Below are positions 1-64,000 of a DNA stretch of 64,000 bases, in pieces. A model generated the notes under the pieces. That model was not told where the DNA came from. It was given only the letters and a program-made list of their open reading frames with translations, and ran no database searches. The stretch is from IMG/VR virus record IMGVR_UViG_3300009128_001633, positions 1 to 64,000 of that record; one strand, given 5' to 3'. Positions within the stretch are counted from its first letter, which is position 1. Every line of letters begins with the position of its first letter. The position numbers and the translations under genes were made by a program. This DNA is from a virus.

Positions 1-1
1 T

Positions 2-664
2 GACAAGAAAAAGAAAAAAGAGAGGAAAGTGAAGAAAGACAAAAAGAAGAAAAAGAAGGAGAAAGAAAAGAAGAAAATGAAGTCTTTCAAAAAGAAAGAC
101 AAAAATGTAATTGATAACGGAATCATCCCAGTTGAATATGCTGAGGTTATTGAAAAAATCACAGAAGACTTCGAACTGGAATGCGTACACAAATCTTCAA
201 TTACAACATTTAAAATCAACAATGTTATCGTCCTGTCTATCATTAAAGCCAAAAATTCCAAATCTGGCCTCGCATTTATGTTCAACGGAATGTCACCCAA
301 AAAGCTGAAAGACATAAAGGGCATTGTTAAACTCATTAAACTCCAGAAAGCAAGAGAGCCTTATGCATCACTTGCTGCTGTTGAACTCACCAGTAAGCTT
401 CCCTCTAACTTCAAAAAGGGTATGAAGCTTGCAATTAAGAGAGCTGAAAAGGCTGCAAAGGAACGAAAGGCTAAGGGTAAAGCACTTGCTGAAAAAGCTA
501 AAGAAAAATCCAGCAAGAAAAAGGACAAAAAGTCCGATAAGAAAAAGGACGATAAGAAAAAGGACGATAAGAAAAAGGACGATAAAAAGAAGGACAAAAA
601 GAAGGACAAAAAGTCCGATAAGAAAAAGGACGATAAAAAGAAGGACAAAAAGAAAAAGAAGTAG
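2..664 (+). CDS. Lys-rich protein with KKKDD-repeat tail (probably 5'-truncated by the window edge)
   Basis: The frame of ORF 29..664 is open from base 2. Very basic N- and C-terminal low-complexity tails; a terminator follows. Confidence 0.7.
   Translation, partial: DKKKKKERKVKKDKKKKKKEKEKKKMKSFKKKDKNVIDNGIIPVEYAEVIEKITEDFELECVHKSSITTFKINNVIVLSIIKAKNSKSGLAFMFNGMSPKKLKDIKGIVKLIKLQKAREPYASLAAVELTSKLPSNFKKGMKLAIKRAEKAAKERKAKGKALAEKAKEKSSKKKDKKSDKKKDDKKKDDKKKDDKKKDKKKDKKSDKKKDDKKKDKKKKK
515..660 (+). repeat. Coding tandem repeats (15-nt GATAAGAAAAAGGAC and 12-nt variants)
   Basis: Directly visible; encodes (KKKDD)n/(KKKD)n. Confidence 0.9.
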
Positions 665-688
665 CACATAAACAATAAACACCAATCC

Positions 689-720
689 AAAGCGGGACAG
701 TCCTTGTCCCGCTTTATTTT
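689..720 (+). terminator. Rho-independent terminator
   Basis: AAAGCGGGACA-GTCCT-TGTCCCGCTTT followed by ATTTTT. Confidence 0.85.
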
Positions 721-748
721 TATCATTTATCATAACAAGGAGACAAAA

Positions 749-1612
749 ATGAATTTCTTCACAAAAGAAGGGAATATTTTTGTACAAAAAGGCTTCAAAA
801 TCCCTCAAAAATCATTTACAACAGATATGAGTGGCAAAAACACATTCAATCCATCTAAAATGAGATGGTATAACACATTCGAAATATCACAATTTATAAG
901 ATTTATGATTGCTATACACTGGACAAAAAAACATTTTGATAAGTTGTTAAAATCTAACAAAAAGAGAAGATATGTTGCTGACTTTGGGTGCTCATGGTCG
1001 CAATTTTATTCATACTGGCGTAGCAATTGTAATTACTTTGGATGGCCACAGATAGCTTATCATGGCGTTGATGCAAACATAGATAGACTTGTGTTTGGCA
1101 AAACAACAATAACGCCAAAAAGAAATGATCGTTTTAAACATTACCTTGCAGATTTAACAGTACCGTTCAAACTTAAAAAACGTATGGACGTAATAGTGTG
1201 TCTGGAAACAATTGAACATGTACCAAAGAAAAAAGTTATTGAAGTTTTGAAAAACATTAAAAGAAATTTAAAACGTGACGGTGTTGCAATTTTATCATCT
1301 CCAAATCCAAGAAAAGATAAAGGTGAAGAATGGGCATGGGGTGAATCATCACATGGGGATCACAGCTATGAATGGAGTTTTGGAGAAATAACAAAGTTAT
1401 TACAAGATAATGTTGGACTAAAAATCATAGACTGTTGTGGATGCTTGCCGAGAAGAGAATTTAAGAACAGAACATCGTGGAAATCACCAAGAGATGCATT
1501 GGCAAGCAGACTACCACCATCACTTGTGAACAGTATTTTATGTACAATAGATAATATGGATTTATGCATACAATGGATGACAATTGTCAGAAAGAGAGGT
1601 ATTGACGAATGA
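749..1612 (+). CDS. Class I SAM-dependent methyltransferase
   Basis: VADFGC motif I, HGVD, DVIVCLETIEHV, ILSSPN. Start moved to ATG 749 because AAGGAG lies upstream and 704 falls inside the terminator. Confidence 0.8.
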   Translation: MNFFTKEGNIFVQKGFKIPQKSFTTDMSGKNTFNPSKMRWYNTFEISQFIRFMIAIHWTKKHFDKLLKSNKKRRYVADFGCSWSQFYSYWRSNCNYFGWPQIAYHGVDANIDRLVFGKTTITPKRNDRFKHYLADLTVPFKLKKRMDVIVCLETIEHVPKKKVIEVLKNIKRNLKRDGVAILSSPNPRKDKGEEWAWGESSHGDHSYEWSFGEITKLLQDNVGLKIIDCCGCLPRREFKNRTSWKSPRDALASRLPPSLVNSILCTIDNMDLCIQWMTIVRKRGIDE

Positions 1613-1827
1613 AATATATTAAAGACAAATATTATCACATACTTTCAGAAACAGACAATAAAGCTGCGGCACTATTAGTAGAATTGGTTAAAGCTGAGGC
1701 ACTTCTCAAACTAGCTAACCAATTAGAAAGATTTAATGATTTATTTGGATCACTTACAGTACCCGAAGCAGAAAATAGCGTTCGTAAGATGAAAGTCCAT
1801 TTAAGTGGAACTGTAGTGGGATCATAG
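1609..1827 (+). CDS. Hypothetical protein
   Basis: ATGA overlap with the upstream gene; GAGG RBS. Confidence 0.65.
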   Translation: MKYIKDKYYHILSETDNKAAALLVELVKAEALLKLANQLERFNDLFGSLTVPEAENSVRKMKVHLSGTVVGS

Positions 1828-1838
1828 GAGAAGCTAAA

Positions 1839-3059
1839 ATGAAGATAGGATATTTGAAATTCTGTATGCAGATGGAACTTGACATCACTAACGCTAAAGT
1901 TGGAAACATAGAAGGTCGTGCAACTTTGTTCCGTGCGATCATAGATGCTGGATGGGACTTAACATTATATTCACAAGTAACAAAACACGATGAAAATTTA
2001 TTAGCTGGATATGACATTAGAAATAACTATGGCATAGATAACAGATGGATACGATCAATTAAATATAAGCCTGACCAACCAGCTGACCAAGACACAAAAC
2101 TTTTGATAGTTGAAAATGGACCTGACAATTGGATGTTTAAAACAAGATACAATGATAATCAACCATTCATAAGAAGATGTGCCGAAGTTATGAATTCATA
2201 TTCAGGATTAGTATTCATATTTGGAATACATCCTGATGTGCCTTTTCCCCTGGATAAACTCGCTCATTGCAAAGTGGGATTTAATAGTAAACATAATGTT
2301 TATCGCAGAGGAAAAGGAAGTCACGTAGATCATGGTTGGGCATCATATGATGAAATTTGCAAACACAAAAAACTCATATTTTTCAACCAAGCTTATAATC
2401 AAGAAAAATATCTAGACAATTATGATAGGAAAAGGCAAGGTTATCGAAAACACAAAGTCAAATTTTACAGGCTTCCAATATTGTATGGCAGATGGTTACT
2501 GCCAAAATACATTAGAGACACTCCTTATCGTGAAGAAGTTAAGCTTGAATTTGTTTATTTGGGATATCCACGCTATAGAGAAAAAGAATATAGATATTAT
2601 TTATTTGATCAAAAATTTAGAATTGATGCATGGGGACCGTGGCATAAGAAAGCTAACTTGGAATTTAATCAAGAAGCAAGTGAACATGGTACCGTTGTTC
2701 ATAATTTTCTACCCGCTCAGGTGATGTGTACAGATATATATTGGCAAGCACATCTTTCATTTGGATTAATATCACAAAAACTCCAAGAATGTGGATGGGT
2801 AACGCATAGGACACTAGAGACTATCCAGTCTGGTTGTATATTGTTAGGCATACATGGAGTTGATGGAGTTGATGATTATCTTTATCCAGCATTTCAAATG
2901 TCAAGTAGAAAAGAACTGGGAGCAAAAGTTAAACAAATATTAAGTTTAAATCACAAGAAAAAGAAACAATTATGGAGAGATCAATTTGAAAAGATAAAAA
3001 AATATGATGGTAAGTTTATGCTAAAATATTTAATGAAGATTTTTAGAAAAGAATCATGA
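1839..3059 (+). CDS. T4-type DNA beta-glucosyltransferase homolog (GT-B fold)
   Basis: Colinear similarity to T4 BGT as recalled: MKIG/MKIA, LLIVENG/RLIVVNS, VMNSYSGLVF/FMAKYKSKIY, LEFVYLG/LDVIYGG, REKEYRYYLFD/RESKMVEFLFD, WVTHRTLETIQS/FITLRVWETMAS, FQMSSRKEL/FYVNNRAEL. Confidence 0.75.
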   Translation: MKIGYLKFCMQMELDITNAKVGNIEGRATLFRAIIDAGWDLTLYSQVTKHDENLLAGYDIRNNYGIDNRWIRSIKYKPDQPADQDTKLLIVENGPDNWMFKTRYNDNQPFIRRCAEVMNSYSGLVFIFGIHPDVPFPLDKLAHCKVGFNSKHNVYRRGKGSHVDHGWASYDEICKHKKLIFFNQAYNQEKYLDNYDRKRQGYRKHKVKFYRLPILYGRWLLPKYIRDTPYREEVKLEFVYLGYPRYREKEYRYYLFDQKFRIDAWGPWHKKANLEFNQEASEHGTVVHNFLPAQVMCTDIYWQAHLSFGLISQKLQECGWVTHRTLETIQSGCILLGIHGVDGVDDYLYPAFQMSSRKELGAKVKQILSLNHKKKKQLWRDQFEKIKKYDGKFMLKYLMKIFRKES

Positions 3060-3232
3060 ATAATATAACATACAAAGCTTTTGAAATAATATGTGCAATA
3101 ATTATAATATATTTGATAATGTGCAATATTATGTTTTCATTTAATCATCCAAACTTAAATCAATTTCAGCTATTTAGACATCCAATAGAATTTCTTTTAT
3201 GGGATAGAGTGAATGGGGGGGAAAATGAATAA
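3056..3232 (+). CDS. Small membrane protein (58 aa, below the ORF-track cutoff)
   Basis: ATGA overlap; MNNITYKAFEIICAIIIIYLIMCNIMF... has one hydrophobic segment; fills the intergenic gap. Confidence 0.55.
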   Translation: MNNITYKAFEIICAIIIIYLIMCNIMFSFNHPNLNQFQLFRHPIEFLLWDRVNGGENE

Positions 3233-3521
3233 AAATATCTGGCAAGTATATTTATTAAAATGTTATAAAGATGGGACATATTATTGTGGCATAACCAATG
3301 AAATAGTTAGCAGACTACTAAGACATCATAATGGTACGGCTTCTAAATATACAAGAGGAAGAGGACCATTTAAACTTCTAGCAATAACTGGACTTATAAC
3401 AAGAAGCAGAGCACTTAAAATAGAACATCTTATAAAGAAAACTAAAAAGAAAAATAAAATAATGAAAATGATATTAATATCGAAAAAGATTGAAAGAGAA
3501 AGGATGGAAGATGAAAAATAA
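3225..3521 (+). CDS. GIY-YIG nuclease (UPF0213/YhbQ-like)
   Basis: WQVYLLKC..GTYYCGITN....RL..HHNG.ASKYTRGRGP...ALKIEHLIKK. Confidence 0.9.
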   Translation: MNKNIWQVYLLKCYKDGTYYCGITNEIVSRLLRHHNGTASKYTRGRGPFKLLAITGLITRSRALKIEHLIKKTKKKNKIMKMILISKKIERERMEDEK

Positions 3522-3711
3522 TGGCGCGGACTTAGAAACTGTAAATAACTTGACAAGCATTTTAATTATATTTCTAAAAGATAGACCAGAAAGTTTAATA
3601 GAGAAAACAACAGCATTAAAATCCGCTGCACATATGATAGATGAATCAATACTCTCAACATCATCAGCTATGAATTTGAAAAAAATCTTTGAAAGCATAG
3701 GGAAAGGATAA
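3511..3711 (+). CDS. Hypothetical protein
   Basis: ORF tiling the operon. Confidence 0.55.
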   Translation: MKNNGADLETVNNLTSILIIFLKDRPESLIEKTTALKSAAHMIDESILSTSSAMNLKKIFESIGKG

Positions 3712-3716
3712 TTAAA

Positions 3717-4343
3717 ATGAAAAAGAAACCATTGTTAGAAATATTTGATAACCTAAAATATCCAGAATGCTTCAGTGGGTTCTATTTATTAAGAACTGGA
3801 TGGATAGAACTAGATTTAGTGGCAAGATTAAAATGCTATCAATGCGGAATTTACAAAAGAGCAATATTATGTCCACCATATCTATGGCAAACATATTCTC
3901 AATTTAAAACATTTAAATCAACAAGAAAATTCATAGATAGTTTTGATTTCGTGGCTATTTTCATATGGAAAAATGATGGAACTAAATCATGGAAAATTAA
4001 CAAATCTGAACTAAGCCACGTGACTTTTAAAAAGAAAATGGGTAGAAGTCTAAAGGGTACAGAAAGTGGACAAGCAAGAGAAATAACTATGCTTATGAAA
4101 AAGTATAGAAGGGAGATTAAGAAAAATGGATATGATAACTTTTGTTTCATCCCCGGACATTGTGACTTATGTGGGCGTAAGTGTCCTAATCGCGACAACC
4201 CTCCTTGTAAGAGGAAAGGAATGCCTAGTATGGAATCTGTTGGGATTGATGTATATAAACTACTTGAAAAGATAGAAGTAGAATACGAATATCCTGTAAT
4301 TAATTATATGACTAATGTTACAATGATGTTAGTAAAGAGGTAG
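3717..4343 (+). CDS. DUF2284-family Cys-rich metal-binding protein
   Basis: RLKC..CG.Y.....CPP, G.CDLC...C......C and PSMESVGIDV motifs. Confidence 0.8.
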   Translation: MKKKPLLEIFDNLKYPECFSGFYLLRTGWIELDLVARLKCYQCGIYKRAILCPPYLWQTYSQFKTFKSTRKFIDSFDFVAIFIWKNDGTKSWKINKSELSHVTFKKKMGRSLKGTESGQAREITMLMKKYRREIKKNGYDNFCFIPGHCDLCGRKCPNRDNPPCKRKGMPSMESVGIDVYKLLEKIEVEYEYPVINYMTNVTMMLVKR

Positions 4344-4424
4344 AAATATGGAAATGAAATATTAGGGATTCAACTAATGTAATTGTAGAATGGGAGAATA
4401 TATTTTAAAAAAGGAGGAAGAAAA

Positions 4425-4871
4425 ATGCCAAACGGACACAGAAAAAGACCATTGAGTGAATTCGGAAAACATGATTATGCAGATCATGGAACATCAAGCT
4501 GTAAATATGGATGCGGATGTTGGGCGGGGTCAACCATGTCAGGTGGTCCAGTCGGAATAGACCCATTCGGACAATGTCATGAAAATGTACCCGACGAGAG
4601 CCGTGACACAGACTATGAAGATCTCGTAAACGGACGTATTGATAAACTTGAATCTGAAGTGTATAGACTTAAAGAATTTGAAGAGATAGTTATCAAAAGT
4701 AGAGAAAATTCAAAGGTTAATTTAGTTCAGGAAAACAGCGAAATTAGATCAAAAATAAATAGGTTGTCACATTTTATACATAATACATTTAAAGAAATTG
4801 ATACACTTAGTGACAAACATGATAAACTAAGGAAGGAAATTATGGAGCATGAAGAAGACAACAGTGGTTAA
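4425..4871 (+). CDS. Hypothetical protein (Cys/His N-terminus plus coiled coil)
   Basis: AGGAGG RBS; CKYGCGC motif. Confidence 0.7.
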   Translation: MPNGHRKRPLSEFGKHDYADHGTSSCKYGCGCWAGSTMSGGPVGIDPFGQCHENVPDESRDTDYEDLVNGRIDKLESEVYRLKEFEEIVIKSRENSKVNLVQENSEIRSKINRLSHFIHNTFKEIDTLSDKHDKLRKEIMEHEEDNSG

Positions 4872-5151
4872 CTGTAAAAGAGAAGAATACGATATATTAA
4901 TAGATAGAAAAACACCATATGGTAATCCATTCGTAGTTGGAAAAGATGGAGATCGCAAAACAGTTATTAAAAAACACAAAGATTGGTTATCAGGTAAAAA
5001 ATTTAAGAAGTTCTTGCAAAAAAGAAGAAAATATGTCTTACAACGAATACCATTAATGCAAGGAGAACGCTTAGGATGATGGTGTGACCCATCGCCGTGT
5101 CACGGTGATACGTATGCTGAGTTAGCAGATGCATATAAGGAGAAGGAATAA
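4849..5151 (+). CDS. DUF4326-family protein with in-frame TGA (candidate selenocysteine) at 5077-5079
   Basis: N-terminal YDILIDR.TPYGNPF..GKDG.R is DUF4326-like. Reading through TGA gives LG*WCDPSPCHGDTYAELA, matching the family motif LGCWC.P..CHGD.L. TAA at 5149-5151 lies 2 nt before the next ATG. Confidence 0.75.
5091..5109 (+). promoter_or_regulatory. Candidate bacterial SECIS hairpin
   Basis: ATCGCCG-TGTCA-CGGTGAT stem-loop with a GU-containing loop, starting 11 nt after the TGA; GC-rich in an AT-rich genome. Confidence 0.6.
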
Positions 5152-5153
5152 AT

Positions 5154-5462
5154 ATGGATAATGGCAGAAGAGATTTTATAAAAACAATGGCACTAACAAT
5201 AGTTGGATCTACACTCATTGGTATAAGGTTTCCTGCTGAAGATTTCCTTTTAACGAAACCAAAATTTTTTGATAAATCTGTAAATATAGTCGCAATAAAT
5301 TTTGAATCTGGCATTCAACTACAGTTTTCTGTTGCTAGGAATGTATGTCCGATACTTGAATTAGAAGATGTTATAAAAGTAAACTGCAATCATGGTAGTC
5401 AACAATTAATTAAAAACCAATCTTTTACAATAACAAATATAGAGGAGATTAGTGATGCATAA
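5154..5462 (+). CDS. Small protein with twin-arginine (Tat)-like signal
   Basis: N-terminal GRRDFIK followed by a hydrophobic stretch. Confidence 0.6.
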   Translation: MDNGRRDFIKTMALTIVGSTLIGIRFPAEDFLLTKPKFFDKSVNIVAINFESGIQLQFSVARNVCPILELEDVIKVNCNHGSQQLIKNQSFTITNIEEISDA

Positions 5463-6000
5463 TTTTAAACTAGTAGAAAGGTTTACAATAAAGAAACCAA
5501 CATTAGTTCTAGATGAAAAATCTTTAAACTGTTTTTTATACCAGTTTAAAGAAGGTGGTTTTTCTATAAAGCAATTCACAGATTGGTTAGAAGGGAAAAT
5601 AATAGATGTGTTTGAGTTTACTGGAAGATTTGGTAAAAGCACAACATGTCCTTGGTGTGATAATGTAATTTATAGCGTTGAAGATTGTGCAAAAGATCAT
5701 AAAAAGACAGAAGAAGATGTTGAAACAATTAAACTATCAAATCACTTATATAAGCTACAATTAGAATATACAAGGAATGGCAATTATGATGCACTACACC
5801 TCTTAATGAACAAATCGTGTCAATATTGTATTAATCCAACCATTAAAGGTCGTGAAGGTAAATGTGCAATACCTGAAAGTTCTCGTAATAAACCACGCAG
5901 TGTTAGAACATTAGGTCTAGGATTCAGAGGGTTTAACCATAAAAAGTATGGGTCAAATACTGTATGCATACTGTATAGACGTAAACCAATAAATAAATAA
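5455..6000 (+). CDS. Divergent DUF2284-like Cys-rich protein
   Basis: FGKSTTCP, SCQYC, KCAIPE...PRSVRTLGL resemble the DUF2284 motifs of 3717..4343. Confidence 0.5.
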   Translation: MHNFKLVERFTIKKPTLVLDEKSLNCFLYQFKEGGFSIKQFTDWLEGKIIDVFEFTGRFGKSTTCPWCDNVIYSVEDCAKDHKKTEEDVETIKLSNHLYKLQLEYTRNGNYDALHLLMNKSCQYCINPTIKGREGKCAIPESSRNKPRSVRTLGLGFRGFNHKKYGSNTVCILYRRKPINK

Positions 6001-6013
6001 GGAGGGCAATAAA

Positions 6014-7066
6014 ATGATAGACTTAATAGAGAATGAAACAAAAAACTTTAAAAATCTCAAAAGATTCAAAGAGTACGTTAAAGACCAAGATGTAAGAAAA
6101 CGTGAAAGATTAGTACAATTTTCTGATTGGGAAATGGGTAAAAATGGTTTAAGATTAAAAACAAAAAAAGGAAAATTCACAACATTTCCAATAAGAGATT
6201 CTGGTATGAAAACTTTGCTCCGAACTTTTCAAATGCCAGTTAACTTTTACTATAGAAAATCACCAACCGATATGCTAGTTAGAGACATAAACAGAATGAG
6301 AGATGAATATTCACCAGATAGTGAATTTATTGTTTTCTTACAAAAACCAGAAAACGGTGGTAGAAAAGAAGTTAGAGCAGTAGCCAAACCAAACACAAGA
6401 CATGTAACTGATCATATCACACTTCTTGATAGTACAGACCTTAATAAAAAATTATTTGAACGAGCATCTTATAGCGATCTAGGAGTAAGGATCACAACGT
6501 CAGACGAATCTAAAGCAATAAAAGTAACAAAGGGTGATATAATTAATATGGGCGTAGAACTAATGTATTCAGACGTAGGATTTTTTACAACTTCTGGCAA
6601 CCCATTTCTTAATAGATTAGTTTGTACAAATGGAATGGTTATGAAAGAAAAAAATCCATTATTAACAAATTTCACTATGTCATTCGGTCCAAGAATGACT
6701 GAAGAAAACTTTTTATCAACACTAAATCACAATATAGATACAGTTGAAGCAGATACAAAGATTTTAAAAAGAACATTTAAATCAATGAAAAGTAATCCTG
6801 TGATGGCTCTTCCAATGGGTCTTTCACAAATGAAAAAGATAAGATCTGCCATAGGTATAGAAAAATTTGATGCACATGAAAAATTATCAACTAAAATAAT
6901 GGAAGGTGAAACAGAAAAAAGAATGATAAATACTGATCTTGAACTATATTCAGCACTTGACGTTGTAACCAGAATGGCTAAGGGATATGATTATTTAAGT
7001 CGCAGAAGAATAGAAGGACTTGCAGGTGGATTAATATTAATGAGTGCAGAGAGTTTGCCAAGCTAA
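6014..7066 (+). CDS. DUF932-like phage protein
   Basis: G.ELMYSDVG......PFLNRLVCTNGMV signature; GGAGG RBS. Confidence 0.7.
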   Translation: MIDLIENETKNFKNLKRFKEYVKDQDVRKRERLVQFSDWEMGKNGLRLKTKKGKFTTFPIRDSGMKTLLRTFQMPVNFYYRKSPTDMLVRDINRMRDEYSPDSEFIVFLQKPENGGRKEVRAVAKPNTRHVTDHITLLDSTDLNKKLFERASYSDLGVRITTSDESKAIKVTKGDIINMGVELMYSDVGFFTTSGNPFLNRLVCTNGMVMKEKNPLLTNFTMSFGPRMTEENFLSTLNHNIDTVEADTKILKRTFKSMKSNPVMALPMGLSQMKKIRSAIGIEKFDAHEKLSTKIMEGETEKRMINTDLELYSALDVVTRMAKGYDYLSRRRIEGLAGGLILMSAESLPS

Positions 7067-7434
7067 TGAATAAAATAATAGGAATAGTTGGATCTAGAAA
7101 AAGAAATAGTACGAAAGATTACAAAAAAGTTAAACGCAAATTTCTTTTTTTATATGAAGGTGGCGATTTCATTTGTTCAGGAAAATGTCCAAAAGGAGCT
7201 GACAAATTTGCTGTAATCTTAGCAAGCTTATTTGTACCTCCGGAAAATAGGTTGTGGTTTCCACCTAATTGGAACAAATATGGTAAATCAGCAGGATTTA
7301 TAAGAAACACAAAAATAGCAAGAGTTTCAGAATATCTCATAGCTTGTGTAACAAAAAATAGAAAAGGAGGCACTGAAGATACTATTGAAAAGTTTATTAA
7401 ATTTCATGGAAAGGAGAATTTGTACATACTGTGA
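7066..7434 (+). CDS. SLOG/YspA (DUF2493)-like nucleotide-binding protein
   Basis: IGIVGSR, SG.CPKGAD, W.KYGKSAGFIRN..I, GGT..TI. Confidence 0.85.
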   Translation: MNKIIGIVGSRKRNSTKDYKKVKRKFLFLYEGGDFICSGKCPKGADKFAVILASLFVPPENRLWFPPNWNKYGKSAGFIRNTKIARVSEYLIACVTKNRKGGTEDTIEKFIKFHGKENLYIL

Positions 7435-7673
7435 AACCAATAAAAAAGATTTTTACTAGAGCGTTCAGTATTGTATTTGCCGGAGGTCCAATTCTATAGC
7501 TTCAGTGGGAAAATATTCAAAGCATGACAATCTATGATGTTATAATGATGATACTATTTATGTTGGTAGTATTTTCATGGTTATTTTTTGTATTTTATTC
7601 TTTCATGGGAGATGGATTCATAAAAGTTCTAGATCTTAACCTTTTAAAGAAAGGAAAAACTTTTGAAATTTAA
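7431..7673 (+). pseudogene. Small membrane protein interrupted by an in-frame TAG (7497-7499)
   Basis: GTGA overlap and AAGGAG RBS; MKPIKKIFTRAFSIVFAGGPIL*LQWENIQSMTIYDVIMMILFMLVVFSWLFFVFYSF... continues in frame to TAA 7671-7673. Confidence 0.45.
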
Positions 7674-7686
7674 TAAGGAGGAAAAA

Positions 7687-7947
7687 ATGAATGATAAATC
7701 AAGACAAGTACAAAGAAGACCAGGAATTTATCCAGAATGCGATGTTGATGGATGTGGTGACCCAGTACAATACGAGATTGGATTAAAAAGCAGAATAGTA
7801 TTCAAACTATGCAGATTTCACGTTGAACCTGGAAGAGATAAGCTGGATGAATTTACAGTGGAATATTTAAAACTTGAACAGAAAATGCATAAAGAATTAC
7901 GAAGTGCCATAAGGGGTTTACCACTAAGAAAGGGGATGGAACAATGA
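7687..7947 (+). CDS. Hypothetical zinc-finger-like protein
   Basis: AAGGAGG RBS; CDVDGC...LCRFH. Confidence 0.7.
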   Translation: MNDKSRQVQRRPGIYPECDVDGCGDPVQYEIGLKSRIVFKLCRFHVEPGRDKLDEFTVEYLKLEQKMHKELRSAIRGLPLRKGMEQ

Positions 7948-9146
7948 AAAATGAAATAATATACGCAGAGATTTCTAAAGACATAAATGACTCTTTTGAA
8001 ACAGCATTATGTAACTTAAATGAAATAGAAGATGAAGATGCACTAATGATAAGAGGCAAATCAGTAAAGGAAATAGTTGATTACAAATTTGTTATAGAAA
8101 ACCCAATAAGAAGATTTTTGACGTGTCCATATAGATATAACAACATAATGGCAACAGTCGCAGAAGTCTTATGGGTTTTTTCTGGAAGAAACGATCTTGG
8201 ATATCTTAGCTACTTTCTGCCAAATGCAGCAGACTTTAGTGATAACGAAGGACAAACTTGGGGAGGAGCATATGGACCTAGATTAAGATATTTTTCTATA
8301 TTTAATAGGGATTATGCATATGATCCAGAATCCATGCCATCAAAAATCCCATCGTATGATCAGATTAAAAACGTTATAGAAACTTTAAAAGAAGATCCAT
8401 TCTCACGACAAGCAATAATAGAAATTGCACAACCAGACGTTGACTATGATCACAGAATTAAAACAAAGGATAGACCATGCACATTATTCATTCAATTTCT
8501 CATAAGAGATGGCAAGCTAGATTGTTTTGTTAAAATGAGATCAAACGATGTTATGTGGGGATGTTATAATATTAATGTATTTGAATGGACTTTTCTTCAG
8601 GAAATAATAGCTGGAATTTTAAATGTAGAAGTTGGATACTATAACCATAATGCAGTATCTTTTCATCTATACATGTCAATGAATGACAGAGTCCAAAAGA
8701 TGATAAATGCAAAAAAGTATAATGTGTATAATGTTGAAAGAGTGTTAATACAACCAATTAAGTTCGCACAACTTGATGGGTTCTATATCGCAACTGAACA
8801 TTGGATGAGATGTATAGAAAAATCAATTGCTGATCCTAAATGGGAATATAATGAAGAAGATGCGTATAATTATCTTGGAACAAATACAATGCCATACCTA
8901 CATTACTTGAATTTGGTTCTTGCTTTTATTGCCATGAAACAAAAGAAATATGAAAAAGCATATCAGCTTCTATGCTTCATTGATCAATGGGACATATTAA
9001 TAGCTGGACTAGAATATTTCATTCGTTATATTAAAAGAAATACAGATGACAATACAGAACGTAATATGATAAACAAAATATCAAACCAATCAAACATGAC
9101 ACAAGATAGTTTTAAATTCATAATAGGATTATGGGATGAAGTATAG
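7944..9146 (+). CDS. Thymidylate-synthase-family enzyme, likely dUMP hydroxymethylase
   Basis: AYGPRL, DPFSRQAII, catalytic PCT, MRSND, SFHLY. The Asn in INVFEW aligns with E. coli ThyA Asn177. Long C-terminal extension. Confidence 0.8.
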   Translation: MKNEIIYAEISKDINDSFETALCNLNEIEDEDALMIRGKSVKEIVDYKFVIENPIRRFLTCPYRYNNIMATVAEVLWVFSGRNDLGYLSYFLPNAADFSDNEGQTWGGAYGPRLRYFSIFNRDYAYDPESMPSKIPSYDQIKNVIETLKEDPFSRQAIIEIAQPDVDYDHRIKTKDRPCTLFIQFLIRDGKLDCFVKMRSNDVMWGCYNINVFEWTFLQEIIAGILNVEVGYYNHNAVSFHLYMSMNDRVQKMINAKKYNVYNVERVLIQPIKFAQLDGFYIATEHWMRCIEKSIADPKWEYNEEDAYNYLGTNTMPYLHYLNLVLAFIAMKQKKYEKAYQLLCFIDQWDILIAGLEYFIRYIKRNTDDNTERNMINKISNQSNMTQDSFKFIIGLWDEV

Positions 9147-9155
9147 GAGAAACAT

Positions 9156-11840
9156 ATGAAGTCAAAGGAGATGAATAAGATAATACATGAAAATACAGAC
9201 ATAATAATAACTAAAATAAGTAAAAGAAAAGGAGATGAATTTGCATTAGCTAAATCAAGCATTGGAAATTTATTTATATACGATGCCAAATACACTTTTA
9301 GAGAATTAAAAGAAACCAACATACCAATCCATGTCTATAATAGCATTCCAGATGGAAGAATAAAAATAATTTTCATCTGGAATGCTAAACCATATCTAGT
9401 TAACATAGAAGACATTATAACAAAACCCAGAATAAATAGAAAATTAAAGTTAGCAATATTTCCAGTTCAACTTTCCCGTCTTAAACTCCTCAAAAAACAA
9501 GAACAACCAAAAAATCAAACCAAATTTATACACACGCATGTCCATACAGATCATAGTTTAATTGATGGAATCAGTACATGCATTTCTTATGTAAATAAAG
9601 CAAAAAACTTAGGAATGCCAGCAATAGCAATAACTGATCATGGTAATATTTCTGCACATCTATATTTGCAGTTAGAAGCAGAAAAATTAGGAATAAAACC
9701 AATATTTGGCGTAGAGGCATATGTTGTTCAAGATGCAACAATACACGATAGTGATCACAGATCTAACAACCATATAGTTTTATTAGCTAAGAATAAAACT
9801 GGATATAAAAACATTTTGACACTACAAAAACTATCTTGGTCCCCAGAAAACTTCTATTACAGACCAAGAATAGGTTATAAAACTCTCAAAAAATATCATA
9901 AAGGTTTAATTGCTTTAACTGCATGTATTAAAGGTTTGATGGGCTTAGACATCTTAAATGGAGAGCTCAGCGTGGCATATAGGACAGCCAAATGGTTAAA
10001 AAAAGTTTTTGGTGATGACCTATACTTGGAAATACAATTACATAATATATTTGATAATCAGGGTAATGATCTCCAAAAAATATATAACAAAGAGTTAATA
10101 AAAATGTCTAGAAAATTAGACATAGAACTTGTATTAACAAATGATGTGCATTATGCAGATAAGGGTATGCACAAAGTACAAGAAAAAGTAATTAAAATGA
10201 AAAGTGATTCTGATCTCGCGGATGCGTATTGTAGATCAATATGGTTTAAGAGTTTAAAAGAGTTAACAGAAACAAGAAAAAATGAGTGTAGTTATATAAA
10301 AATTCCAACATTCAAGAAAGCTGTCTCAAATACACTTAAAATAGCAGATAAATGTAATTATAAAATACCAACAGGAGGCCTTAGAATACCATCCATAGAC
10401 ATAAGTGAATTTCCTGGACATAAATCGTGGATGACCGAAGAAGATTATTTAACACATAGAATAAAAAAAGGAATAAGAAAAAGAGTAAAAGAAAACAAGA
10501 AAAAATTAACATCAGAATATAGTGAACGTATAAAAATAGAAATGAATGCATTTATTAAAATGAAAGTTATATCGTACATATTAATATATGATGATTTAGT
10601 ACGTTTTTTAAAGAAAAAAGGATGCCTCTGCTCATTAAGAGGTTCTGCAAATGGAAGCATTGTTCTATGGTTAATAGGATTGTCAATAGTTGATCCTATA
10701 AAGTTTAATATTTTGTTTGAAAGATTCATTAGCCCTGCAAGAATAGAGGCTGAAATGGCAGACATAGATATTGACCTTGATATTTCACATGAATATAGAG
10801 ATGTAGCTATTAACTATTTAAAAGAAAAATATGGCGAAGATCATATATGTATAGTTGGTACATTTGGTAGAACACAACTAAAAGCTTCTGTTAAAAACAT
10901 GGCAAGAGTTGAGGCAATTAAAATCAAGAAGCGTATTGATAAAACAAGAACAAAAACTAAAATTAAAAAACTAGAGAAAAAACTAGAACAATTCTCATAT
11001 AAAGAAATAAATAAAGTTACAAAACTTATGCCATTGGAATTTGATAAACTAAAAGATTCATCTGTATCTGATTGGTATAAAAAAAATAAAAAGTGGTTAA
11101 AGAAATACATAAAACCGATATTGGGCAACGTGTATTCAGAATCATTACATCCTGCCGGAATAGTAATTTCGCCAGAACCATATCATGAGTGGCTTCCTGT
11201 GAGAACAAACAAGCTTTCACAGGCAAAAGGTGGGCATAGGGTATTCGCCACACAATGGGAAAACTCACACACAAGTGTAGAACATCTAAATGAACGTGGT
11301 GTGATGGTTATGGATATATTAGGTGTGAAAACCTTAACAATCGTCGATGAAACTCTCAAACTAATAAAGAAAAGACACGGTGAGAAATTGAAGCTTGAAG
11401 CAATACCACTTAATAACAGAAAGACTTACAAAACATTATCAAAAGGTGAAAACCTTGGTATATTTCAACTGAGTGAAGGATTTTTAAAACCAATATTAAG
11501 ACAAACAAAACCAGACAATATAGAGGATATAATATTCATGGTTGCCGCAGATCGCCCAGGACCTATGGCATCCGGTGCGTTCGACCATTATGCAAAAAGA
11601 AAACATGGTAAGGAAAAAGTTAAGGTCCCACACCCATCTATGAAGATAGTGTTAAAAGATACTCTTGGTGTACTAACATACAGTGAACATGTTATGAGAA
11701 CAGCAACCTTTTTCGCAGGAATGGATCCAATTGATTCTGAAAAAATGAGGAAAGTTGTTAAGTCAAAAAATCCTGCAGATTTTATAAAATTTAAAGAAAA
11801 GTTTATTTCAGGAGCAATAAAAAAATGGACAAAAAAATAA
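9156..11840 (+). CDS. dnaE: DNA polymerase III alpha, N-terminal piece (PHP, palm, thumb, part of fingers)
   Basis: HTHVHTDHSLIDG, AITDHG, TNDVHY, RGSANGS, FERFISPAR, DIDID, HPAGIVIS, DILGVKTL, RPGPM; ends FISGAIKKWTKK*. Confidence 0.95.
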   Translation: MKSKEMNKIIHENTDIIITKISKRKGDEFALAKSSIGNLFIYDAKYTFRELKETNIPIHVYNSIPDGRIKIIFIWNAKPYLVNIEDIITKPRINRKLKLAIFPVQLSRLKLLKKQEQPKNQTKFIHTHVHTDHSLIDGISTCISYVNKAKNLGMPAIAITDHGNISAHLYLQLEAEKLGIKPIFGVEAYVVQDATIHDSDHRSNNHIVLLAKNKTGYKNILTLQKLSWSPENFYYRPRIGYKTLKKYHKGLIALTACIKGLMGLDILNGELSVAYRTAKWLKKVFGDDLYLEIQLHNIFDNQGNDLQKIYNKELIKMSRKLDIELVLTNDVHYADKGMHKVQEKVIKMKSDSDLADAYCRSIWFKSLKELTETRKNECSYIKIPTFKKAVSNTLKIADKCNYKIPTGGLRIPSIDISEFPGHKSWMTEEDYLTHRIKKGIRKRVKENKKKLTSEYSERIKIEMNAFIKMKVISYILIYDDLVRFLKKKGCLCSLRGSANGSIVLWLIGLSIVDPIKFNILFERFISPARIEAEMADIDIDLDISHEYRDVAINYLKEKYGEDHICIVGTFGRTQLKASVKNMARVEAIKIKKRIDKTRTKTKIKKLEKKLEQFSYKEINKVTKLMPLEFDKLKDSSVSDWYKKNKKWLKKYIKPILGNVYSESLHPAGIVISPEPYHEWLPVRTNKLSQAKGGHRVFATQWENSHTSVEHLNERGVMVMDILGVKTLTIVDETLKLIKKRHGEKLKLEAIPLNNRKTYKTLSKGENLGIFQLSEGFLKPILRQTKPDNIEDIIFMVAADRPGPMASGAFDHYAKRKHGKEKVKVPHPSMKIVLKDTLGVLTYSEHVMRTATFFAGMDPIDSEKMRKVVKSKNPADFIKFKEKFISGAIKKWTKK

Positions 11841-12208
11841 TAAGAACACCAATTGCCAAAATTAAAAGAACACCTTATCTAAAGAAAACAAAGAATAGAT
11901 GGTTTAAGAAAAATCTTGTAACTATGAAAGGTGGTTATGACATATGGAAATGCACAGAGTGCGGATACGAAGAAAAAACTATTCTAAATAGAAAATGTGA
12001 TTGCCCAGAATGTTCAAAAAAAGATTTGAAAGGAAAACCACTTGGATGGTGGAGAACAATTTCATCAAAAAACAAAAGGTGTCCAAAATGCAAAAGGAAA
12101 GGAAAAGTTGTTCCTAAAAAAGGACATCCTCTAAGTGCTTATTGGATTGAACAAATTAGAAACGATGAATCGTTGATGTGCTGTACGCACAAATGTCTTG
12201 AGTCATAA
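11825..12208 (+). CDS. Cys-rich zinc-ribbon protein inserted within dnaE
   Basis: CTEC, CPEC, CPKC and CCTHKC motifs. Confidence 0.7.
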   Translation: MDKKIIRTPIAKIKRTPYLKKTKNRWFKKNLVTMKGGYDIWKCTECGYEEKTILNRKCDCPECSKKDLKGKPLGWWRTISSKNKRCPKCKRKGKVVPKKGHPLSAYWIEQIRNDESLMCCTHKCLES

Positions 12209-12220
12209 GGAGGTGGTAAG

Positions 12221-12478
12221 ATGTTAGTAACTTTTTTTAAAAATGACAAACAAATATTTCAATTAAAAACAGATCTTGTTCCAGCAAAAAATGAAATTGT
12301 TAGTTTTATAAATAACAATAATAGAATAACATATGAAGTTATTAACTGTGAAAACGTATACGAAGTTATAAAACAAGGAGAAGTTCATGTGATAACATCT
12401 TGTAATATTTCTGTAATAGAAATAGCTAATCAACCTGAAAAGGAGAAACGTAATGACAATATATCTAATGAAGTGTAA
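12221..12478 (+). CDS. Hypothetical protein inserted within dnaE
   Basis: AAGGAGGT RBS. Confidence 0.7.
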   Translation: MLVTFFKNDKQIFQLKTDLVPAKNEIVSFINNNNRITYEVINCENVYEVIKQGEVHVITSCNISVIEIANQPEKEKRNDNISNEV

Positions 12479-12722
12479 AGAATGCAAATCAATAAAAAAT
12501 ATAGGTAGCAATGGAATGATAAACATTGTTACACAAAAGGAAGATATTTTTAAAGAAGAGTGGGTATGCAAGGAATGCTGGCCTGAATCAATTTCTGATT
12601 GGGAATATTATCACAAAGTAACAAAAGAAGAAAAAACAACAACAAGAAAAAATCCAGCTGAAATAATTAGGACACAAGAAGAATTAACAATGTCAGTACA
12701 TGATGACATTGAAGGAGAATAG
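12453..12722 (+). CDS. Zinc-finger-like protein inserted within dnaE
   Basis: AAGGAG RBS; CKEC...CKEC. Confidence 0.7.
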   Translation: MTIYLMKCKECKSIKNIGSNGMINIVTQKEDIFKEEWVCKECWPESISDWEYYHKVTKEEKTTTRKNPAEIIRTQEELTMSVHDDIEGE

Positions 12723-12724
12723 TA

Positions 12725-12823
12725 ATGGATCAAAATGGATATGGAACACCAGATGAAATAAGGAGGATTGCGGAAAGCGTATGGGAGGAAATGATGGGTT
12801 TCTCCAAATACGCTTTCCCGTAA
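12725..12823 (+). CDS. dnaE: DNA polymerase III alpha, 32-aa middle piece (not in the ORF track)
   Basis: AAGGAG RBS 7 nt upstream. MDQNGYGTPDEIRRIAESVWEEMMGFSKYAFP* is the otherwise missing NGY...A..IW..M..F..Y.F segment of DnaE. Confidence 0.85.
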   Translation: MDQNGYGTPDEIRRIAESVWEEMMGFSKYAFP

Positions 12824-12828
12824 AAAAA

Positions 12829-13680
12829 ATGAAAGCTCACGCCACATCTTACGCTATTCTAGCAAATGCAACACAATTCTTAAAAGTAAAGTATCCTATA
12901 GAATTTTTCTGTTCACATCTCCAACAAGCTGTTGATGAAAATTATAATCTAATCAAAAATGTTGCAAAAAGAAAATATGGTGTAAAATTTTATATGCCAG
13001 AGATAAATAAATCATCTGATAAGTTTACTATATATGACAATAAAATAGTATGGTCACTATCAAGTATGAAAGGAGTAGGCTTAAAAGCTGCAAAAGAAAT
13101 TATATCAAAGCAACCATTTACAAGCTTTCATGACTTCTTTGAAAGAATTAACAAAAGAATTGTCAATATAAAAGTTGTAAAAGTTCTAATAATAGCAAAT
13201 GTATTTAGGGAATTTGGAAAAAGAAACAGAATAGCAAAAATATATGGTAAACTTAGAAAAGACAAAGAATATCTAAAAATGACTAAAGAAGAATGGGAAT
13301 TAGAAGCAAGTAAGGTAATGACTTATTTCAAACAATCTGTAAGAGACTTATTTCCAACTAAAACAAAGTCTGCCATAACGTATGAAGAATTTTCAGAAGC
13401 AAAAATTGGGAAGAGGGTCATAGTAGCAGGAATAATAGAAAACTATCGTGAAATAAACAGTAAACGTGGTATGATGATTTTAATGAAAGTCTCTGACTCT
13501 GGAGAAAATTTTGCAATTGTTTGTTGGAACAATTTTTATAATAGACTATCTGAAAACGGAATAAAATTAGATAATGGATTAGCAGTAAGGGTTTCTGGTT
13601 ATAAAAACCTCTCTAACTTAGAAGAAGAACAAATAACACTTGGCAGAGAATCAGGTGCATATGTGAAAGTATTAACATAA
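12829..13680 (+). CDS. dnaE: DNA polymerase III alpha, C-terminal piece (fingers end, HhH, OB fold)
   Basis: MKAHATSYAIL...FLKVKYPIEFF, PEINKS, LSSMKGVG, PFTSFHDF, OB fold VIVAGII. Confidence 0.92.
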   Translation: MKAHATSYAILANATQFLKVKYPIEFFCSHLQQAVDENYNLIKNVAKRKYGVKFYMPEINKSSDKFTIYDNKIVWSLSSMKGVGLKAAKEIISKQPFTSFHDFFERINKRIVNIKVVKVLIIANVFREFGKRNRIAKIYGKLRKDKEYLKMTKEEWELEASKVMTYFKQSVRDLFPTKTKSAITYEEFSEAKIGKRVIVAGIIENYREINSKRGMMILMKVSDSGENFAIVCWNNFYNRLSENGIKLDNGLAVRVSGYKNLSNLEEEQITLGRESGAYVKVLT

Positions 13681-13690
13681 AATGTACTTT

Positions 13691-13721
13691 TTTATTATAA
13701 CTTTATATCTGATTTTGTATA
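13691..13721 (+). promoter_or_regulatory. Putative phage promoter TTTATTATAA-N14-TTGTATA
   Basis: The same two boxes with the same spacing occur on the - strand at 45231-45261. Confidence 0.55.
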
Positions 13722-13723
13722 AC

Positions 13724-13745
13724 TATAAAGTTAGTTAACTTTATA
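13724..13745. promoter_or_regulatory. Perfect inverted repeat (operator-like)
   Basis: TATAAAGTTA-GT-TAACTTTATA; a third half-site TAACTTTATA at 13698-13707. Confidence 0.5.
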
Positions 13746-13762
13746 TAGGAAGGAGGTGAATT

Positions 13763-13954
13763 ATGCCAGAAGGCTATGAAAAATTAAGAGATAAATTTAT
13801 AAAGGATGGTATGAACGAAAAAGAAGCAAAAAAGAAGGCAGTAAGAATATGGAATGCACAAAATCCCGACAACCCTGTGACGAAAACTCATGAAGACTTT
13901 AGACATCTTGACTTGGAGGGAATAGAAGATGACAGACCTATTAAACTTCTTTAA
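13763..13954 (+). CDS. Small hypothetical protein
   Basis: Strong AAGGAGGTG RBS. Confidence 0.75.
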   Translation: MPEGYEKLRDKFIKDGMNEKEAKKKAVRIWNAQNPDNPVTKTHEDFRHLDLEGIEDDRPIKLL

Positions 13955-14624
13955 AACGGTAAGGAGGCTTACATTTATTGAACGATGTTCTAATATCCTG
14001 CACATACATAAAAGTACGGTTTCTGATCATTCGTTTTATGTCGCATTATATGCAATGGTATTTGCAGATATGGAAAATTATAAAATATTAAATGAAGTAG
14101 GAGAAGCAATTGGAAATGGAGTTGGCAATGATAAAAAACTTTCGAAAGAAAAAGTAAGAAATTTATTATACAATACATCGGAAGTTGTTAAACGTTCCCT
14201 AATACATGATTTAGAAGAGTCATTGACTGGCGACATTTTGTATCCAGTAAAGCATGAAGTAAGACCTGCCAAACTACTTTTAGATCAAGCGATTCAGAGT
14301 ATTGTTAATAACGAATTGTTTGAAAGCATACCAGATTACTCAACAAAAAAATATTATAAAATCCTTTGGCAAAAATCAAAAGATAACTCAAAAGAAGGTA
14401 GATTAGTTGCTGCAATGGATAAATTTGAAATATTAATGTATTCATTGCAAGAAATTTTGCTTGGTAATAAACAATTTGGAATTATTTTCAAAACTGCTTT
14501 TGATATCTTAAGAACTGAATTCAAGAGCATAGAAACGCTACAGGGCGTTTTGGATTCTATTGAAAAGGAGGTGAGTACATACGGTCTTAATCTAGTTTCA
14601 CAAAAAGATGTTAATAATGAATGA
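13929..14624 (+). CDS. HD-domain 5'-deoxynucleotidase (YfbR-like)
   Basis: R....ER......TVSDHSFYVA, LIHDLEESLTGDI..PVK, AAMDKFE. Confidence 0.9.
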   Translation: MTDLLNFFKTVRRLTFIERCSNILHIHKSTVSDHSFYVALYAMVFADMENYKILNEVGEAIGNGVGNDKKLSKEKVRNLLYNTSEVVKRSLIHDLEESLTGDILYPVKHEVRPAKLLLDQAIQSIVNNELFESIPDYSTKKYYKILWQKSKDNSKEGRLVAAMDKFEILMYSLQEILLGNKQFGIIFKTAFDILRTEFKSIETLQGVLDSIEKEVSTYGLNLVSQKDVNNE

Positions 14625-14639
14625 ACAAGGAGGGTTTAA

Positions 14640-14984
14640 ATGATTCTACTCGATGTAGCCAAAAAATTAAAAGAAGGTGAATATGAGGATGTTCCAACAG
14701 CAGATCTTGTAAACGTTTTAAGAGATGGTTTTGAAGAAATAAAGAAACTCGCACTGGAAGAAGGTGAAGGGTTTACATTACAAGTTCCAAAGTTTGGTAC
14801 ATTTAAAGTTAAAAAACAACAAGCTAAGACTGGCTTTAATCCTCAAACGAAAAAGAAGATTAAGATACCTGCAAAACTCGCATTTAAACTACAAGCTTCT
14901 TCTGTGTTTAAAGGCGAACTTGCGGAAATAAAAGTTAGCAGTAGTGAAAAAAAGAAAACAAAAAAGAAGAAGAAAAAGAAATAA
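14640..14984 (+). CDS. HU/IHF-family DNA-binding protein with poly-Lys tail
   Basis: FGTFKVK...AKTGFNPQTKKKIKIPAK. Confidence 0.92.
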   Translation: MILLDVAKKLKEGEYEDVPTADLVNVLRDGFEEIKKLALEEGEGFTLQVPKFGTFKVKKQQAKTGFNPQTKKKIKIPAKLAFKLQASSVFKGELAEIKVSSSEKKKTKKKKKKK

Positions 14985-14989
14985 ACATA

Positions 14990-15040
14990 AAAATGCGGTA
15001 ACTTAGAGGATGGTATCTTCTGAGTTCCCGCATTTTTTGT
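14990..15040 (+). terminator. Rho-independent terminator
   Basis: AAAATGCGG.AACTTAGAGGAT-GGT-ATCTTCTGAGTT.CCGCATTTTTT. Confidence 0.8.
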
Positions 15041-15059
15041 TTAAAGGGTTAAATATGCT

Positions 15060-15566
15060 ATGAAAAAAGAAGATCTTAAAGATGTAATGGAAATTGATCT
15101 AAGTGAAGAAGGTCTGTCGTTTGATGCTGTTGAATTATATGAACAGTTAGTTGTATCAGACGACATAGATGAAGACTTAGATAAAACTCATGTACTTTAT
15201 TCATTTTGTGTTATTTTGGGTGAAGAATTTAATCACATGGCTGAAGTTGCCGAAGCTAAATTAAACAAATGGGTTGGAGCAAAATGGACTAAATTAAAAA
15301 ATTCAACGAGAAGAAAATACACTGACCATGATGCCAAAAAGAAAATAGAAGGTTCTAACAAATTTGTTAGAGAAAAAATAAAAATATCAAGATATCGCAA
15401 ACTATATAAACAGTTAGCTTTCGGTGGTGGGAAGGCATTGGAAATAAAAGCTAATAATCTAAGACAAAAAATATTTAGAATAAGTAAGGCACTTGATGAT
15501 GATTTTAATGTGAGAGATAATGATGTTGGTCAATTCATTAAGTCTAAACTAAAAAAGGAGGATTAA
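15060..15566 (+). CDS. Helical protein, possible UvsY-like recombination mediator
   Basis: Position before the SSB-like and recA genes; helical character with a KYTD..AK..IEG pattern. Confidence 0.45.
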   Translation: MKKEDLKDVMEIDLSEEGLSFDAVELYEQLVVSDDIDEDLDKTHVLYSFCVILGEEFNHMAEVAEAKLNKWVGAKWTKLKNSTRRKYTDHDAKKKIEGSNKFVREKIKISRYRKLYKQLAFGGGKALEIKANNLRQKIFRISKALDDDFNVRDNDVGQFIKSKLKKED

Positions 15567-15571
15567 AGAAG

Positions 15572-16687
15572 ATGGGCGTAAAAATGGGAAAAACAAATAT
15601 GAAAGACATAAAAAAGGACAAAAAAGAAAGAGGTAGTAAAAGGAAAGGTAGCTTCGGAAAATTCCATGCATTTAAGACCGGAACCACATTCATAAAAATG
15701 CTTCCACCGGTAGAAAACATGACAGTACCGTGGATAGAAACAAAGAAACATTTTAGTCTTGGAAAAAGTCTAAAAGGTTTTTCACCATGTACTGAAACAG
15801 GAAAAGATTGTTTCATATGCAAAAAAGTTAGAAAAGGTGAAAATGCCAAAAAGAAAGCAACAAGAGAACTAGCTACAAAAAGAAGTGTATCAATGTCAAA
15901 CACATTTCAAATGATTGATGTAACACCACTATATACAAAGAAAAAGAAAAAATGGGTAGCTGATAATCCACCCCCGAATTGTTGGGGTAAAGTTAAAATA
16001 GATGAAGATGGAGATTTTGTTGGAAAGTGCCAGAAGTGTTCGTGGAACGCTTCATGCCAAGAAGGTGTTACAAAAGGTAGTTTAAGTGGACAAAGAATAG
16101 ATGATCTTTCAGAATTTTTTAGTAAAGAAGTTGATATAACTGATTTAAGGGAAGGCAGAAATATTAAGGTTGTTAAGAAAGGTAAGACTTTTGGCAACAT
16201 ATCATATTCTGTAGATGCAAGTGAAAAATATAAGTGGAAAGTTCCAAAAGAAATGAAAAAGTTTATAAAGAAAAACTTCATTGATCTAGTTGAAGCAACG
16301 AAACCAGCAACATCACAAGAAACAGAAGATGCTTGGAAAGGTAGGACAGAATCTGATGATTTACCAGAATGTTTTGGCGATTTTAAAGAAGGTAAAAAGA
16401 AATGTAAAAAATGTGAGTACAAGGATATATGTTCTGAAGAAAAAGGTCTAGCCGATGATGATGATGATGATGACGACGATGATGACGACGATGATGCATT
16501 AAAAGACATGAATAGAAAAGAATTAAAAGAATTTATTAAGGTCAACAAACTAAAAATTAAGACAAAAAGCAAAAAAGACAAAAAGATAGTAAAAGAAATC
16601 GAAAAAGCACTAAACAAAAAGAAAGGCGAAGATATAAAGAAGAAACTAAAAGACAAAGCAGGTAAAAAGAAGAAAAATAAAAAGTGA
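15572..16687 (+). CDS. Putative ssDNA-binding protein (gp32-like) with Cys clusters, Asp run and basic tail
   Basis: FIKMLPP, KHF, C....DCFIC, DITDLREGRNIKVVKKG.....Y.V pattern; context with recA. Confidence 0.6.
   Translation: MGVKMGKTNMKDIKKDKKERGSKRKGSFGKFHAFKTGTTFIKMLPPVENMTVPWIETKKHFSLGKSLKGFSPCTETGKDCFICKKVRKGENAKKKATRELATKRSVSMSNTFQMIDVTPLYTKKKKKWVADNPPPNCWGKVKIDEDGDFVGKCQKCSWNASCQEGVTKGSLSGQRIDDLSEFFSKEVDITDLREGRNIKVVKKGKTFGNISYSVDASEKYKWKVPKEMKKFIKKNFIDLVEATKPATSQETEDAWKGRTESDDLPECFGDFKEGKKKCKKCEYKDICSEEKGLADDDDDDDDDDDDDDALKDMNRKELKEFIKVNKLKIKTKSKKDKKIVKEIEKALNKKKGEDIKKKLKDKAGKKKKNKK
16454..16495 (+). repeat. GAT/GAC trinucleotide run (14 Asp)
   Basis: Directly visible. Confidence 0.9.
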
Positions 16688-16697
16688 GGCACTTATT

Positions 16698-17270
16698 ATG
16701 CCAACAACAGAATTTGAACTATCTATAAGAATGGATACAAAGGAGAAAAAAATGGATGATAACGAAAAAAAGGGAATACTTAAACGTGGAATGAAAAGAC
16801 CAGACTGGGATCAATATTATCTAAATTTAGTTCCACTAATTGGCAAAAGAGCAACATGTGATAGAGGAAGAAGTGGAGCATTACTTGTAAGAGACCACAA
16901 GATTATAGCAAGTGGATACGTTGGAAGCACTCCAGGAGAACCACACTGTGACGATATTGGTCACGAAATTATTACAGTTTGGCATCACGATACAGGTAAA
17001 AAATCAGATCACTGTGATAGAACTCTTCATGCAGAAGAAAATGTAATACTGCAATGTGCTGAATTTGGGATACCTGCAAAAGGGAGTACATTGTATTGTT
17101 GGATGACACCATGTTTTAAATGTGCAAGAAGAATAGTTAGAGTTGGAATAGTTAGAGTTGTTGCAGTGATGAGGTATCACGATGAAAAAAGAACAATAGA
17201 CCTTTTTGGAAGAAGAGGGATTGAATTTAAGGTGTCTACAGATAAAGTAGAGGATTATAAAAATGAGTAA
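16698..17270 (+). CDS. dCMP deaminase (ComEB/DCD family)
   Basis: RPDWDQYY, RATC.R...GA, HAEEN, TPC..C. The true start may be a downstream ATG. Confidence 0.92.
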   Translation: MPTTEFELSIRMDTKEKKMDDNEKKGILKRGMKRPDWDQYYLNLVPLIGKRATCDRGRSGALLVRDHKIIASGYVGSTPGEPHCDDIGHEIITVWHHDTGKKSDHCDRTLHAEENVILQCAEFGIPAKGSTLYCWMTPCFKCARRIVRVGIVRVVAVMRYHDEKRTIDLFGRRGIEFKVSTDKVEDYKNE

Positions 17271-18363
17271 CTATAGAAAAAAGCTGATTAAAAACATAAT
17301 TAAACAAGGTGTTAAAAAATATGGTGAAGACTCAACTTTTATATTGTCTTCTGACGATGTGACATCCGTTGTTAAAAAAACCATATCAACTAACTCCCCT
17401 GAACTGGATAGAATACTTGCTAAAGATCAAGAAGGTAATTTTGGTATGCCAGTTGGTAGAATTATTGGAGTTAGTGGTAAGGAAGCAAGTGGTAAAACTA
17501 CCTTGATGATAATGTTAATGAAGAGAATACAAGAATTAGGTGGCATTGCTTCTTTAGTAGAAACAGAATATGCTTTTGATCCTGGATATGCAGAAGAACT
17601 TGGACTAAATGTAAATGAGTTAATATTGTCACAACCAAAATATCTTGAAGAAGCACTCGATATGATAGCTCTTCATGTTAAAATGTTTAGAGAAGCTAAG
17701 GCAGAATATTTAAAAGAAGAAGATGAAGAACTAGATATCCCAATGTTTGTTGGCATGGACAGTATAGCAGGAGTTCCACCCAAAGCTGAATTTGAAGCAG
17801 ATAGTTATGAGGCGGAACAAGCCTTGGGATTACATGCAAGGAGATTATCAAAGTTCTTCAGGAAGATAACAAGATCAATAGCCAGAGAACAAATATGTCT
17901 TGTATGTACAAATCAACTTAAAACAAATACTTCTGTGAGATTCGGTAATAAAGATACAGAGATAGGAGGTAAAGCATTAAAATTCCATGCTTCATTGAGA
18001 CTTGACATAAGACATGCAGGTTTCATAAGACCGTCAAAAGATGCTGACCCTATTGGTATTGAAGTCTTAGCTAAAACCGTTAAAAACAAGTGTATGCTGC
18101 CATATAAGAAAGTGACAGTACCGCTGATATTTGGTGAAGGTTTTAGTTACACACAAGGACTATTTAATGCATTGCTTGAAGCAGGAATTATAAAAAAGAG
18201 CAAAAATACATTTAGGCTTAAATATAAATTAGGAAAAAGTAAACGAGTGTTGCAAATAGCTTATAAGAAAAACTTCATAGAAGCATTAGATGAATTAATT
18301 ACAGATACACCAAGATTAAAACGTGTATTTGAAAAAAAGTTAAACAAAACGTTAGAAGAATAA
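17263..18363 (+). CDS. recA: RecA recombinase
   Basis: G.P.GRII...GKEASGKTT, FDPGYAEELG, DSIA, NQL, GGKALKFHASLRLDIR, VKNK. Confidence 0.95.
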   Translation: MSNYRKKLIKNIIKQGVKKYGEDSTFILSSDDVTSVVKKTISTNSPELDRILAKDQEGNFGMPVGRIIGVSGKEASGKTTLMIMLMKRIQELGGIASLVETEYAFDPGYAEELGLNVNELILSQPKYLEEALDMIALHVKMFREAKAEYLKEEDEELDIPMFVGMDSIAGVPPKAEFEADSYEAEQALGLHARRLSKFFRKITRSIAREQICLVCTNQLKTNTSVRFGNKDTEIGGKALKFHASLRLDIRHAGFIRPSKDADPIGIEVLAKTVKNKCMLPYKKVTVPLIFGEGFSYTQGLFNALLEAGIIKKSKNTFRLKYKLGKSKRVLQIAYKKNFIEALDELITDTPRLKRVFEKKLNKTLEE

Positions 18364-18367
18364 TTAT

Positions 18368-18500
18368 GTCCCGGTGGCGGAAATTGCAGACGCAACGAAT
18401 TACCTAAGTTGATGGGAAATAGTGGGTAGGGTCGTAGGACGACAGGCCGAGTCCATGGCATACTGAAACCATCGTGCAGGTTCGAGTCCTGCTCGGGACA
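18368..18500 (+). ncRNA. tRNA-Leu-like RNA with an expanded central domain (133 nt)
   Basis: Acceptor GTCCCGG/TCGGGAC+A, Leu-type D arm GCGGAAATTGCAGACGC, T arm GCAGG-TTCGAGT-CCTGC; about 80 nt between the D and T arms; no canonical anticodon loop. Confidence 0.75.
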
Positions 18501-18516
18501 TTAAGGAGCTTATATT

Positions 18517-18645
18517 ATGGAAATCTTTGATAAAAACATCCATAGAGACGAATTTATATTAGATAATGATCGATGGATAGATGATCTTGAACAAGCTTAC
18601 GAACTACACAGGTTTGAAGATGAAATTCAAAACGATATTGCTTAA
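18517..18645 (+). CDS. Small acidic protein (42 aa, not in the ORF track)
   Basis: AAGGAG RBS; MEIFDKNIHRDEFILDNDRWIDDLEQAYELHRFEDEIQNDIA*. Confidence 0.5.
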   Translation: MEIFDKNIHRDEFILDNDRWIDDLEQAYELHRFEDEIQNDIA

Positions 18646-19771
18646 AAGCAAAGATATTCATGACATCAAAGTTAAAAATGGATTTATAGTCATAGGCGAT
18701 ATCCACTTATTTAATTCATATCCATATAGTTTGCATTCTGATCTAATATCATCAAGACTAAAAGATTTGTCTAACGTACTAAAAGAAGTTAGCAAGGTTC
18801 GTAGACGTTTAAAACTCCCACTTGTGCTTAATGGTGATACAATTCATTCTGGTATATTAGATTATCCAGTAGAACTTATATTAACTGAATTTTTATTAAG
18901 AAACAGTAAAGGAACAGTTCTGATTAACCTAGGCAACCATGATTTGGATGGAGAAGTTAGCGTTTTAGACCCACTCATTAAATTTAGCGAGAATAACTCA
19001 CATATTGTATTTACAAAATCTCAAATATATAATATAAATAAAGTAAACTATTGTTTTATGCCGTTCATGACAGAAGCACAAGCTATAATTAAATTAAAAA
19101 GACTTGCTAAAAAAGTAGAAGATCATGAAACTAACATACTATTTATCCATAACTCATTTTCTGGTTCATCGTTTCCATCAAATGTTAAGAGTAAATCTGG
19201 ACTAAGTCAGAGATTAAAAGAACTTAAAAAATTTGATCTCATAGTCGCAAGCCATATACATAAATATCAGAAAATATGTAATGGTCGTGGCTTCTATACA
19301 TCGTCACCAATACCGTTAAATTTTGGTGAAAAGGATAAAGAACATGGATACCATATAGTTGATTTAGAAAAGCATGTAAGATATTTTGTTATACCAAAAG
19401 CACCAAAATTCAGATATATTAACGTATCAAAGATGCTTGAGATGAACGTGGACAAAATAAAGAAAAAAGTTAGTGGCAATATAATATGTGTTAAGATAGA
19501 TAGGCCAGAATATATGTCTGAAAAAAGCTCCATCAACAAGAAATTAACAAAGTACGGAGCATTATTTGTAACATTTAAAAATGAATTAGTCAAAAGCGTA
19601 GAAAAAAAGGCTGATATTAAATTAGTTAACGACTTAACATCGGTTGTTAGTTCTTACTCTAAAATTATAGCCAAGAAATTTCATCTAAAAAGAAAGGAGG
19701 TGGAAAAACAAGGATTAAGAATATTAAATAAAGCAAAGAAACAAATCTCAAAGGAGAAACAAAGGAGATAG
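18581..19771 (+). CDS. sbcD: SbcD/Mre11-like metallophosphoesterase nuclease
   Basis: GDIH, NGD, GNHD, FIHN, SHIH. The true start is probably slightly downstream. Confidence 0.9.
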   Translation: MILNKLTNYTGLKMKFKTILLKSKDIHDIKVKNGFIVIGDIHLFNSYPYSLHSDLISSRLKDLSNVLKEVSKVRRRLKLPLVLNGDTIHSGILDYPVELILTEFLLRNSKGTVLINLGNHDLDGEVSVLDPLIKFSENNSHIVFTKSQIYNINKVNYCFMPFMTEAQAIIKLKRLAKKVEDHETNILFIHNSFSGSSFPSNVKSKSGLSQRLKELKKFDLIVASHIHKYQKICNGRGFYTSSPIPLNFGEKDKEHGYHIVDLEKHVRYFVIPKAPKFRYINVSKMLEMNVDKIKKKVSGNIICVKIDRPEYMSEKSSINKKLTKYGALFVTFKNELVKSVEKKADIKLVNDLTSVVSSYSKIIAKKFHLKRKEVEKQGLRILNKAKKQISKEKQRR

Positions 19772-19773
19772 AA

Positions 19774-19968
19774 ATGGACTGTAAAAAAATCAACGTTATA
19801 CCTGAAAAGAAAGCTGTTACACTTGTCTTCAAAGACATAGCACAAACATTGTCCATGATATGGAGACTTGTTTTCAAATTATTCAAAAGCTATGGCAGTC
19901 TAGGAATACCAGTTAGAATAACTGGTGAGGAATATAATGAAATAAGTTACTCAGACAAAAAGAAATAG
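19774..19968 (+). CDS. Hypothetical protein
   Basis: GGAG RBS; tiles the operon. Confidence 0.55.
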   Translation: MDCKKINVIPEKKAVTLVFKDIAQTLSMIWRLVFKLFKSYGSLGIPVRITGEEYNEISYSDKKK

Positions 19969-19969
19969 C

Positions 19970-20167
19970 ATGATAGCAATGCTGACCATATTTTATTTAT
20001 GTCCGGGAAGTCAGGATGGTTGCCATAGTATTATAGATGCTGAATTTGAATTAGATATACATGAAGTTAGTAATGATGCTCACCAAACTTTTTTAGAGGA
20101 ACATGGATGGTTGTTGATTGGAGACATGGCATATTGTCCAGTATGTAGATATGAATTGCATGATTAG
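19970..20167 (+). CDS. Hypothetical zinc-binding protein
   Basis: C.....GC...GW......YCPVC. Confidence 0.6.
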   Translation: MIAMLTIFYLCPGSQDGCHSIIDAEFELDIHEVSNDAHQTFLEEHGWLLIGDMAYCPVCRYELHD

Positions 20168-20249
20168 GGGGAAGAGGTTTTGAAGAAAAATTTAGATACA
20201 ATAGGAACATTTAACGCACACAAACTATTCCAAAAAAGTAGAAATCAAA

Positions 20250-22196
20250 ATGTTGCAAATAGATAAACTTAAACTAACAAACTTCATAGTATATAAAAAA
20301 CAAACATTCAACTTTTCAGAAATGTTTGATGATACAAATTTATTATTAATCTATGGTAAAAATCTTGACGATACTTCTTTTGCAAACGATAACGGAGCAG
20401 GAAAAAGTATAATATATGAAGCACTACTATTCTTATTATGTAATAGAACCACTAGGAATAGTAACAAAAATCTATTAATCGGTAAGTTTGCAACTTCAAT
20501 GAATGTTGAAGGAACTTTATTAGATGATTCTGGTACAGAATACTGGATAAAAAGATACAGGAAAAACAAAGTATATGTAAATGGTGTAAGATTTAAAATT
20601 AATGGGAAAGAAATAAAGAAGGGAACTCCAACAGAACTATCTAACTTCATTTTAAATGCTTTAGGTATATCATACAGAAGAATAATAAACACATCTATAT
20701 TTGAAAGTAATGATGAAAGGTCGAGATTAATTTATTTAGGTGACAAAGATGGCAAATCACTGCTTTCTCAAATGAAAGGTCTTGGCATATTTAATAGGTG
20801 TGAACAAATAGCCAAAGACGAATTAAAAGATGTAGAAAAAAATACAGAAATTATTAAAAATGATATAGACAAACTTAAAACGCTAATAAATAGAATTAAA
20901 AATGAAAAAGAAATAAATAAAAAATTAAGTAGAAGTTTTGAAAAAGATAGAAAAGAAAAAATATCGGAACTTAAAAATAAGTTGTCGTCATCCAGCAAAT
21001 TGGCTAAAAAAGAAGAAGATGAAAGAAATAAAGAAATAGAAAATGAAACTAAAAAATTAAACGATTTCAAAGATAAGAAAAAAAGAATACGTAGTCTTGA
21101 AAATACTAATGAAAAACTAAAAGAAACAAAAAAATCAATAAAAGCATATGAAGAGCAAATCACAATACAAAAACTAACAATAAGAAACAACAAACAAATA
21201 GTAAAAGATTTAAAAAGTAATAGAGAAATGGTGGGATCTGTATGTGATTATTGTGGCAACGAAGTTAAAAAGAAAAATCTAATTAAACATTTAGAAAAAA
21301 CAAAAAGATTTATAAGACTAACAAAAACTAATTTAGAAGCGTTTGAAAGTAAACTAAATTCATTGAAGAAAACTAGAAAGAAACTAGAAAGAAAAATAGA
21401 TAAAAGAAAAAAAACAAGAGAAGCTAATAATTTGCTTGATGCCAAAATAAACTCAATTGTAAATAACATAGAAACATTTAAAAAATGGTTAGAAAAATTA
21501 GAAAAATCACAAAAAAAGCTTAAAAAATCGTTAAAGAAATCGTTAAAATCTCTACAAGAACAGGAAAATACACATGAAAAGTTGATAAGAAAACTAGATA
21601 TAGAATTAAGTGCAACCAAAAAAGACAAAAATGTTTTAAAAGAACAACTCAACAAACTTAAAATAAAGTTCAAATATAAAAATGCATGGTATAATGGGTA
21701 TGGTAAAGAAGAGATACAATCATTTGCATTACAATCAACTGTAAATGAACTGAATGAACAAATGTCAAGAGTATCAGAAGAATTAACTAATGGTACTGTA
21801 GATATAAAACTATTAACACAAAAGACTCAAGGCAACAAGAGGATAAGAAATGTATTTGAATTTAGTATTAGCGATCTTAATAAAAAAGATCTTCCATTTA
21901 AAGAATGGTCCAAAGGACAGAAAAAGAGAATAGAAATAATAGTAAGTTTTGCATTAATGAACTTAGAAAATAGTTTACTAATGGAAGTGTTTTTAGATGA
22001 ATTGTTTGATGGAATAGATCAAGTTGGTATTGTTAAAATTAAAGAAATGTTGGAACGCAGAGGTAGTAAAGATAATAGAAGATTCATAATATTTTCACAC
22101 TCAAACAATGTAAAGCAGTTATTCACAAACAAAGCTTATGTGGAATTAAAAAACGGAAGGAGTAGATTATGGACACAGAAACATTTAATAAGGTAG
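20250..22196 (+). CDS. sbcC: SbcC/Rad50-like ATPase
   Basis: NGAGKS Walker A, CDYC zinc hook, WSKGQ signature, FLDE.FDG.D, IFSH. Confidence 0.93.
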   Translation: MLQIDKLKLTNFIVYKKQTFNFSEMFDDTNLLLIYGKNLDDTSFANDNGAGKSIIYEALLFLLCNRTTRNSNKNLLIGKFATSMNVEGTLLDDSGTEYWIKRYRKNKVYVNGVRFKINGKEIKKGTPTELSNFILNALGISYRRIINTSIFESNDERSRLIYLGDKDGKSLLSQMKGLGIFNRCEQIAKDELKDVEKNTEIIKNDIDKLKTLINRIKNEKEINKKLSRSFEKDRKEKISELKNKLSSSSKLAKKEEDERNKEIENETKKLNDFKDKKKRIRSLENTNEKLKETKKSIKAYEEQITIQKLTIRNNKQIVKDLKSNREMVGSVCDYCGNEVKKKNLIKHLEKTKRFIRLTKTNLEAFESKLNSLKKTRKKLERKIDKRKKTREANNLLDAKINSIVNNIETFKKWLEKLEKSQKKLKKSLKKSLKSLQEQENTHEKLIRKLDIELSATKKDKNVLKEQLNKLKIKFKYKNAWYNGYGKEEIQSFALQSTVNELNEQMSRVSEELTNGTVDIKLLTQKTQGNKRIRNVFEFSISDLNKKDLPFKEWSKGQKKRIEIIVSFALMNLENSLLMEVFLDELFDGIDQVGIVKIKEMLERRGSKDNRRFIIFSHSNNVKQLFTNKAYVELKNGRSRLWTQKHLIR

Positions 22197-22513
22197 TAGA
22201 AGAACAGATTGAAATATGCAAAGAAACACTTGGTTTAAAAGAAAAACAGTATGCTCCAGGAAGAGATAGGTTAGAACAATTTAAAAAAGGTGATGCCATA
22301 ATGCATAGAACGCCATTACAAACTCTTTCTGGTATGTTATTCAAACACACAACTAAACTTTATGATATGCTGGAAGGGGTTATTAAAGACCCTTCACTAG
22401 AACAATGGAATGAAACCATAAAGGATCATATAAATTATTTGTTATTAGCTAAAGGTTTAGTTGTGGAAGAAAGGAGAATAAACTATGATAATAAAAGGCC
22501 CACTATTATATGA
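22169..22513 (+). CDS. Nucleotide-modification-associated (DUF1599/MazG-like) helical protein
   Basis: K...YA...D.L..F, KH......, ETIKDHINY pattern. Confidence 0.6.
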   Translation: MDTETFNKVVEEQIEICKETLGLKEKQYAPGRDRLEQFKKGDAIMHRTPLQTLSGMLFKHTTKLYDMLEGVIKDPSLEQWNETIKDHINYLLLAKGLVVEERRINYDNKRPTII

Positions 22514-22865
22514 CCCAAGGACAAACAAATTTAATGGAAGATCATCAAATCCCGCACTAATACTTTTTGATATGACTGAAAGGACTAAAGCAACAGTAAA
22601 TAATAATTTTGAAAGTGCAATTTGTAAAATTGCTGATTTTTGTGACAAGGAAAACTTAGAAGTAAATATGGCAATAGGAGGAAACAACAACATGACAGAT
22701 TTAGTTAATCAAGGCAAAGGCAATATGCTGAAAATATGGGGAACAAACAACGAAATAATATTGAGAGAAATTTACAATGTGTGTAAAGAGAATAATGAAG
22801 ATTTTTATAATCCAAGTGAAAAGTTTCGTAATGAAATAATAAAAGAAAGGAGAAACATTAAATGA
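22485..22865 (+). CDS. Hypothetical protein
   Basis: AAGGAG RBS; tiles the operon. Confidence 0.55.
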   Translation: MIIKGPLLYDPRTNKFNGRSSNPALILFDMTERTKATVNNNFESAICKIADFCDKENLEVNMAIGGNNNMTDLVNQGKGNMLKIWGTNNEIILREIYNVCKENNEDFYNPSEKFRNEIIKERRNIK

Positions 22866-23494
22866 AATGGGAAGTAACTGAACTAACAGAAAAGGTTGAC
22901 CGAATAAAAATACTAGCAGACAAAGGTTTAAATCCGCCAAGAATGTTTTATATACCAAAATACGACGAGAGTAACATAAAAGAAGCTATGGTTTGGGCAG
23001 CAGATATTCATGCAAAAGAACCAAAACAGATATTTAATATAAGGACATATCAACGTGCAGGAGATAAAGAATCACTACAAACAAAACATTATACTGATAT
23101 AACATTTGATAAGTTGCCAGAGATACTTCCTGAAGCCTTAAACAAATTTATTTGTATGATAGACGCAGAAACACCAGACGATGGACGTGTAGCTGGAAAC
23201 ATAATAATATCAGTTGAAGAACTTAGAGGTAGACCAGACAATATAGTCATAGAATACTGTGAAAAAAAGGTAAGGGCTATGGTGAGAGACGCAGATAAAC
23301 ATATAGCAATTCCTATAAATCAAAATTTAGTTGGAAAACTAAATAATGCTGTAACAGAAAGTATATTAAATGAAGTCATTAAAAAGGTAAAAATGGCAAA
23401 GTTATTTGATGTTATTGTTGAATGGACCTACTTTTGCAAACCATCTGGAATTCTTGGTGAGAACATAGTATGGTGGGAATATCGTAAGTATTAG
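22862..23494 (+). CDS. Hypothetical protein
   Basis: AAGGAG RBS; 210-aa ORF. Confidence 0.75.
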   Translation: MKWEVTELTEKVDRIKILADKGLNPPRMFYIPKYDESNIKEAMVWAADIHAKEPKQIFNIRTYQRAGDKESLQTKHYTDITFDKLPEILPEALNKFICMIDAETPDDGRVAGNIIISVEELRGRPDNIVIEYCEKKVRAMVRDADKHIAIPINQNLVGKLNNAVTESILNEVIKKVKMAKLFDVIVEWTYFCKPSGILGENIVWWEYRKY

Positions 23495-23503
23495 GAGATA
23501 CAA

Positions 23504-23740
23504 ATGATAGGCAAACCTATAAATTGGAAAGCAATAACTACTTTTAATAAGTCCAAAAATACAAGAGACCTTATTAAGAAATTAAGATCAACAAAAGGTC
23601 TTTCATATAAACAGATAGCTATAATACTTGGTATCTCCAAATCTGCAGTATGGAATAAAGCACAAAAACTTGTAGAAGAAGGAAAATTAAAAACATTTGA
23701 ATTAACAAGAACCAAAAAGGAGGGCAAAAATGGAAAGTAA
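23504..23740 (+). CDS. Helix-turn-helix DNA-binding protein
   Basis: GLSYKQIAIILGISKSAVWN. Confidence 0.85.
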   Translation: MIGKPINWKAITTFNKSKNTRDLIKKLRSTKGLSYKQIAIILGISKSAVWNKAQKLVEEGKLKTFELTRTKKEGKNGK

Positions 23741-24398
23741 AATAATCTTACCATTAGATGGAATGACAATTAGTGAAACGACAAACATTGCTTCACAAAC
23801 TAAAGGAAAAGTGTGGGGTTTTAAAGTTAATGATCTTTTAATAGATCATGGGTTAGAAATTGTTAGAGGTCTAAAAACATTTGGCAAAGTAATGGCGGAT
23901 CCTAAATTATACGATATACCAAACACAATGACCAATTCAATTAAAAAACTAACAAATGCCGGAGCAGACATCATCACTGTTCATATGGAACCAAAATATA
24001 AACCACCATCTGAATATCTTCAAAAAATAGCAGGAGTAACTATATTAACAACTATGGATGACAATAGATGTGAAGATGTTTATGAAGCTCCTGCAGTTGA
24101 AATTATTGAATATTTTAAAGAAGACGCTGTTGATCTTGGGTATGGATATTTAGTGTGTTCAGGAGGAGATTTAAAAGATCTACATTTTAATGGTTGTTAT
24201 ATTAAAAAAATATGTCCCGGAATAAGACCCAAATGGGCTATAGTTAAAGATGATGATCAGAAAAGAATAACGACACCAAAACAAGCAATAGAATTAGGTG
24301 CAGATCTTCTTGTTATAGGCCGTCCAATTACACAAGCTAAAGATATAATTAAAGCATTGGATTTAACAAATAAAGAGATAGAGGAGGCATTAAAATGA
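23730..24398 (+). CDS. pyrF: Orotidine-5'-phosphate decarboxylase
   Basis: ILPLD, DPKLYDIPNT, ITVH, VTILTT, PGIRP, DDQKR..TP, VIGRPIT. Confidence 0.95.
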   Translation: MESKIILPLDGMTISETTNIASQTKGKVWGFKVNDLLIDHGLEIVRGLKTFGKVMADPKLYDIPNTMTNSIKKLTNAGADIITVHMEPKYKPPSEYLQKIAGVTILTTMDDNRCEDVYEAPAVEIIEYFKEDAVDLGYGYLVCSGGDLKDLHFNGCYIKKICPGIRPKWAIVKDDDQKRITTPKQAIELGADLLVIGRPITQAKDIIKALDLTNKEIEEALK

Positions 24399-25018
24399 GA
24401 AACGAAGAATATTTAATAGATCTTTTAGAGAAAGCAAATGTAATTAAATATGGACATTTTGTCGGCACATCAGGAAAACACTTAGATACATATGTTCTAA
24501 AAGATGCTATAATAAGAAACGGAGAAGCTTTTCCAGAAATTTGTAATGAATTGGCAAGATTAATAATAAGAAATATACAAAACTGGAAAAGGGTACATTT
24601 TCTAACAGGACCTGCGACAGTCGGTGCTGTATTTGCTGGAATAATTGGGTTTATATTAAATAAGCCATTCGTTTTTCCAGAAAAAGAAAATGTATCACCA
24701 ATTGAAGTGGAACCTGATGGTTTGATAAATGATACTAGAATGGTTTTTCGTCGTGGACACAACAGAGCAATAAAAGGTAAAAGTTTAATAATTGTAGAAG
24801 ATGTTGCAACAACCGGAGGGTCAATAACTAAAACAGCAAATGCTATAAGTGAAAATGGAGGGATCGTGATAGGAGTTGCACTAATATGGAACAGGTCAAA
24901 CTTTCATTTACAAGGTGTTCCAACATTTTCTCTTATAAATAGAGAACTTGATAGTTGGAAAAAATTAAATTGTCCTATGTGCATGAAGGGTATTAAAATA
25001 GATGACATTAAAGCTTAA
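24395..25018 (+). CDS. pyrE: Orotate phosphoribosyltransferase
   Basis: GHF..TSGKH...Y, PRPP motif IIVEDVATTGGS, C-terminal CPMC..G. Confidence 0.92.
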   Translation: MRNEEYLIDLLEKANVIKYGHFVGTSGKHLDTYVLKDAIIRNGEAFPEICNELARLIIRNIQNWKRVHFLTGPATVGAVFAGIIGFILNKPFVFPEKENVSPIEVEPDGLINDTRMVFRRGHNRAIKGKSLIIVEDVATTGGSITKTANAISENGGIVIGVALIWNRSNFHLQGVPTFSLINRELDSWKKLNCPMCMKGIKIDDIKA

Positions 25019-25238
25019 GATAAAACCAATAAATATTTTATGGACACCAGAGATTAATAAACTTAGATTAAAATGCAAATGTGGAAAGTTGTTTACAAGT
25101 CCAGTAAATAGATGGAAAGCTATATGTCCATCGTGTGGTACAAGAGAATCAACGTCATTGTTAAGGAATATATTAGCTAAAAGGTTTTGGAGGAAATATG
25201 CCAAAAAAGAAAAGATTAACAAAAGCAGAAAAAGATGA
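25002..25238 (+). CDS. Zinc-ribbon protein
   Basis: CKCG...CPSCG. Confidence 0.6.
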   Translation: MTLKLKIKPINILWTPEINKLRLKCKCGKLFTSPVNRWKAICPSCGTRESTSLLRNILAKRFWRKYAKKEKINKSRKR

Positions 25239-25836
25239 TGTTTTTAAAATCAACAGAAGAATATTGAAACATCATTTTAGAAATAGAAAAGAAATTATAG
25301 GTCTTGATCTTGGCACTCATATTACGGGATTATATAATAATAAATTTGGGTCACAAATATGGTCAGGTGGTGGAGATCCCAATATATATGCAAGAATATC
25401 AATTATTAAAAAAGAATTTCTTGTGTACTTATCATTCAAAAACTCCAAAAAGTGTTTTTTTCTTATAGAAGATTATGCTTTTTCTAGGAGTAAAATGGTT
25501 CAAACAGCTGAGTTGGGAGGCATTATAAGAGTTTTATTATATGAGTCTGGCATGCCATACTTAACAATTGCTCCCAATACACTAAAAAAGTTTGTCTTAG
25601 GACCAAGTGAGCACCAAAAAAAGGGTAGTCAAAAAGCACCCGTCATGGTAGAGGTACTCGATAGATGGGGTATTAAATTTACTGACGACAATGCATGTGA
25701 TGCATATTGCATCGTAAAATTTATGGAATATTTAAGAGTATACATCCTAGGTGGAGAAATAGACAATAGATCATTACTAAAATGGGAAGAACAAATGTTT
25801 TATGATTTTGCAGTAAATAGGGGGATACCAAAATGA
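25198..25836 (+). CDS. RuvC-like Holliday junction resolvase
   Basis: IIGLDLG...TG, FLIEDY, AELGG, P.TLKKF, DDNACDA. Confidence 0.88.
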   Translation: MPKKKRLTKAEKDDVFKINRRILKHHFRNRKEIIGLDLGTHITGLYNNKFGSQIWSGGGDPNIYARISIIKKEFLVYLSFKNSKKCFFLIEDYAFSRSKMVQTAELGGIIRVLLYESGMPYLTIAPNTLKKFVLGPSEHQKKGSQKAPVMVEVLDRWGIKFTDDNACDAYCIVKFMEYLRVYILGGEIDNRSLLKWEEQMFYDFAVNRGIPK

Positions 25837-26059
25837 CTGTTGAACTAAATTTTTCCTGTAATTTGTGTGAGCTTCCTTCTGATAATGAAGGTGTAACTAT
25901 GATATTTGAAATAGACCAAAATAACGAACATAATGCTATAATGCTCCTAAATGGAGTTTAGTAAGAGTTGTAAAAGGAATGGTTAGAAATACTTCAAATC
26001 AAATAAAAGACATACACGTTTGCAAGCATTGTCATAAAAAGATAAAATTTGCTAAATAA
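25833..26059 (+). pseudogene. CxxC...CxxC protein frameshifted by an 8-bp tandem duplication
   Basis: ATAATGCT occurs twice at 25930-25945. Removing one copy gives a 72-aa ORF, MTVELNFSCNLC...EHNAPKWSLV...HVCKHCHKKIKFAK*. Confidence 0.7.
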
Positions 26060-26100
26060 AAAGGGGAGCCTGAAGGGAGGGCGTTTCCCCAGACTCCCCT
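26055..26100 (-). terminator. Rho-independent terminator at the convergence of the two blocks
   Basis: On the - strand, AGGGGAGTCTGGGG...CTTCAGGCTCCCCT followed by TTTTATTT. Confidence 0.8.
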
Positions 26101-26158
26101 AGATGGGACATGATGGCCGATTACCATGCCCCACCGTCGCCGACTGACAGAATGGAGC

Positions 26159-27160
26159 CTACCAGTCGGCGATTCCTTTTATTTTTGAAGCTAAGTTGTC
26201 TACCACTTTTTGAAGACTGAAATATTTTTGATAAAACTTTCTAGGCTTAAATTCACGTTCCTTATCAAGAACATACTTCAAGGCATGAACAAAATCACTG
26301 CCATCTATTCTGACACAAGAGTCATCATAAAAATAATCATCCCATATATATAGTCCATCATTATCTCTAACAACAACTGGTATATCCATGCATAACATCT
26401 CTGGAATAACTCTTGGGCAACTATCACCTTCACTACAACAAACGCCTACCCTTGCCATACAAGCTAATTCAGGAATATCTTTACGAGGAACCCATCCATT
26501 AAACGTTATATTTAAATCTAAATTTTTAGCCAATTCAATAATCTCAGGATCAGTATTACCTATTTGTAATATTTTCAACCCACTGCCATCCATTATTTCA
26601 AGAAACCATTTATGACCTTTTATCTTTTTTTGTTTAGCATTAGCGATAAAAACAACATCATAGATTTTTTCTTTAGAAATAGGATAAAATATATTCCCAC
26701 AAGCAGGTTTTAAAAACTTGTGAACCTCATACCCACTATCTTTTAGTTCCAAAAATTGTTTTCTACTGTCAGCCAATACAAGGTTATAATCCGTAAGGTC
26801 TCCATTGGCCTTTGGGTTAAATCTAGCTTTAAAAATAGCCCCATAGTATAGCTTAAAAGCCTTTGAACATGCTTGCATAACCGGCATGTATTCTTTGAAT
26901 CCACCACGACTAAATATGAAATCAAAGTTCAAATTATCTATCGGAAATTCTCTCCACCACCATTCAATGAAATCATCCAAATATCTAACTGATCTAGGAC
27001 CACCATTCCACATCCATATTTCACTGTGGTTAAACTCAAACTTTTTATGTAACATAAAAAACAACCATATCCACATGTCATCAACTTCATATATAGAATC
27101 AAACATTATTCTTTCTTTATCTTTTGGAACTTCCTGTCTTAACATTAGTCCGGTCTTCAT
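26159..27160 (-). CDS. Glycosyltransferase (GT-B, GT4-like)
   Basis: YDVVFIA.....KG, F.GWVPR..I, DSCPRVIPE.L....PVV. Confidence 0.8.
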   Translation of the reverse strand: MKTGLMLRQEVPKDKERIMFDSIYEVDDMWIWLFFMLHKKFEFNHSEIWMWNGGPRSVRYLDDFIEWWWREFPIDNLNFDFIFSRGGFKEYMPVMQACSKAFKLYYGAIFKARFNPKANGDLTDYNLVLADSRKQFLELKDSGYEVHKFLKPACGNIFYPISKEKIYDVVFIANAKQKKIKGHKWFLEIMDGSGLKILQIGNTDPEIIELAKNLDLNITFNGWVPRKDIPELACMARVGVCCSEGDSCPRVIPEMLCMDIPVVVRDNDGLYIWDDYFYDDSCVRIDGSDFVHALKYVLDKEREFKPRKFYQKYFSLQKVVDNLASKIKGIADW

Positions 27161-28245
27161 AGTTCACTCCTACTTATTATTTCAGCTATTTTAGCTCCCG
27201 CCATACCATCTCCAATTGCTTTTGATTCCAATTGATCTTTTCTTTTAAAAGCATAAGAAGCCCTTTCGCTTATTGCGTTCGGATTAACACCAACTAAATC
27301 AACGTGACCAGATTTAACTAGATTATCCCACTCTGTTACATTTCTTAAAACAATACATGGCACACCGAAGAATGCTGATTCCTTCTGTACTCCACCAGAA
27401 TCTGTTATTATAACTTTTGCATTTTTCTCCAATGACAACATATCGTTGTAACCAACAGGATTTATGACAAAAAAATCTTTAGTCATCCTAAATAACTTAT
27501 CCAACCCAATATTTTCTATAGCTTCCATTGTCCTGGGATGCATTGGAAAAACAATAGGACATCTACCAATACAAAGCATTAATAATCCTTCAACTATTTG
27601 TTTGAGATTGTCATTATCTGGAGAAGTATTTATTTCCCTATGAACAGTGACCAATATATACTTTCTTTTTTCAACTTCTAATTTATTAAGTATATTGTCA
27701 ACTATCTTGTCTTTAAATTGAAGAAACATATCATACATTACATCACCAACTAAATAAACATTTGATTCTATTCTTTCATTCGATAAATTTTCCATAGATT
27801 CAATAGTTGGACAAAAAAGAATCTCAGACATGTGGTCTATTACTATTCTATTCATTTCTTCAGGCATCATTTCAAAACTTCTCATACCTGCTTCTATATG
27901 TATTAGTGGAATTTCCATCTTACAACAAGCAACTGCTCCAGATATAGCTGAATCTGTATCACCAAAAACTATGACATAGTCAGGTGAATCCATTTCTATT
28001 ATTTTCTTTATTTCAGTTATTGTTTGTGAAAGTCTTAACATGCGATTTTCTCTAGACACATTAAGCATATATCTACATTTACCATTCATATTAAAATCAT
28101 TAAAAAATATATCTGACATATTTTCATCATAATGATGACCAGTATGTATTAGTTTTTCTTCTATTCCATACTCTTTTAAATGTTTAGAAATTCCAGCAGA
28201 TTTTATGAATGTTGGTCTAGCACCAATAACAGTAAGAACTTTCAT
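27157..28245 (-). CDS. wecB: UDP-N-acetylglucosamine 2-epimerase (non-hydrolysing)
   Basis: VIGARP.FIK, HTG.HYD, GDT, HIEAG.RS, MPEE.NR, T.HR..N, TDSGGVQKE, R..TEW. Confidence 0.95.
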   Translation of the reverse strand: MKVLTVIGARPTFIKSAGISKHLKEYGIEEKLIHTGHHYDENMSDIFFNDFNMNGKCRYMLNVSRENRMLRLSQTITEIKKIIEMDSPDYVIVFGDTDSAISGAVACCKMEIPLIHIEAGMRSFEMMPEEMNRIVIDHMSEILFCPTIESMENLSNERIESNVYLVGDVMYDMFLQFKDKIVDNILNKLEVEKRKYILVTVHREINTSPDNDNLKQIVEGLLMLCIGRCPIVFPMHPRTMEAIENIGLDKLFRMTKDFFVINPVGYNDMLSLEKNAKVIITDSGGVQKESAFFGVPCIVLRNVTEWDNLVKSGHVDLVGVNPNAISERASYAFKRKDQLESKAIGDGMAGAKIAEIISRSEL

Positions 28246-28811
28246 TTTATTATTCCTTTAAACAAAAATATCTTAGAATTCTTTTTATGGTTCATTAATA
28301 TAACCTGCATTGATTCAAAGTCCACAACTTCTTTATATCTATCAACAACAAGCTCAACTGTTGCAAAATATCTAACATGAGAAGCAAAATCCCTGTTAGG
28401 CACAGAACATATTATTGTAGATCTCTTAGGTATGCTTTTTAGAACTTCTATGTCTTTAGTTATGTGTTCAAGAACCTCCAAACATACGAATATCATATCA
28501 CTTTCATATAATTTTAATATGTTAACATCTAATAAATTGCTACAAATAAATTTATAATCTGAAACACGATTAATTGCCTTGCTTATAACTTCTTTAGAAA
28601 AATCAATGCCTATATAATTCTTATAGTTTTTCTTTGAAAGCATTTCAGCAAAAAAACCAGCACCACAACCAAGATCCACTATGGTTGGACAAAAATTTGA
28701 TGACGGTAAATAATTAATGACTTGTTCATATAACTTAAAATAACGCTTAAATCTATTTCCTTTTATATAACCATCACCAGTATAATATTCTGGACCTCTT
28801 TCAGTTCCCAT
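28242..28811 (-). CDS. SAM-dependent methyltransferase
   Basis: IVDLGCGAG, GIDFS, CLEVLEHI, SVPN. Confidence 0.9.
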   Translation of the reverse strand: MGTERGPEYYTGDGYIKGNRFKRYFKLYEQVINYLPSSNFCPTIVDLGCGAGFFAEMLSKKNYKNYIGIDFSKEVISKAINRVSDYKFICSNLLDVNILKLYESDMIFVCLEVLEHITKDIEVLKSIPKRSTIICSVPNRDFASHVRYFATVELVVDRYKEVVDFESMQVILMNHKKNSKIFLFKGIIK

Positions 28812-29748
28812 ATAATTCCTCTGTAATAATATCTGTCATTTGTTTCACTCTCACCTCACAACTGTGATTTTTTCTAACAAATTTCATGCCATTATTAGCT
28901 ATTTTTTCTCTCTCATTATCATTTTCTGGTTTTATATAATACAATATTTTCTCTTTAAAATCATCAAAACCATCATAAACAACAAAATGCTTACCATCTT
29001 CATAACCGAGCCTATTCAAATCTTTTGGTCTATCAGCTAAAAGAAAACCACCACAAGCAAGAGTTTCAGTGTATCTCATACTAAATGATTCAAAAATATT
29101 ATTACTTGTAACTACTATTTTTGAACGATTAATTGCCTTAACTAATCGTTTATGTATCACTCTTTTAACTATTGAATTTAAATCCATATTAATCAATATA
29201 TCACGAATGATATGCCTATATGGATAAACTTCTGGTCTAACTGTATAAGCGACTAATACATCACTATCTTTAGAAATATCTAATTTTCTAAAGACGTTTG
29301 TATCTACAGAAAATGGTAAAAAACGAATCTTTTTACAAGCCTTATGTTCTTTTAAAAGATTAACTGCTGGAGTAGTAATACCAAATATAAGATCATAGTT
29401 ATTCTCTTCAAAAAAAGCACGTTGTACATCTGCTCTTATTCTTATTCTTCTTTTGCTAATATCACTTATGCGAATATAATCGACTGCTACATGAATCCTT
29501 TTTATATCTGACACTTTACTTATATCTTTAAATTTTAAACTATATTTCAAACCATATGTCATAATCAAATCTGGTTTTGAGTTACAGTACCTATCTATAA
29601 CTTCCTTAGTAGTAAAACTTTCATCAAAATCAGGATATCCTTCACCCCAGTAAACAACTTCATGATGTTTACTAATTTCGTTTCTGAATAATTGATGTCC
29701 CCAATTATATCTACTAATTTGATTGGGACTTAACAATAATATCTTCAT
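28801..29748 (-). CDS. Glycosyltransferase (CgeB/Glyco_trans_1_2-like)
   Basis: LPFSVD...F, INRSKI, RY.E.LACG.FLL, REKIANNG..FV...H. Confidence 0.88.
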   Translation of the reverse strand: MKILLLSPNQISRYNWGHQLFRNEISKHHEVVYWGEGYPDFDESFTTKEVIDRYCNSKPDLIMTYGLKYSLKFKDISKVSDIKRIHVAVDYIRISDISKRRIRIRADVQRAFFEENNYDLIFGITTPAVNLLKEHKACKKIRFLPFSVDTNVFRKLDISKDSDVLVAYTVRPEVYPYRHIIRDILINMDLNSIVKRVIHKRLVKAINRSKIVVTSNNIFESFSMRYTETLACGGFLLADRPKDLNRLGYEDGKHFVVYDGFDDFKEKILYYIKPENDNEREKIANNGMKFVRKNHSCEVRVKQMTDIITEELYGN

Positions 29749-29749
29749 A

Positions 29750-30268
29750 CTATATCCTTTCGTCTTCTCTAACTTCTCCTATTTTAGTTGCCGGTCTACC
29801 TCTATATATGCAATTAGGACTTGTATTTTTAGCCACCAATGATCCAGCTTGAACCATAGAGTTTCTGGCTATTCTCACTGATGGCATGATAATAACTCCT
29901 GCACCTATGCGTGTTCCGCATTCAATATATGGAGGTTCTGATAATGGCTTATAATGTCTGGCATGAGATATTTCTTTTGTGTTAGTAGTTACGACACCCA
30001 TTCCAATGAAAACATTATCTTCAATTACACAACCTTTACATATGTTAGAGAATTGCATAACTCTAACATTTTGTCCAATACGAGCTCCTTCGGCTATAAA
30101 ACAAAAGGATCTAACTTCCGACTTATTGCCAATTATAACACTAGGTCTAATAACAGTGTGATGACCAATGAAACAATCATTCCCAATATTTGTATCTTCT
30201 GATACCACTGCACCATATTCTATTCTTGTATAATTCCCTATTATAGCCAAATCACTAATCTCATTCAT
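29750..30268 (-). CDS. Hexapeptide-repeat acetyltransferase
   Basis: Left-handed beta-helix repeats; G.PA..I C-terminus. Confidence 0.9.
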   Translation of the reverse strand: MNEISDLAIIGNYTRIEYGAVVSEDTNIGNDCFIGHHTVIRPSVIIGNKSEVRSFCFIAEGARIGQNVRVMQFSNICKGCVIEDNVFIGMGVVTTNTKEISHARHYKPLSEPPYIECGTRIGAGVIIMPSVRIARNSMVQAGSLVAKNTSPNCIYRGRPATKIGEVREDERI

Positions 30269-30269
30269 A

Positions 30270-30779
30270 TTAGCTCCTTAAAAGGAATACCTCTTTTTCA
30301 GTAACATCTCGTAATTTCCTAGCTGGAATTCCAACGTATAGACCATACGGTTCTGTGTTCTTATTCACAAGGCTACATGCTCCAATGATACAATTCGAAG
30401 CAATTTTCACTCCATTCATAATAACAACGTCATCACCAACAAAGCAACCATTACCAACAATTAATGGGTTTGAAATAGCTCTTTTATTATAGATTGTTTC
30501 AACCCCAACTGAAAAATATACATTATCTTCAATTATAACATTTCTTGCTATAACTGATTTATATCTTAAAGTGACATTATCACCAATAACATTACCACCA
30601 GATGATATAACATAACTATCTATAAAAACATTATTACCTATTCTTGTCCCTTTTTTAAGAAACACATGATTGCAAATTTCAACATTATATCCAACAACAA
30701 CATTTTCCTCAATAATATTAAAATGTCCAATTTTTAAACCATTACCACTCATGAATGAATTGTGTATTATGTTATACAT
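30270..30779 (-). CDS. Hexapeptide-repeat acetyltransferase
   Basis: Hexapeptide repeats; IGACSLV.K......VGIPAR. Confidence 0.9.
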   Translation of the reverse strand: MYNIIHNSFMSGNGLKIGHFNIIEENVVVGYNVEICNHVFLKKGTRIGNNVFIDSYVISSGGNVIGDNVTLRYKSVIARNVIIEDNVYFSVGVETIYNKRAISNPLIVGNGCFVGDDVVIMNGVKIASNCIIGACSLVNKNTEPYGLYVGIPARKLRDVTEKEVFLLRS

Positions 30780-31551
30780 GATTTAATCTCCCGTATATTG
30801 TTAATACATTTTCATAAAACAATCCATTCTTAACTTCATCAGTAATATTAGATAAATTAATGCAATATATAGCCATTCTTAAATCAGCATATGGTTCATC
30901 AGATCCAAATATGATTTTACGTTTTCCTAATTTATCTACAGCTTTTTCAATAAGCCACGGAAGTTTAACAGAAGAAGTATCCAGATATACATTATCTAAT
31001 CTCTCAATATATAATAAGTCTATGGCTCTTTCAATAAGATCTGCTGCATTGCCGCCAAGATGAGCAGCAATAAAATTTATAGTCTTAAATCTTTTGGCGG
31101 CATCTATCAAATACTTAATATCACTTCGCCAATGTCTTCCGCAATGTACTAATATTGGAAGACTAAATTCAGCAGCACACTCGAGAAAATCATCCATTTC
31201 CGGAACATCAAAGGTTGTTTCAGATATACTAGGATGATATTTTAGACCGCATATTATATCATTATAAAGAGATATCTGTTTCAAAGTCTCACTATCTTTT
31301 GGATCAATAACAAGTAACGGATAAAAAACTACTGGAAAAGACCATTTAGAATACTCTTCAATGAATTGCATATTCAGTGTAGAACTCTTCACTATATTAG
31401 ACAAATTAGGCATAACTACAGATCCATAAATACAATTTTCCATTTCCATAATTAATTCATGATAACTTTTTAACGAAAAGAACCTTTCTGTTTTTTCAGT
31501 TTTTCCTATATGTACATGACTATCAATTATAATGTTTTCAACTTTTTTCAT
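30772..31551 (-). CDS. Amidohydrolase-family metal-dependent hydrolase
   Basis: IDSHVHIG, GLKYHP, PILVHCG, AAHLGG, YLDTS, IFGSDEP. Confidence 0.92.
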   Translation of the reverse strand: MKKVENIIIDSHVHIGKTEKTERFFSLKSYHELIMEMENCIYGSVVMPNLSNIVKSSTLNMQFIEEYSKWSFPVVFYPLLVIDPKDSETLKQISLYNDIICGLKYHPSISETTFDVPEMDDFLECAAEFSLPILVHCGRHWRSDIKYLIDAAKRFKTINFIAAHLGGNAADLIERAIDLLYIERLDNVYLDTSSVKLPWLIEKAVDKLGKRKIIFGSDEPYADLRMAIYCINLSNITDEVKNGLFYENVLTIYGRLNHV

Positions 31552-32207
31552 AACCTATCTTCCTCCAGAACTTCACCTTTTTCTTTTGCAGGACTACCAA
31601 AAACTATTTTATTTTCAGGAACATCTTTCGTGACTACAGATCCGGCACCAATAATAGCATTATCTTTTATTATAACTCCTGGAAGAATACTTGCCATGTT
31701 TCCAATTCTCACACCTCTACCAATAGTAGGACCTATCAAGTTTTTACCATGACCGCTTCTTTTGAATCGCATCTTATAATCATTAGTAGTGCAAACCATA
31801 GGTCCAAGAAAAGTATAGTCACCAATAACAGTAAATTTAGTAATGTGACACTGAGCATTAATACCGCAATTATTACCAATCCTAGTATCTCCTTCACAAT
31901 TAACTAATCCTCCTACATAAGTATTGTTCCCTATTATGGTACGAGGAAGGATGATTGAATTATGACCTATGAATACTTTGTTTCCAAACTTACATCCTCC
32001 GTAAATAACACAACCAGATGAAAGTCTACACCAATCACCCAACTCAATTCTTCCATTTAATGGAAGTATATCCACAAAAGATACAGTTTCATCTATCGAA
32101 ACATTATCGCCAACTTTCAAGTAGTTACGTTCAATTAGATGTTTGAATTTTTCTGGTATTTTCGGAACTAACACTTCCGCTACTCCTTCTTTCTCTAACA
32201 CTAACAA
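31548..32207 (-). CDS. Hexapeptide-repeat acetyltransferase
   Basis: FLGP.VCTTND, IGAGSVVTKDVP....FGSPAK. The start may be slightly downstream. Confidence 0.9.
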   Translation of the reverse strand: MLVLEKEGVAEVLVPKIPEKFKHLIERNYLKVGDNVSIDETVSFVDILPLNGRIELGDWCRLSSGCVIYGGCKFGNKVFIGHNSIILPRTIIGNNTYVGGLVNCEGDTRIGNNCGINAQCHITKFTVIGDYTFLGPMVCTTNDYKMRFKRSGHGKNLIGPTIGRGVRIGNMASILPGVIIKDNAIIGAGSVVTKDVPENKIVFGSPAKEKGEVLEEDRL

Positions 32208-32700
32208 TACTAAAAACAGCTGGTTTTGAGATATGTACTAATTTAGCTAATTGTCCATAAGAAAAACCCATTTTCTTTCTCAGAATATATATCTCATCTT
32301 TTTGTTTTTTATTTAATTTCCATGTTGCTTTATTACTAACACGAAATCTATTTTTAGAATAAAAATAATTTTTTGTACTCTTCACTGGACCAACACTTTT
32401 TTCTTTAACTCTGCTGAGTAAATGTTTTATCCGATCATATATTTCCCTTATTTCTCTAAGTGCTTTATTATAAGAAGGATCGTTAACACCTAAACTGTTA
32501 TGTATTTTCATAACCTTTTTTCTATACAACCAATCTGCCCAACTTAATTGTTCGCCAATACATAACTTGTCATCTATATTAACAACTTCTTCTTCAAGAG
32601 CACCTAATGCGACAAAACACTTTTTCTTATTTAATGACTTTCTAACAACACTATATTTAACTTTCTTAGAAGGAAGTAGAGTATCCATATTATATACCAT
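32131..32700 (-). CDS. Hypothetical protein with C-terminal HTH
   Basis: GFSYGQLAKLVHISKPAVFSIV. Confidence 0.6.
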   Translation of the reverse strand: MVYNMDTLLPSKKVKYSVVRKSLNKKKCFVALGALEEEVVNIDDKLCIGEQLSWADWLYRKKVMKIHNSLGVNDPSYNKALREIREIYDRIKHLLSRVKEKSVGPVKSTKNYFYSKNRFRVSNKATWKLNKKQKDEIYILRKKMGFSYGQLAKLVHISKPAVFSIVSVRERRSSGSVSSENTRKIQTSN

Positions 32701-33604
32701 ATACAGATTTTAATTTATCACCAATAGCTTTATAACTATGGTGATTTTCAACCCATAATCTAGTGTTTTTCTTGCATGAAAGTAGCTCCGAATTATTGAA
32801 TTTAAGAAATTCTTTTAAGACACTTCTTAGTTCATTAATGTTATTAGCCACAATCAACTCAGGATTATTATTGTATTCTCTAACATATCTATTGTAACTA
32901 TTAAAATTAGTTATTACTAATTTTCCAAGAGCAGCAGCTTCTAACGCAGACACACCCCATTCACCTAATCTCATCTGCTCTATATAAATATCACATTCAT
33001 TAACTCTTTCCATTTGCTCCTTCCAAGTAACTCTTTCTATAGAAAACCTGTATATGAATCTGCTTGCAACATCTCTATTGTGCTTTAATTCACTTATTGC
33101 TTTATTAACTATATTTGAACCTTTCGTATCAGCAGAAGATGGATAATGACCTACAATTATTTTTTCACCTTCATTGAAGGAATAATCAGGCTTAATAGCT
33201 TCAATGTCTACAGCAGGAAGAACCCACTTCTCATTCTTGGCTCCCCTACCTAACAGATCACCAGTTTGTATTAATGTTCTTTCTACAATGGGATTAAATA
33301 CAGCATTTACTTTAGCAGGATTATCTCTATAGTGACCACCACCATGAAAAACAAACACTCTTTTTTTAGATAAATCAATACCGGTATCTATATAACTACT
33401 ATGCATAAATTGTATAATGTCTGCTTCCTCAGCATAGTGTCTAACGTTTTCTAATGCAAAAGCTTTGTTTGGGTATTTATAGTAGTTAGGAGATTTACCC
33501 AACATTACAGCATCAACGCCAACTTTCTGTAGACACATGGAAAATGTGTACCCCAAATTAGCCCAATCATTTTTTGCAAGTAACAAAACTCTCATTTCAT
33601 CCAC
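32690..33604 (-). CDS. Glycosyltransferase (GT-B)
   Basis: VGHYPS....KG, CDIYIEQ...G.WG.SALEAAALGK.VI. Confidence 0.85.
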   Translation of the reverse strand: MDEMRVLLLAKNDWANLGYTFSMCLQKVGVDAVMLGKSPNYYKYPNKAFALENVRHYAEEADIIQFMHSSYIDTGIDLSKKRVFVFHGGGHYRDNPAKVNAVFNPIVERTLIQTGDLLGRGAKNEKWVLPAVDIEAIKPDYSFNEGEKIIVGHYPSSADTKGSNIVNKAISELKHNRDVASRFIYRFSIERVTWKEQMERVNECDIYIEQMRLGEWGVSALEAAALGKLVITNFNSYNRYVREYNNNPELIVANNINELRSVLKEFLKFNNSELLSCKKNTRLWVENHHSYKAIGDKLKSVYGI

Positions 33605-34515
33605 CTCTCACAAACAAGATCTGTGAATTTATCAACCATGACCTTATTATTATAATGTTTTCTAACAAATTCCATACCATTATTGGCAATCCACTCACGT
33701 TCGTGTTCTTGCTCTAAATAATATAGTATTTTTTTTCTCAAATCATTAAGACCATTATAGATAACTAAATGTTTTCCATCAATGTAACCAAATTCTTTAA
33801 GATCCTCTGGTTTATCAGCTAATAAGAAAGATCCACAAGCCATCACTTCAGTATATTTTCTACTTAGTGATCCAAAAATATTATTACTTGTGACAACTAT
33901 CCTTGAATAATTAATATCATCAACATATTGACTAACTGTTGTTTTATTACGTTTATAAGATACATTCATGGTTGATAACATATCCAACAACTTAGCTCTT
34001 AATGGATACACATCATCACGAATTGTGTATCTTGCACAAACATCATACTCTTTAAAAAAATTAAGTCTCTTTCTAAACACCTTAGTATTTACAGAAAATG
34101 GCATCAAAAAAGATTCTCTGCAAGCACCACATTCAACAACATATTTTCCCATATATGACACTGGAACAAATGCTAAATCATATTTACTTCTTTCCATATA
34201 TTCTTGATATTGCGGCTGACATCCTCTATAATTACCCTTCGGTGGAAAATAATCAACAAGATAAATAAGTTTAGGTATAGTGACCTTATCCATATCTATT
34301 TCAAATGGCATTCTGAACCCATACTTAAATATAATATCAGGCTTATATTGGCTAACAACATCTGTAATTGGCCTGTTTTCATCATAACCATCTCTAAGTG
34401 GACCCCACCATATAACCTCATGATATTTTGCAAACTCACTTACAAAATAGTGATGACCAAGCAAATTCTGTTTCCCAACCTTCAACATATCTCTTACAAT
34501 TAACAATATTCTCAT
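33592..34515 (-). CDS. Glycosyltransferase (CgeB-like), paralog of 28801..29748
   Basis: Shares SRIVVTSNNIF.S.S.KYTEV.ACG.FLLAD.P.DL...GY.DGKH with 28801..29748. Confidence 0.88.
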   Translation of the reverse strand: MRILLIVRDMLKVGKQNLLGHHYFVSEFAKYHEVIWWGPLRDGYDENRPITDVVSQYKPDIIFKYGFRMPFEIDMDKVTIPKLIYLVDYFPPKGNYRGCQPQYQEYMERSKYDLAFVPVSYMGKYVVECGACRESFLMPFSVNTKVFRKRLNFFKEYDVCARYTIRDDVYPLRAKLLDMLSTMNVSYKRNKTTVSQYVDDINYSRIVVTSNNIFGSLSRKYTEVMACGSFLLADKPEDLKEFGYIDGKHLVIYNGLNDLRKKILYYLEQEHEREWIANNGMEFVRKHYNNKVMVDKFTDLVCERWMK

Positions 34516-35099
34516 TTTTTTATAAATAACCTTGTGCGTAGTTTTAATCTTCTAAAAACACTATTAAATTCATGTGCATAGAATCCAAACAATATTTTTC
34601 TCACTTCATCAGCATAATTATTAAACACTTCAGTTTCCCAATCATGAACACCGAGCATATCCCCAGATTTTAAATATTCAGCATACATAATTATTTCTTT
34701 ACCTTTATCACCATTATCACAATATAAAAATTTTCTACGAGGATTTGAAAGTAAAGAAACTAATAATTCATTTTTTTTATTCAAAATATTATCAACTATA
34801 AAAACTACATTACTATTAAACCCTTTTTCAACTAATTCAGTAATATCTTCGCTTGTAACTAACCCTCTGATTTTTTTACTTTCATATATAGAATTATTAT
34901 CAAAAGAATATAGTAGAATGTTTTCATTACATTCATGCAATAATAAAGTAAACCCTCCAGTTCCTGTTCCCAATTCTATAATGATTTCAGGATCACGAAG
35001 TCTCACAGCATTTCTGATATATTGTTCAACTTCTTTTTCATGACACATTAACGCTTTCAACTCTGGAAAATATCTACTTTTATAAAAGTTTCTAATCAT
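34512..35099 (-). CDS. SAM-dependent methyltransferase (CmcI-like)
   Basis: PEIIIELGTGTGG, YSFD, CDNG.K..E, LK.GD...VHD. Confidence 0.8.
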   Translation of the reverse strand: MIRNFYKSRYFPELKALMCHEKEVEQYIRNAVRLRDPEIIIELGTGTGGFTLLLHECNENILLYSFDNNSIYESKKIRGLVTSEDITELVEKGFNSNVVFIVDNILNKKNELLVSLLSNPRRKFLYCDNGDKGKEIIMYAEYLKSGDMLGVHDWETEVFNNYADEVRKILFGFYAHEFNSVFRRLKLRTRLFIKK

Positions 35100-35611
35100 T
35101 TTTTCACCATAGATTTAGCTGGAATACCAATAACTATATCACCTTCCTCAACGTTTTTTATCACAAGTGACATTGCTCCAACAACAGCATTCTCATCAAC
35201 AACAACTCCTGGCATTATAGTTGACCCTGCACCAATATACGCACCATCGCATATGATAGGAGGTAATTGAACACCTTTTACTTTACCTCTTAAAGTCATA
35301 ACCATTGGACCAATAAAGACATCATTTCCTACAACAGTGCCGTCGGCTATGGATGCCGACGGCTTCCATTGTATGCGATTACCAAAAGAAGAATCAGTAC
35401 CGGTTTTACAATAATGATCAATGAAAACATTATTACCTATTTTTGTTCCTTCCTTTAATAAAACCCAATTTTCTAATGTTACATCATCACCCACAATAAC
35501 ATTTTTTTCTATAACACACCAGCATCCAATCTTAAAATTACTTCCATGCTTAAAAGTAGGATGTACCGCATTGTTACCATAGCCCTCAACTTCTTTCCAA
35601 TTTTCTAACAT
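35096..35611 (-). CDS. Hexapeptide-repeat acetyltransferase
   Basis: Hexapeptide repeats; VGAMSLV.K.V.....IGIPAK. Confidence 0.9.
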   Translation of the reverse strand: MLENWKEVEGYGNNAVHPTFKHGSNFKIGCWCVIEKNVIVGDDVTLENWVLLKEGTKIGNNVFIDHYCKTGTDSSFGNRIQWKPSASIADGTVVGNDVFIGPMVMTLRGKVKGVQLPPIICDGAYIGAGSTIMPGVVVDENAVVGAMSLVIKNVEEGDIVIGIPAKSMVKK

Positions 35612-36222
35612 AACGCCCTCCTATATATTAACTTTCTTACAATAAATGCTTCTGCATATGCTTTTTCTGCATCTGTAATCAATGATGCCCAATATGCTTC
35701 TTTTTTCTTTATTATATTGATTTTTATAGTCTTCCTTTCAATTTGAGATTTAAAATGTTTAACAAGTTTTAGTTTTAAATCAAAATCTATTAAACTAAAC
35801 ACATTCGGATGAAAATCATATGCACTACCACTATCATATATGTATGTTGTTATATATTTTTTTCTACCAACCGACATGCCTATCCTAGAAGCTCTTATGT
35901 GATGTTGATGAGTATCCTTTTTAAATGGGACAAAGATAATATCAGGATGAAGATCATCTAATTCCTTTATAACGGAATGATCTTCATCCATACTACAGAA
36001 TGTAATGATATTAAACCTAGAAAATACATTAGCTTCTAACTGTTCTAAATATCTCTTCTTAGGATCTCCGGCCAAATCATCATCACTATTAGTTATACCA
36101 ACAACAACTTTATCACCTCTCATTACATGCATATATAATGTTCCACCACAACTCATCTCAGCATCATCGTAATGTGCTCCGACTGCCAATATGGTTTTAC
36201 TCATACACCCTCCTTCATCCAA
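35605..36222 (-). CDS. PIG-L/LmbE-family N-acetylglucosaminyl deacetylase
   Basis: LAVGAHYDDAE..CGG, R..E...A, D.HQHH, HFKSQ, AEAF. The likely start is MSKTIL. Confidence 0.9.
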   Translation of the reverse strand: MDEGGCMSKTILAVGAHYDDAEMSCGGTLYMHVMRGDKVVVGITNSDDDLAGDPKKRYLEQLEANVFSRFNIITFCSMDEDHSVIKELDDLHPDIIFVPFKKDTHQHHIRASRIGMSVGRKKYITTYIYDSGSAYDFHPNVFSLIDFDLKLKLVKHFKSQIERKTIKINIIKKKEAYWASLITDAEKAYAEAFIVRKLIYRRALC

Positions 36223-36395
36223 TCTTTTATTTTTTTATAATCATTTTTAGTCCACTTTTCTTCTTTAGGATACACACAATATTTCGTACAATCAGGATGC
36301 ATATCTCTAATGTTCTTCTTGTCTTGCTCGGTCAAAATAACCATCACCGGCTCTTTCTCTCTATCATAAACTTTATTACCAACTTTTACTTTCAT
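36201..36395 (-). CDS. Hypothetical protein
   Basis: Tiles the operon; GAGGGGG RBS. Confidence 0.6.
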   Translation of the reverse strand: MKVKVGNKVYDREKEPVMVILTEQDKKNIRDMHPDCTKYCVYPKEEKWTKNDYKKIKDWMKEGV

Positions 36396-37150
36396 TAGAA
36401 GTTATACCCCCCCTCATATGGTTTTTGATATTTTGCTGGTCTACCAAAATAAATCCCAGGTTTTTCTATATTTTTCATGACTAATGAACCCATTCCGATA
36501 ATGACATTATCACAAATACTTACACCGTTTTTTATCGCAGTAGTTGCACCTATCCAACAATTCTTACCAATTGTAACAGAACCACATATATGAACTGCTC
36601 CTGCTATAACTGTATTCTTACCTATGTAGCAATTGTGACCAACATTTGATTGAACAGCAATTTTGACACCATTTTTTATTATCGTTGAATCCATAGCTGC
36701 TCTATGCACTATTGCATGAGCTCCTATTTCAACATTATTACCAATGACAACATTTCCAACATGTATGAATTGTACTTTGCTTCCATCTGGACAATTAGCA
36801 AATTTGAATCCCTCAACACCAAGAACTGCTTTTGGATGTATTCTACAATTATTACCTATAAAAACAGATTGTATATCGAGTTTCATTCTACTTTTATTTA
36901 TTTCATTATGTGTTACAGTAAACTCATAATCAGGATCATCAACAAAACAAATGTTAAGACTTTTATCTAAATTCAAACAGTTTCTCATATTTTTTGGAGC
37001 ATATATAATAACATCAAACTCTTTACACTTATCTAATAGGTGTAGATAACTAAGATCTCTTATGAATGTCATACAGCCATCTCTTGGTTTTAATAATGAA
37101 CATGTATCAGTGTATTCTTTTTCAACTTTATACATCATACGCCCTCCCAT
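36395..37150 (-). CDS. LpxD-like acyltransferase
   Basis: LG.EGF, H.GNVVIGNNVEIGA...V.R.....TII..GVKI.....GHN. Confidence 0.88.
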   Translation of the reverse strand: MGGRMMYKVEKEYTDTCSLLKPRDGCMTFIRDLSYLHLLDKCKEFDVIIYAPKNMRNCLNLDKSLNICFVDDPDYEFTVTHNEINKSRMKLDIQSVFIGNNCRIHPKAVLGVEGFKFANCPDGSKVQFIHVGNVVIGNNVEIGAHAIVHRAAMDSTIIKNGVKIAVQSNVGHNCYIGKNTVIAGAVHICGSVTIGKNCWIGATTAIKNGVSICDNVIIGMGSLVMKNIEKPGIYFGRPAKYQKPYEGGYNF

Positions 37151-37896
37151 GATAAAAATTGATTTTTACTTGGTTTGTTGTAACCCATTTTCTCTCTCCA
37201 GTATCTACCACGTTTACCATCAACTAATGCATGATCTCCTGGATTGCCATATATGGCATAATCCCATTTCATAACTAACTGACTAAGGATTGGATCTTTT
37301 CTACGAAACTGCTTTTCTGGATTTACATCTCTTCTCATTAGTGGCAAAGCTTCTTTCATAAAAGATGTTCTTATTAAAGAAGGATTTAGAGAGAACGAAT
37401 TTCCTGGGCTTTTAGATATACAAAAACCATCATGAACATCAAAAAACAAACCACTAACTTCAACTATCCTTTTCGTATATGACTTTAGTTTTCTATTACA
37501 AAACCTTATAGAAGCCACACTATTATTTTTTTTCATAATTCGTATTAGACGACTTATATCCACATCCCTAAATATTTGCCAATCATCTTCTAAATGAAAA
37601 AAATAATCAGATTCAACTTGATTCCATGCCCATATAACTGCGTTAGGGAAAGATGGCTTTGGTGATATGTTATATATAACATTTTTTCTGTTAAAAAATT
37701 TGTAACACATCTCAAGAACAACTTGTGGTATATGATTTTCACCAACAACATCTATATTTATAATAAGCCTATAACTACCTTTTTCTTTAAAGACACGTTT
37801 AGTAAATGTTTCAAGTGTTCTTTTGACTATTTTGGGACGTATAACAGAAGTCATAGCTATGTCAATTTTTTTATTCAATTTCATCTCCATTTCCAA
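37135..37896 (-). CDS. Glycosyltransferase (GT-A, GT2-like)
   Basis: MTS..RP, IINID, DYFFHLEDDW, FSLNPSL.R. Confidence 0.85.
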   Translation of the reverse strand: MEMEMKLNKKIDIAMTSVIRPKIVKRTLETFTKRVFKEKGSYRLIINIDVVGENHIPQVVLEMCYKFFNRKNVIYNISPKPSFPNAVIWAWNQVESDYFFHLEDDWQIFRDVDISRLIRIMKKNNSVASIRFCNRKLKSYTKRIVEVSGLFFDVHDGFCISKSPGNSFSLNPSLIRTSFMKEALPLMRRDVNPEKQFRRKDPILSQLVMKWDYAIYGNPGDHALVDGKRGRYWREKMGYNKPSKNQFLSWEGV

Positions 37897-38668
37897 ATTG
37901 GAATGCTAACTCATTATTGTCACTAAAACAGCACATAGTAGACATTCGCTTATCTATCCTTCTAGTAACCCAAGCATCAACAACTTTACCAACATCTATG
38001 GACCTACCACCATTTCTACGTATTTCACCACTATAAATCCGGCCTAATTCACCAGAAGCTAATATCCAAAGATCATAATCATTTGCCTCTTTTCTTATTT
38101 CATCTATAATACTATCATATGAAACATCATAATGATTACCAAAAAATCCAGGAATTAGTTTAACTGTAACAGATCTTGTATGTCTTGATAAAATTCTGTC
38201 AACCCTATAATAATTTGATATACAACATATGGAACGATGTCTAATTGTTTCAATTAGATTATGTCTAGCATTTTCAGCAAATAATAAAATACCCATTTCT
38301 GGACTACAAAACTTTCTGTTAATATTAATTCCTATCTCTGAATAAATTTCCTTCCATTGAGATAACAATTTCCAATTATCAGGTGATGTTTTGCCTCTTT
38401 TTTTATGAGTTTTTTCAATAAAATAGAACTCAGGAGAATCAATATAATCAGCTTCGTTCGCACTATTTATCCAACTTTTTATTAAATTTTTAAAAAAGAA
38501 ATGAGGAATGCCCTCCTGTCTACTGGTGGAATAGTCTGTGGTTCCATCTATAAATCTTTTCATGACCTTTAAACCACCATCATTAAACCTAATCATTGAA
38601 AATGGACTCCTAGAAACAATAGCCACTTGAAGATCACGAACAACCTCAGATACAGTTGACAATTTCAT
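37871..38668 (-). CDS. Putative GT-D-fold (DUF1792-like) glycosyltransferase
   Basis: PFSMIRFNDG, DLWILASG.LG......I...GG.SIDVG...D.W. Confidence 0.7.
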   Translation of the reverse strand: MKLSTVSEVVRDLQVAIVSRSPFSMIRFNDGGLKVMKRFIDGTTDYSTSRQEGIPHFFFKNLIKSWINSANEADYIDSPEFYFIEKTHKKRGKTSPDNWKLLSQWKEIYSEIGININRKFCSPEMGILLFAENARHNLIETIRHRSICCISNYYRVDRILSRHTRSVTVKLIPGFFGNHYDVSYDSIIDEIRKEANDYDLWILASGELGRIYSGEIRRNGGRSIDVGKVVDAWVTRRIDKRMSTMCCFSDNNELAFQFGNGDEIE

Positions 38669-38677
38669 TTTAAACTC

Positions 38678-39742
38678 CTAAAGCACAGATTCAAATATGG
38701 TTTGCATTTTTATAGCATTGTCTTTAACACTACCAATTTTTTCATGCAGTAATTGTTTTAAATTAGATTTATGATTATTGGCCAAATCCAAATTTTCAGC
38801 GTACATAAATATTGAATGAATCGCATCAGGAATGCTTATATAATTAAGTGATGTGAAATTGTTTATAGCATAATCACTTACACCTGACTTAGTGCAATCT
38901 CTAACAACTAAATTACAATTGCATAATCCAGCTTCCATTGGTGGTATATGTAGTCCTTCAAGTATGGTTGTTGAAAGCCATATATCACACAAAGACATAA
39001 TTTCGATTTTCTTCTCAAATGTAGGTCTTAAGAAAAACTTAAACGGAATATAAGATAAACCATCAACAACTTGAGGCATGAGTGTTTTATCTCCAAATAA
39101 AATTAACTCATGTAATAAACCAATTGTTTGAAGATGATAAGCCATTTGCAATATATCCATAAACTTTTTTGTATGTTTGTCCATATAATACAAAGCACCA
39201 ATGGTAACTTTTCCCGTAGGACTTTCAGTCATACCATGCTTTAGACAAGAAAATATTTCATCTATAGGTAATCCCGGATATTGAATTTTAGAATCAACAA
39301 GACAAACATCATTAAGCATTCTTTTTAACCACTCTGAATTAACAAGAAGATTTAATCCTGATTTATATTTTTTAAAAAGTTGCTCCTCTGGATTAGCCCA
39401 CGTTTCATGTCCCCTTATCCAATAAAACTTATTTTTCATTGATAAATGTGGATAACTAACCGTACTTTCCACTGTATTACATCCAGTGGCTACAATTATA
39501 TCATATTTCGGCCATCTACTAACATCTCTATCTATACCTGTGACAAAATGTTTCAAACGTGCAGGTATTTCAAACCAAGTAAATCTATCTGGACTATCTA
39601 ATAAAATTTTAACACTATGGCTTAATTCATCCAAAGCCATAGCCATTCTTGCTATTGATTGACTACCTCCATTATTGGCAAGCCCACATGAAACCAAATT
39701 GAATGCTATATTAATTCCTGGCATAAAATTACACCTCCGCAA
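38678..39742 (-). CDS. Glycosyltransferase (GT4)
   Basis: NGGS..I, IVATG..T, VNSEWL, EGLHIPPMEA.LC. Confidence 0.88.
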   Translation of the reverse strand: MRRCNFMPGINIAFNLVSCGLANNGGSQSIARMAMALDELSHSVKILLDSPDRFTWFEIPARLKHFVTGIDRDVSRWPKYDIIVATGCNTVESTVSYPHLSMKNKFYWIRGHETWANPEEQLFKKYKSGLNLLVNSEWLKRMLNDVCLVDSKIQYPGLPIDEIFSCLKHGMTESPTGKVTIGALYYMDKHTKKFMDILQMAYHLQTIGLLHELILFGDKTLMPQVVDGLSYIPFKFFLRPTFEKKIEIMSLCDIWLSTTILEGLHIPPMEAGLCNCNLVVRDCTKSGVSDYAINNFTSLNYISIPDAIHSIFMYAENLDLANNHKSNLKQLLHEKIGSVKDNAIKMQTIFESVL

Positions 39743-39813
39743 AATTACTAAAACACTGGCCTTCTCATATTGTGATTAACAATTTCTCAATCCACAATTA
39801 ACAAGGTTAAAAG

Positions 39814-41697
39814 TTACATCCATATTCTACCCTCCTTTACTTGCTCTGCAAATTTCAAAACTTCCTCTACACACTTTTCTTTGTTAATTATATAGCCTAT
39901 ATCACTTTTTAAGCCTTCGAAAAATCCAGCAAATGTTTTAGCCCAATTTTCCTCAATCATGTGTCTCTTCTTTTCATGACCAACAATGAAAGAAGGTATG
40001 CCGCATAATAAAGAAATTTTAGATAATCCAGACTGAGGACCAAATGTGAACATTGCTTTATTGAGATTACAAAAAGCAACCAATATATCTAAGGTTTCAT
40101 TATCATTAAAGTAAACAAGATCACGATGCACTATCTCATCTTTTAGTTCATATGCACCGCTCTTAGAGCCAATTGATATTAATAAATGATTAGGAAACTT
40201 ATTACGCAATTCATGGCAAAGATCTACATAAAACCTATATGATAAATTCCTGTCACCATGTATTCCTTCTCTTCTTCTGGGAAAAATTAATATGCTATTA
40301 TCTTTGCCACACAATTTTCTAACATAATCTCTAGCTTTTTTACTTGAAATATACGGCGTATAAAACTTATTGGAAACATATTTCACTTTATCAAAACTAT
40401 TAAAAATATCGCATTGTGGATAAATCTTACTTAATATTGAAGACATTTTTTTACCAACAAAACGATTATTTATATTATGAGGATCTATCATGAAATGTTG
40501 TTCTGCTGACATATTTTTTGTCATTTCTTTAATTTTATCTGGCAATTCAAGTAAATCATCACAACAATCTCTATAAAATACAAATTTAGCTTTTGAAGTT
40601 ATGACTATTAATCTTCTCCACGGATGTTTTTCTCTAAACTTTTTAACAAAAGCAACTAAATATTGAGTCCAACCAACTTCACCAACATCACAAAACAGTA
40701 ATGGGTCATCATTGTAAAATCTACTTATGGGATGCGATGCTCGATCTTCCCTTACAACCTTTTCATCAAAAATAATAGGCTTATCTATATTACCAAACCT
40801 AATTATTTCATCTATACATTTTTTATGATTATTTAATCTGTATTTACCATTTACTCTCTTAACAACATGAAATCCAACTCTTGTATTCATCCAATTATCA
40901 TCGATCATATGTCTTTTCTTTTCATGCCCCATTATGAATGTTGGTACACCGCACATTAAAGAAATTTTTGGTAACGAAGATTGGGAACCAACAGCAAAAT
41001 CAACTTTTTGATACACACATGCTGCTATCATTAAATCCAAACTTTGTAGATCAGACCAAGTTGTTAGATCTACAAAATTGTCGTACTTAATATTAGAATC
41101 GATATGATGGGATCCAACCACTGAACCCATGGCTGATACTGTATGCATGGGATAGTCGTTGCATAGTCTATTACACAAATTTATATAAAATTTTTCTGTC
41201 AAATTTCTATTGCCAAACTTACCTTTTCTTTTTCTTGGAAAAACTAATATTAATGGTTTATCACTAAAAAGATTTTTGCATGTTTTCATTGCTTTTTGAG
41301 ATGAATTGAACCTATACGGCATTCTTTTATTAAAAAAAGCACCATATTCATTAACAACTTCATAACTATCACGGAAATGTTTGTTTATATATTTAAAAAG
41401 TATGTCATTCGTTATGCATTTTTTCTTTTTATGTGAATATAAATGCGTACCGTCTTGATCAAGACTACTATCGTTTATATTATCAAATATTTTATCAGGA
41501 ATTGGTATCCTTTCAATTTTTATGCCGTTATACAGTACAAAACGCTCTGGAAATGTACAAACTGCTATCTTGCGGTTGTCATTTATGAGAAGCCAGTTCA
41601 TATGAGCAGTTAACGGCAAGCTCCAACCTAATTCACCAACATCATAAAATAATAATGGTTTCTTTTCATTTCCCATTTGCTTCCCCCAACATTTCAT
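39814..41697 (-). CDS. Protein of two tandem GT9-like glycosyltransferase domains
   Basis: Internal duplication: PLLF.DVGE.GW, IFPR.R.G..G.RNL...FY..LC..L and KISL.CG.P.FI.GHEKKRHMI..NW each occur twice. Confidence 0.65.
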   Translation of the reverse strand: MKCWGKQMGNEKKPLLFYDVGELGWSLPLTAHMNWLLINDNRKIAVCTFPERFVLYNGIKIERIPIPDKIFDNINDSSLDQDGTHLYSHKKKKCITNDILFKYINKHFRDSYEVVNEYGAFFNKRMPYRFNSSQKAMKTCKNLFSDKPLILVFPRKRKGKFGNRNLTEKFYINLCNRLCNDYPMHTVSAMGSVVGSHHIDSNIKYDNFVDLTTWSDLQSLDLMIAACVYQKVDFAVGSQSSLPKISLMCGVPTFIMGHEKKRHMIDDNWMNTRVGFHVVKRVNGKYRLNNHKKCIDEIIRFGNIDKPIIFDEKVVREDRASHPISRFYNDDPLLFCDVGEVGWTQYLVAFVKKFREKHPWRRLIVITSKAKFVFYRDCCDDLLELPDKIKEMTKNMSAEQHFMIDPHNINNRFVGKKMSSILSKIYPQCDIFNSFDKVKYVSNKFYTPYISSKKARDYVRKLCGKDNSILIFPRRREGIHGDRNLSYRFYVDLCHELRNKFPNHLLISIGSKSGAYELKDEIVHRDLVYFNDNETLDILVAFCNLNKAMFTFGPQSGLSKISLLCGIPSFIVGHEKKRHMIEENWAKTFAGFFEGLKSDIGYIINKEKCVEEVLKFAEQVKEGRIWM

Positions 41698-43570
41698 CTA
41701 ATTTTTGTAGAGTGTTAAAAAATTTTGGATATAATATATCAATTACACTTCTCATATTCTCAACCCTTGGATATTCATGAGCAAAATGCATAATATAAGC
41801 TTCTGTTTTATTTGGATTTTGACCTCTGGAAGTAAACCCATTTATTTCCATACCATTAAACTTTTTATCAAGTGGAAAAAACTTATACCCATTTCTAAAT
41901 AAATTAAAGTTCAAAAGAGTCTGGTCTTTAAATTGAGAATTAAACCTTTCTCTTAACTCTGGATTACTAAACAGACCTTTATGGTGTTTAGAAAATAACA
42001 ACACTCCAGAATTGAAGTATCCAGAATGCCAACCAACAAAACCTAATGCTCTTTGAACTTCCATTGCTTCATCGTATCTATTTAGATTACCCCATATACC
42101 ATCAAAATTATCTGCAACAGCAGCAACATGATCGAAAGGTACTATATTAAATAAATCTGGACAATCAGGATGAATAACTATGTCTACATCTAAATATAAT
42201 ATCCTATCATATTTATCCAAAAACTCAGCCATTTGAAATTTTTCTAAATTTGGGTACATGCCATTAATTTTTTCATCATCAATTACTATAACCTCTGCAT
42301 TTGTCTTACTACCATAATTCATAAAACAATCTAGCGTAACCCCCAACATCTCTTTTGCTTCATCACCAATAGCCAACGTAACTATTGCTCTTTTTTCATC
42401 TACATCATGCTCAAGTTGTTTAGACTTAGGTGTCATATGCTTTGTTACACTATATAATGGCAATAACTCATTGTTAATTGTATCAACAATAACATCTGGC
42501 TCTATAACCACTAAACATGGACTATAGCCATCGGATAGAGCATGACGACATGGTCTATTGCCATGCAAAAAACATGGAGAACAGTTTGTCGCACCATCAA
42601 TACCTATTGCATTATCGAAATATTTAATCCTGAGTTCACTTGGTATCGGACCAAATAATCCAATCATTGGTTTGTTAAGTGCTCCCGCTATATGTAACCC
42701 CGAAGTGTCTGCCCCAACAAATATGTTACAACAATTTATTATTGAAAATAAATGTTTTAAAGAAAGACAATGACGAGCAAAGTTAAATGACATCTTTTCG
42801 TCACACATATCGTATCTATTTATTAATTCAGTAACATTAGGTTCACCTATTATTACTGTTTTTATATCTTGTGCGTTCAATAGTGAAACGAGATGCTTGA
42901 ATTTTTCTAACGGATAATTCCTCAATATTGTTGAAGTTTGTAACTGAATCCCAACAACAGGATAACCTTCAGCTAAACCCAATCCTTCAAAAGTTATTGC
43001 CACATCATGATCTATGTCAGGGTTGAAATGTATTTCAGGTATTTTATCGATTCTTGGAAAATCATCATGATTCATTGAGAACGCTTTTATAAACAAATCA
43101 TAAATATTTATAGTAGTTGAATCCACTGTTTTTGTTTCAACTAAACCTTGAAAAAATATTGTATAATCTGATTCGTTTACTATTTCGAGTGGATATGGTA
43201 GGTGTACATATTTGTCAACAAAAGGATTGTTGACAAACAATTCACTGTACATTTCAGAACTGCCAACTATAACTTTACACGAAGGATTTCTTTTCTTTAT
43301 GATTTTAATAGGGACCATCATTGCCATAAGGTCCCCAATACCAGAAGTTCTAAAAGCAAATATTGTTTTACCTTCTAAATTCTGACCAGTATATGGCTTC
43401 ATGTATTTATAAAAACTAAGTTCTTCACTTATAGCCCTTTCACCATATACAAGCTTTATTTCTGTTATCAACCTTTCATCCAAAATGTAAAACTTGCCCT
43501 TATCGACCTTAGTTGAGTCTCCCTTCGACAGAGGTAAATCTATATCTGTCGTAAATGAAAATATTCTCAT
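41666..43570 (-). CDS. GT9 heptosyltransferase-like plus GT8-like fusion
   Basis: R..GIGD, FVGADTSGLHIAGAL.KP.IGLFGP, CSPC; then YDRILYLDVD, YFNSGVLL, DQTLLN, IMHFA. Confidence 0.9.
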   Translation of the reverse strand: MRIFSFTTDIDLPLSKGDSTKVDKGKFYILDERLITEIKLVYGERAISEELSFYKYMKPYTGQNLEGKTIFAFRTSGIGDLMAMMVPIKIIKKRNPSCKVIVGSSEMYSELFVNNPFVDKYVHLPYPLEIVNESDYTIFFQGLVETKTVDSTTINIYDLFIKAFSMNHDDFPRIDKIPEIHFNPDIDHDVAITFEGLGLAEGYPVVGIQLQTSTILRNYPLEKFKHLVSLLNAQDIKTVIIGEPNVTELINRYDMCDEKMSFNFARHCLSLKHLFSIINCCNIFVGADTSGLHIAGALNKPMIGLFGPIPSELRIKYFDNAIGIDGATNCSPCFLHGNRPCRHALSDGYSPCLVVIEPDVIVDTINNELLPLYSVTKHMTPKSKQLEHDVDEKRAIVTLAIGDEAKEMLGVTLDCFMNYGSKTNAEVIVIDDEKINGMYPNLEKFQMAEFLDKYDRILYLDVDIVIHPDCPDLFNIVPFDHVAAVADNFDGIWGNLNRYDEAMEVQRALGFVGWHSGYFNSGVLLFSKHHKGLFSNPELRERFNSQFKDQTLLNFNLFRNGYKFFPLDKKFNGMEINGFTSRGQNPNKTEAYIMHFAHEYPRVENMRSVIDILYPKFFNTLQKLDEMLGEANGK

Positions 43571-43579
43571 TTTGCCCTC

Positions 43580-43945
43580 CTAACTTAAATTGTATTTAAT
43601 TATCTCTATATCCCCATTCACCACCCCCTCTTGACTTACAATAATTTCATTAGACATATATGTTGCGAATCTATTAACTATTATCTGATGTGGCATGTTT
43701 AAGACATCAGATAATAGTTTTAACAAAGAATTTGCAATAACACTTTGAATTGAGCATTCCCTACGCAACTGAACAAAACCTTCTTTCATGTCAAGACTAT
43801 CTTGTGTAGATGAGATTTTAAAATTAACAAAATCTCTAGCAATTACTGATATCATTTGATTCGTTCTATAGTCAGATTCAGTTCTACTAAGACTTTTTGA
43901 TCTTGGCGGTTTTTTCTTTCCAACTTTACTCCTATTTTTACCCAT
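43580..43945 (-). CDS. Hypothetical protein
   Basis: AGGAGG RBS. Confidence 0.7.
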   Translation of the reverse strand: MGKNRSKVGKKKPPRSKSLSRTESDYRTNQMISVIARDFVNFKISSTQDSLDMKEGFVQLRRECSIQSVIANSLLKLLSDVLNMPHQIIVNRFATYMSNEIIVSQEGVVNGDIEIIKYNLS

Positions 43946-43964
43946 ATCGCCCTCCTAAAGTTAA

Positions 43965-44198
43965 TCAATAACTTTCTAACTTTTTTTCCTTCTTCGGCTC
44001 TTCACTTAGCATATTGTATAATTTCTCTATATTTTTTACAGAATCGTTACCTTCGAATCCAACAGAGATTTGCATACCTGCTGGAGTATATGTCTTTGTA
44101 ATATGAGCTTTTTCAACACGCTCACCCTTAAACAATACAGTAAAACATCCAGATAACAATAACGACAATAATATTATACTAAGCAGTAATTTTTTCAT
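43965..44198 (-). CDS. Small lipoprotein
   Basis: MKK, hydrophobic core, then an LSGC lipobox. Confidence 0.7.
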   Translation of the reverse strand: MKKLLLSIILLSLLLSGCFTVLFKGERVEKAHITKTYTPAGMQISVGFEGNDSVKNIEKLYNMLSEEPKKEKKLESY

Positions 44199-44955
44199 AA
44201 TATTCTATTAACACTCCTATTACGCCGACCTTCTGACCATAATCATCGTTACCATCATGATCTCTATAGAGTTTCAACATAACAGTTTCACCCGCTACTA
44301 AATCTGTCACTGTAACTGTATTACTTAATGGAGTCATAAAAATATCATATTGAGCATGTGTCATTCCAGTTTCATTAGAAGCAATCTCATCACCAAATGT
44401 ACCATTCAAAGAATCTCCATCTCCTATTGAATATCCACTTAGTTTAAATTCAACTTCTTCGTTGCTGGGACCAGTCGCATTGGTTACTAAACATTTGACA
44501 ATGAATTTTATTCCTGAAGATGCTATGATATTGGTTGGCACTTCCCACCCATAAACTAGATCCTCACTAGAATCATTAGCAAAAGTTCTAGCAGATATAG
44601 CACCATTACCACTTGTGTAATTAGAAGCACTATCCGGCGGAGAAGATCCGTTTAGCCAATCTCTTACGGGAATAAAACTATACGTCTTTCGTATAGTTAC
44701 AGGGCCAACAGAAGTCCAATCTGTTCCATTCCATGCCACTTCGTCATTAGCATAGAATGATTGACCAGTGTTTGTCTTAGTACCGTCGTTATCTGTAACA
44801 TCAGCGGTTACTCTATAAAACCAACCAGTTTCAACAGCGGCAGATGTTGGAAAATCAGCAGCAACACCAATTGCGCCCTTAAACTGTAAAGGAGAAGATA
44901 TGTTCTGGACTTGATCAAAACTTCCAGAAATTGGATTTATCGTATGCTTTTTCAT
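44179..44955 (-). CDS. Putative virion protein; C-terminal domain related to 56280/57073
   Basis: AGGAGGT RBS; QFKG......PT.....GW.Y.V repeat-type N-part; C-part aligns with the tail paralogs. Confidence 0.65.
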   Translation of the reverse strand: MKKHTINPISGSFDQVQNISSPLQFKGAIGVAADFPTSAAVETGWFYRVTADVTDNDGTKTNTGQSFYANDEVAWNGTDWTSVGPVTIRKTYSFIPVRDWLNGSSPPDSASNYTSGNGAISARTFANDSSEDLVYGWEVPTNIIASSGIKFIVKCLVTNATGPSNEEVEFKLSGYSIGDGDSLNGTFGDEIASNETGMTHAQYDIFMTPLSNTVTVTDLVAGETVMLKLYRDHDGNDDYGQKVGVIGVLIEYYEKITA

Positions 44956-44966
44956 TTATATACCTC

Positions 44967-45194
44967 CTAACTATAGGAATATCCTGCTCTTTCATCCCAC
45001 TCTTTGTCAAACTCATTAGTACCATCTGCAAATTGAACATCTGTGACGTTGCCATCACCATCAACTGTTACTTTTCTAATTTGCCATTCTGTATCACTTG
45101 TGGCAGTTCCTGGAGCAGCATATCCTATATAAACAGGATTACCACCAGAATACGTCGCTTTCATAGTCAGTGAAGTCTCTTGAAACGGTAACAT
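44967..45194 (-). CDS. Small putative virion protein
   Basis: AAGGAGGTG RBS; YIGYA.PG.ATS...WQIRK...FADG...FDK.WD.R..YSYS. Confidence 0.7.
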   Translation of the reverse strand: MLPFQETSLTMKATYSGGNPVYIGYAAPGTATSDTEWQIRKVTVDGDGNVTDVQFADGTNEFDKEWDERAGYSYS

Positions 45195-45230
45195 TTTTCC
45201 ACCTCCTTTAAATTAGTATAATATAGTTAA

Positions 45231-45261
45231 TATACAAGTTAAGAAGCTAATTTATAATAAA
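45231..45261 (-). promoter_or_regulatory. Putative phage promoter TTTATTATAA-N14-TTGTATA
   Basis: Second copy of the 13691-13721 motif. Confidence 0.55.
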
Positions 45262-45909
45262 TTAATTTTTCAAATTCCCATCATTCAATCGCATCATGAA
45301 CTTAGCTATCCTTCTATCTGAAAACCACCATGACACACAAGTTACTGTCAAATAAATAGCAGCATCAACAGATAACATCACTATTTTAACAGCTTGTTCA
45401 ACAGTCCATTGATGATTAGAAACTTTTAATATGCCCAATGCTTCCGTTAATATTTTACCAAAAACAATAATAAGAAAAATTGTAATTCCAGGTCTCATTA
45501 AGTGTTTTATGAAATCAACAAGTCCGAAAGCAAAAGCAACAATAGTGGCAATTGGAATTGTAAAATATCTAGGCCATCCCTCTACTTCCATCATCTTAGT
45601 CATAAAAGAAGCCTTAAACAAAGAAACCATAGCATTCTTTTGACTTTGCATAAATGATTCAGCTTCTTTAAGATTAATAGCACCTTCAATTTCTGACTTC
45701 TTGATCTGCATATTCATATCAGCTTCGGCCATAGCATAAATATGATCTTGTCTATCTGCCTTAATTTCAAGCTCTTTCAACTCCATCTTTTGCTTGTGAG
45801 CCTGTTTTTGTTTGAAATAGTTAAATATGTTGGAGAACAATGATCCAAAAATACCAGTTACGACTCCTCCAACAGGTCCACCGAAAATAGTTGCTAATGT
45901 TGATAACAT
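45262..45909 (-). CDS. Membrane protein, holin-like
   Basis: Several hydrophobic segments; MRP.IT and WWFSDR motifs; adjacent to the DUF5675 gene. Confidence 0.6.
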   Translation of the reverse strand: MLSTLATIFGGPVGGVVTGIFGSLFSNIFNYFKQKQAHKQKMELKELEIKADRQDHIYAMAEADMNMQIKKSEIEGAINLKEAESFMQSQKNAMVSLFKASFMTKMMEVEGWPRYFTIPIATIVAFAFGLVDFIKHLMRPGITIFLIIVFGKILTEALGILKVSNHQWTVEQAVKIVMLSVDAAIYLTVTCVSWWFSDRRIAKFMMRLNDGNLKN

Positions 45910-46328
45910 TAGAATTCCTCCCTTATTTTAAGTAAATACGTTTCACCGCACATAATTCTCATAAACTTCTTTACTATTGGGCGAGAACACAAAACAGCTT
46001 CTTGCCCTTTTAGCTTTCCAAGATATTTTCCTAATAACTGGCATCCATTTGTATGTGTAAATAATCCTAAAGAAACATCTCCACATAGATTCCCAGAATG
46101 TTGTAATATATATAATCTGCCGGGAACATTTGTAATATGATAAGTTATCCCATATTTAGGAGATTCTCTTAGCTTAACCAAATAATCTCCTACTGGAATG
46201 CAAGATATACTTCTTACATTATTTCTCCATGGCAATTCACCAACAAAAAAAGAAAACTCAGGAATTATAATACGACCAAACGTCCCATGATCTGATTTTT
46301 TGATTCTTATGTGTATTACTTCTATCAT
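45909..46328 (-). CDS. DUF5675-family protein (putative endolysin/peptidase)
   Basis: TFG.I, ELPWRNN...SCIP.G.Y, VPGR..IL.H.GN, HTNGC.LLG. Confidence 0.8.
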   Translation of the reverse strand: MIEVIHIRIKKSDHGTFGRIIIPEFSFFVGELPWRNNVRSISCIPVGDYLVKLRESPKYGITYHITNVPGRLYILQHSGNLCGDVSLGLFTHTNGCQLLGKYLGKLKGQEAVLCSRPIVKKFMRIMCGETYLLKIREEF

Positions 46329-46726
46329 TATATATCCCCTAGACATTCTGGTTTAACACTAAGTGCAGATGGATAAGGAGACCCGTTAAAAAATTTATCA
46401 ACTTTTCTATCAAAATCACTATCAATGTATAAAAATTTTAGTTTATAATCAAATATAACAAAAGGTTGTTTCATTTTAACTCCATTACAAACAAGAAAAA
46501 CAGCATTAAAAGCACAATTATCATTTTTATCATGATAATGATGCAATATTGCATCATTAGGACTTATATTACGAACTAGACTAGTGAAAACAATATTATA
46601 TCCACTAAGATCTGGCATAAAACGTTTATCAGAAGAATCAACATTATGTGGAGATGAAAAAACTATGAAGGGATAAAAAAAACATAAAAACAAAATAAAC
46701 AACGAAAATCTTTTTAAAGTACACAT
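46328..46726 (-). CDS. Hypothetical exported protein
   Basis: AGGAG RBS; N-terminal hydrophobic signal. Confidence 0.6.
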   Translation of the reverse strand: MCTLKRFSLFILFLCFFYPFIVFSSPHNVDSSDKRFMPDLSGYNIVFTSLVRNISPNDAILHHYHDKNDNCAFNAVFLVCNGVKMKQPFVIFDYKLKFLYIDSDFDRKVDKFFNGSPYPSALSVKPECLGDI

Positions 46727-46752
46727 AGTTATATCTCCTGTTTTGCTATGAA

Positions 46753-47229
46753 CTATCTTATGTTTTTGTTACTAAAAAACTTAAATATTTTTTCATATTT
46801 TTTTACAATCCATCTACTAAAACCATTAGCAATTTTTAAATCTCTTAATCTACAATAAATATGCAATGGATTTAAAAAATGACTAAAACCACCTTTCCTT
46901 AAAACAAATTTCTCAAGAAACATACGATAAATCATTGTGATCATTATTAAAAATGTACCAATCACAATAAATAAATCTTTTACTTTCCAATACCATCTAT
47001 GCAAAAAATCAAAATCATAAAACGTACTTCCAATTCTACCGTAAACTAACATGTAATAATGTAATACAATCCCCGCCATGGTTATTCCTACAGAAAAATA
47101 TACATGACCAATACTTCCACGTTTAACCCATTTTCTTGTCCAATCCCAAACAAACAAACATAAAGTTATATAAGAAAACAAAGATATTGAAATATAACTC
47201 CAAAGAGTCCAATCATTTAGCACATCCAT
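46753..47229 (-). CDS. Membrane protein (about 3 TM)
   Basis: GGAGG RBS before MDVLNDW; hydrophobic segments. Confidence 0.6.
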   Translation of the reverse strand: MDVLNDWTLWSYISISLFSYITLCLFVWDWTRKWVKRGSIGHVYFSVGITMAGIVLHYYMLVYGRIGSTFYDFDFLHRWYWKVKDLFIVIGTFLIMITMIYRMFLEKFVLRKGGFSHFLNPLHIYCRLRDLKIANGFSRWIVKKYEKIFKFFSNKNIR

Positions 47230-47404
47230 TAGACATCCTCCCCCACTTATTTTCACCATTAAGAGTAACTTCAGCATTCTCTAATAAACAGTTAGCATTT
47301 TTAATCGATTTTTTTGTTTCACTTATGACCTTTAACACTTCTTCTCTTGATGTTCTTAAAGGCTTCCTCCACAAATGAAATTCTATATTCCCAAATAGTT
47401 TCAT
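47213..47404 (-). CDS. Hypothetical protein
   Basis: AAGGAG RBS. Confidence 0.6.
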   Translation of the reverse strand: MKLFGNIEFHLWRKPLRTSREEVLKVISETKKSIKNANCLLENAEVTLNGENKWGRMSNGCAK

Positions 47405-47419
47405 TTTTCGTTAACTCCT

Positions 47420-47650
47420 TTACGGTTTTTGGATGACTTTCATAATACCATCAAGTACACCTGAAAAATGATCTACCGAAGTCCTAACATCCTTAAATGT
47501 ATCCTGCATATCACCAATGGTACTCCAAGCCTTATCAGCTTCTTTTTCTCTTGCTTTTTCTTGCCAATATATAACAACTAAAAGACAAAACATACCAACA
47601 AGAGGCAATGGAATAACATTAAAAGCATCAGCTAACCATTTCATAAACAT
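47420..47650 (-). CDS. Small membrane protein, holin-like
   Basis: One TM plus coiled coil; AGGAG RBS. Confidence 0.55.
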   Translation of the reverse strand: MFMKWLADAFNVIPLPLVGMFCLLVVIYWQEKAREKEADKAWSTIGDMQDTFKDVRTSVDHFSGVLDGIMKVIQKP

Positions 47651-47653
47651 CTC

Positions 47654-47854
47654 CTATATTACAAACATTTTACCATTCTCTGTTATGTCAATTGTGGCAG
47701 TTTCAACTATGAATTCTCCACCGACTATTAGCTGTTCATATTCATCTATTGTTAATGTTCCACTTGCTATTTTCCAATCCGTCACATTTTCAGCAGCATG
47801 TTCATCAGCATCTAATGTGCCATCAATGTCAAGAGATGTAGTTTGTATAGCCAT
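47654..47854 (-). CDS. Small putative virion protein
   Basis: GAGGT RBS; acidic and beta-rich; N-terminal MAIQTT shared with 51655..52185. Confidence 0.65.
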   Translation of the reverse strand: MAIQTTSLDIDGTLDADEHAAENVTDWKIASGTLTIDEYEQLIVGGEFIVETATIDITENGKMFVI

Positions 47855-47864
47855 AATGAATACC

Positions 47865-49109
47865 TCATAATGATGTCTTACTTAAAACTAATGAACAAAT
47901 ATCAAGAACTGCCTTCAGATGTCTGACTGTAAGTTCTTTTACACCACTTTTCGCTATTGCTAATTCATACAACACAACGAATAACAATTTCTGCAAATCA
48001 TTCAATATCGCAGAATTGATTCTTATTTCCTTACCAACTAATTTAGCATCCGAACTAAGAAAATTATACGGATTAATAACTATGTTTGAATCAACAATGG
48101 CGACCAATTTTCTACAAACACTAAGATTTCCATCTTCATCATCGCTCAGAATACTCTTGCTAATCATAACTTCCTTCTTTTCATCCAATGCTTCAACAAC
48201 TTTAGCATCTGTATTAATAAATTCTGCAAGAATATTTGTTAAATCTTTTGGAAAAGATACAACAACATATTTATCAATTGATTTAAGCCTTTTAGAAGCA
48301 GATTTATCAACAGAAAGAACAGCATTGTTGCCATATTCTTTGTAAAAAGCTTTTTTCCAACGACCAATGTTTTCCTTTTGAATTGAAACTAAATCAGCAC
48401 CATATTCACCTTTTTTAGTCCTGACGGCCTTGTAAAAAGTTCTTATTAGAGAAACATCATCTACGGAAGACCATATATAACCAATACACCTTCTTATATC
48501 ATACGGATCAGCAACATTTCCTTCATCTAATTTTATAAAAGGAGAATTATAACTATATCTATATTGACTTATTCCCTGACAAAATATGTCTCTGACATAC
48601 AAACCTGAAGGTCTTTCTGCAACTATCTGTCCTTTGTTAGAAGAAAAAATTATTCTTTTATCACCTTTCTTAATTATTCTATTTTCAAAAACATCACCAT
48701 TATACCCTTTTATGAAAACAGTTGTTCCATTCTTATGTTTAGCGTTATTTGTATATTCAACAGCAAAAACAGATTCATTTTCTATTTCTTCAACAACAGA
48801 TGATATCAACAAATCACCAGTATGGACTTTGACAACATAACCATTACGCAGAAACACTATCATCGCTATTTTTAAACCTTCTCCATGTTTACCTCTTGGA
48901 TTTTTAATCTTCTTATCCGTAACACCTAATATCAAATGTTTGAAGCTGAAACCATTACCATTATCAAATATGGTGACACCTTCAAGAGATTTTTTAACAA
49001 TAAAATACCCCGCTTCATCAAGCGAATTTTGATAAATCTCTCTAAAAGCTTCCCAAAATCCCCAATTTTTACGATATTGAATGCTTATTGGATATACTAT
49101 TTTCTCCAT
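47865..49109 (-). CDS. GHKL (HATPase) ATP-binding protein
   Basis: REIYQNSLDE, DNGNG, GKHGEGLK, GTTV. Confidence 0.85.
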   Translation of the reverse strand: MEKIVYPISIQYRKNWGFWEAFREIYQNSLDEAGYFIVKKSLEGVTIFDNGNGFSFKHLILGVTDKKIKNPRGKHGEGLKIAMIVFLRNGYVVKVHTGDLLISSVVEEIENESVFAVEYTNNAKHKNGTTVFIKGYNGDVFENRIIKKGDKRIIFSSNKGQIVAERPSGLYVRDIFCQGISQYRYSYNSPFIKLDEGNVADPYDIRRCIGYIWSSVDDVSLIRTFYKAVRTKKGEYGADLVSIQKENIGRWKKAFYKEYGNNAVLSVDKSASKRLKSIDKYVVVSFPKDLTNILAEFINTDAKVVEALDEKKEVMISKSILSDDEDGNLSVCRKLVAIVDSNIVINPYNFLSSDAKLVGKEIRINSAILNDLQKLLFVVLYELAIAKSGVKELTVRHLKAVLDICSLVLSKTSL

Positions 49110-49111
49110 AA

Positions 49112-49888
49112 CTAATATCTTTCTGGATACTTTTCTTTTAATAAACTTAAATTATGTTTCCGCAATTTCTCATATTCATCATCATTAAACATAATTTTAA
49201 ATGTAGCTTTTGAATGGTGTATTACATAACAACTTAATGCTAATGCTAATTCTAAGCCACTCTGTTCTAATCTCCTTGCATAATCATCGTCATCACCTAG
49301 CCCAACACCAAACCTTTTATCCAAAAGCCCGACCCTCTTGATCGTTTCTCTACGAAATGCGACACAAAAGAAAGCCAACATGCCTCTAATTCTTAAAAAA
49401 GTTGACCCATATTTATCTTCTAAAATCTTATTACATTCTTTGAGATTATTTGGATTATCAAATTTCGGCAAATCATAAACTAGTTTTTCCCTCACCCTAC
49501 CAAAATATTGCCAATCATGATCATTTGAATTAATTGGACCACATGCACCTATGTCCGGATTATTAAGTGGAGACAAAAGTTTTTGAATCCATCCATCACT
49601 AACAACAACATCATTATTCATAAAAATAACATATTTTCCATTAGTAGCTTTTATGCCTTGATTCAAACCACTAATCCACCCTAAATTTACATTATTATTA
49701 ATTACATTCACCCAACTATGCTTCTTTAACCTATCAAGATATTGACACGTACCATCAGTGGAATTATTATTTATAATAGTCAATTTAAAATTCATTCCTC
49801 CACTACCATGAAGCATTGAAGTGATACACCTATGAGTATATTTTAAATTATTCCACACTGGGATTAATATATCTATATAGCTACCCAT
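49112..49888 (-). CDS. Glycosyltransferase (GT2)
   Basis: ILIPVWN, INNNSTDGT, FMNNDVVV, VGLLD.RF..G..DDDDY..R. Confidence 0.92.
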   Translation of the reverse strand: MGSYIDILIPVWNNLKYTHRCITSMLHGSGGMNFKLTIINNNSTDGTCQYLDRLKKHSWVNVINNNVNLGWISGLNQGIKATNGKYVIFMNNDVVVSDGWIQKLLSPLNNPDIGACGPINSNDHDWQYFGRVREKLVYDLPKFDNPNNLKECNKILEDKYGSTFLRIRGMLAFFCVAFRRETIKRVGLLDKRFGVGLGDDDDYARRLEQSGLELALALSCYVIHHSKATFKIMFNDDEYEKLRKHNLSLLKEKYPERY

Positions 49889-49890
49889 TT

Positions 49891-50934
49891 TTAATTCCTC
49901 TTATTACTTATATCCACAACTTCTTCATATAATTTTAGATATTTCTTCGTTGCATTATCCATGCAAAAGTTTTCTTGAGCATATTTAAGTGTTTCATTAA
50001 AAACATTTTCTGGATTATCATTTATGTTTTTCCAACATTCATAAATTGCATTTGCTATTGAAACTGGATCCATAACAATGGCATGATATCTAGTATATCC
50101 ACCACGATATGAAACGACCGGAATGCCCATAGCCATAGCTTCCAAAGTATCTCTACTAGTTATACCATTTATGTTTGAATTAAATGAAATATCGGCACCT
50201 CTTAAAAATGGCCTTAAATCCCTTAACTGTAGTTGAACATTTTCACAATATATGCTTAAATTTTTTGCTTTCAATATTGTTTCTCTCCATAATGAAACAT
50301 CTGTAAGTCTGATGCAAAATATGTTCAACCTTGCCTTGGGGATTAACTTTATAACTTCAGACATAGACCATAATAAAGACATAGGAGTTTTATTAAACCG
50401 TATGTTGGCAGTAGATATTATTGCTGGTCTATAGTCATATTCCCACTTAAACCCATCAGGATTAAATCTTTGCAGATCAACAGAATCCTGTATGAACACT
50501 AAATTATTACCACGCTCATACATTTTCATTATATAATAATCAGACTCATTTATTGCAACAACTTTGTCAAATCGTTCTAAAAACGAAATATGTATATCAA
50601 ACTTTTGCTGACCAGTTTGAGTTTCTAACATAACCATATATTCAGCAGTTCCATGCATAATTGCTATATTACCATGTTTCCTAACATAAGGAACTAACTT
50701 CATCGGAACTGACCTATGCACGACCCAAACATCACATTCGTGTGCGTTTTTCCAAGGTTTACAAACAATACCACGATCAGTAAACCTTTCTGGATCTGGG
50801 TTTTCTTCATCGCAGTTTATTAAAATAGAATCCAATTCAGCTCTACGTTCACAAGTAATCTGGTCTATAACAAATTCGTGTAATCCAGATCTCCTTGGAG
50901 CCCATAAGCTAAAGTGAGCTATTTTCACTATCAA
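49891..50934 (-). CDS. Glycosyltransferase (GT4)
   Basis: VDLQRF.P, ADIS, TLEAMAMGIPVV. Confidence 0.88.
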   Translation of the reverse strand: MIVKIAHFSLWAPRRSGLHEFVIDQITCERRAELDSILINCDEENPDPERFTDRGIVCKPWKNAHECDVWVVHRSVPMKLVPYVRKHGNIAIMHGTAEYMVMLETQTGQQKFDIHISFLERFDKVVAINESDYYIMKMYERGNNLVFIQDSVDLQRFNPDGFKWEYDYRPAIISTANIRFNKTPMSLLWSMSEVIKLIPKARLNIFCIRLTDVSLWRETILKAKNLSIYCENVQLQLRDLRPFLRGADISFNSNINGITSRDTLEAMAMGIPVVSYRGGYTRYHAIVMDPVSIANAIYECWKNINDNPENVFNETLKYAQENFCMDNATKKYLKLYEEVVDISNKRN

Positions 50935-51655
50935 CCTCCCTAAAGAACCTTTTCCACTTTATCATCTTCTTATATTGCTTCCACTCATTTTTACAAAATA
51001 AGTTAAAATCTTTTTCAGGTTCATCAATTTCTACATTCATAGCACCTAAACAAAAACCAAAAATTCCAGCAAGAATGAAACCACTTTTTTCATTTAACCA
51101 TTTTTCGCACAATATGTTGAAATGTTCAAAATCTACATCAAAGAAAGAAGCAAATTTTTGACCAGTTCCATAAAATCTTTTAAAATACCCTTCTTCAGAA
51201 ATTTCAGGCATATGTATTCCTAAATTTCTACAAATCTTATGCTCCTCATATCCCCATTTTTGTTTTATACTTCCCAAAGCCCATCTATCCCAGCCTATTT
51301 GATTTTTTATTTCTATATCTTTAATATAAGCTGTCTTCCATATGCGTACACCATATATTGTTGTTTGTAAAGTTACATCAAATAAACTACCAATGACAGA
51401 AGCAACATTTATCCTAGATATTATTTTATATAGTACATCTATTGCACTTGGAAATAAAATACAATCAGAATCCAATATTATTAAGTATTCATAATTACAT
51501 TCATTTATAGCCTCTGATACAGCATTATATAATGGCTTATTTTCTATAATACGAATACTAAACTTTTTAAACGTTTGATGTTGGAGAGAGTCGATGCATT
51601 TATTAAAACGACTCTCTCCAACAGTCAATATTACTATTTCTAGCTGTTTATTCAT
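50909..51655 (-). CDS. Glycosyltransferase (GT2-like)
   Basis: CIDSL..QT, YLIILDSDCIL. Confidence 0.75.
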   Translation of the reverse strand: MNKQLEIVILTVGESRFNKCIDSLQHQTFKKFSIRIIENKPLYNAVSEAINECNYEYLIILDSDCILFPSAIDVLYKIISRINVASVIGSLFDVTLQTTIYGVRIWKTAYIKDIEIKNQIGWDRWALGSIKQKWGYEEHKICRNLGIHMPEISEEGYFKRFYGTGQKFASFFDVDFEHFNILCEKWLNEKSGFILAGIFGFCLGAMNVEIDEPEKDFNLFCKNEWKQYKKMIKWKRFFREVDSENSSL

Positions 51656-52185
51656 TATGCAACCGAAACATCATTCCATCTAAATACAAAATCTCCAGCA
51701 GAATCTCTACGAATATCCGTAACACGATATTCTTCAGAAACTGGTATTGACTTAATGTATTGTTCTAAACTAACTTCACTCTCGGCTTTTCGTGCCATTG
51801 AAATAGCTTTTTCAGCTTCTGAATCGACAATAACAGCATATGACTCTGCTATATCGGCTATTGAATCACCAACGACACCAAAAGACTCTCCACGACGTGC
51901 AATCGAGATAGATTTCTCACCTTCAGACTTGGCAAGTTCAGTTTCTGAATCAACAATAACAGCATATGACTGTGCTAACACAGCTATTGATCTTGCTTCA
52001 GAAGGATCAGTAGAAAGATCAGCTTCCGACCTAGCTTCACTGGCTTCATCTTCAGCTATTCTTGCAATTGATATTGCCTTCTCAACTTCCGATTTTGAAA
52101 GTTCAGTTTCTGAGTCAACAATAGTAGCATATGACTTTGCAGTAGAAACATCATTTGGATCAAACTTAGTAGTTTGTATTGCCAT
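51655..52185 (-). CDS. Acidic Ser/Ala-rich repeat protein (putative virion fibre)
   Basis: Three repeats of SYA.IVDSE...EK.IS.AR; C-terminus shared with 53325..53510. Confidence 0.7.
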   Translation of the reverse strand: MAIQTTKFDPNDVSTAKSYATIVDSETELSKSEVEKAISIARIAEDEASEARSEADLSTDPSEARSIAVLAQSYAVIVDSETELAKSEGEKSISIARRGESFGVVGDSIADIAESYAVIVDSEAEKAISMARKAESEVSLEQYIKSIPVSEEYRVTDIRRDSAGDFVFRWNDVSVA

Positions 52186-52186
52186 A

Positions 52187-53308
52187 TCATACCTCCATAA
52201 TCTTAATTATGTCACTAACCATACTATCTAATTGATAATCTCTTAAATGAGAAAACTTCTCCTCATAAGCATGTTCACCAACTTTCTTGACACTATGGTT
52301 GAATAATTCTTTATTTTTTAAGTAACTATATAACTCTTTGTGACTTTCTGATTTAAGGGAGACCTCTCTCTTTAACGCTTCCTCTAAACCATCACAAAAC
52401 TTTTGCCAACTAAACTGTTTAATTTTTACCAATCCAGATCTAGAAAGAATTACTCTAAGTTCACCATTATTTTTCAAAATACTATAAAACCTAGCTATTG
52501 TTTCTGGATTTACGTCAGGAATAACTAACGCTGTCTCATTGTTTATGGCAAAATTAGTAGTTCCAGCACTTGTACAAATAACTGGAGTTCCACACGCCAT
52601 CGCTTCAGCAGCAGTATTACACCATCCAGCAAGACCTTCGGCACTTATGAAAATATCAGCTTTACTATACATTTCCCTTAAACTATCTTGCGGTGGATTA
52701 ACGTAATGTTCTATTTCTAATGGTGTGTCATACTTCCATTTCTGTACATCATATAGCATTAATACTGGTGGATCTTTAACTAATTCTAATGCCTTAACGA
52801 TATTACCAGTATTTTTCCATCCACGATCAAACTTTGCATAAATAAGAACTCTAAATTTATCATCTTTCTCAACTTCAACAGGATAAAATTGCTCAAGATT
52901 CACACCACCACTTATTGTATAACCTTTATTATTGAACTTTTGTGGAAACCTTTTCTCCCAACCATTTGAAACACCTATTAATATATAATCACTTTTAATA
53001 TCATATGTACCAATACCATACCTTCTTGTATATGGAAAAATAATAAAAACAAATTTCTTTTGAGCATTGCATCTATCAAATATATCTAATGAAGGTGCAT
53101 CACCACACATAAGCACTTCATGTTTAACACTATGTACATTTTCAATTGGTGACAATTTACCATTATATTTAAACCAATCTGGAGGAGAACCATCACTGTG
53201 ATATATTGTATAATCATATCCCCTGATAACCATCTCATTACCTATCTCAAGAAATCTCTTAACTCCTCCGTATAATTTCAAATGTGGTAATATAACGCTT
53301 ATTTTCAT
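52187..53308 (-). CDS. Glycosyltransferase (GT4)
   Basis: LPHL..YGGVK, YSKADIF, AEAMACGTPVI, FSW. Confidence 0.9.
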   Translation of the reverse strand: MKISVILPHLKLYGGVKRFLEIGNEMVIRGYDYTIYHSDGSPPDWFKYNGKLSPIENVHSVKHEVLMCGDAPSLDIFDRCNAQKKFVFIIFPYTRRYGIGTYDIKSDYILIGVSNGWEKRFPQKFNNKGYTISGGVNLEQFYPVEVEKDDKFRVLIYAKFDRGWKNTGNIVKALELVKDPPVLMLYDVQKWKYDTPLEIEHYVNPPQDSLREMYSKADIFISAEGLAGWCNTAAEAMACGTPVICTSAGTTNFAINNETALVIPDVNPETIARFYSILKNNGELRVILSRSGLVKIKQFSWQKFCDGLEEALKREVSLKSESHKELYSYLKNKELFNHSVKKVGEHAYEEKFSHLRDYQLDSMVSDIIKIMEV

Positions 53309-53324
53309 TTTGCCCTCCTAAGAA

Positions 53325-53510
53325 TTAAATCGGACTATCATCCCATTCCAAAGCAAATTGTCCATCGGCCTCTCTTTTAATCCTAACAACAGTATATTGT
53401 CCAGGATCTGGAATTGACTGTACTGCTCTCTGTAAAACAAGTTTATTAGCATCTGTCAATAGTCTACTTTCATCATCATTAACTTGTGTACTCATTCTTA
53501 CTTGAGACAT
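53325..53510 (-). CDS. Small putative virion protein
   Basis: AGGAG RBS; SIP..QY.V..I.R...G.F...W.D motif. Confidence 0.65.
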   Translation of the reverse strand: MSQVRMSTQVNDDESRLLTDANKLVLQRAVQSIPDPGQYTVVRIKREADGQFALEWDDSPI

Positions 53511-53519
53511 AATAAACTC

Positions 53520-53765
53520 CTAACTACTTTTTATATAATGAACCCATAAAGTGTCAGCCGGAACAGGAGTTGACAATGGTGCATTAGTCATAACGAAACC
53601 ATTAAGATTACCATTTTCAGCATAATCAGTATCTCTGATTTGTAATAAACCATTCAAATATACTTCTAGAGATTCAGTAACAAAAGTATATGAACAAGAG
53701 AATGTTTTATTAGAACCATCTATCGTTCCTGATGGTGTTTCATGAAATTCATGTTCGTGAGTCAT
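53520..53765 (-). CDS. Small putative tail protein
   Basis: Start reassigned to MTHEHEFHETPSG; ETPSG.IDG.N..F...VYLNG.......DY motif. Confidence 0.7.
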   Translation of the reverse strand: MTHEHEFHETPSGTIDGSNKTFSCSYTFVTESLEVYLNGLLQIRDTDYAENGNLNGFVMTNAPLSTPVPADTLWVHYIKSS

Positions 53766-53772
53766 AACAAAC

Positions 53773-54192
53773 CTACATAGTTGATTTAAGATAAATACCC
53801 CAAACAACATCACCACTCTCAGGAGCAGTCGTAAAAATAACCTTATTACTCTGCACTCGCTCCTGATAATCAATATTATATTGCAACTGCAAACCATTCA
53901 TAAAAAGCCTGACTGACCTTCCGACAAACTGTTGAGAAAAAATAAATTCAGTATTAGTGCCATTTATTAAGCCTGTTGGTATCTCGCACACATGATCATG
54001 ATCAACAAGGAAACCATAGAAACTAACCTCATAATCAAGCTCATTAGAAAGCTGTTCAGCGACAATTCCAACTTGTGAAGTTGTTACATTATAATTAATC
54101 TCATTTTTGTCAATCTCATAAGTTAATGTTTGAGCTGACAGAAATTCATAATTAATCTCATTTGTTATCTGTTCTGAAACTATTTTTCCCAT
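53773..54192 (-). CDS. Putative tail protein, paralog of 53520..53765
   Basis: EIPTG.INGTN..F...LFMNG......DY.E.......AP..GD. Confidence 0.7.
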   Translation of the reverse strand: MGKIVSEQITNEINYEFLSAQTLTYEIDKNEINYNVTTSQVGIVAEQLSNELDYEVSFYGFLVDHDHVCEIPTGLINGTNTEFIFSQQFVGRSVRLFMNGLQLQYNIDYQERVQSNKVIFTTAPESGDVVWGIYLKSTM

Positions 54193-54470
54193 TATACTGC
54201 CAACACTTCTATATTTTCATCTATGATGGTATATATCTCAGTATCCTTAGTGACAACCCAAATAAATTTATACTCTCCAGCAGCAGCAGTGACATTAGAA
54301 AAAGTAATTGTGTAATAAATTTGATTACCAGAAGCTCCAGCATTAGTAGTATCGACAATAGTTGTTCCACCTTTTGTAATTTTTATAGTAGCAGAATCTG
54401 GCTCAAAATCGGCATTATCTAAGTATAACGCTAAAGTTATTATTCTCGCATCACCGACATAAAGTTTCAT
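54192..54470 (-). CDS. Small beta-rich putative virion protein
   Basis: Tail context; AGEY...W. Confidence 0.6.
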   Translation of the reverse strand: MKLYVGDARIITLALYLDNADFEPDSATIKITKGGTTIVDTTNAGASGNQIYYTITFSNVTAAAGEYKFIWVVTKDTEIYTIIDENIEVLAV

Positions 54471-54472
54471 TT

Positions 54473-54982
54473 CTAATCTCCAATCGTAGGATCACTAGGC
54501 CATCTATTACTTTGAACTTCATCTATAACCTCAGTATTCCAATTAAATTCAACAAGACTATCATAATCATTAAGAGCATTTATTTCATCTTCAATTGTAT
54601 TAGATAAAGCTCTGACATTACTTCTAAAATCAGAAATATTTTTTGGAACATCAATGCTTTCAACACTCCTTATTACATACCAATCTGTATTATTAAGAAG
54701 AGATTTAGCTTGTTCTTTAACTTTTTTAATTAACATACCTTTAAGATCATCAATGGACATTTTCGGTTCTATCTTATGAACTCTAGTAACAACTCCATTT
54801 AATTCAGAATCAACATGACTAACGGATTTATAGTAAATTTGATTAAATCCTTTTTCTACAAATTGTTTGATGTTAAGTTCATCAAGTGTATCTGGTTTAT
54901 CAAAAATATTTGATTTGTGAAACTTTCCATCTAATATAAACTCTTTTCTATTAATCACTCTTCCATCTGGTAATAACCACAT
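54473..54982 (-). CDS. Tail fibre assembly/chaperone-like protein
   Basis: LL..TDWYV.R......P.....R..VR...WP..P C-terminus. Confidence 0.7.
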   Translation of the reverse strand: MWLLPDGRVINRKEFILDGKFHKSNIFDKPDTLDELNIKQFVEKGFNQIYYKSVSHVDSELNGVVTRVHKIEPKMSIDDLKGMLIKKVKEQAKSLLNNTDWYVIRSVESIDVPKNISDFRSNVRALSNTIEDEINALNDYDSLVEFNWNTEVIDEVQSNRWPSDPTIGD

Positions 54983-55000
54983 TTGTTTTTTCCTCCTTTA

Positions 55001-55312
55001 TTATAATACTTTATCAGGATCCCAGTTATCCGTTCCTTTTGGAACAACCTGAAAACAATCCTTATTATCCACTACTCTCTGTATGCCATTAGGATGCAAG
55101 GACTCAAGTTCCTCCATATTCATAATATACCTTCCATCCGGAACATATTCCTGATCTTCATCCACGGCAACCAAACAAGAAACATCTTCAATTTCATCCA
55201 TTTTCATTATCGCTGCAAGACATTGATTACCTCTATTAACAACATAAGTACCACCATCCCTAATATTAGAACAGGATAGAGGATTTTTCAGTCCAATGAT
55301 TACCATTTCCAC
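55001..55312 (-). CDS. Hypothetical protein
   Basis: ORF in the tail block. Confidence 0.55.
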   Translation of the reverse strand: MEMVIIGLKNPLSCSNIRDGGTYVVNRGNQCLAAIMKMDEIEDVSCLVAVDEDQEYVPDGRYIMNMEELESLHPNGIQRVVDNKDCFQVVPKGTDNWDPDKVL

Positions 55313-55351
55313 TTACGTCCGTTCCAGCGCCATTCCCTTCCTCTATCATCT

Positions 55352-56269
55352 CTATGCTGCATCGTCTATTAAAAGGTCTGTTGACATCAAATGATAAAAT
55401 AAATTTCCGCTCATACTTTCAGCTCCATGCCCTGTCATTATATAATTTTTCGTAAAATCACCATTGGCAAATCCCCATGCGGCAGCACTATCCCATGACC
55501 AGGTCAGGTCTGACTTTTTTGTGGGCTGCCCATTGACGCCGCTGCCTCCTGTCCCATTCTGAAAGCCAATGACAAACTTGGAACCGGTTACATTATACGC
55601 TACAAAATAGACGACCCCACCGCCGACATCCACGGCGGTATCTCCCGTATGGTTACCGGTCTGAACGGTAGCATCCATCACATTAACGTTTATAAAACTG
55701 TTTGCTGATAATACTGCAATGGCAATATGATCAGTAGCCCACACACCTTCTAAATTGATCCAGGAAGGGTTGTTGTCGGTAAGGGTAACGTTAGAAATCT
55801 TGGTGATTATAGTACAGTTACCGCCACCATTAGCAGCGAAGTTATTGCAAAGACCGGTTGTGAACGAAAAATAATCTTCCGCATCCAACGCCCTTGACGG
55901 TGGTGATCCTGTTGCCCCAGCTATGCTGGCACCTGCATCCGTAAAAACAAGATCAGCTCCAGCAGCAACGCCCTGAGATGTTTCATTCGCATTGGCCGAG
56001 GTGTTCTCCATCATACAGAGGTTTATAGCCTCGCTTGCCCCACCATTAGTAAGGTCAAGCCCGCTTTCTGTTGATTCGTCCCAGTTGACATACAGCGACG
56101 TGCCACCTCCAAAAGCTTTCCTCCTATGTGATAAAACTGGTTGAACATAACCATTATTATTTTGAAGAATTTTTTTAACTGTACCAGAACTTAAAATATT
56201 TCTTTGAAATGGGAATAGCCCTTTATGAATAAGATCCAATGTAAAATTTTTAAACTTATCAAGTATCAT
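55352..56269 (-). CDS. Putative receptor-binding/tail protein with a GC-richer C-terminal domain
   Basis: GGAGG RBS; Gly/Thr/Asn-rich beta-sandwich-like C-part. Confidence 0.6.
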   Translation of the reverse strand: MILDKFKNFTLDLIHKGLFPFQRNILSSGTVKKILQNNNGYVQPVLSHRRKAFGGGTSLYVNWDESTESGLDLTNGGASEAINLCMMENTSANANETSQGVAAGADLVFTDAGASIAGATGSPPSRALDAEDYFSFTTGLCNNFAANGGGNCTIITKISNVTLTDNNPSWINLEGVWATDHIAIAVLSANSFINVNVMDATVQTGNHTGDTAVDVGGGVVYFVAYNVTGSKFVIGFQNGTGGSGVNGQPTKKSDLTWSWDSAAAWGFANGDFTKNYIMTGHGAESMSGNLFYHLMSTDLLIDDAA

Positions 56270-56279
56270 CTTAAACCTC

Positions 56280-57059
56280 CTACCAAGCTGCTACAGCTTT
56301 ATCTACTTTATATTGAATCCAACAACCAAACAACCATGCATCTTCTGTCATGTCGTCTGTTCCGCTCACATTTCTAGATACTTTGAATAAAACAAGATCT
56401 CCCAACGCTGGAGTACCACCAATTGTTACAGCAGGAGTTGGCCCGGACACATGTAGATCAGCATCTTTACCTGCCAAAACTGTATCTGAAATTACTTCTC
56501 CTGCATCACCTAATGCAACATCTATGGCATCATCATCACTAATTGCCTGACCTGCAATTTGCCATTCTACAGTATCTGCAGCAGAACAAGCAGAATCACC
56601 TGGAGCCCAATAGAACTTGACTTTAATGGTTCCACGATCCCAATTCTCAGGCATGGCAAACTTGAAATTTACAAATTCCTCAGTTGCCCCATCAAAAGCA
56701 AAATAATCTAGATCCCAATCATTTGTTGTAAATTCACTAGAACCAGATTCAGCACCATTAGTTGTTCCTGTAAGCATTGCTCCAGCATCTATATATATAT
56801 TTTGATACTGCAAAAGATCACCTAATCCATCAGCAGTTATAGCTCTTGCAGTATCAGTCATGGCGATAATTTCAGCATTAGTTGCTATTTCTATTTTACC
56901 TTTAACAGTAGTTGAAGCATCAGCAACTCCTCCCATTAATGTTTCTGTTCCAGCATCATCCTTTTGATACATTAATCCATCTGATTTTGGATATATAGAA
57001 ACTCTATTAGATGCAGGAGTATCAGGAGCAGCTTGCTCCGTCATTACTATTTTACCCAT
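56280..57059 (-). CDS. Tail fibre-like protein
   Basis: DASTTVKG.IEIAT.AE fibre repeat; C-domain duplicated in 57073..58311. Confidence 0.75.
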   Translation of the reverse strand: MGKIVMTEQAAPDTPASNRVSIYPKSDGLMYQKDDAGTETLMGGVADASTTVKGKIEIATNAEIIAMTDTARAITADGLGDLLQYQNIYIDAGAMLTGTTNGAESGSSEFTTNDWDLDYFAFDGATEEFVNFKFAMPENWDRGTIKVKFYWAPGDSACSAADTVEWQIAGQAISDDDAIDVALGDAGEVISDTVLAGKDADLHVSGPTPAVTIGGTPALGDLVLFKVSRNVSGTDDMTEDAWLFGCWIQYKVDKAVAAW

Positions 57060-57072
57060 AATAAATATCTCC

Positions 57073-58311
57073 TTATGACCAAGCTGTTACTGCTTGATTT
57101 ATTTTATATTGTATAGCACAACCGAACAACCATGCATCCTCAGTCATATCGTCTGTTCCACTCACATTTCTACTTATCTTAAATAATATAATATCATCAA
57201 GAGCAGGAGTTCCACCTACGGTCACAGCAGGAGTTACCCCAGAAACATGTAGGTCATCATTTTTCCCTGCTAAAACAATATCTGATATGACTTGAGTTGT
57301 CCCAAGCGTAGCATCAATTGCATCATCATCACTAATTGCAACACCACCAATCTCCCACTCAACAGTATCTGCAGCAGTACAAGCACTGTCTCCAGGAGCC
57401 CAATAGAACTTGACTCTTATTGTACTGCGATCCCATGCTGATGGAAATCTAAATTTAAAGCAAACAAATTCCTCAGTTGCCCCATCAAAAGCAAAATAAT
57501 CAATCTTATGATCATTTGTTGCATATTCGTTGGATCCAGATCCTGCTCCATTAGTTGTTGTTGCAACCATTGCTCCAGCATCTATGTATATTTCTTGATA
57601 TTGTAAAATGTCAGCTACAAGATCAGCAGTAATGTATCTAGTAGCATCTGTCATAGTTAAAAATTCTGCCTGAGTAGCCAACTCAACAATACCCTTAGCT
57701 GTAGCTGAGGCATCATCGTATATTCCAGTATTGTATTGTGGTTGTCCATAAAAAACACCACTTAAAGAACCATCCAAAACAGCATCTTGTATGACTATTG
57801 ATGTTGAAGATGTATAAGTAGAACTAACAACTCTAGAATATTGTGGAGCTCCAGCAACTCCCGAAAAATAAACTGGTCTTCCGACTGTATAGACAGCTGT
57901 CTGATCACCTGGAAGTGTAAACGTTGTCGTGTTAACATACGTTGCAGTTTCACCTTCCGTAGACCACCATCCAGATGCAGGAGCAGAACCTTTTAGTGTA
58001 CCATCTTCATTTAATGCTTGATCAAGTCTAGCATCTAAAGAAGCAGCCGTTCCACGAGCTTCTATTACTTCATCATTAATAGCAGACTCATAATCTATAT
58101 CTTCCCAAGTAGCACCATTGTACTTCTTTAACATACCATTTGTGCCAAGATCAGTACGATAACATAATTGCCCTGCAACTGGACTAGAAGGGTAAGAAGT
58201 TCCAGAGAAACTACTAACAAGAGCAGCTATATGATCCCTTATGATTTGATACAATTCTCCAAGTGTAGTCACCCCACTCTCAGGCTTAGTTGAATTATAA
58301 GTTTGTGACAT
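57073..58311 (-). CDS. Tail fibre protein
   Basis: P.SPVAGQL.Y.T, EV..ARG...SL..RLD, DASATAKGIVELAT.AE motifs; immediately after the tail tip gene. Confidence 0.8.
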   Translation of the reverse strand: MSQTYNSTKPESGVTTLGELYQIIRDHIAALVSSFSGTSYPSSPVAGQLCYRTDLGTNGMLKKYNGATWEDIDYESAINDEVIEARGTAASLDARLDQALNEDGTLKGSAPASGWWSTEGETATYVNTTTFTLPGDQTAVYTVGRPVYFSGVAGAPQYSRVVSSTYTSSTSIVIQDAVLDGSLSGVFYGQPQYNTGIYDDASATAKGIVELATQAEFLTMTDATRYITADLVADILQYQEIYIDAGAMVATTTNGAGSGSNEYATNDHKIDYFAFDGATEEFVCFKFRFPSAWDRSTIRVKFYWAPGDSACTAADTVEWEIGGVAISDDDAIDATLGTTQVISDIVLAGKNDDLHVSGVTPAVTVGGTPALDDIILFKISRNVSGTDDMTEDAWLFGCAIQYKINQAVTAWS

Positions 58312-58323
58312 TTTTTGACCTCC

Positions 58324-61300
58324 TTAAAAACCTTTAATTCTAAATTTAACTGTACCATCTGATGTATTTCCATCGGAATCATATAACTTAACATCGAAAA
58401 CGGTAAGCGTATCATTGCTCATCACAGGATAAAGACCAGTAGATCCAATAACCGTTATACCAACAACATAATGATCCTGAAATGTTAGCCCAAAATCAGA
58501 TGACATATTAAAAGTTGTCCCACTGGCAGATACACTCTGATTAGAAGATACATAATCAATATCAGGAACATCAACTGTCATTGCCAATTTCGTAAACTTT
58601 AAATATGAAGTAGTATTGTCTAATTCAAATGCAAACTTTATTTGAAAAGTTCTAGCCTCAACTTCTACAGACGATGAATATGGCAACCAAGATTCTCCAG
58701 TTGGATCAGCTCCTGTGGAATATCTATAGTAATAGCTTAACGCCAGTTCAGAAGTTATACTTATATCCGTATCATTAGGATATGTTGTATCCAATCTATC
58801 AGGATATGTAAGATCAGTAGTTGATATGTTTTGTGATTCCCATTCAGTGTCAAGTTTTATACTTATATCATCGCTAATGGTACAATCTATAATTTCTGTT
58901 ATATATGAACCAGTTAGAACAGAATCACCTTCGTAACTTGTTATGTCTGGATTAGCAGTTGTGTCAAGCCAACCAGTAATAATTTCGTCATCATCCAGAA
59001 ACGCATGTGGTACTCCCAAATATGGCGTTGAAGCAGCAACAAATAAACAATTATCCTTAGTTCCAGGACATGGAGTTGGGCTTAGAGTTATTTCATCTCT
59101 TGTTATAATTACGTTAAGATTATTTAAAACATTTCTAACAGTTAAACTAACAGAATCTTCTGTGCTTGACTCATTTCCACTGTCATCAACAGCTTTGATC
59201 ATGTAAATCTTGCTACCATCACTTGTTGGCATGAAATCATAACTATTCTGTTGAACGAGATTGACGACAATTGTTCCAGCTCCCCATGTTGGCCCTTCTT
59301 TTATTCTGTACCCATCCCTATCAACATCAGTTATGTGATCCCAATTAAAATATACCCTCCTATCACTGTCTTGATAAACTGTAAAGTTTTCAACATCATC
59401 TGGCTTAGCTTGCTTCCATCTAATTGTTATTCTCTCAGTTGTTACGTTTTCAACAGAATCAGTTGCTCCGGTTAAATCAGATACTCCAACAACAGCTATC
59501 TCATACTGATTATTCATTTGCCAATTATCAGATGAAATAAAAGTATTTTCACTTGTTTCACCTAAATATTGCCAAAATGCATCATCGGCAGTCAAATTTT
59601 TCCTATGTATTCTCCAAAAACCCTCAGCAGAACCAGAAGTCTGTTCCCAAGTTATATGTAATTCAGATACATAAGCACCACCTTTATTGAATCTTAATCT
59701 CTCAGCAATATCGAGTTCAGTCGCGACAGGATAGACAGTTAATGCAGATTCTGTTAAATAAGTTGGTGTACCCTCCACATACATGGAAGCATTATACTCC
59801 GCACCTTGTATTGTTCTTTTAAGTTCACCATTTCTACTTATTGCAGATATTCTGAAATTTTTGTACTCAGAACCATCTACACCAAATAGAAAAATATCAT
59901 ATTTCTCAGGAGTTATTGTCCAAGTTCCGCTAATGGTTAGTGTATCAGTTGTTGTATTTGAAGTTGTTACAGTTTGTTCTTCGAAAGTATCTGTATCAGA
60001 ATCACGGATATGAATTTTATATGTGCTAACAGCATCTAGTGTAACTTCTTTATCTAATGTAACCGTATTAGAAGTAGCTGATACAACTCTGCCACTATAT
60101 CCCCATTGTGGAAGGTCACATTGAAATGCAATCACATCACCTATTTGACACCCTATTGCGTCAACATCGGCATCAAAACTAATTGCTCTTATTAGATACA
60201 AATTGCTTTTTAATAAAAAATCACCAAATTTCCAAGCACGATCATAATTGATACATCCATGTAGTGTTATTTGAGCCTTCTTCACAATTAAAGCTGTATT
60301 GTAATCATTGCCATATACAGGAAATGTTTCGCGTTGATAACTCCTATCTTCATCAAAGTATGTCACTTCTACCATATTTGCCCTATCTTCTAATGGCAAA
60401 TAGTTTATTTTAACAGAATCAGTATAAACATTAGCTGTACTGAACCATTGTCTCACAGTATCAGTTTTATCAATCACACATGAAAACTTAGTACCCTTCA
60501 TAACAACTGACCCATGACCCATTTGACCAACTTGTGCAAGAGCAGACCATATACTCATCTGTGAATCAAAATATATATCTACGGTGTATCCATAAGTATC
60601 ACAATGATTAGCCCAAACTAAAAAATCAGCATATATTATTCTTGAATAATCAACTCCCTCCAAATGATGAACATCTAAACTAGACCCATCATAATTTATA
60701 TCGTAGACAGGACGTGTAAGTATATCATAGGAAGCCCATGCTGGATTATCAGAACTTTTAGCAACCCATTCAGTCCCATCATGTACAGGGACATATCCTC
60801 TATCAGCAATACAGGTTACAGTTGGCCGATTTCCAGATATTTGCGAAGTGGCAAGGACTCTAACTCCTAACAATGCTGTACTTGGATAAGTAAAATCATC
60901 TGGAATTAATTCGGATATACCAACAAGATAAGTCTTATTAATATATCTTGCAGTTGTTCCACCAAACGAAGAAACTTTAAATCTTGCTTCATATTGACCA
61001 ACAGGAAGGTTTCTAATAGTATATGTCCTTTTTACAGAACTATTTGAAGCATCAACTATGTTAACATAACCTCCAGCACCTCCGGTATTTATATACCTTG
61101 TATGATCTGCAGTCCACCAGGTAGGTTGATTCATCGGACTTTCAGTGATCTTAACTTCAACTGGTTGTCTTCCTATACCAGTTATCGTTACGGAAACATT
61201 ATACCCAGAAAAACTACCCCAAAGTCTCCAACCACTTGTTGTATCACCACTTGGATAGGAACCTATACGATAATATACTGGCTGATTATTAGCTGCATTT

Positions 61301-62469
61301 GGAAGTTGATTAGTTGCTAATGTAAACGTTATATAATCACATGGATCAACAAACAAAAAGCCTCTTTGGGTATAAGTGGAATTAGTATATGAAGTAATTC
61401 CACCTTCACCAGAAGCAAAATTAACCCAAGATCCAGCGCCAACGATCCTATATTCCATTATAATCTCAACATTAGTGGAATTAATCGACCCATCAGCTGC
61501 AGAATAAAATAGCCCATTAGGACACGTTATTTCAAATCTTAAACCCTCGGCACTATCTCCTTCTGTTTGTTTTGTAATATATGAACCAGTAGTTAATTCA
61601 ACAGAATATGATTGCCTATTAAAAGTATCACCAAAATACTGTAGACATAGCTGGTCAGTTCTACCATGAGTAGCATTTTGCCAAGCATCTGTATAATTAC
61701 CTATTGGTTGTTTATTCAGTTCAACACTACTCGCGCTAATTATACACCCTTCACATAATGATTGTAGAATATTTATATATTGATTATTACCAGATTGCTC
61801 TATGAATCTATTTATTATATTACCCGCAATTCTACGTTTACCATACAGTCGTGGAATAGGAAACCCTTGATTCTGAAGGTTTCCCATATCACCCCAACCA
61901 TATGTCTGTGTTTGGTCCATCTCACCAAGAGCTCCGGCATGAGTGGCGGCGGTAGCTCCAAGAGTAGGCATGGTTGGAGGAGTTATCGGAAATAAAGCAT
62001 TTACTATTAATCCTCCAACAGTAGCGACTACTGCTGCCGCAGTAGCAGCGACCCAGACTGGATAGAATTTAGCTGCTGCACCATAAGTCAAAATTGTAGC
62101 AATTGTAATTACTATAAATCCAATAATCCTAGCAACACTATTACCACCACCATGAACTCTTGATATAACAACTATTTGATCACCAGGATTTGGACAAATG
62201 TGTACCGCATCATAGCTATCAAGAACACGACCATTTACAGAATAAGCAAGCTCTATACTGCTTTTAGTAATAAGATTTAACTCAGAAACATATTCACTTA
62301 CTGGTTTGGCTATTTCAAAAGGAACTTTAAACTCTTTTTTATCACGTGGATTAAACGGATTATAGAGAATGGTTATACGAACCCTCTCCCTATAAATAAC
62401 AGGCAAAAATTCTTTATTACCTTCACTATTTAGAATTATTGCTTCCACCGACCCACCTATAATATCCAA
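58324..62469 (-). CDS. Tail tip/host-specificity protein (lambda gpI+gpJ-like fusion)
   Basis: Ubiquitin-like N-part (VNG...P..GDQI......GG), IPRLYG...AGN, LCEG.I, YP.TALLG, NPAW..YDILT, FN3-like repeats. Confidence 0.9.
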   Translation of the reverse strand: MDIIGGSVEAIILNSEGNKEFLPVIYRERVRITILYNPFNPRDKKEFKVPFEIAKPVSEYVSELNLITKSSIELAYSVNGRVLDSYDAVHICPNPGDQIVVISRVHGGGNSVARIIGFIVITIATILTYGAAAKFYPVWVAATAAAVVATVGGLIVNALFPITPPTMPTLGATAATHAGALGEMDQTQTYGWGDMGNLQNQGFPIPRLYGKRRIAGNIINRFIEQSGNNQYINILQSLCEGCIISASSVELNKQPIGNYTDAWQNATHGRTDQLCLQYFGDTFNRQSYSVELTTGSYITKQTEGDSAEGLRFEITCPNGLFYSAADGSINSTNVEIIMEYRIVGAGSWVNFASGEGGITSYTNSTYTQRGFLFVDPCDYITFTLATNQLPNAANNQPVYYRIGSYPSGDTTSGWRLWGSFSGYNVSVTITGIGRQPVEVKITESPMNQPTWWTADHTRYINTGGAGGYVNIVDASNSSVKRTYTIRNLPVGQYEARFKVSSFGGTTARYINKTYLVGISELIPDDFTYPSTALLGVRVLATSQISGNRPTVTCIADRGYVPVHDGTEWVAKSSDNPAWASYDILTRPVYDINYDGSSLDVHHLEGVDYSRIIYADFLVWANHCDTYGYTVDIYFDSQMSIWSALAQVGQMGHGSVVMKGTKFSCVIDKTDTVRQWFSTANVYTDSVKINYLPLEDRANMVEVTYFDEDRSYQRETFPVYGNDYNTALIVKKAQITLHGCINYDRAWKFGDFLLKSNLYLIRAISFDADVDAIGCQIGDVIAFQCDLPQWGYSGRVVSATSNTVTLDKEVTLDAVSTYKIHIRDSDTDTFEEQTVTTSNTTTDTLTISGTWTITPEKYDIFLFGVDGSEYKNFRISAISRNGELKRTIQGAEYNASMYVEGTPTYLTESALTVYPVATELDIAERLRFNKGGAYVSELHITWEQTSGSAEGFWRIHRKNLTADDAFWQYLGETSENTFISSDNWQMNNQYEIAVVGVSDLTGATDSVENVTTERITIRWKQAKPDDVENFTVYQDSDRRVYFNWDHITDVDRDGYRIKEGPTWGAGTIVVNLVQQNSYDFMPTSDGSKIYMIKAVDDSGNESSTEDSVSLTVRNVLNNLNVIITRDEITLSPTPCPGTKDNCLFVAASTPYLGVPHAFLDDDEIITGWLDTTANPDITSYEGDSVLTGSYITEIIDCTISDDISIKLDTEWESQNISTTDLTYPDRLDTTYPNDTDISITSELALSYYYRYSTGADPTGESWLPYSSSVEVEARTFQIKFAFELDNTTSYLKFTKLAMTVDVPDIDYVSSNQSVSASGTTFNMSSDFGLTFQDHYVVGITVIGSTGLYPVMSNDTLTVFDVKLYDSDGNTSDGTVKFRIKGF

Positions 62470-62851
62470 TTATCATATTTTTCCAAAAAGGATTATCAAG
62501 TCTATCAATCATTGAACTACTATACCTTTTTAACGTATGTATGAAATCACCATTACCTATACATATTCCAACATGACCAACAAAACTTGTTTCACCATCC
62601 AAATCCCTAAATAATATTAAACACCCATCTTCTGGCTCGTTTAATTCCTCCCAATCTTCATGTATTTTTGAATATTCAACAAATTCATTAAATTTTTCTG
62701 TATCTCCAGCACTTATATTGGCATCAGGTATATTCATACCATACCTTTTAAACACTTGTATTGCAAGACCAGCACAATCTAAAGCCACTTTTGGATCACG
62801 ACCTCTATTTTTAAACGGTATTCCTACTAAATCACTAACATCTATTGACAT
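62426..62851 (-). CDS. NlpC/P60 tail-associated peptidase (gpK-like)
   Basis: LVGIPF...GR.....DC.GL, HVGI.IG.G.FIH. Confidence 0.9.
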   Translation of the reverse strand: MSIDVSDLVGIPFKNRGRDPKVALDCAGLAIQVFKRYGMNIPDANISAGDTEKFNEFVEYSKIHEDWEELNEPEDGCLILFRDLDGETSFVGHVGICIGNGDFIHTLKRYSSSMIDRLDNPFWKNMIIGYYRWVGGSNNSK

Positions 62852-62859
62852 AATATCAC

Positions 62860-63507
62860 CTATTCATTAGCAGCATATAAACCACCTTCTGGAATTCCTG
62901 GAAAACCACCAAACGGTAACGTATCAGAATCAGCAAACCTTAATCTGCAATTAGCTAATGTTTTATTACATTCCTGATAAGCATCTCCGGTGTATCCACA
63001 TCTAACATCAGTTCCAACCGGATAATTAAATTTAAACCTACACCAACTTCTAAGATACCTATTATCCGGAAATTGAACTTGAAATAAATTGGCAGCAGAC
63101 AACGACACATTTATCCACTGATTATCTGCATGCGAAGAGGTTACTGTAAAAGTTTCTTCTATTGCGGGATTTGCTTCACCTAAATTATCAGAATGAACGA
63201 CATATAGCGTACAATCACAACCAACAAGACCTTTTTCGCCTTCCATATAGACCATCAAAGCTCGTGTTACGTTACCGACTCTAATATTCAATATAGTATG
63301 TTCGCCACCCTTTTCCTCTTTAAGATCATCAATTACAAGAGGAAACTTTTGATATGTTTGCCCATCCCAAACTATATCATCTGTATTTTTAGCTAATCTA
63401 ACATGCGTAGTTCCATCAGAAAGAGTTAGATCAATTAAAATAATCCAAGCACCAGACGAACTTAGTTTATTCTTTTCAGCTAAATATGCACTTGATAATG
63501 TTAACAT
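62860..63507 (-). CDS. Minor tail protein L-like
   Basis: W.G.TY..FP, C...F......CGY.G....C.KTL..C..RF.....FGGFPG. Confidence 0.88.
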   Translation of the reverse strand: MLTLSSAYLAEKNKLSSSGAWIILIDLTLSDGTTHVRLAKNTDDIVWDGQTYQKFPLVIDDLKEEKGGEHTILNIRVGNVTRALMVYMEGEKGLVGCDCTLYVVHSDNLGEANPAIEETFTVTSSHADNQWINVSLSAANLFQVQFPDNRYLRSWCRFKFNYPVGTDVRCGYTGDAYQECNKTLANCRLRFADSDTLPFGGFPGIPEGGLYAANE

Positions 63508-63509
63508 AA

Positions 63510-63860
63510 TTATTCCTGAGCTAAATCAAACTCACATGACCAATAATCATCGTTTTCATTTGGTTTATATACTATTGGAGCCATAAATGTCACATCATAA
63601 ACTGTATTATCCATTGGATTAGTCCAATCAAAATTCCCAGCAAAGTTAATAGTTGTTTGCTCAAATGTTTTTAAAGTATTCTTGTCAGCAGTTGGCAATA
63701 CTTCATATGCAACATGCCACTTCTGTGGGGTTCTTGTATACCTTGCTCTCTTCTGAACATATCCAGCTTCAAAAGGAGACCTTATTACAGGATCACTAAC
63801 AACAGTTTCTTTCCATGCTTTAACAGACGGTTTTTCAGTTAATGTTGGAAAAGTTGGCAT
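63510..63860 (-). CDS. Minor tail (distal tail, gpM-like) protein
   Basis: IRS.FE.GY...R.R, F.WT.P.......V.F; position before gpL. Confidence 0.8.
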   Translation of the reverse strand: MPTFPTLTEKPSVKAWKETVVSDPVIRSPFEAGYVQKRARYTRTPQKWHVAYEVLPTADKNTLKTFEQTTINFAGNFDWTNPMDNTVYDVTFMAPIVYKPNENDDYWSCEFDLAQE

Positions 63861-63862
63861 TT

Positions 63863-64000
63863 TTACCTCGCATTCATTGTATCACGAAACTGCTTTGATG
63901 TTTGTTGTTTACTAACAACAACATCTATTATCATACTTTGAAAATCTATTTTTGGAATAACATCAGCTGCTTCAAGGTTTTCACCTGTATTATTAATTAC
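63863..64000 (-). CDS. C-terminus of probable tape measure protein (truncated by the window)
   Basis: Open frame VINNTGENLEAADVIPKIDFQSMIIDVVVSK...NAR* directly upstream of gpM. Confidence 0.6.
   Translation of the reverse strand, partial: VINNTGENLEAADVIPKIDFQSMIIDVVVSKQQTSKQFRDTMNAR

Follow-up and report, generated by a model that had tools for sequence, protein, structure and literature searches.

A predicted pathway to glycosylated hydroxymethyluracil in the DNA of an uncultured marine phage

The DNA of the uncultured marine phage represented by IMG/VR record IMGVR_UViG_3300009128_001633 is probably sugar-coated on uracil, since the phage encodes both an enzyme predicted to make 5-hydroxymethyluracil (hmU) and a distant relative of the glucosyltransferase of phage T4. 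The window analyzed here comprises positions 1 to 64,000 of this record, which measures 96 kb as a whole and is 69% complete. Both open reading frames (ORFs; 406 and 400 amino acids [aa], respectively) are present where a first-pass annotation had placed them (Table 1), and its inference that thymine is replaced by hmU, which is then directly glycosylated, is supported, in that every component of it that could be tested in silico held. Our best reading, which we consider reasonably probable, is that hmU is made before replication and then glycosylated directly on the DNA. Base-J-like chemistry in a phage would probably be new, with none apparently demonstrated so far: the literature searched contained no paper demonstrating glycosyl-hmU in a phage.

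Table 1. Features discussed in the text, with their positions in the window
Feature	Positions	Strand	Evidence
T4 BGT-like GT-B glycosyltransferase P0001, proposed hmU-DNA glycosyltransferase	1839..3059	+	Profile, hhalign, Foldseek, VIA-align
P0001 Glu25-Gly-Arg27, N-domain motif at most one column from T4 BGT Glu22	1911..1919	+	hhalign; placement uncertain by one residue
P0001 His131-Pro-Asp133, within IHPDVPFPL	2229..2237	+	hhalign
P0001 Arg245-Tyr-Arg247, equivalent to T4 BGT Arg191/Arg195 phosphate-binding motif	2571..2579	+	HMM alignment, hhalign
P0001 Arg324...Glu327 (HRTLET), equivalent to T4 BGT Arg269/Glu272 (LRVWET)	2808..2819	+	HMM alignment, hhalign
DUF2284 predicted metal-binding protein	3717..4343	+	PF10050, 2.1e-20
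Predicted dUMP hydroxymethylase (5-hmdUMP synthase) P0002, thymidylate synthase family	7944..9146	+	Pfam, PDB match, signature residues
P0002 Asp176-Arg-Pro-Cys179, with Asp at ThyA L143 and the Cys146 equivalent	8469..8480	+	Alignments
P0002 Asp202 (ThyA D169) to Asn211 (ThyA N177)	8547..8576	+	Alignments
HD-domain YfbR-like 5'-deoxynucleotidase, candidate for depleting dTMP/dTTP	13929..14624	+	PF12917, 2.4e-24
dCMP deaminase, probable dUMP supplier	16698..17270	+	PF00383, 2.6e-18
OMP decarboxylase and phosphoribosyltransferase, probable boost to UMP	23730..25018	+	PF00215, 2.1e-27; PF00156, 5.3e-11
27-kb glycan island, at most a candidate for part of the DNA pathway	26159..53308	-	Pfam searches

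The hydroxymethylase and the glycosyltransferase

The P0002 protein belongs to the thymidylate synthase (TS) family (PF00303, 5.6e-24), has the CMP hydroxymethylase MilA as its best PDB match (2.7e-28), and shares 38% identity with SPO1 gp29 and 48% with gp103 of the Maribacter phage Molly. In an alignment that took in Escherichia coli ThyA, T4 gp42, SPO1 gp29, and the SP10 and PhiW-14 enzymes, it displays the equivalents of ThyA C146 and D169, an Asp in place of L143 (within a KDRPC motif identical to that of SPO1 gp29), and an Asn at N177; this full signature is identical to those of SPO1 gp29, SP10 gp188, and PhiW-14 gp230. As first reported, the Asn precedes the invariant Gly (the G197 equivalent) by exactly 20 residues, and the previously noted MRSND and SFHLY motifs and loss of DRTG are borne out by alignment with ThyA and the hydroxymethylases. 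So is the long C-terminal tail (~140 aa), which is common to verified dUMP hydroxymethylases and takes the place of the closing C terminus of ThyA, whose W80/W83 region is also missing. An acidic residue at the L143 position (L143D/E) denotes a hydroxymethyl rather than a methyl product, and Asn at position 177 denotes a uracil rather than a cytosine substrate (PMC13326640); by its residues, P0002 should make the hmU nucleotide, i.e., 5-hmdUMP from dUMP and methylene-THF.

Two further assignments do not fit the residues of P0002. A dCMP-type hydroxymethylase would carry N177D; Asp occupies this site in both T4 gp42 and MilA, versus Asn in P0002. The 5-hydroxy-dCMP synthases of the RB69 gp48 type combine D169N with N177D (PMC13326640); P0002 is not one of these, since D169 is kept as Asp202 and Asn211 is present.

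As a single sequence, the glycosyltransferase (GT) P0001 resembles nothing in the collections searched: it matches no Pfam family at E ≤ 0.01 (Pfam's T4 glucosyltransferase model included), no PHROG, no PDB entry at E ≤ 10 by phmmer, and none of 50,697 phage records by tblastn. A profile of its 35-member family, run against 177,635 PDB sequences, yields T4 beta-glucosyltransferase (BGT) as the sole match (E = 1.4e-17), and hhalign aligns the family with T4 BGT at 98.4% probability (E = 4e-15) over 333 columns that include both Rossmann domains. With the AlphaFold2 model of P0001 (pLDDT, 78; pTM, 0.81), the six best Foldseek matches are all T4 BGT (E = 2e-11), which is also the best match in VIA-align (Z = 22.7; 332 of 344 residues aligned; 17% identity), ahead of the GT4 enzyme BshA (Z = 21.2; 9% identity) by a margin of ~1.5 Z units. 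T4 BGT comes out best in the profile search, Foldseek, and VIA-align, the kinds of profile and structure comparison that the first-pass annotation had called for. Both proteins are basic (pI of 9.4 for P0001 and 9.05 for T4 BGT). Since curated Pfam models do not recognize it (the generic Glyco_trans_1_2 model weakly matches just 6 of the 35 members), the P0001 family represents a separate, remote branch; profiles and modeled structure together indicate that P0001 is a genuine remote homolog of T4 BGT, a family that we take to be CAZy GT63.

The likeness to T4 BGT had been described as extending motif by motif. This stood for the UDP-binding Arg/Glu motifs, but the likeness is visible only by profile or structure methods. 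R245/R247 and R324/E327 match Arg191/Arg195 and Arg269/Glu272 of T4 BGT, which are presumably its UDP-sugar-binding residues, and are invariant or nearly so in the family (R247 is invariant and R324 nearly invariant across the 35-member alignment A2, and E327 is invariant in alignment A1). In the N-terminal domain, E25 is nearly invariant and R27 invariant (alignment A1). In the column of Asp100, the catalytic base of T4 BGT, P0001 has His131, followed at a distance of two residues by Asp133; most commonly the family shows Asp in this column, its consensus residue, and in one relative (P0013) the Asp and the His of this motif are swapped (alignment A1). The acceptor of a GT-B enzyme is not readable from its sequence, and the evidence that points to transfer onto a hydroxymethyl pyrimidine is the co-occurrence of the P0001 family with hydroxymethylases.

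Co-occurrence of the pair and genomic setting

All GT-family viral records that were retrieved also encode a uracil-type (D143/D169/N177) TS homolog, situated 4 to 8 kb away. This strict co-occurrence extends over five independent lineages besides the window (L011/G006, G001, G002, G003=G004, and G005) and includes two complete genomes: G005 (140 kb), with a single TS homolog, and G004, whose two TS matches make up a single homolog split in two by an intein. Conversely, two complete or near-complete records (G007 and G008) contain the hydroxymethylase without the GT, as expected if the GT is a downstream tailoring enzyme. In two related phages, L011 and G005, the GT is likewise followed closely by a homolog of the DUF2284 protein (71% and 51% identity, respectively).

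The pair also exists in culture. In the Maribacter phages Molly and Colly (Molycolviridae, genes 100 to 103), which are likewise marine and have a Bacteroidota host, a BGT-like GT is encoded immediately upstream of a uracil-type hydroxymethylase, and the Molly GT matches the P0001 family at 99.3% in hhalign. The Molly protein differs in being longer and acidic (473 aa and pI 5.6, versus 406 aa and pI 9.4) and in the genes that precede it: the Molly operon is ordered UDP-glucose dehydrogenase–epimerase (epimerase/dehydratase)–GT–hydroxymethylase, an arrangement suggestive of a uronic acid or derived sugar in this phage. DNA modification goes unmentioned in the paper on the isolation of Molly and Colly; since both are cultured and carry the same gene pair, they allow a direct test for glycosyl-hmU.

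P0001 is encoded in an early/replication module, far from the glycan island. The island comprises at least 11 GTs, five hexapeptide acyltransferases, a UDP-GlcNAc 2-epimerase, a PIG-L deacetylase, and a methyltransferase; a comparable island is not seen in G005, since a search of this genome with three GT Pfam models (PF00534, PF00535, and PF13524) yields no match above the cutoff. Elsewhere in the window lie several genes of nucleotide metabolism, among them a dCMP deaminase, whose role in hmU phages has been described (PMC8989533), and the HD-domain nucleotidase, which also matches PHROG 7076 ("dATP triphosphohydrolase"; 7e-11). Searches of the 96-kb record (69% complete) found no TET/JBP dioxygenase (PF12851), no C5-methyltransferase, and no second TS homolog; across the record, no alternative source of hydroxymethyl pyrimidine came to light, which fits the hmU reading. 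A dNMP kinase and a dUTPase were not found either. The first-pass annotation saw no hmU DNA kinase in the window; the lack of a visible P-loop enzyme of this kind is confirmed there and extends to the whole record: at pairwise sensitivity, neither phmmer nor tblastn matches SP10 gp186 (5-HMUDK) to anything in these 96 kb (69% complete), and the only genuine Walker A motif is that of RecA, with the other two regular-expression matches (in the TS homolog and in a GT9/GT8 fusion) looking like chance.

Proposed pathway and its alternatives

In the pathway that we propose, P0002 would convert dUMP, supplied by the dCMP deaminase and the two pyrimidine synthesis genes, to 5-hydroxymethyl-dUMP, while the HD nucleotidase probably drains thymidine nucleotides, and the DnaE-type polymerase of the phage would put hmU in place of thymine. 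After replication, P0001 would probably flip out hmU and move a sugar from an NDP-sugar onto its 5-hydroxymethyl group directly, with no phosphorylated intermediate, and the end product would be a glycosyl-hmU (base-J-like) genome resistant to host nucleases. For this pathway, we infer the acceptor (hmU in DNA), as well as the sugar, its linkage, the extent of thymine replacement, and the biological role. Several observations count against it: the His in the Asp100 column, the silence of Pfam's T4 glucosyltransferase model, the narrow lead over GT4 enzymes in VIA-align, and, in a record that is 69% complete, the lack of a dNMP kinase or dUTPase match.

It is unlikely, in our judgment, that the phage has plain hmU DNA in the manner of SPO1 and that P0001 glycosylates a non-DNA target, such as a protein or a small molecule, as part of a large glycosylation repertoire. 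The many further GTs of this phage would accord with such a target, as would the illegible acceptor and the narrow lead of T4 BGT over small-molecule GT4 enzymes in VIA-align; however, the pair co-occurs in lineages without a comparable glycan island (e.g., the complete G005, as judged from the three GT Pfam models), the sole sequence-level PDB relative of P0001 is a DNA glucosyltransferase, and the P0001 gene resides within the replication module, outside the island. Quite improbable is a pathway in which P0001 adds only the first sugar and the GTs, acyltransferases, and deacetylase of the island at 26 to 53 kb extend it to an oligosaccharide on hmU, which would resemble tri-arabinosyl, tri-hexosyl, or SP-15/Carin-5-type glycans. 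DNA bases with multiple sugars have precedents (PMC13326640; PMC12686479; bioRxiv 2023.12.21.572611), and an unchecked remark in the first-pass annotation holds that the island is without obvious membrane export genes, but the island is encoded on the opposite strand beside virion genes, is larger than any known DNA glycan pathway, and has no comparable equivalent in G005 by the same Pfam searches.

We regard it as highly improbable that P0002 is an ordinary TS, or an enzyme with some other product, that thymine is unmodified, and that the GT uses a cytosine derivative made by a gene in the 31% of the genome that the record lacks. Unexpected activities have been encountered among TS homologs, e.g., in the 5-hydroxy-dCMP synthases (PMC13326640), and the incompleteness of the record leaves room for such a source; against this stand all the departures of P0002 from ThyA (the Asp at L143, the missing W80/W83 region, and the tail in place of the closing C terminus), the conserved D169 and N177, the fact that the verified enzymes most closely related to it are without exception dUMP hydroxymethylases, and the single TS homolog in each of G005 and G004 (intein-split in the latter), the partner of the GT being uracil-type in every case. 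Returning to direct glycosylation of hmU, we are evenly divided on its fullest form, in which the virions of this group of phages, like those of Molly and Colly, would contain DNA with O-glycosylated hmU in place of most or all thymine, with the island perhaps extending or tailoring the sugar in the present phage.

Comparison with known DNA modification systems

Glycosylated hydroxymethylcytosine, in T-even phages, and amine-modified hmU, in phages such as M6, ViI, and PhiW-14, are textbook phage counter-defenses. The predicted pathway follows the same logic as that of the T-even phages (T4 gp42 and BGT; PDB 1J39/1BGT) and draws on the same two protein families: a TS-family hydroxymethylase would provide the hydroxymethyl pyrimidine nucleotide ahead of replication, to be glycosylated on the DNA by a GT-B enzyme of the BGT type. 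In T4, the gp42 and BGT genes are adjacent. The present system differs in that its hydroxymethylase is of the uracil type, with Asn at position 177 where the cytosine type has Asp, and in that its GT is ~17% identical to T4 BGT, is not recognized by Pfam, and has His in the Asp100 column. GT-B-like DNA GTs are often found near TS homologs in viral contigs (Pyle et al., bioRxiv 2023.12.21.572611; Cell Rep 2024), although that study was framed in terms of cytosine sugar pathways, did not separate uracil- from cytosine-type hydroxymethylases, and contains no glycosyl-hmU product.

With SPO1/SP8 and the 5-HMUDK pathways of M6, ViI, PhiW-14, and SP10 (PMC8989533), the phage shares the family and signature of its dUMP hydroxymethylase, the supply by a dCMP deaminase, and the predicted use of hmU as a handle for later modification. 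The 5-HMUDK pathways activate the hydroxyl by a phosphate, which is then swapped for an amine, whereas here, with no match to a 5-hmU DNA kinase, no free P-loop ORF, and a BGT-like GT instead, glycosylation would be direct.

To our knowledge, the only known O-glycosyl-hmU is base J of kinetoplastids. If the pathway is true, a new natural DNA base would be added to those of viruses; hmU mapping could gain a GT-B enzyme for tagging this base in DNA, and the modification would help to account for the difficulty of cutting or sequencing some marine phage DNA. The phage system would also represent a bacterial-virus counterpart of base J, reached by a convergent route with unrelated enzymes (a TS-family hydroxymethylase and a BGT-type GT-B enzyme in place of the JBP1/2 thymidine hydroxylase and JGT). 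The predicted product is alike, a sugar O-linked to the 5-hydroxymethyl group of hmU in DNA, but the two differ in that hmU would here be made from dUMP before replication, whereas that of base J is made on DNA by a TET/JBP dioxygenase; in that the GT here is a BGT-like GT-B enzyme, JGT having its relatives among GT-A enzymes; and in that modification is here expected to be genome-wide rather than site-specific.

The glycosyltransferase family

Searched as a single sequence, P0001 (406 aa), the product of the glycosyltransferase (GT) gene, recovered no Pfam or PHROG family, no relative in the PDB by phmmer even at an E value of 10, and, by tblastn, nothing among 50,697 phage records; tblastn with three remote members of the family (P0016, P0027, and P0055) likewise matched no cultured phage. 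P0001 has ten closer relatives beyond its own cluster (45 to 78% identity), and among 1.84 billion cluster representatives, 179 proteins matched a profile of this GT family at E ≤ 0.001.

The first-pass annotation had likened this protein to the T4 DNA beta-glucosyltransferase (BGT), and profile, hhalign, and structural comparisons agree. Against all PDB sequences, the profile of a 35-member family alignment (A2) has T4 BGT as its sole match (E = 1.4e-17), and hhalign of A2 with the T4 b-gt product yields a probability of 98.4% over 333 columns, spanning residues 1 to 346 of 351. For the AlphaFold2 model of P0001 (pLDDT 78, pTM 0.81), the six best Foldseek matches are T4 BGT (E = 2e-11 to 1e-9, with the next family at 4e-8), and VIA-align also ranks T4 BGT at the top (Z 22.4 to 22.7; 323 to 336 residues aligned at 16 to 17% identity), followed by GT4 enzymes (Z ≤ 21.2; 9 to 11% identity) and T4 AGT (Z 20.2). 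The structural margin of T4 BGT over other GTs is small taken by itself; the structural ranking and the profile result together make the homology secure.

Residues R245/R247 of P0001 align to the Arg191/Arg195 motif of T4 BGT and R324/E327 to Arg269/Glu272, and all four are invariant or near-invariant across the family. At the column of Asp100, the general base of T4 BGT, the family consensus is Asp; P0001 has His131, with Asp133 two residues on, and one of its relatives has Asp and His swapped at this motif. The first beta-strand (MKIGY...) lines up with the N-terminus of T4 BGT, which identifies the ATG at 1839 as the correct start codon. P0001 is basic (pI 9.4 versus 9.05 for T4 BGT). Unlike P0001, many distant family members, for example among the cluster-1 proteins P0015 to P0030, reach 540 to 630 aa and have at the C-terminus a Cys-rich extension (CxG...CxxC...C) that may be a zinc ribbon.

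The probable hydroxymethylase and its genomic setting

The thymidylate synthase (TS) homolog matches Pfam PF00303 (5.6e-24), and its best solved relative is the CMP hydroxymethylase MilA (2.7e-28), with true thymidylate synthases far behind (1e-13). Its best phage relatives, several of which are verified or annotated dUMP hydroxymethylases, come from the Maribacter phages Molly and Colly (48%), Bacillus phage G, SPO1 (gp29), SP-10, CP-51, and PhiW-14. When aligned with E. coli ThyA, T4 gp42, SPO1 gp29, SP10 gp188, PhiW-14 gp230, and Molly gp103, the protein places Asp176, Cys179, Asp202, and Asn211 at ThyA positions L143, C146, D169, and N177, respectively. By the criteria of Lee et al. 2026 (PMC13326640), an acidic residue at L143 goes with hydroxymethyl instead of methyl products, the D169N type makes 5-hydroxy-dCMP, and Asn at 177 marks enzymes that act on uracil, not cytosine; with Asp202 at D169, the window enzyme is therefore not of the D169N type. 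The alignment also bears out the motifs picked out earlier from the sequence, namely, MRSND, SFHLY, and the INVFEW Asn 20 positions ahead of the conserved Gly. The ThyA W80/W83 segment is missing, and there is a long C-terminal extension, as in SPO1, SP10, and PhiW-14. Identity to SPO1 gp29 is 38%. We conclude that the protein is very probably a dUMP hydroxymethylase.

In two of the viral records with a GT-family member (G003 and G004, identical in sequence in this region), the uracil-type hydroxymethylase (761 aa) is interrupted by an intein-like insert that starts CLSG..., ends ...VHN/S (the slash marking the junction), and falls precisely between active-site positions D169 and N177; the extein junction restores ...RSNDAIWGF/SNINFYEW.

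The virus record (95,856 bp, linear class, estimated completeness of 69%) begins with the window, whose GC content is ~31%, and parts of the window sequence are present in three DNA runs, all from one marine metagenome study, with no RNA run listed. A replication and nucleotide-metabolism module occupies the plus strand from ~1 to 26 kb, and minus-strand genes follow from 26 kb onward. The coding sequence of the DnaE-type polymerase is divided: a PHP/NTPase/finger part is followed, after some small ORFs, by an HhH/OB part. Genes for two de novo UMP synthesis steps are unusual in a phage and fit a heavy demand for uridine nucleotides; along with the dCMP deaminase and the HD nucleotidase, they would fit a flow of pyrimidines via dUMP combined with removal of thymidine nucleotides. 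A strong terminator-like hairpin (12-bp stem with 6 GC pairs, then a T-run) separates the first ORF from the methyltransferase/GT gene string and may mark the start of the GT-containing transcription unit; a promoter scan gave a signal at background level.

Coordinates of features in the window and in related loci
Feature	Record or locus	Coordinates	Strand	Remarks
Terminator-like hairpin	window	689-715
BGT-like GT (P0001)	window	1839-3059	+
DUF2284 protein	window	3717-4343
ORF	window	5452-6000		no lead to identity found
ORF	window	6014-7066		DUF932-like
ORF	window	7066-7434		122 aa; PHROGs "GTP-binding domain"
TS homolog	window	7944-9146	+	400 aa
Split DnaE-type polymerase	window	9156-11840 and 12781-13680	+	module
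RecA and SbcCD-like proteins; HU-like protein; dCMP deaminase; HD-domain nucleotidase; RuvC-like resolvase	window	within ~1-26 kb	+	module
OMP decarboxylase and phosphoribosyltransferase	window	23730-25018	+	de novo UMP synthesis steps
Glycan island	window	26159-53308	-	GT4-like x6, GT2 x2, GT9+GT8 fusion x1, GT-D-like x1; hexapeptide acyltransferases x5, UDP-GlcNAc 2-epimerase, PIG-L deacetylase, methyltransferase, amidohydrolase
DUF2284 protein	L011	7787-8417		seemingly split into two ORFs
DUF2284 protein	L021 (G005)	3917-4605		seemingly split into two ORFs
Radical SAM enzyme	L021 (G005)	905-2077		directly upstream of GT
Distant GT-family member	L017	8674-10368		Cys-rich extension
Distant GT-family member	L018	10001-11656		Cys-rich extension
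Genes 100-103	L003 (Molly_1)	8198-12957		UDP-glucose dehydrogenase, NAD-dependent epimerase/dehydratase, "beta glucosyl transferase," uracil-type hydroxymethylase, in order
Hydroxymethylase with intein-like insert	L030 (G003)	2841-5126
Hydroxymethylase with intein-like insert	L029 (G004)	2563-4848

Co-occurrence of the two genes

Scanning IMG/VR by pattern plus tblastn for GT-family loci yielded one close relative (L011, whose GT is 78% identical to P0001) and five loci with distant members at ~30% identity (L017 to L021). Neither single proteins nor the alignments A5 and A6 recovered any locus when used to seed related-locus searches, and a metagenome scan for the family returned only short contigs (2.6 to 4.8 kb) without usable context. 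All five whole records behind L017 to L021 contain a TS homolog, and, once extracted and aligned, these homologs and that of L011 all have D143, D169, and N177. With G003 and G004 counted once, co-occurrence was examined in five independent lineages besides the window, from a GT family totaling 179 representatives; two of the genomes, G004 (109.6 kb) and G005 (140.1 kb), are complete and bear terminal repeats. The GT lies 4 to 8 kb from the hydroxymethylase in every lineage. Beyond this pair, the ±10-kb loci of G001, G002, and G004 have only RecA and a 5′-3′ exonuclease in common with the window, so common descent within one phage clade does not by itself explain the pairing.

When the hydroxymethylase served as the seed instead, the scan returned 11 loci, five of them with a GT within 10 kb; two complete or nearly complete hydroxymethylase-bearing records (G007 and G008) contain no GT-family member anywhere. 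In the lineages examined, the GT always occurs with the hydroxymethylase, and the hydroxymethylase also occurs without the GT, indicating a one-way dependence of the GT on the hydroxymethylase, the pattern expected of an hmU-tailoring enzyme.

The pair takes its tightest form in the cultured phage Molly, whose genes 100 to 103 run head to tail and whose annotated beta glucosyl transferase matches the window GT family by hhalign at 99.3%. The gene content of this operon points to an hmU-linked sugar of uronic-acid or derived type. DNA modification is absent from the discussion in the Molly isolation paper; since Molly and Colly are cultured, hmU glycosylation is directly testable in these phages.

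In three related phages (the window, L011, and G005), a DUF2284 "predicted metal-binding protein" is encoded just downstream of the GT. In G005, a radical SAM enzyme is encoded just upstream of the GT. There may be a further modification step.

Alternative routes and overall reading

Hydroxymethyl groups could arise or be used in other ways. Postreplicative hmU formation by phage T-dioxygenases is documented (PMC13229309); the 96-kb record (69% complete) holds no TET/JBP domain, C5 DNA methyltransferase, or dUTPase, and a single TS homolog. Phages M6, ViI, PhiW-14, and SP10 use a kinase/amino-acid-transferase route (PMC8989533). The first-pass annotation saw no hmU DNA kinase, and this extends to the whole 96-kb record, where nothing matches the SP10 5-hmU DNA kinase or the PhiW-14 dNMP kinase, a weak negative at 69% completeness; a Walker A regular expression finds only one genuine motif, that of RecA, and two further hits, one in the TS homolog and one in the GT9/GT8 fusion, are taken as chance. 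The kinase/amino-acid-transferase route is thus not evident in this 69% complete record. The ORF at 7066-7434 was considered as a kinase and rejected: its 122-aa product has no Walker A sequence, and visual inspection of its motifs suggests a SLOG/DprA-like Rossmann protein. This ORF ends 510 nt before the hydroxymethylase gene begins and is kept in L011.

The 27-kb glycan island, which adjoins virion genes and encodes at least 11 glycosyltransferases, may act on virion proteins, DNA, or the host surface, and its enzymes might extend a DNA-linked sugar. We consider such extension quite improbable: the complete relative G005 retains the GT/DUF2284/hydroxymethylase module, and three GT Pfam models find nothing above cut-off there, so the island is treated as a separate feature.

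The earlier interpretation, that hmU is made before replication and then glycosylated on DNA, is supported within the limits of sequence analysis, structure prediction, and genome comparison, and P0001 probably glycosylates hmU in DNA. That the sugar is a beta-glucoside, i.e., true base J, is at best a rather unlikely outcome. GT-B-like DNA glycosyltransferases often neighbor thymidylate synthase homologs, and such pairs have been treated as cytosine pathways, without sorting by residue 177 (Pyle et al., bioRxiv 2023.12.21.572611). Our literature search found no demonstration of phage glycosyl-hmU; in SP-15, Carin-5, and YerA41, sugars are borne on a dihydroxypentyl-type linker and not directly on hmU. 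Compared with the T-even phages, the system proposed here would represent the same type of hydroxymethyl-pyrimidine glycosylation, moved from cytosine to uracil.

What the first reader, a model, noticed from the sequence alone, without database searches (positions are those of the whole stretch)
4849..5151. Candidate phage-encoded selenoprotein: UGA at a conserved Cys with a SECIS-like hairpin
Seen: the DUF4326 ORF stops at TGA 5077-5079, yet the frame continues WCDPSPCHGDTYAELADAYKEKE* and ends 2 nt before the next ATG. The TGA occupies the first Cys of the family motif LGCWC.P..CHGD. Exactly 11 nt downstream is a GC-rich stem-loop, ATCGCCG-TGTCA-CGGTGAT, built from codons that are rare here (TCG CCG CAC). 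Established: bacterial SelB binds a hairpin with a G/GU-containing loop about 11 nt after UGA (E. coli fdhF), and Cys/Sec pairing is the standard selenoprotein signature. Inference: the phage uses host Sec machinery to make a U-x-C protein, implying a Sec-using host.
Basis: partly seen in the sequence, partly recalled or inferred. Interest (0 to 1): 0.88.

Follow-up and report, generated by a model that had tools for sequence, protein, structure and literature searches.

The report
Probable selenocysteine codon in phage DUF4326
A small accessory gene of an uncultured marine phage has a UGA "stop" where all relatives have an invariant cysteine, followed by the kind of RNA hairpin bacteria use to insert selenocysteine; a few distant relatives share this pairing, so it is probably a selenoprotein, which I found published for no bacteriophage.

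Summary
ORF 4849-5079 ends in TGA, and the same frame runs on to TAA 5149-5151. Read through, it is a full DUF4326 domain (Pfam E = 2e-23). The TGA sits on Cys77, which is invariant in 152 of 152 homologues. An 8-bp hairpin with a GUC loop (5091-5109, -8.9 kcal/mol) starts 11 nt after the UGA and is built from codons rare in this genome.

TGA is otherwise a normal stop here, and contigs from several assemblies carry it. Pattern scans found the same TGA in five other full-length DUF4326 genes that are only 30-51% identical to this one. With one statistic or another, three or four of these five fold into a hairpin that puts G23/U24 in the loop.

About 120 cysteine-bearing controls almost never do this (2 of 122; Fisher p = 3e-4 with this window left out). 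Synonymous resampling gives p = 0.005-0.025 for four of the six UGA genes; no control scores at or below 0.01.

Against:
- The host is unknown.
- One sister contig has Cys79Tyr.
- About 4% of control copies are pseudogenes.
- Two UGA genes lack a convincing hairpin.

Verdict: selenocysteine recoding about 0.65, recent nonsense pseudogene about 0.25. This scan has already noted the same DUF4326 pairing on other DNA.

The parts
4849..5076 (+). N-terminal 76 codons of the DUF4326 gene, from the ATG to Gly76
   Evidence: ORF list. Pfam PF14216 and phrog_464 match across the whole read-through. The family invariants R20, G25 and N26 are intact.
5077..5079 (+). In-frame UGA at the invariant Cys77 position; candidate selenocysteine codon
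   Evidence: Cys in 152/152 homologues. Carried unchanged by contigs of two runs and by other assemblies' gene calls. The same UGA is in L002, L005, L008, L009 and L010.
5080..5151 (+). C-terminal 23 codons (WCDPSPCHGD...) and the true stop TAA 5149-5151
   Evidence: The frame is open and keeps the invariants C79, P81, C84, H85, G86 and D87. The AlphaFold model places the loop at 78-85 and a helix at 86-99.
5091..5109 (+). SECIS-like hairpin. The 5' arm is 5091-5098, the GUC loop 5099-5101 and the 3' arm 5102-5109. G5099 and U5100 are positions 23 and 24 counted from U1 of the UGA.
   Evidence: -8.9 kcal/mol. Rare among genomic TGA sites (0.5%) and among synonymous re-codings (0.7-2.5%). The same register is kept in L009 and L008, with two compensatory pairs.
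5137..5462 (+). Shine-Dalgarno AAGGAG (5137-5142, inside the read-through part) and the next gene (ATG 5154, 102 aa, no known family)
   Evidence: Sequence and ORF list. No Pfam or PHROG hit. The layout is typical of tightly packed, coupled phage genes if translation runs to 5151.

Best explanation
The gene 4849-5151 encodes a 100-residue DUF4326 enzyme whose codon 77, UGA, is read as selenocysteine by the host's SelB/tRNA-Sec system.

The proposed mechanism has four steps:
- The hairpin at 5091-5109 lies inside the coding sequence, 11 nt after the UGA.
- It shows G23 and U24 in its apical loop, the geometry of the E. coli fdhF SECIS (own knowledge).
- It would tether SelB-GTP-Sec-tRNA(Sec) at the ribosome, so that UGA is decoded instead of causing termination.
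- Translation then continues through the invariant W-C-x-P-x-x-C-H-G-D loop to TAA 5149, just before the next gene.

Sec77 replaces the invariant cysteine at the end of a beta-strand, which leads into a loop and a helix. This layout resembles the nucleophile position of cysteine phosphatases and rhodaneses. Iyer and co-workers assign DUF4326 to that superfamily and propose that it removes terminal phosphates from ADP-ribose derivatives in phage-host conflicts (PMC9503650).

Shown here:
- the UGA, the open and conserved downstream frame, and the hairpin;
- the hairpin's statistical excess;
- its co-occurrence with UGA in other lineages.

Inferred:
- SelB dependence;
- a selenocysteine-competent host;
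- a catalytic role for residue 77;
- the enzyme's substrate.
For: 1. The UGA sits on a residue that is Cys in 152/152 homologues. All other family invariants on both sides are intact, and there is no second lesion.

2. TGA is a normal stop for many genes of this phage, and the record has no tRNA. A reassigned genetic code is therefore excluded.

3. The hairpin:
- -8.9 kcal/mol, starting 11 nt after the UGA, with a GUC loop;
- found at only 0.5% of genomic TGA sites;
- reached by 0.7-1% of synonymous re-codings and 2.5% with a generic MFE statistic;
- built from rare codons.

4. Recurrence. The same UGA is in five other full-length DUF4326 genes, 30-51% identical to this one. Their contigs range from 26 to 66% G+C. 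TGA is an ordinary stop in L002 and L009.

5. Association of UGA with the hairpin:
- A hairpin with G23/U24 in its loop and dG <= -6 occurs in 3/5 other UGA genes against 2/122 Cys controls (Fisher p = 3e-4).
- An in-register 8-bp stem occurs in WIN, L008 and L009 against 0/121 controls.
- Nine Cys genes with the same PxPCHGDT peptide have at most 5 bp.
- Per-locus synonymous resampling gives L002 0.005, L008 0.010 and L009 0.012. None of 119 controls is <= 0.01. The combined p without this window is 3e-4.
- A generic MFE version gives a combined p of 0.002.

6. In WIN, L009 and L008, 24/24 pair cells of the helix are paired. Two pairs change on both sides.

7. The TGA is present in contigs of two runs and in further JGI and ENA contigs.

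8. The AlphaFold model (pLDDT 96) puts residue 77 at a strand end before a loop and a helix. Weak structural matches to dual-specificity phosphatases fit a nucleophile position.

9. The one bacterial genome found with a TGA-bearing remnant of the domain has tRNA-Sec and SelB.
Against: - The host is unknown. Neither this phage record (CheckV 69% complete) nor L002's record has tRNA-Sec or SelB, so a selenocysteine-competent host is an assumption.
- A near-identical sister contig keeps the TGA but has Tyr at the invariant Cys79 (P0007). This is what relaxed selection on a dead gene would give. It could also be a low-coverage error.
- Pseudogenes are not rare in this family. Four or five of 121 Cys-bearing control copies are broken or are remnants. 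Two TGA-bearing hits are remnants (L132, L004).
- TGA also occurs once at Cys79 (L003).
- Short database proteins also end just before Trp46 and Trp78. Counts of TGA alone therefore do not separate selenocysteine from nonsense mutations.
- L005 has no specific hairpin and L010 only a weak one.
- The sample of UGA genes is small (six), and the hairpin statistics were designed after seeing this window.
- A 66-nt fold is not unusual against dinucleotide shuffles.
- The gene is an accessory insertion, absent from the one related phage found. The G+C-rich codons could therefore partly be a legacy of horizontal transfer.
Confidence: 0.65

Rival explanations
1. Recent nonsense pseudogene. A single TGT/TGC-to-TGA mutation killed an accessory gene. 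The downstream frame is intact only because too little time has passed, and the hairpin is a coincidence of the self-complementary P-C-H-G codons.
For: - Cys79Tyr in a sister contig that also has the TGA.
- A pseudogene rate of about 4% among control copies, one of them with a single in-frame stop.
- TGA-bearing remnants L132 and L004.
- TGA also at Cys79 in L003.
- The gene is dispensable in the relative L142.
- L005 has no hairpin.
Against: - It does not explain why the hairpin is made of codons used 4-16% of the time.
- It does not explain why UGA genes from five other lineages are enriched for such hairpins, while about 120 Cys genes are not. The controls include genes with the same peptide.
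- All six full-length UGA genes carry exactly one lesion, always at the same codon, with every invariant residue kept. Most control pseudogenes have several lesions.
Confidence: 0.25
2. Leaky termination without selenocysteine. UGA is occasionally read by a near-cognate tRNA (Trp or Cys), perhaps helped by the hairpin. The result is mostly a 76-aa fragment and a little full-length protein.
For: UGA is the leakiest stop in bacteria (own knowledge). The frame continues, and a structure follows the stop.
Against: - Trp at an invariant Cys (152/152) would give a dead enzyme.
- Nothing explains why the stop should sit on a Cys codon in six lineages.
- The hairpin geometry is that of SelB sites, not of known bacterial read-through stimulators (own knowledge).
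Confidence: 0.05
3. True termination. The 76-residue N-terminal fragment is the functional product, and 5080-5151 is a non-coding spacer.
For: Gene callers using table 11 call the 76-aa ORF (P0005).
Against: - The fragment lacks all four invariant motif residues (C77, C79, C84, H85).
- It lacks the last helix of a compact single-domain fold.
- The 'spacer' encodes the family motif in frame and ends 2 nt before the next gene.
Confidence: 0.03
4. Alternative genetic code (TGA = Trp or Gly) in this phage, or a sequencing error.
For: Some pipelines translated the gene with code 4 (W at position 77: P0002 and P0007).
Against: - Many well-supported genes of the window end in TGA, several in ATGA overlaps.
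- The record has no suppressor tRNA.
- Neither Trp nor Gly fits an invariant Cys.
- The TGA is seen in several assemblies.
Confidence: 0.02

Closest known systems
Bacterial selenoprotein genes with an in-ORF SECIS read by SelB (prototype: E. coli fdhF)
   Same: An in-frame UGA aligned with Cys in homologues. A hairpin lies inside the coding sequence and starts 11 nt after the UGA. G and U sit at positions 23 and 24 in the apical loop, which lies within the 16-37 nt UGA-to-loop range of the bSECIS consensus. The fdhF geometry and the consensus figures are own knowledge; the measurements are.
   Different: The gene is carried by a phage, which brings none of the machinery. The protein family (DUF4326) is not, as far as I could find, a described selenoprotein family. 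The stem is a plain 8-bp helix without the bulged U of fdhF. No SelB binding or selenium incorporation is shown.
Poxvirus glutathione peroxidases (molluscum contagiosum, fowlpox), the known viral selenoproteins (PMC8310308)
   Same: A virus-encoded gene that depends on the host's selenocysteine machinery. In fowlpox the SECIS also lies in the coding region.
   Different: Those are eukaryotic viruses with eukaryotic SECIS/SBP2-type elements, and the genes were captured from the host. Here the element is bacterial-type, in a bacteriophage, in a family typical of phages.
Cys-containing DUF4326 (PF14216) proteins of phages and giant viruses
   Same: The same domain (E = 2e-23), the same invariant R20, G25, N26, C79, P81, C84 and H85, and the same predicted fold. 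Iyer et al. propose a rhodanese-phosphatase-like enzyme acting on ADP-ribose derivatives (PMC9503650).
   Different: Residue 77 is encoded by UGA instead of TGY, and the following codons form a hairpin that Cys-bearing members lack.
Stop-codon reassignment in phages (TGA = Trp, TAG = Gln)
   Same: An in-frame stop codon inside a phage gene that must be read through.
   Different: Reassignment affects many genes and usually comes with suppressor tRNAs. Here a single codon in a single gene is affected. TGA ends many other genes and no tRNA is present.

Membership tests
Bacterial SelB/SECIS-type selenoprotein gene | In-frame UGA aligned with Cys in homologues (Sec/Cys pair) | tested here: met
   Cys in 152/152 homologues at the UGA position.
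Bacterial SelB/SECIS-type selenoprotein gene | Open reading frame continues after the UGA with conserved sequence | tested here: met
   23 further codons hold C79, P81, C84, H85, G86 and D87. The Pfam match spans the UGA.
Bacterial SelB/SECIS-type selenoprotein gene | Hairpin just downstream, with the apical loop 16-37 nt from the UGA and G in the first two loop bases (bSECIS consensus, own knowledge) | tested here: met
   8-bp stem, GUC loop starting 19 nt after the UGA, -8.9 kcal/mol. It exceeds 99% of synonymous re-codings. bSECISearch itself was not available.
Bacterial SelB/SECIS-type selenoprotein gene | UGA and hairpin kept together in independent homologues | tested here: met
   Five other full-length UGA genes. 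Three have a hairpin at dG <= -6, against 2/122 Cys controls. Resampling confirms this. Two (L005, L010) lack a convincing one, and the sample is small.
Bacterial SelB/SECIS-type selenoprotein gene | Host possesses selA, selB, selC (tRNA-Sec) and selD | not testable with these tools
   The host is unknown and no close cultured relative exists. The phage records hold no tRNA-Sec or SelB. Only the Clostridiales MAG that holds remnant L132 could be tested; it has both.
Bacterial SelB/SECIS-type selenoprotein gene | Selenium is incorporated at the UGA, dependent on SelB | not testable with these tools
   This needs 75Se labelling, mass spectrometry or reporter assays.
DUF4326 (Pfam PF14216) | Match to the family profile above the curated cut-off | tested here: met
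   83.3 bits against a cut-off of 25, E = 2e-23, profile positions 3-79 of 82, with C placed at the UGA. phrog_464 gives 9e-28.
DUF4326 (Pfam PF14216) | Invariant C-x-C-x-P-x-x-C-H motif | tested here: inconclusive
   All motif residues are present except the first Cys, which is UGA. The feature is met only if UGA is read as Sec or Cys.
Rhodanese / Cys-phosphatase superfamily (assignment of DUF4326 by PMC9503650) | Strand, active-site loop and helix, with the nucleophilic Cys at the strand end; fold similarity to known members | tested here: inconclusive
   The model has strand 74-77, loop 78-85 and helix 86-99. Foldseek finds nothing. VIA-align gives the RapZ C-terminal domain at Z = 5.5 and many dual-specificity phosphatases at only Z = 2.0-2.6.
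Phage with reassigned TGA (code 4 or 25) | TGA is not used as a stop, there are many in-frame TGAs, and a suppressor tRNA is present | tested here: not met
   Many genes end in TGA, there are no tRNAs, and the record has no other read-through candidate.
Decaying pseudogene | Additional lesions (frameshifts, further stops, loss of invariant residues) | tested here: inconclusive
   There are none in this window's copy. Sister contig P0007 has Cys79Tyr.

The most novel reading that the evidence does not exclude
DUF4326 includes a scattered set of phage-borne selenoenzymes. Phages of selenocysteine-competent hosts have repeatedly swapped the invariant first cysteine for UGA-encoded selenocysteine and evolved an in-ORF SECIS from the codons of the P-x-x-C-H-G-D motif. 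They thereby hijack host SelB to make a more reactive nucleophile, for an enzyme that probably acts on ADP-ribose-derived signals in counter-defence. These would be the first selenoproteins of bacteriophages and a new selenoprotein family.
Probability: 0.6. Interest if true: 0.85.

Novelty: new variant of a known kind. Interest (0 to 1): 0.75.

Why it matters
Selenocysteine insertion is known from cells and from two poxviruses. My searches of the held literature found no bacteriophage selenoprotein and no mention of DUF4326 as a selenoprotein family.

If this reading is true, four things follow:
- Phages can exploit their host's SelB/SECIS recoding system for their own accessory genes.
- The presence of such a gene becomes a host marker, because the host must be selenocysteine-competent.
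- The first cysteine of the DUF4326 motif is singled out as the chemically critical residue of an uncharacterised enzyme implicated in NAD/ADP-ribose conflicts.
- Gene callers systematically truncate such genes. Here they produced a 76-aa call, or a code-4 call with Trp.

The claim can be tested directly with a reporter fusion and 75Se labelling.

Tried and rejected
The DNA of P0007, P0003, P0339, P0350 and P0364 could therefore not be read.
- Close relatives of the gene: the search for related loci with the protein gave only one distant Cys homologue in viral contigs (L001) and nothing in metagenome contigs. Blastn of the region against cultured phages gave no match.
- Host inference: the DnaE-like polymerase has no relative above 32% identity among cultured phages. 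The genome search does not draw relatives for virus records.
- RNA evidence: no RNA holder was listed among the sequencing runs. All runs laid were contigs.
- Rfam has no match on the hairpin.
- PDB: no hit by sequence or by Foldseek.
- Counting approach:
  - Scans for TGA at Cys79 and Cys84 in viral contigs gave 1 and 0 hits, against 1 (plus this genome) at Cys77. These numbers are too small to discriminate.
  - A broader TGA-77 pattern added nothing.
- A survey of short database proteins for a spike of ORF ends at Gly76 was inconclusive. Ends also cluster before Trp46 and Trp78, which could reflect code-4 phages or nonsense mutations. The listing of near-length hits showed only full-length proteins.
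- L006, L007 and L131 were rejected as chance matches of the motif pattern. L004 and L132 were rejected as remnants.
- The genome-wide search for other TGA read-through candidates in this phage found none.

Full report
**What is there**

The window comes from a 95,856-bp IMG/VR virus record that is linear, 69% complete by CheckV and 33% G+C. The source is marine metagenomes. It is a tailed phage: it has a tail fibre J homologue, a DnaE-type polymerase in pieces, a thymidylate-synthase-like enzyme, UvsX and SbcCD.

The anatomy of the finding, on the + strand:
- an ORF from ATG 4849 ends at TGA 5077-5079 (76 aa);
- the same frame continues for 23 codons to TAA 5149-5151;
- the next gene starts at 5154, and its AAGGAG lies at 5137-5142, inside the extension.

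Read through, the 100-residue product is a complete DUF4326 domain (Pfam 83 bits, E = 2e-23, profile 3-79 of 82; phrog_464, 9e-28).

**Position of the stop**

The 150 best of 6,295 homologues came from a search of 1.84 billion representatives. In them, together with two homologues from the first protein search, the residue aligned with the UGA is Cys in 152/152. Cys79, Cys84 and His85 are equally invariant.

An AlphaFold model (pLDDT 96) puts residue 77 at the end of strand 74-77, followed by loop 78-85 and helix 86-99. This is the layout of the nucleophile in cysteine phosphatases and rhodaneses, the superfamily to which Iyer et al. assign DUF4326 (PMC9503650).

Structural matches are weak. 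The RapZ C-terminal domain scores Z = 5.5, many dual-specificity phosphatases score Z = 2.0-2.6, and Foldseek finds nothing. The catalytic role is therefore an inference.

**Trivial explanations**

- Genetic code: TGA ends many solid genes of the window, several in ATGA overlaps. The record has no tRNA and no other read-through candidate. A reassigned code is out.
- Sequencing error: Logan contigs of two runs of one marine study carry the TGA without any difference. The 90% protein cluster contains table-11 calls of 76 aa on three contigs. It also holds two 100-aa calls with Trp at position 77, meaning the TGA was read with code 4, from Logan and ENA contigs. The TGA is real DNA.

**The hairpin**

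The hairpin is AUCGCCGU-GUC-ACGGUGAU at 5091-5109. It starts 11 nt after the UGA and has -8.9 kcal/mol. Counted from U1 of the UGA, loop bases G23 and U24 fall where the SelB-contacting G23/U24 of E. coli fdhF lie (own knowledge).

How unusual it is:
- Only 0.5% of the 3,800 TGA triplets of the genome have a comparable hairpin.
- The stem uses TCG (4.3% of Ser), CCG (10.9% of Pro) and CAC (16.4% of His). The flanking GAC and ACG codons are rare too.
- Re-coding the same peptide with the genome's codon usage reaches this energy in 0.7-1% of trials, or 2.5% with a generic MFE statistic.
- A plain 66-nt fold against dinucleotide shuffles is unremarkable (z = -0.7).

**Relatives with the same UGA**

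I scanned for TGA-Trp-Cys-x-Pro-x-x-Cys-His-Gly-Asp as a DNA pattern. This gave one hit in viral contigs (L002), seven in metagenome contigs and two in genome contigs.

A family HMM read across the stop sorts the hits:
- Full-length domains: L002, L005, L008, L009 and L010 (L010 is cut by its contig end).
- C-terminal remnants: L004 and L132.
- Chance matches: L006, L007 and L131.

The five full-length genes are 30-51% identical to this one, and 25-59% to each other. Their contigs range from 26 to 66% G+C. TGA is an ordinary stop in L002 and L009. Each has exactly one lesion, at the same codon, and keeps every invariant residue.

**The hairpin travels with the UGA**

Controls were 121 Cys-bearing sites matching the same pattern (L011-L130). 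A further nine were Cys genes with the same PxPCHGDT peptide as this window (L133-L141).

| Test | UGA genes | Cys controls |
|---|---|---|
| In-register 8-bp stem with GUC loop | WIN, L008, L009 | 0/121; longest stem 6 bp, or 5 bp in the same-peptide subclade |
| Bulge-free hairpin with G23/U24 in the loop, dG <= -6 (this window excluded) | 3/5 | 2/122 (Fisher p = 3e-4; Mann-Whitney p = 0.0015) |
| Synonymous resampling with each locus's own codon usage | WIN 0.010, L002 0.005, L008 0.010, L009 0.012, L005 1.0 | none of 119 <= 0.01; 2.5% <= 0.05 |
| Generic RNAfold MFE over codons 80-91 | 0.015-0.025 for the same four; 0.23 (L005) and 0.49 (L010) | 3.3% of 120 <= 0.05 |

Combining the resampling p-values without this window gives 3e-4. 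The generic MFE version gives a combined p of 0.002.

In WIN, L009 and L008 all 24 pair cells of the helix are paired. Two pairs change on both sides (A-U/G-C and G-C/A-U). With three sequences this is only suggestive.

**What speaks against selenocysteine**

- The host is unknown. There is no close cultured relative, and the phage records carry no tRNA-Sec or SelB.
- The sister contig behind P0007 keeps the TGA but has Tyr at invariant Cys79. That is what a dead gene would accumulate, though a low-coverage error is possible.
- Four or five of the 121 control copies are themselves broken or are remnants.
- TGA occurs once at Cys79 (L003). Short database ORFs also end before Trp46 and Trp78.
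- No denominator could be obtained for the scans. Counts alone cannot reject recurrent nonsense mutation.
- L005 has no specific hairpin and L010 only a weak one.
- The gene is an accessory insertion. The one related phage found (L142, 45-58% identity in the neighbouring genes) lacks it. Some G+C-rich codons could therefore be a transfer legacy. Against that, the first 228 nt of the gene are fully AT-adapted.

**Other points**

The only bacterial genome with a TGA-bearing piece of the domain is a Clostridiales MAG (L132). It has tRNA-Sec (71.7 bits) and a SelB. This is consistent with the reading but weak.

In the literature I could search, the only known viral selenoproteins are poxvirus glutathione peroxidases (PMC8310308). 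I found no paper on a phage selenoprotein, or on DUF4326 as a selenoprotein family.

This scan has already noted the same DUF4326 UGA-plus-hairpin pairing on other genomes (e1-5876228, e1-5857729, e1-5696569). Those notes are leads and may draw on the same database sequences. I did not count them as independent evidence.

**Verdict**

- The best explanation is SelB/SECIS-type selenocysteine insertion at codon 77 of a phage DUF4326 enzyme (about 0.65).
- The main rival is a young nonsense pseudogene (about 0.25).
- The mechanism would be a known one in a new setting and a new protein family: a new variant of a known kind.

Noticed in passing
window 9147-11840 and 12757-13680 (+): The DnaE-type replicative polymerase (phrog_405) is encoded in at least two separate ORFs, with other small ORFs in between.
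   Followed up: partly
L003 3765-4001 (-), IMGVR_UViG_3300001335_000513: Another phage DUF4326 gene has its in-frame TGA at the second invariant cysteine (Cys79...LGCW*KPLPCHGD...). The frame after it is intact. Only a weak hairpin (6 bp, -4.5 kcal/mol) follows, closer to the stop than the usual SECIS distance. It could be a C-x-U variant or a pseudogene.
   Followed up: partly
proteins P0343, P0342, P0368, P0361, P0387; P0297, P0302, P0345: Short DUF4326 ORFs in the protein database end just before the conserved Trp46 (five cases) or just before Trp78 (three cases). This suggests either phages that read TGA as Trp but were called with table 11, or nonsense mutations at TGG.
   Followed up: no
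L132 5150-5350 (-), Clostridiales MAG DAHXNH010000116.1: Only the C-terminal third of a DUF4326 domain is present, with TGA at the Cys77 position, in a bacterial MAG that has tRNA-Sec and SelB. It may be a relic of a selenocysteine-bearing copy.
   Followed up: partly
window 3213-3521 and 3717-4343 (+); L142: A GIY-YIG-like small ORF and a DUF2284 metal-binding protein lie upstream. This block is syntenic with the related phage contig L142 (45-58% identity). L142 lacks the DUF4326 gene and its two flanking small ORFs (4425-4871 and 5154-5462), so the three look like one inserted accessory cassette.
   Followed up: partly
window 26159-53317 (-): A long run of co-oriented minus-strand genes. Few of those I scanned match a PHROG family: one has a glycosyltransferase hit, at 52187-53317, and three match families of unknown function. 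Earlier notes of this scan describe a large glycan-building island here.
   Followed up: no

Follow-up and report, generated by a model that had tools for sequence, protein, structure and literature searches.

How does a phage make its replicative polymerase when the gene for it is interrupted twice? In the uncultured marine phage considered here, the sole detectable replicative DNA polymerase, a DnaE, is encoded by three separate genes, the smallest of which has only 32 codons. The window, by which we mean the whole 64,000-nucleotide stretch of DNA that was analysed, belongs to a 95.8-kb record that is ~69% complete, and no family A or B polymerase or second DnaE was found in that record; a second polymerase may lie in the missing part. 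We consider here whether the three pieces add up to one polymerase, what separates them, and how the parts could give an enzyme.

The three pieces make up one colinear DnaE

All three pieces lie on the plus strand. Piece 1 (9156–11840, 894 aa) carries an N-terminal extension, the PHP domain, the palm with its catalytic aspartates and most of the fingers, and ends in ...GAIKKWTKK, followed by TAA TAA. Piece 2 (12725–12823, 32 aa) is a helical fingers segment whose last residues, YAFP, make up the first half of the Y-x-F-[NP]-K-x-H motif; it has a ribosome-binding site of its own, as the first-pass annotation had noted, an AAGGAG that we place at 12712–12717, 7 nt upstream of its ATG. Piece 3 (283 aa, from the ATG at 12829 to 13680) begins M-KAHATSYAIL and supplies the remaining fingers, the HhH beta-binding domain and the OB fold. 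The gene caller chose an alternative in-frame start for piece 3 (ATG 12781–12783, 14 nt after an AAGGAGG at 12760–12766), which yields the 299-aa protein P0001 by adding 16 residues that overlap piece 2. This ATG lies outside the piece 3 frame in two related lineages described below (P0015 and L004), and is therefore not conserved as a start.

Pfam matches on piece 1 (PF02811, PHP, 2e-42; PF07733, pol3-alpha core, 2e-48; PF17657, finger domain, 2e-46) and on piece 3 (PF14579, HHH_6, 4e-18, and an OB fold) give the colinear order of PHP, core, fingers, HhH and OB fold of a bacterial-type Pol III alpha (DnaE); every DnaE domain passed its cut-off except the OB fold (23.5 bits, cut-off 27). When aligned with the solved E. 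coli alpha, piece 1 corresponds to residues 3–733 and piece 3 to residues 758–894, so that ~24 residues remain for piece 2. The palm aspartates of DIDID and MDILG (D536, D538 and D720, which we equate with E. coli D401, D403 and D555) are invariant across the family alignment, and within piece 2 residues A16, W20, Y29, F31 and P32 are invariant in seven relatives. Two unsplit relatives, L003 and L006, read continuously through both junctions with nothing extra. These alignments confirm that pieces 1, 2 and 3 are together one colinear DnaE with nothing missing and with its catalytic motifs intact, as had been claimed on first inspection.

No intein was found at either junction: there is no Hint block, and the +1 position is occupied by Asp (or Gln) at junction 1 and by Lys at junction 2. 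Compared with L003 and L006, the pieces gain at most ~8 residues at the first junction, and at the second nothing but the Met, whereas trans-splicing calls for an N-intein block of ~100 aa and a C-intein of ~35 aa that ends in HN or SN. This end-to-end alignment, together with +1 residues that are not Cys, Ser or Thr, rules out split-intein trans-splicing and upholds the earlier statement that the locus has no intein sequence; the genuine split-intein C parts of L104 and L107 have quite another appearance. A cmscan intron search of 11000–13700, with E-values up to 10, returned chance snoRNA-like matches only; a group I or group II intron is excluded, given the lack of structured RNA in this interval, a first gap filled by ORFs and a second gap of 11 nt. 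Neither a tRNA nor an altered genetic code is present at the locus.

Junction 1 is a conserved split with variable cargo

Between the stop of piece 1 and the ATG of piece 2 the first-pass annotation had recorded a gap of 890 nt. The gap is present, but it is 884 nt long and is a cargo slot with three genes rather than a mere spacer. Its three same-strand ORFs, of 127, 85 and 89 aa, have their own ribosome-binding sites. ORF A (11825–12208, plus strand), whose first 16 nt overlap the end of piece 1, contains four CxxC pairs and is zinc-ribbon-like; a family search gave zinc-ribbon matches below threshold only, and the protein is unlike the HNH protein of the relative L002. ORF B (12221–12478, plus strand, 85 aa) follows a GGAGG ribosome-binding site and has no family match. 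ORF C (12453–12722, plus strand), with two CxxC pairs and a stop 2 nt before the piece 2 ATG, aligns at 45% identity over 49 aa with the one gap ORF of L012, of 65 aa, and is the sole gap ORF of the window with a counterpart in a relative. No plus-strand terminator was found between the pieces. Searches of the three gap ORFs for the HNH, GIY-YIG, LAGLIDADG and Vsr families gave no match, and this absence of a recognisable endonuclease gene from the window's own gap counts against the explanation of the locus that we prefer.

The split itself, after GAIKKW, is conserved and common to at least 12 related metagenomic phage lineages (it is present in L002, L004, L008, L009, L011, L012 and P0003–P0009). 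The cargo varies: an HNH endonuclease gene in L002, GIY-YIG genes in L008 and L011, ~nine ORFs in L004 and the single ORF in L012, with gap endonuclease genes occurring in L002, L008 and L011 only. Same-strand genes between colinear halves, the existence of unsplit homologues and the conservation of both halves give the layout of a fractured gene that lacks an intein. The best explanation of junction 1 is a landing site of long standing for mobile or accessory genes, common to a clade of marine and environmental phages.

A micro-insert breaks an active-site motif at junction 2

The second break in the window is the 11-nt insert TAAAAAAAATG (12821–12831, plus strand), composed of the piece 2 stop, an A-run and the piece 3 start; the figure of 11 nt counts both the TAA and the ATG. 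It lies exactly between the Pro and Lys codons of YAFP/KAH, inside the active-site motif, and its deletion restores YAFPKAH exactly. Intact relatives read TTY CCN AAR GCN CAY at this position. Y-x-F-[NP]-K-x-H presumably lines the dNTP site, and a chain break within it could be damaging. The same motif is broken by the cyanobacterial split DnaE intein (Ssp, Npu) and by phage DnaE inteins: the split-intein C parts end ...ASN/CFNK in L104 and L107, and the inteins of L043 and L117 end ...HN/SHS. Junction 2 (P/K), which has no intein, falls between the two intein sites, three residues after the first and one before the second. The first-pass annotation had located the cyanobacterial split in this segment; that site is three residues upstream of junction 2, not at it.

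Inserts of 6, 10, 10 and 11 nt, each opening with a stop codon, interrupt junction 2 in four lineages from at least two clades, and their nearest relatives are intact there; L004, for example, is sister to the junction-2-intact P0006 (support 100/99). The L002 insert is TAGCTC, and is identical in a second assembly (L005); that of L004 is TAATGTAAGG. In the P0015/P0158 lineage the insert is deduced from protein sequences in two frames. The N-terminus of P0015 is MPSRKKM-KGH, where PSR is the +1-frame reading of A-F-P-stop, and its insert is therefore one base shorter than that of the window; P0158 is called from M-KGH, homologous to the start of our piece 3. This lineage and the window thus share an arrangement in which a stop and an A-run lead to an ATG immediately before Lys. 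Because they do so at ~57% amino-acid identity, the insert is old and piece 3 has been conserved since the insertion.

Relative to piece 2, piece 3 is in frame −1 in the window, +1 in L004 and P0015, and 0 in L002. A-runs that are one base apart flip the frame, yet the ATG before Lys is kept, which favours independent initiation of piece 3 over −1 frameshifting. ATG 12829 has no Shine-Dalgarno sequence and so depends on coupling to the piece 2 stop; we infer that piece 3 initiates there. In L002 the TAG is in frame and the essential KAH is not preceded by a start codon; L004 likewise lacks an adjacent start. With no usable start at junction 2 in these two, one restart rule does not cover all four lineages.

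A polymerase of three chains is the preferred reading

Junction 1 would leave the polymerase as one large and one small chain, which associate again non-covalently, and at junction 2, 32 codons into the downstream fragment, the 11-nt insert would cut the small chain again. Ribosomes would end piece 2 at the TAA and restart at the ATG 5 nt later by termination-reinitiation, with the consequence that the enzyme would consist of three chains of 894, 32 and 283 aa. In a complex model, piece 2 scored 0.63 with piece 1 (residues 430–894) and piece 3, as against 0.02 for the best of three controls, and passed a mark reached by 58 of 80 solved complexes and by 2 of 110 mismatched pairs. The runs had a contact agreement of at least 86% and a partner pLDDT of at least 74, and the modelled piece 2 docks onto piece 1 residues 880–893. 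This pass may reflect memory of solved intact DnaE, and hence shows likeness and not binding. The three chains would assemble into an active enzyme. We favour, as the more probable account, a non-covalent polymerase of three chains encoded by a fractured phage dnaE that has neither intein nor intron; non-covalent assembly had already been put forward in the first-pass annotation, and is the best reading for the window.

Recoding, decay, joining and artefact

Of the alternatives, the one that survives best, although we consider it unlikely, is that recoding joins pieces 2 and 3, by a −1 frameshift in the window (giving YAFP-VKKM-KAH), by TAG readthrough in L002 and by a +1 event in L004. That would leave an enzyme of two chains, like that of the relatives. 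The heptamer T_TTC_CCG (12814–12820, plus strand), directly before the stop, formally fits X_XXY_YYZ, and piece 3 of the window is in the −1 frame. Termination is poor where a stop codon comes directly after a Pro codon, and the genes of this genome avoid ending in Pro-stop (none of 72 ORFs does so). Some readthrough also seems to be needed in L002, since its TAG is in frame and no start is possible. However, frame relations of −1, +1, +1 and 0 fit no single event, the −1 frame of L004 meets a TAA after two codons, no stimulatory RNA structure lies downstream (z = 0.01), and the product would carry 2–4 extra residues inside an invariant motif. Nor can recoding explain why the window and P0158 have both kept an ATG before Lys despite the frame flip. 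Among these lineages the window alone has the heptamer and the −1 frame, with no stimulator, so that the site lacks the conserved features of a programmed −1 frameshift, and we judge that the heptamer is not the mechanism.

It is distinctly unlikely that the junction 2 inserts are inactivating lesions, with replication left to the host Pol III or to a polymerase encoded on the missing part of the genome. The incompleteness of the record, the occurrence of defective genomes in metagenomes and the lack of an evident route to piece 3 from KAH in L002 and L004 would all be compatible with decay. Against it, a piece 3 of 281–295 codons has been kept free of stops and frameshifts in four lineages. 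Between the window and L002, piece 1 has a dN/dS of 0.12 and piece 3 one of 0.15, as compared with 0.13 for the unsplit pair L003–L006 (dS is saturated), and lineages broken at junction 2 do not have longer end branches than their sisters (0.33 for both L004 and P0006). These values match those of the unsplit and junction-2-intact relatives and indicate that the pieces are under purifying selection. The age of the insert type common to the window and P0158 also argues against lesions, as does recovery of the same junction from independent assemblies (L002 and L005, and Logan contigs of two further runs for the window).

We regard as very improbable some other joining at the RNA or protein level (a tiny intron, ligation or a gene 60-type bypass) that removes the insert to give exact YAFPKAH, an alternative raised in the first-pass annotation for which we find no support. 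It is true that precise removal of each insert restores the invariant motif, that every insert, like that of T4 gene 60, places a stop directly after the last sense codon (CCG TAA for the window and for L004, CCT TAG for L002), and that GCUUUC and GAAAGC, which flank the window insert, can pair. This complementarity, however, is a product of the Phe and Lys codons, and intact relatives have it too. There are no matched take-off and landing codons (ATG, AGG and CTC before Lys, as against CCG or CCT), no Rfam intron was found, 6–11 nt could not accommodate a group I, group II or bulge-helix-bulge intron, and a +1 Lys with no Hint block is not what an intein leaves.

In public data, Logan contigs from marine metagenome runs of one study bridge the piece 1 stop in two runs, and one contig (12739–13020) spans junction 2 with no differences; the best holder may be the window's own source sample. 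An assembly or sequencing artefact, which the A8 homopolymer inside the insert and the public-run depth of ~3 might suggest, is scarcely credible, because the stop precedes the A-run and cannot be removed by a change in its length, both junctions are reproduced by these contigs, three other lineages, known from other samples, have their break between the same two codons, and the exact 32-aa piece 2, as well as a one-residue variant, is found on other JGI contigs.

Relation to other split genes and to homing endonucleases

In Aeromonas phage Aeh1, ribonucleotide reductase is split by an endonuclease gene (nrdA-a/mobE/nrdA-b) and forms an active non-covalent enzyme (Crona et al., 2011, PMC3045599). 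Our locus is similar in that a free-standing endonuclease gene has split a gene without intein or intron, with non-covalent reassembly as proposed here. It differs in the enzyme and in that Aeh1 has two pieces and no micro-subunit; activity was shown by experiment in Aeh1 and is predicted for our locus. Marine metagenomes also contain ‘fractured genes’, three dnaE loci among them, in which a split intein accompanies a free-standing endonuclease gene (Dassa et al., 2009, PMC2677866). These come from the same habitat, affect the same host gene and have the same layout of N-piece, endonuclease gene and C-piece. Unlike them, the window has no intein halves at either junction, which makes trans-splicing impossible.

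In phage T4, an insert after codon 46 of gene 60, in the gene 39/mobA/gene 60 cassette, blocks MobA (bioRxiv 10.1101/2022.08.31.505936; PMC5009743); it is 50 nt long, and the cassette was described by Bonocora et al. (2011; PMC3182709, as cited in PMC5009743). The likeness extends to the interruption of a gene for an essential replication enzyme by a slot for a free-standing HNH endonuclease (the HNH gene here being that of L002), to a short, non-coding, stop-first insert early in the downstream fragment (codon 46 of gene 60, codons 31–34 here), to its position within a highly conserved stretch, and to relatives in which the endonuclease is lost or replaced by GIY-YIG, or which are seemingly re-fused. 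The differences are that the host gene is a topoisomerase in T4 and dnaE here, that the insert is 50 nt in T4 and 6–11 nt here, and that matched take-off and landing codons and a conserved nascent-peptide signal are absent here. The window insert is, moreover, predicted to act through a stop followed by a new ATG, which would yield a separate chain, and not through ribosome bypass.

By analogy with the 50-nt insert of T4 gene 60, the micro-insert may be an indel that disrupts a target site. On that view the L002 HNH enzyme would be expected to cut DNA with an intact site near TTYCCNAARGCNCAY, and to cut insert-bearing DNA less well. The idea that the break is protective is consistent with the layout of the locus and with the gene 60 precedent, and we suggest tentatively that the insert may have arisen, or may be kept, by disrupting the target of a homing endonuclease that uses the junction 1 slot.

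We conclude that DnaE in this family is basically a two-piece protein, with pieces 2 and 3 forming a single chain in most relatives. The unusual features of the window are limited to junction 2 and the 32-aa chain, and junction 2 is the new part.

Three gene pieces add up to a complete DnaE

The first-pass annotation had described the DnaE of the window phage as a complete, colinear polymerase encoded in three pieces, and both parts of that description hold, with every piece at the position it had assigned. Piece 1 (9156–11840, 894 aa) contains the PHP, pol3-alpha and finger domains and matches residues 3–733 of the solved Escherichia coli alpha subunit; piece 2 (12725–12823, 32 aa) has an AAGGAG 7 nt upstream of its ATG; and piece 3, which probably starts at ATG 12829, contains the HhH and OB domains and matches E. 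coli alpha 758–894. This alignment leaves ∼24 residues for piece 2 between its larger neighbours. In L003 and L006, two contigs with an unsplit dnaE, the gene is continuous across both junctions (...GAIKTWEHEPGIERRAARIWEALMGFSQYAFPKGH... in L003, with equivalent sequence in L006). Because these unsplit genes run uninterrupted, no DnaE segment is missing from the three pieces and none is spare for an intein.

Public sequence agrees with the record at both junctions: Logan contigs from two runs reproduce the stop of piece 1, and one contig covers junction 2 with zero differences, the best-matching Logan data set possibly being the window's own source sample. The contigs that match the window derive from a single marine metagenome study and amount to three DNA contig sets, with no RNA set among them. 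The source record, an IMG/VR virus record of which the window is the first 64 kb, is linear, 95,856 nt long, ∼69% complete and ∼31% G+C. Its replication module lies on the plus strand, shows synteny with several uncultured phages and comprises a thymidylate-synthase-like gene, dnaE, an HD-domain gene, an HU-like gene and recA. No multi-frame breaks were found in the other syntenic genes when compared with relatives, and fragmentation is limited to dnaE. An intact second polymerase, which the first-pass annotation had considered, is absent from the 95.8-kb record, be it a second DnaE or a family A or B enzyme; this answer extends only as far as the incomplete record does.

One other gene of the window phage is interrupted by a stop. 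The ORF region 4849–5151 has an in-frame TGA (5077–5079) at the first Cys of an LG[C]WC.P..CHGD-type motif, after which the frame is open for 23 further codons.

Junction 1 is a cargo slot shared by a clade of phages

The 884 nt between pieces 1 and 2 are not spacer, being occupied by three closely spaced ORFs, all on the same strand, of which two are zinc-ribbon-like. None of the three could be assigned to a family, and searches of Pfam, PHROGs and the ESM Atlas turned up nothing usable on ORF A. Searches with piece 3 revealed a clade of metagenomic phages that share the junction 1 break, including the sources of the related proteins P0003–P0009. The gap holds an HNH endonuclease gene and a nucleotide-kinase-like gene in contig L002, about nine small ORFs in L004, and in L012 a single ORF homologous to ORF C of the window; the cargo of L008 and L011 includes GIY-YIG genes. 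No remnants of the L002 HNH gene were found in the window and L004 gaps. In L008, an ORF that by eye only is dCMP-deaminase-like (28–492) accompanies the GIY-YIG gene ahead of piece 2; the contig starts at this ORF, with piece 1 out of view, so that its location in the junction 1 gap is assumed. If this placement holds, the slot also gathers nucleotide-metabolism genes.

An unsplit dnaE is found in L003, in L006 and in a more distant group, L013–L034. L003 and L006 nest within the junction-1-split clade with weak support (84/92 and 81/74); if this nesting is true, the two genes would have fused again once their cargo was lost (‘hit and run’), as in MobA-bearing Aeromonas phages. Junction 1 itself is another case of a known split-gene layout, and not the new part: it is an intein-less form of the ‘fractured gene’ arrangement (PMC2677866) and matches the Aeh1 nrdA/mobE case (PMC3045599).

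Junction 2 is interrupted in four lineages by different inserts

What is new here is junction 2, with its 32-aa chain, recurring with four different inserts. In most members of the clade pieces 2 and 3 form a single ORF, reading ...YAFPK[AGS]H.... In four lineages, this ORF is interrupted precisely where the Pro codon meets the Lys codon, in each case by a short insert that starts with a stop. The window insert is 11 nt (TAAAAAAAATG) and puts piece 3 in the −1 frame. That of L002 is 6 nt (TAGCTC), in frame and with no start codon ahead of KAH; L005, from another assembly, is 100% identical to L002 over 1,975 nt. In L004 (the same contig as L010) the insert is 10 nt (TAATGTAAGG) and piece 3 lies in the +1 frame, the closest in-frame ATG being 36 nt upstream. 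The fourth lineage, recovered by a representative search, is known from two proteins. P0158 (296 aa, on an 11,757-nt JGI contig) has the called start M-KGH; for P0015, from a second contig of 963 nt, the called start is an upstream ATG and the protein begins MPSRKKM-KGH. Its PSR is the +1-frame reading of A-F-P-stop (GCC TTC CCG T..; compare VSR in L004), and we therefore infer from the proteins that this lineage has T-AAR-AAR-ATG, the window insert less one base. The four natural inserts then measure 11, 10, 10 and 6 nt and give three frame relations.

In a tree of piece 3, L004 is sister to the junction-2-intact P0006 (100/99), and the window, L002, P0158, P0003 and P0005 form a group without resolved branching. 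In piece 1, the window is closest to L012 (73%), which is intact at junction 2. These relationships argue for at least two origins of the break at the same inter-codon position, or else several precise losses. Identity between the window and P0158 over the opening 100 residues of piece 3 showed no clear excess over the remainder that would point to local gene conversion.

Two further features lie close to the break. In L004, a three-codon mini-ORF, ATG GAT AAA TAA (M-D-K-stop; 5985–6000), overlaps the start of piece 2 via TAATG; in the other lineages piece 2 usually begins with MDK, and the mini-ORF looks like a relic of an older start. A perfect AAGGAG(G) is present inside piece 2, ∼50 nt ahead of the break, at all three DNA-verified broken loci (window 12760–12766; L002 9710–9716; L004 6030–6036); it is weaker at the same codons in intact relatives and may be due to chance.

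Piece 3 probably has its own start, and the chains probably act as separate subunits

Identity between the window and P0158 lineages is ∼57% in piece 3. Both lineages have the same succession of stop, A-run and ATG immediately ahead of Lys, the P0158 side being read from proteins. The A-run differs by one base, which changes the frame relation from −1 to +1. Such a change would abolish decoding by frameshifting and would leave an independent start unaffected, and frameshifting is disfavoured for this reason. The heptamer T_TTC_CCG, a candidate for −1 frameshifting, is probably incidental, since the frame relation flips between the window and P0158 while the ATG stays; moreover, no stimulatory structure lies downstream, and the −1 frame of L004 stops after two codons. 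We conclude from these comparisons that window piece 3 would start at ATG 12829, most likely by termination–reinitiation, with ribosomes restarting 5 nt past the stop of piece 2. ATG 12781, the upstream start picked by the gene caller, does not recur in other lineages as a start in the frame of piece 3. The stop–restart rule covers neither L002 nor L004, for which we can offer guesses: that termination at Pro-TAG-C is leaky, or that L004 initiates at its upstream ATG.

The first-pass annotation had offered two readings of the three pieces, a heterotrimer assembled without inteins and an unknown joining mechanism. Its observation of three intein-less pieces is confirmed and, as a reading, the heterotrimer is the best for the window and the one towards which we lean. 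The joining mechanism is unsupported: Rfam cmscan detected no intron or other RNA family even at permissive E-values, ARAGORN, run on the window and on the full 95.8-kb record, detected neither a tRNA nor a suppressor, and the dnaE pieces have no Hint or intein residues. RNA folding around junction 2 showed no gain in stability over shuffled sequence. Bypass of the gene 60 type lacks matching take-off and landing codons, a bulge-helix-bulge mini-intron is ruled out by size, and an altered genetic code is excluded because TAA, TAG and TGA each terminate long ORFs in the window and L002.

Neutral evolution of the pieces had also been raised, and dN/dS spoke against it: between the window and L002 it was 0.12 for piece 1, 0.29 for the 32 codons of piece 2 and 0.15 for piece 3, compared with 0.13 for the unsplit pair L003–L006, all rough values with dS saturated. 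Terminal branches of the junction-2-broken lineages are no longer than those of intact sisters, no stops or frameshifts occur within piece 3 in any of the four, and no plus-strand terminator was found between the pieces. When the three chains were modelled together, as the first-pass annotation had envisaged, piece 2 docked on the last helix of piece 1 (residues 880–893) with a score of 0.63 (best of three controls, 0.02), a value that 58 of 80 solved complexes attained, as did 2 of 110 mismatched pairs. Contact agreement among runs was at least 86% and partner pLDDT at least 74. Because intact DnaE structures are already solved, this result may reflect memory, and we take the model as indicating likeness, not binding.

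Junction 2 lies in a mobile-element hotspot

The Y-x-F-[NP]-K-x-H region is a mobile-element hotspot in phage dnaE. Split-intein C parts end in ...ASN ahead of CFNK in contigs L104 and L107, three residues before junction 2, and inteins end in ...HN ahead of SHS in L043 and L117, one residue after it. The apparent split-intein C fragment of L104 and L107, both IMG/VR viral contigs (...VYDIGL..HNF...ASN, then CFNK; 4900–5010 in each), occupies the site of the cyanobacterial DnaE split intein; the intein C-termini before SHS are at 3650–3800 in L043 and 4900–5000 in L117. In L049 (1750–1900) an intein C-terminus precedes CQWLKVHY, a further insertion site in phage dnaE.

The closest known architecture to that of the window dnaE is T4 gene 39/mobA/gene 60, in which a topoisomerase gene is split by an HNH endonuclease slot (bioRxiv 10.1101/2022.08.31.505936; PMC5009743 citing Bonocora et al. 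2011). That cassette has a 50-nt insert, starting with a stop, after codon 46 of the downstream fragment, which disrupts the MobA target and shields the cassette's host DNA; in relatives the endonuclease has been lost or swapped for GIY-YIG or Vsr genes (bioRxiv 10.1101/2022.08.31.505936; PMC5009743). In dnaE the insert follows codons 31–34 of the downstream fragment, as against codon 46 in gene 60, and the L002 slot still has an intact HNH gene. Because of this layout and this gene, we propose by analogy that the junction 2 micro-inserts may be target-site-disrupting indels, a proposal that we hold tentatively and judge to fall a little short of likely. The putative target of the L002 HNH enzyme would be the intact junction 2 site, near TTYCCNAARGCNCAY, and an insert there would block cutting.

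A more extensive scheme, which we consider improbable as a whole, would have the inserts between FP and K (6–11 nt) be endonuclease-immunity indels, arising or spreading repeatedly at the target of junction 1 homing endonucleases. They would be tolerated via differing and partly unconventional decoding: stop–restart in the window, giving a 32-aa active-site micro-subunit, and short-range readthrough or bypass without a start or matched codons in L002 and L004. If true, this would place them in a second family of ‘gene 60-like’ coding gaps, one distinct in mechanism.

Implications

If the three chains form an active enzyme, a replicative polymerase can keep working despite a break within an invariant motif, and a peptide of 32 residues would be one of its obligatory subunits; this would inform both the tolerance of the C-family polymerase fold to fragmentation and the design of split polymerases. 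The layout of T4 gene 39/mobA/gene 60 recurs here in a different enzyme, as a cargo slot with a stop-bearing micro-insert ∼32 codons further on, and homing may therefore lead generally to a ‘coding gap as endonuclease immunity’. Coding gaps may have several translational solutions, ribosome bypass then being only one, and the four natural junction 2 variants provide a ready series for comparing termination–reinitiation with recoding at Pro-stop sites.
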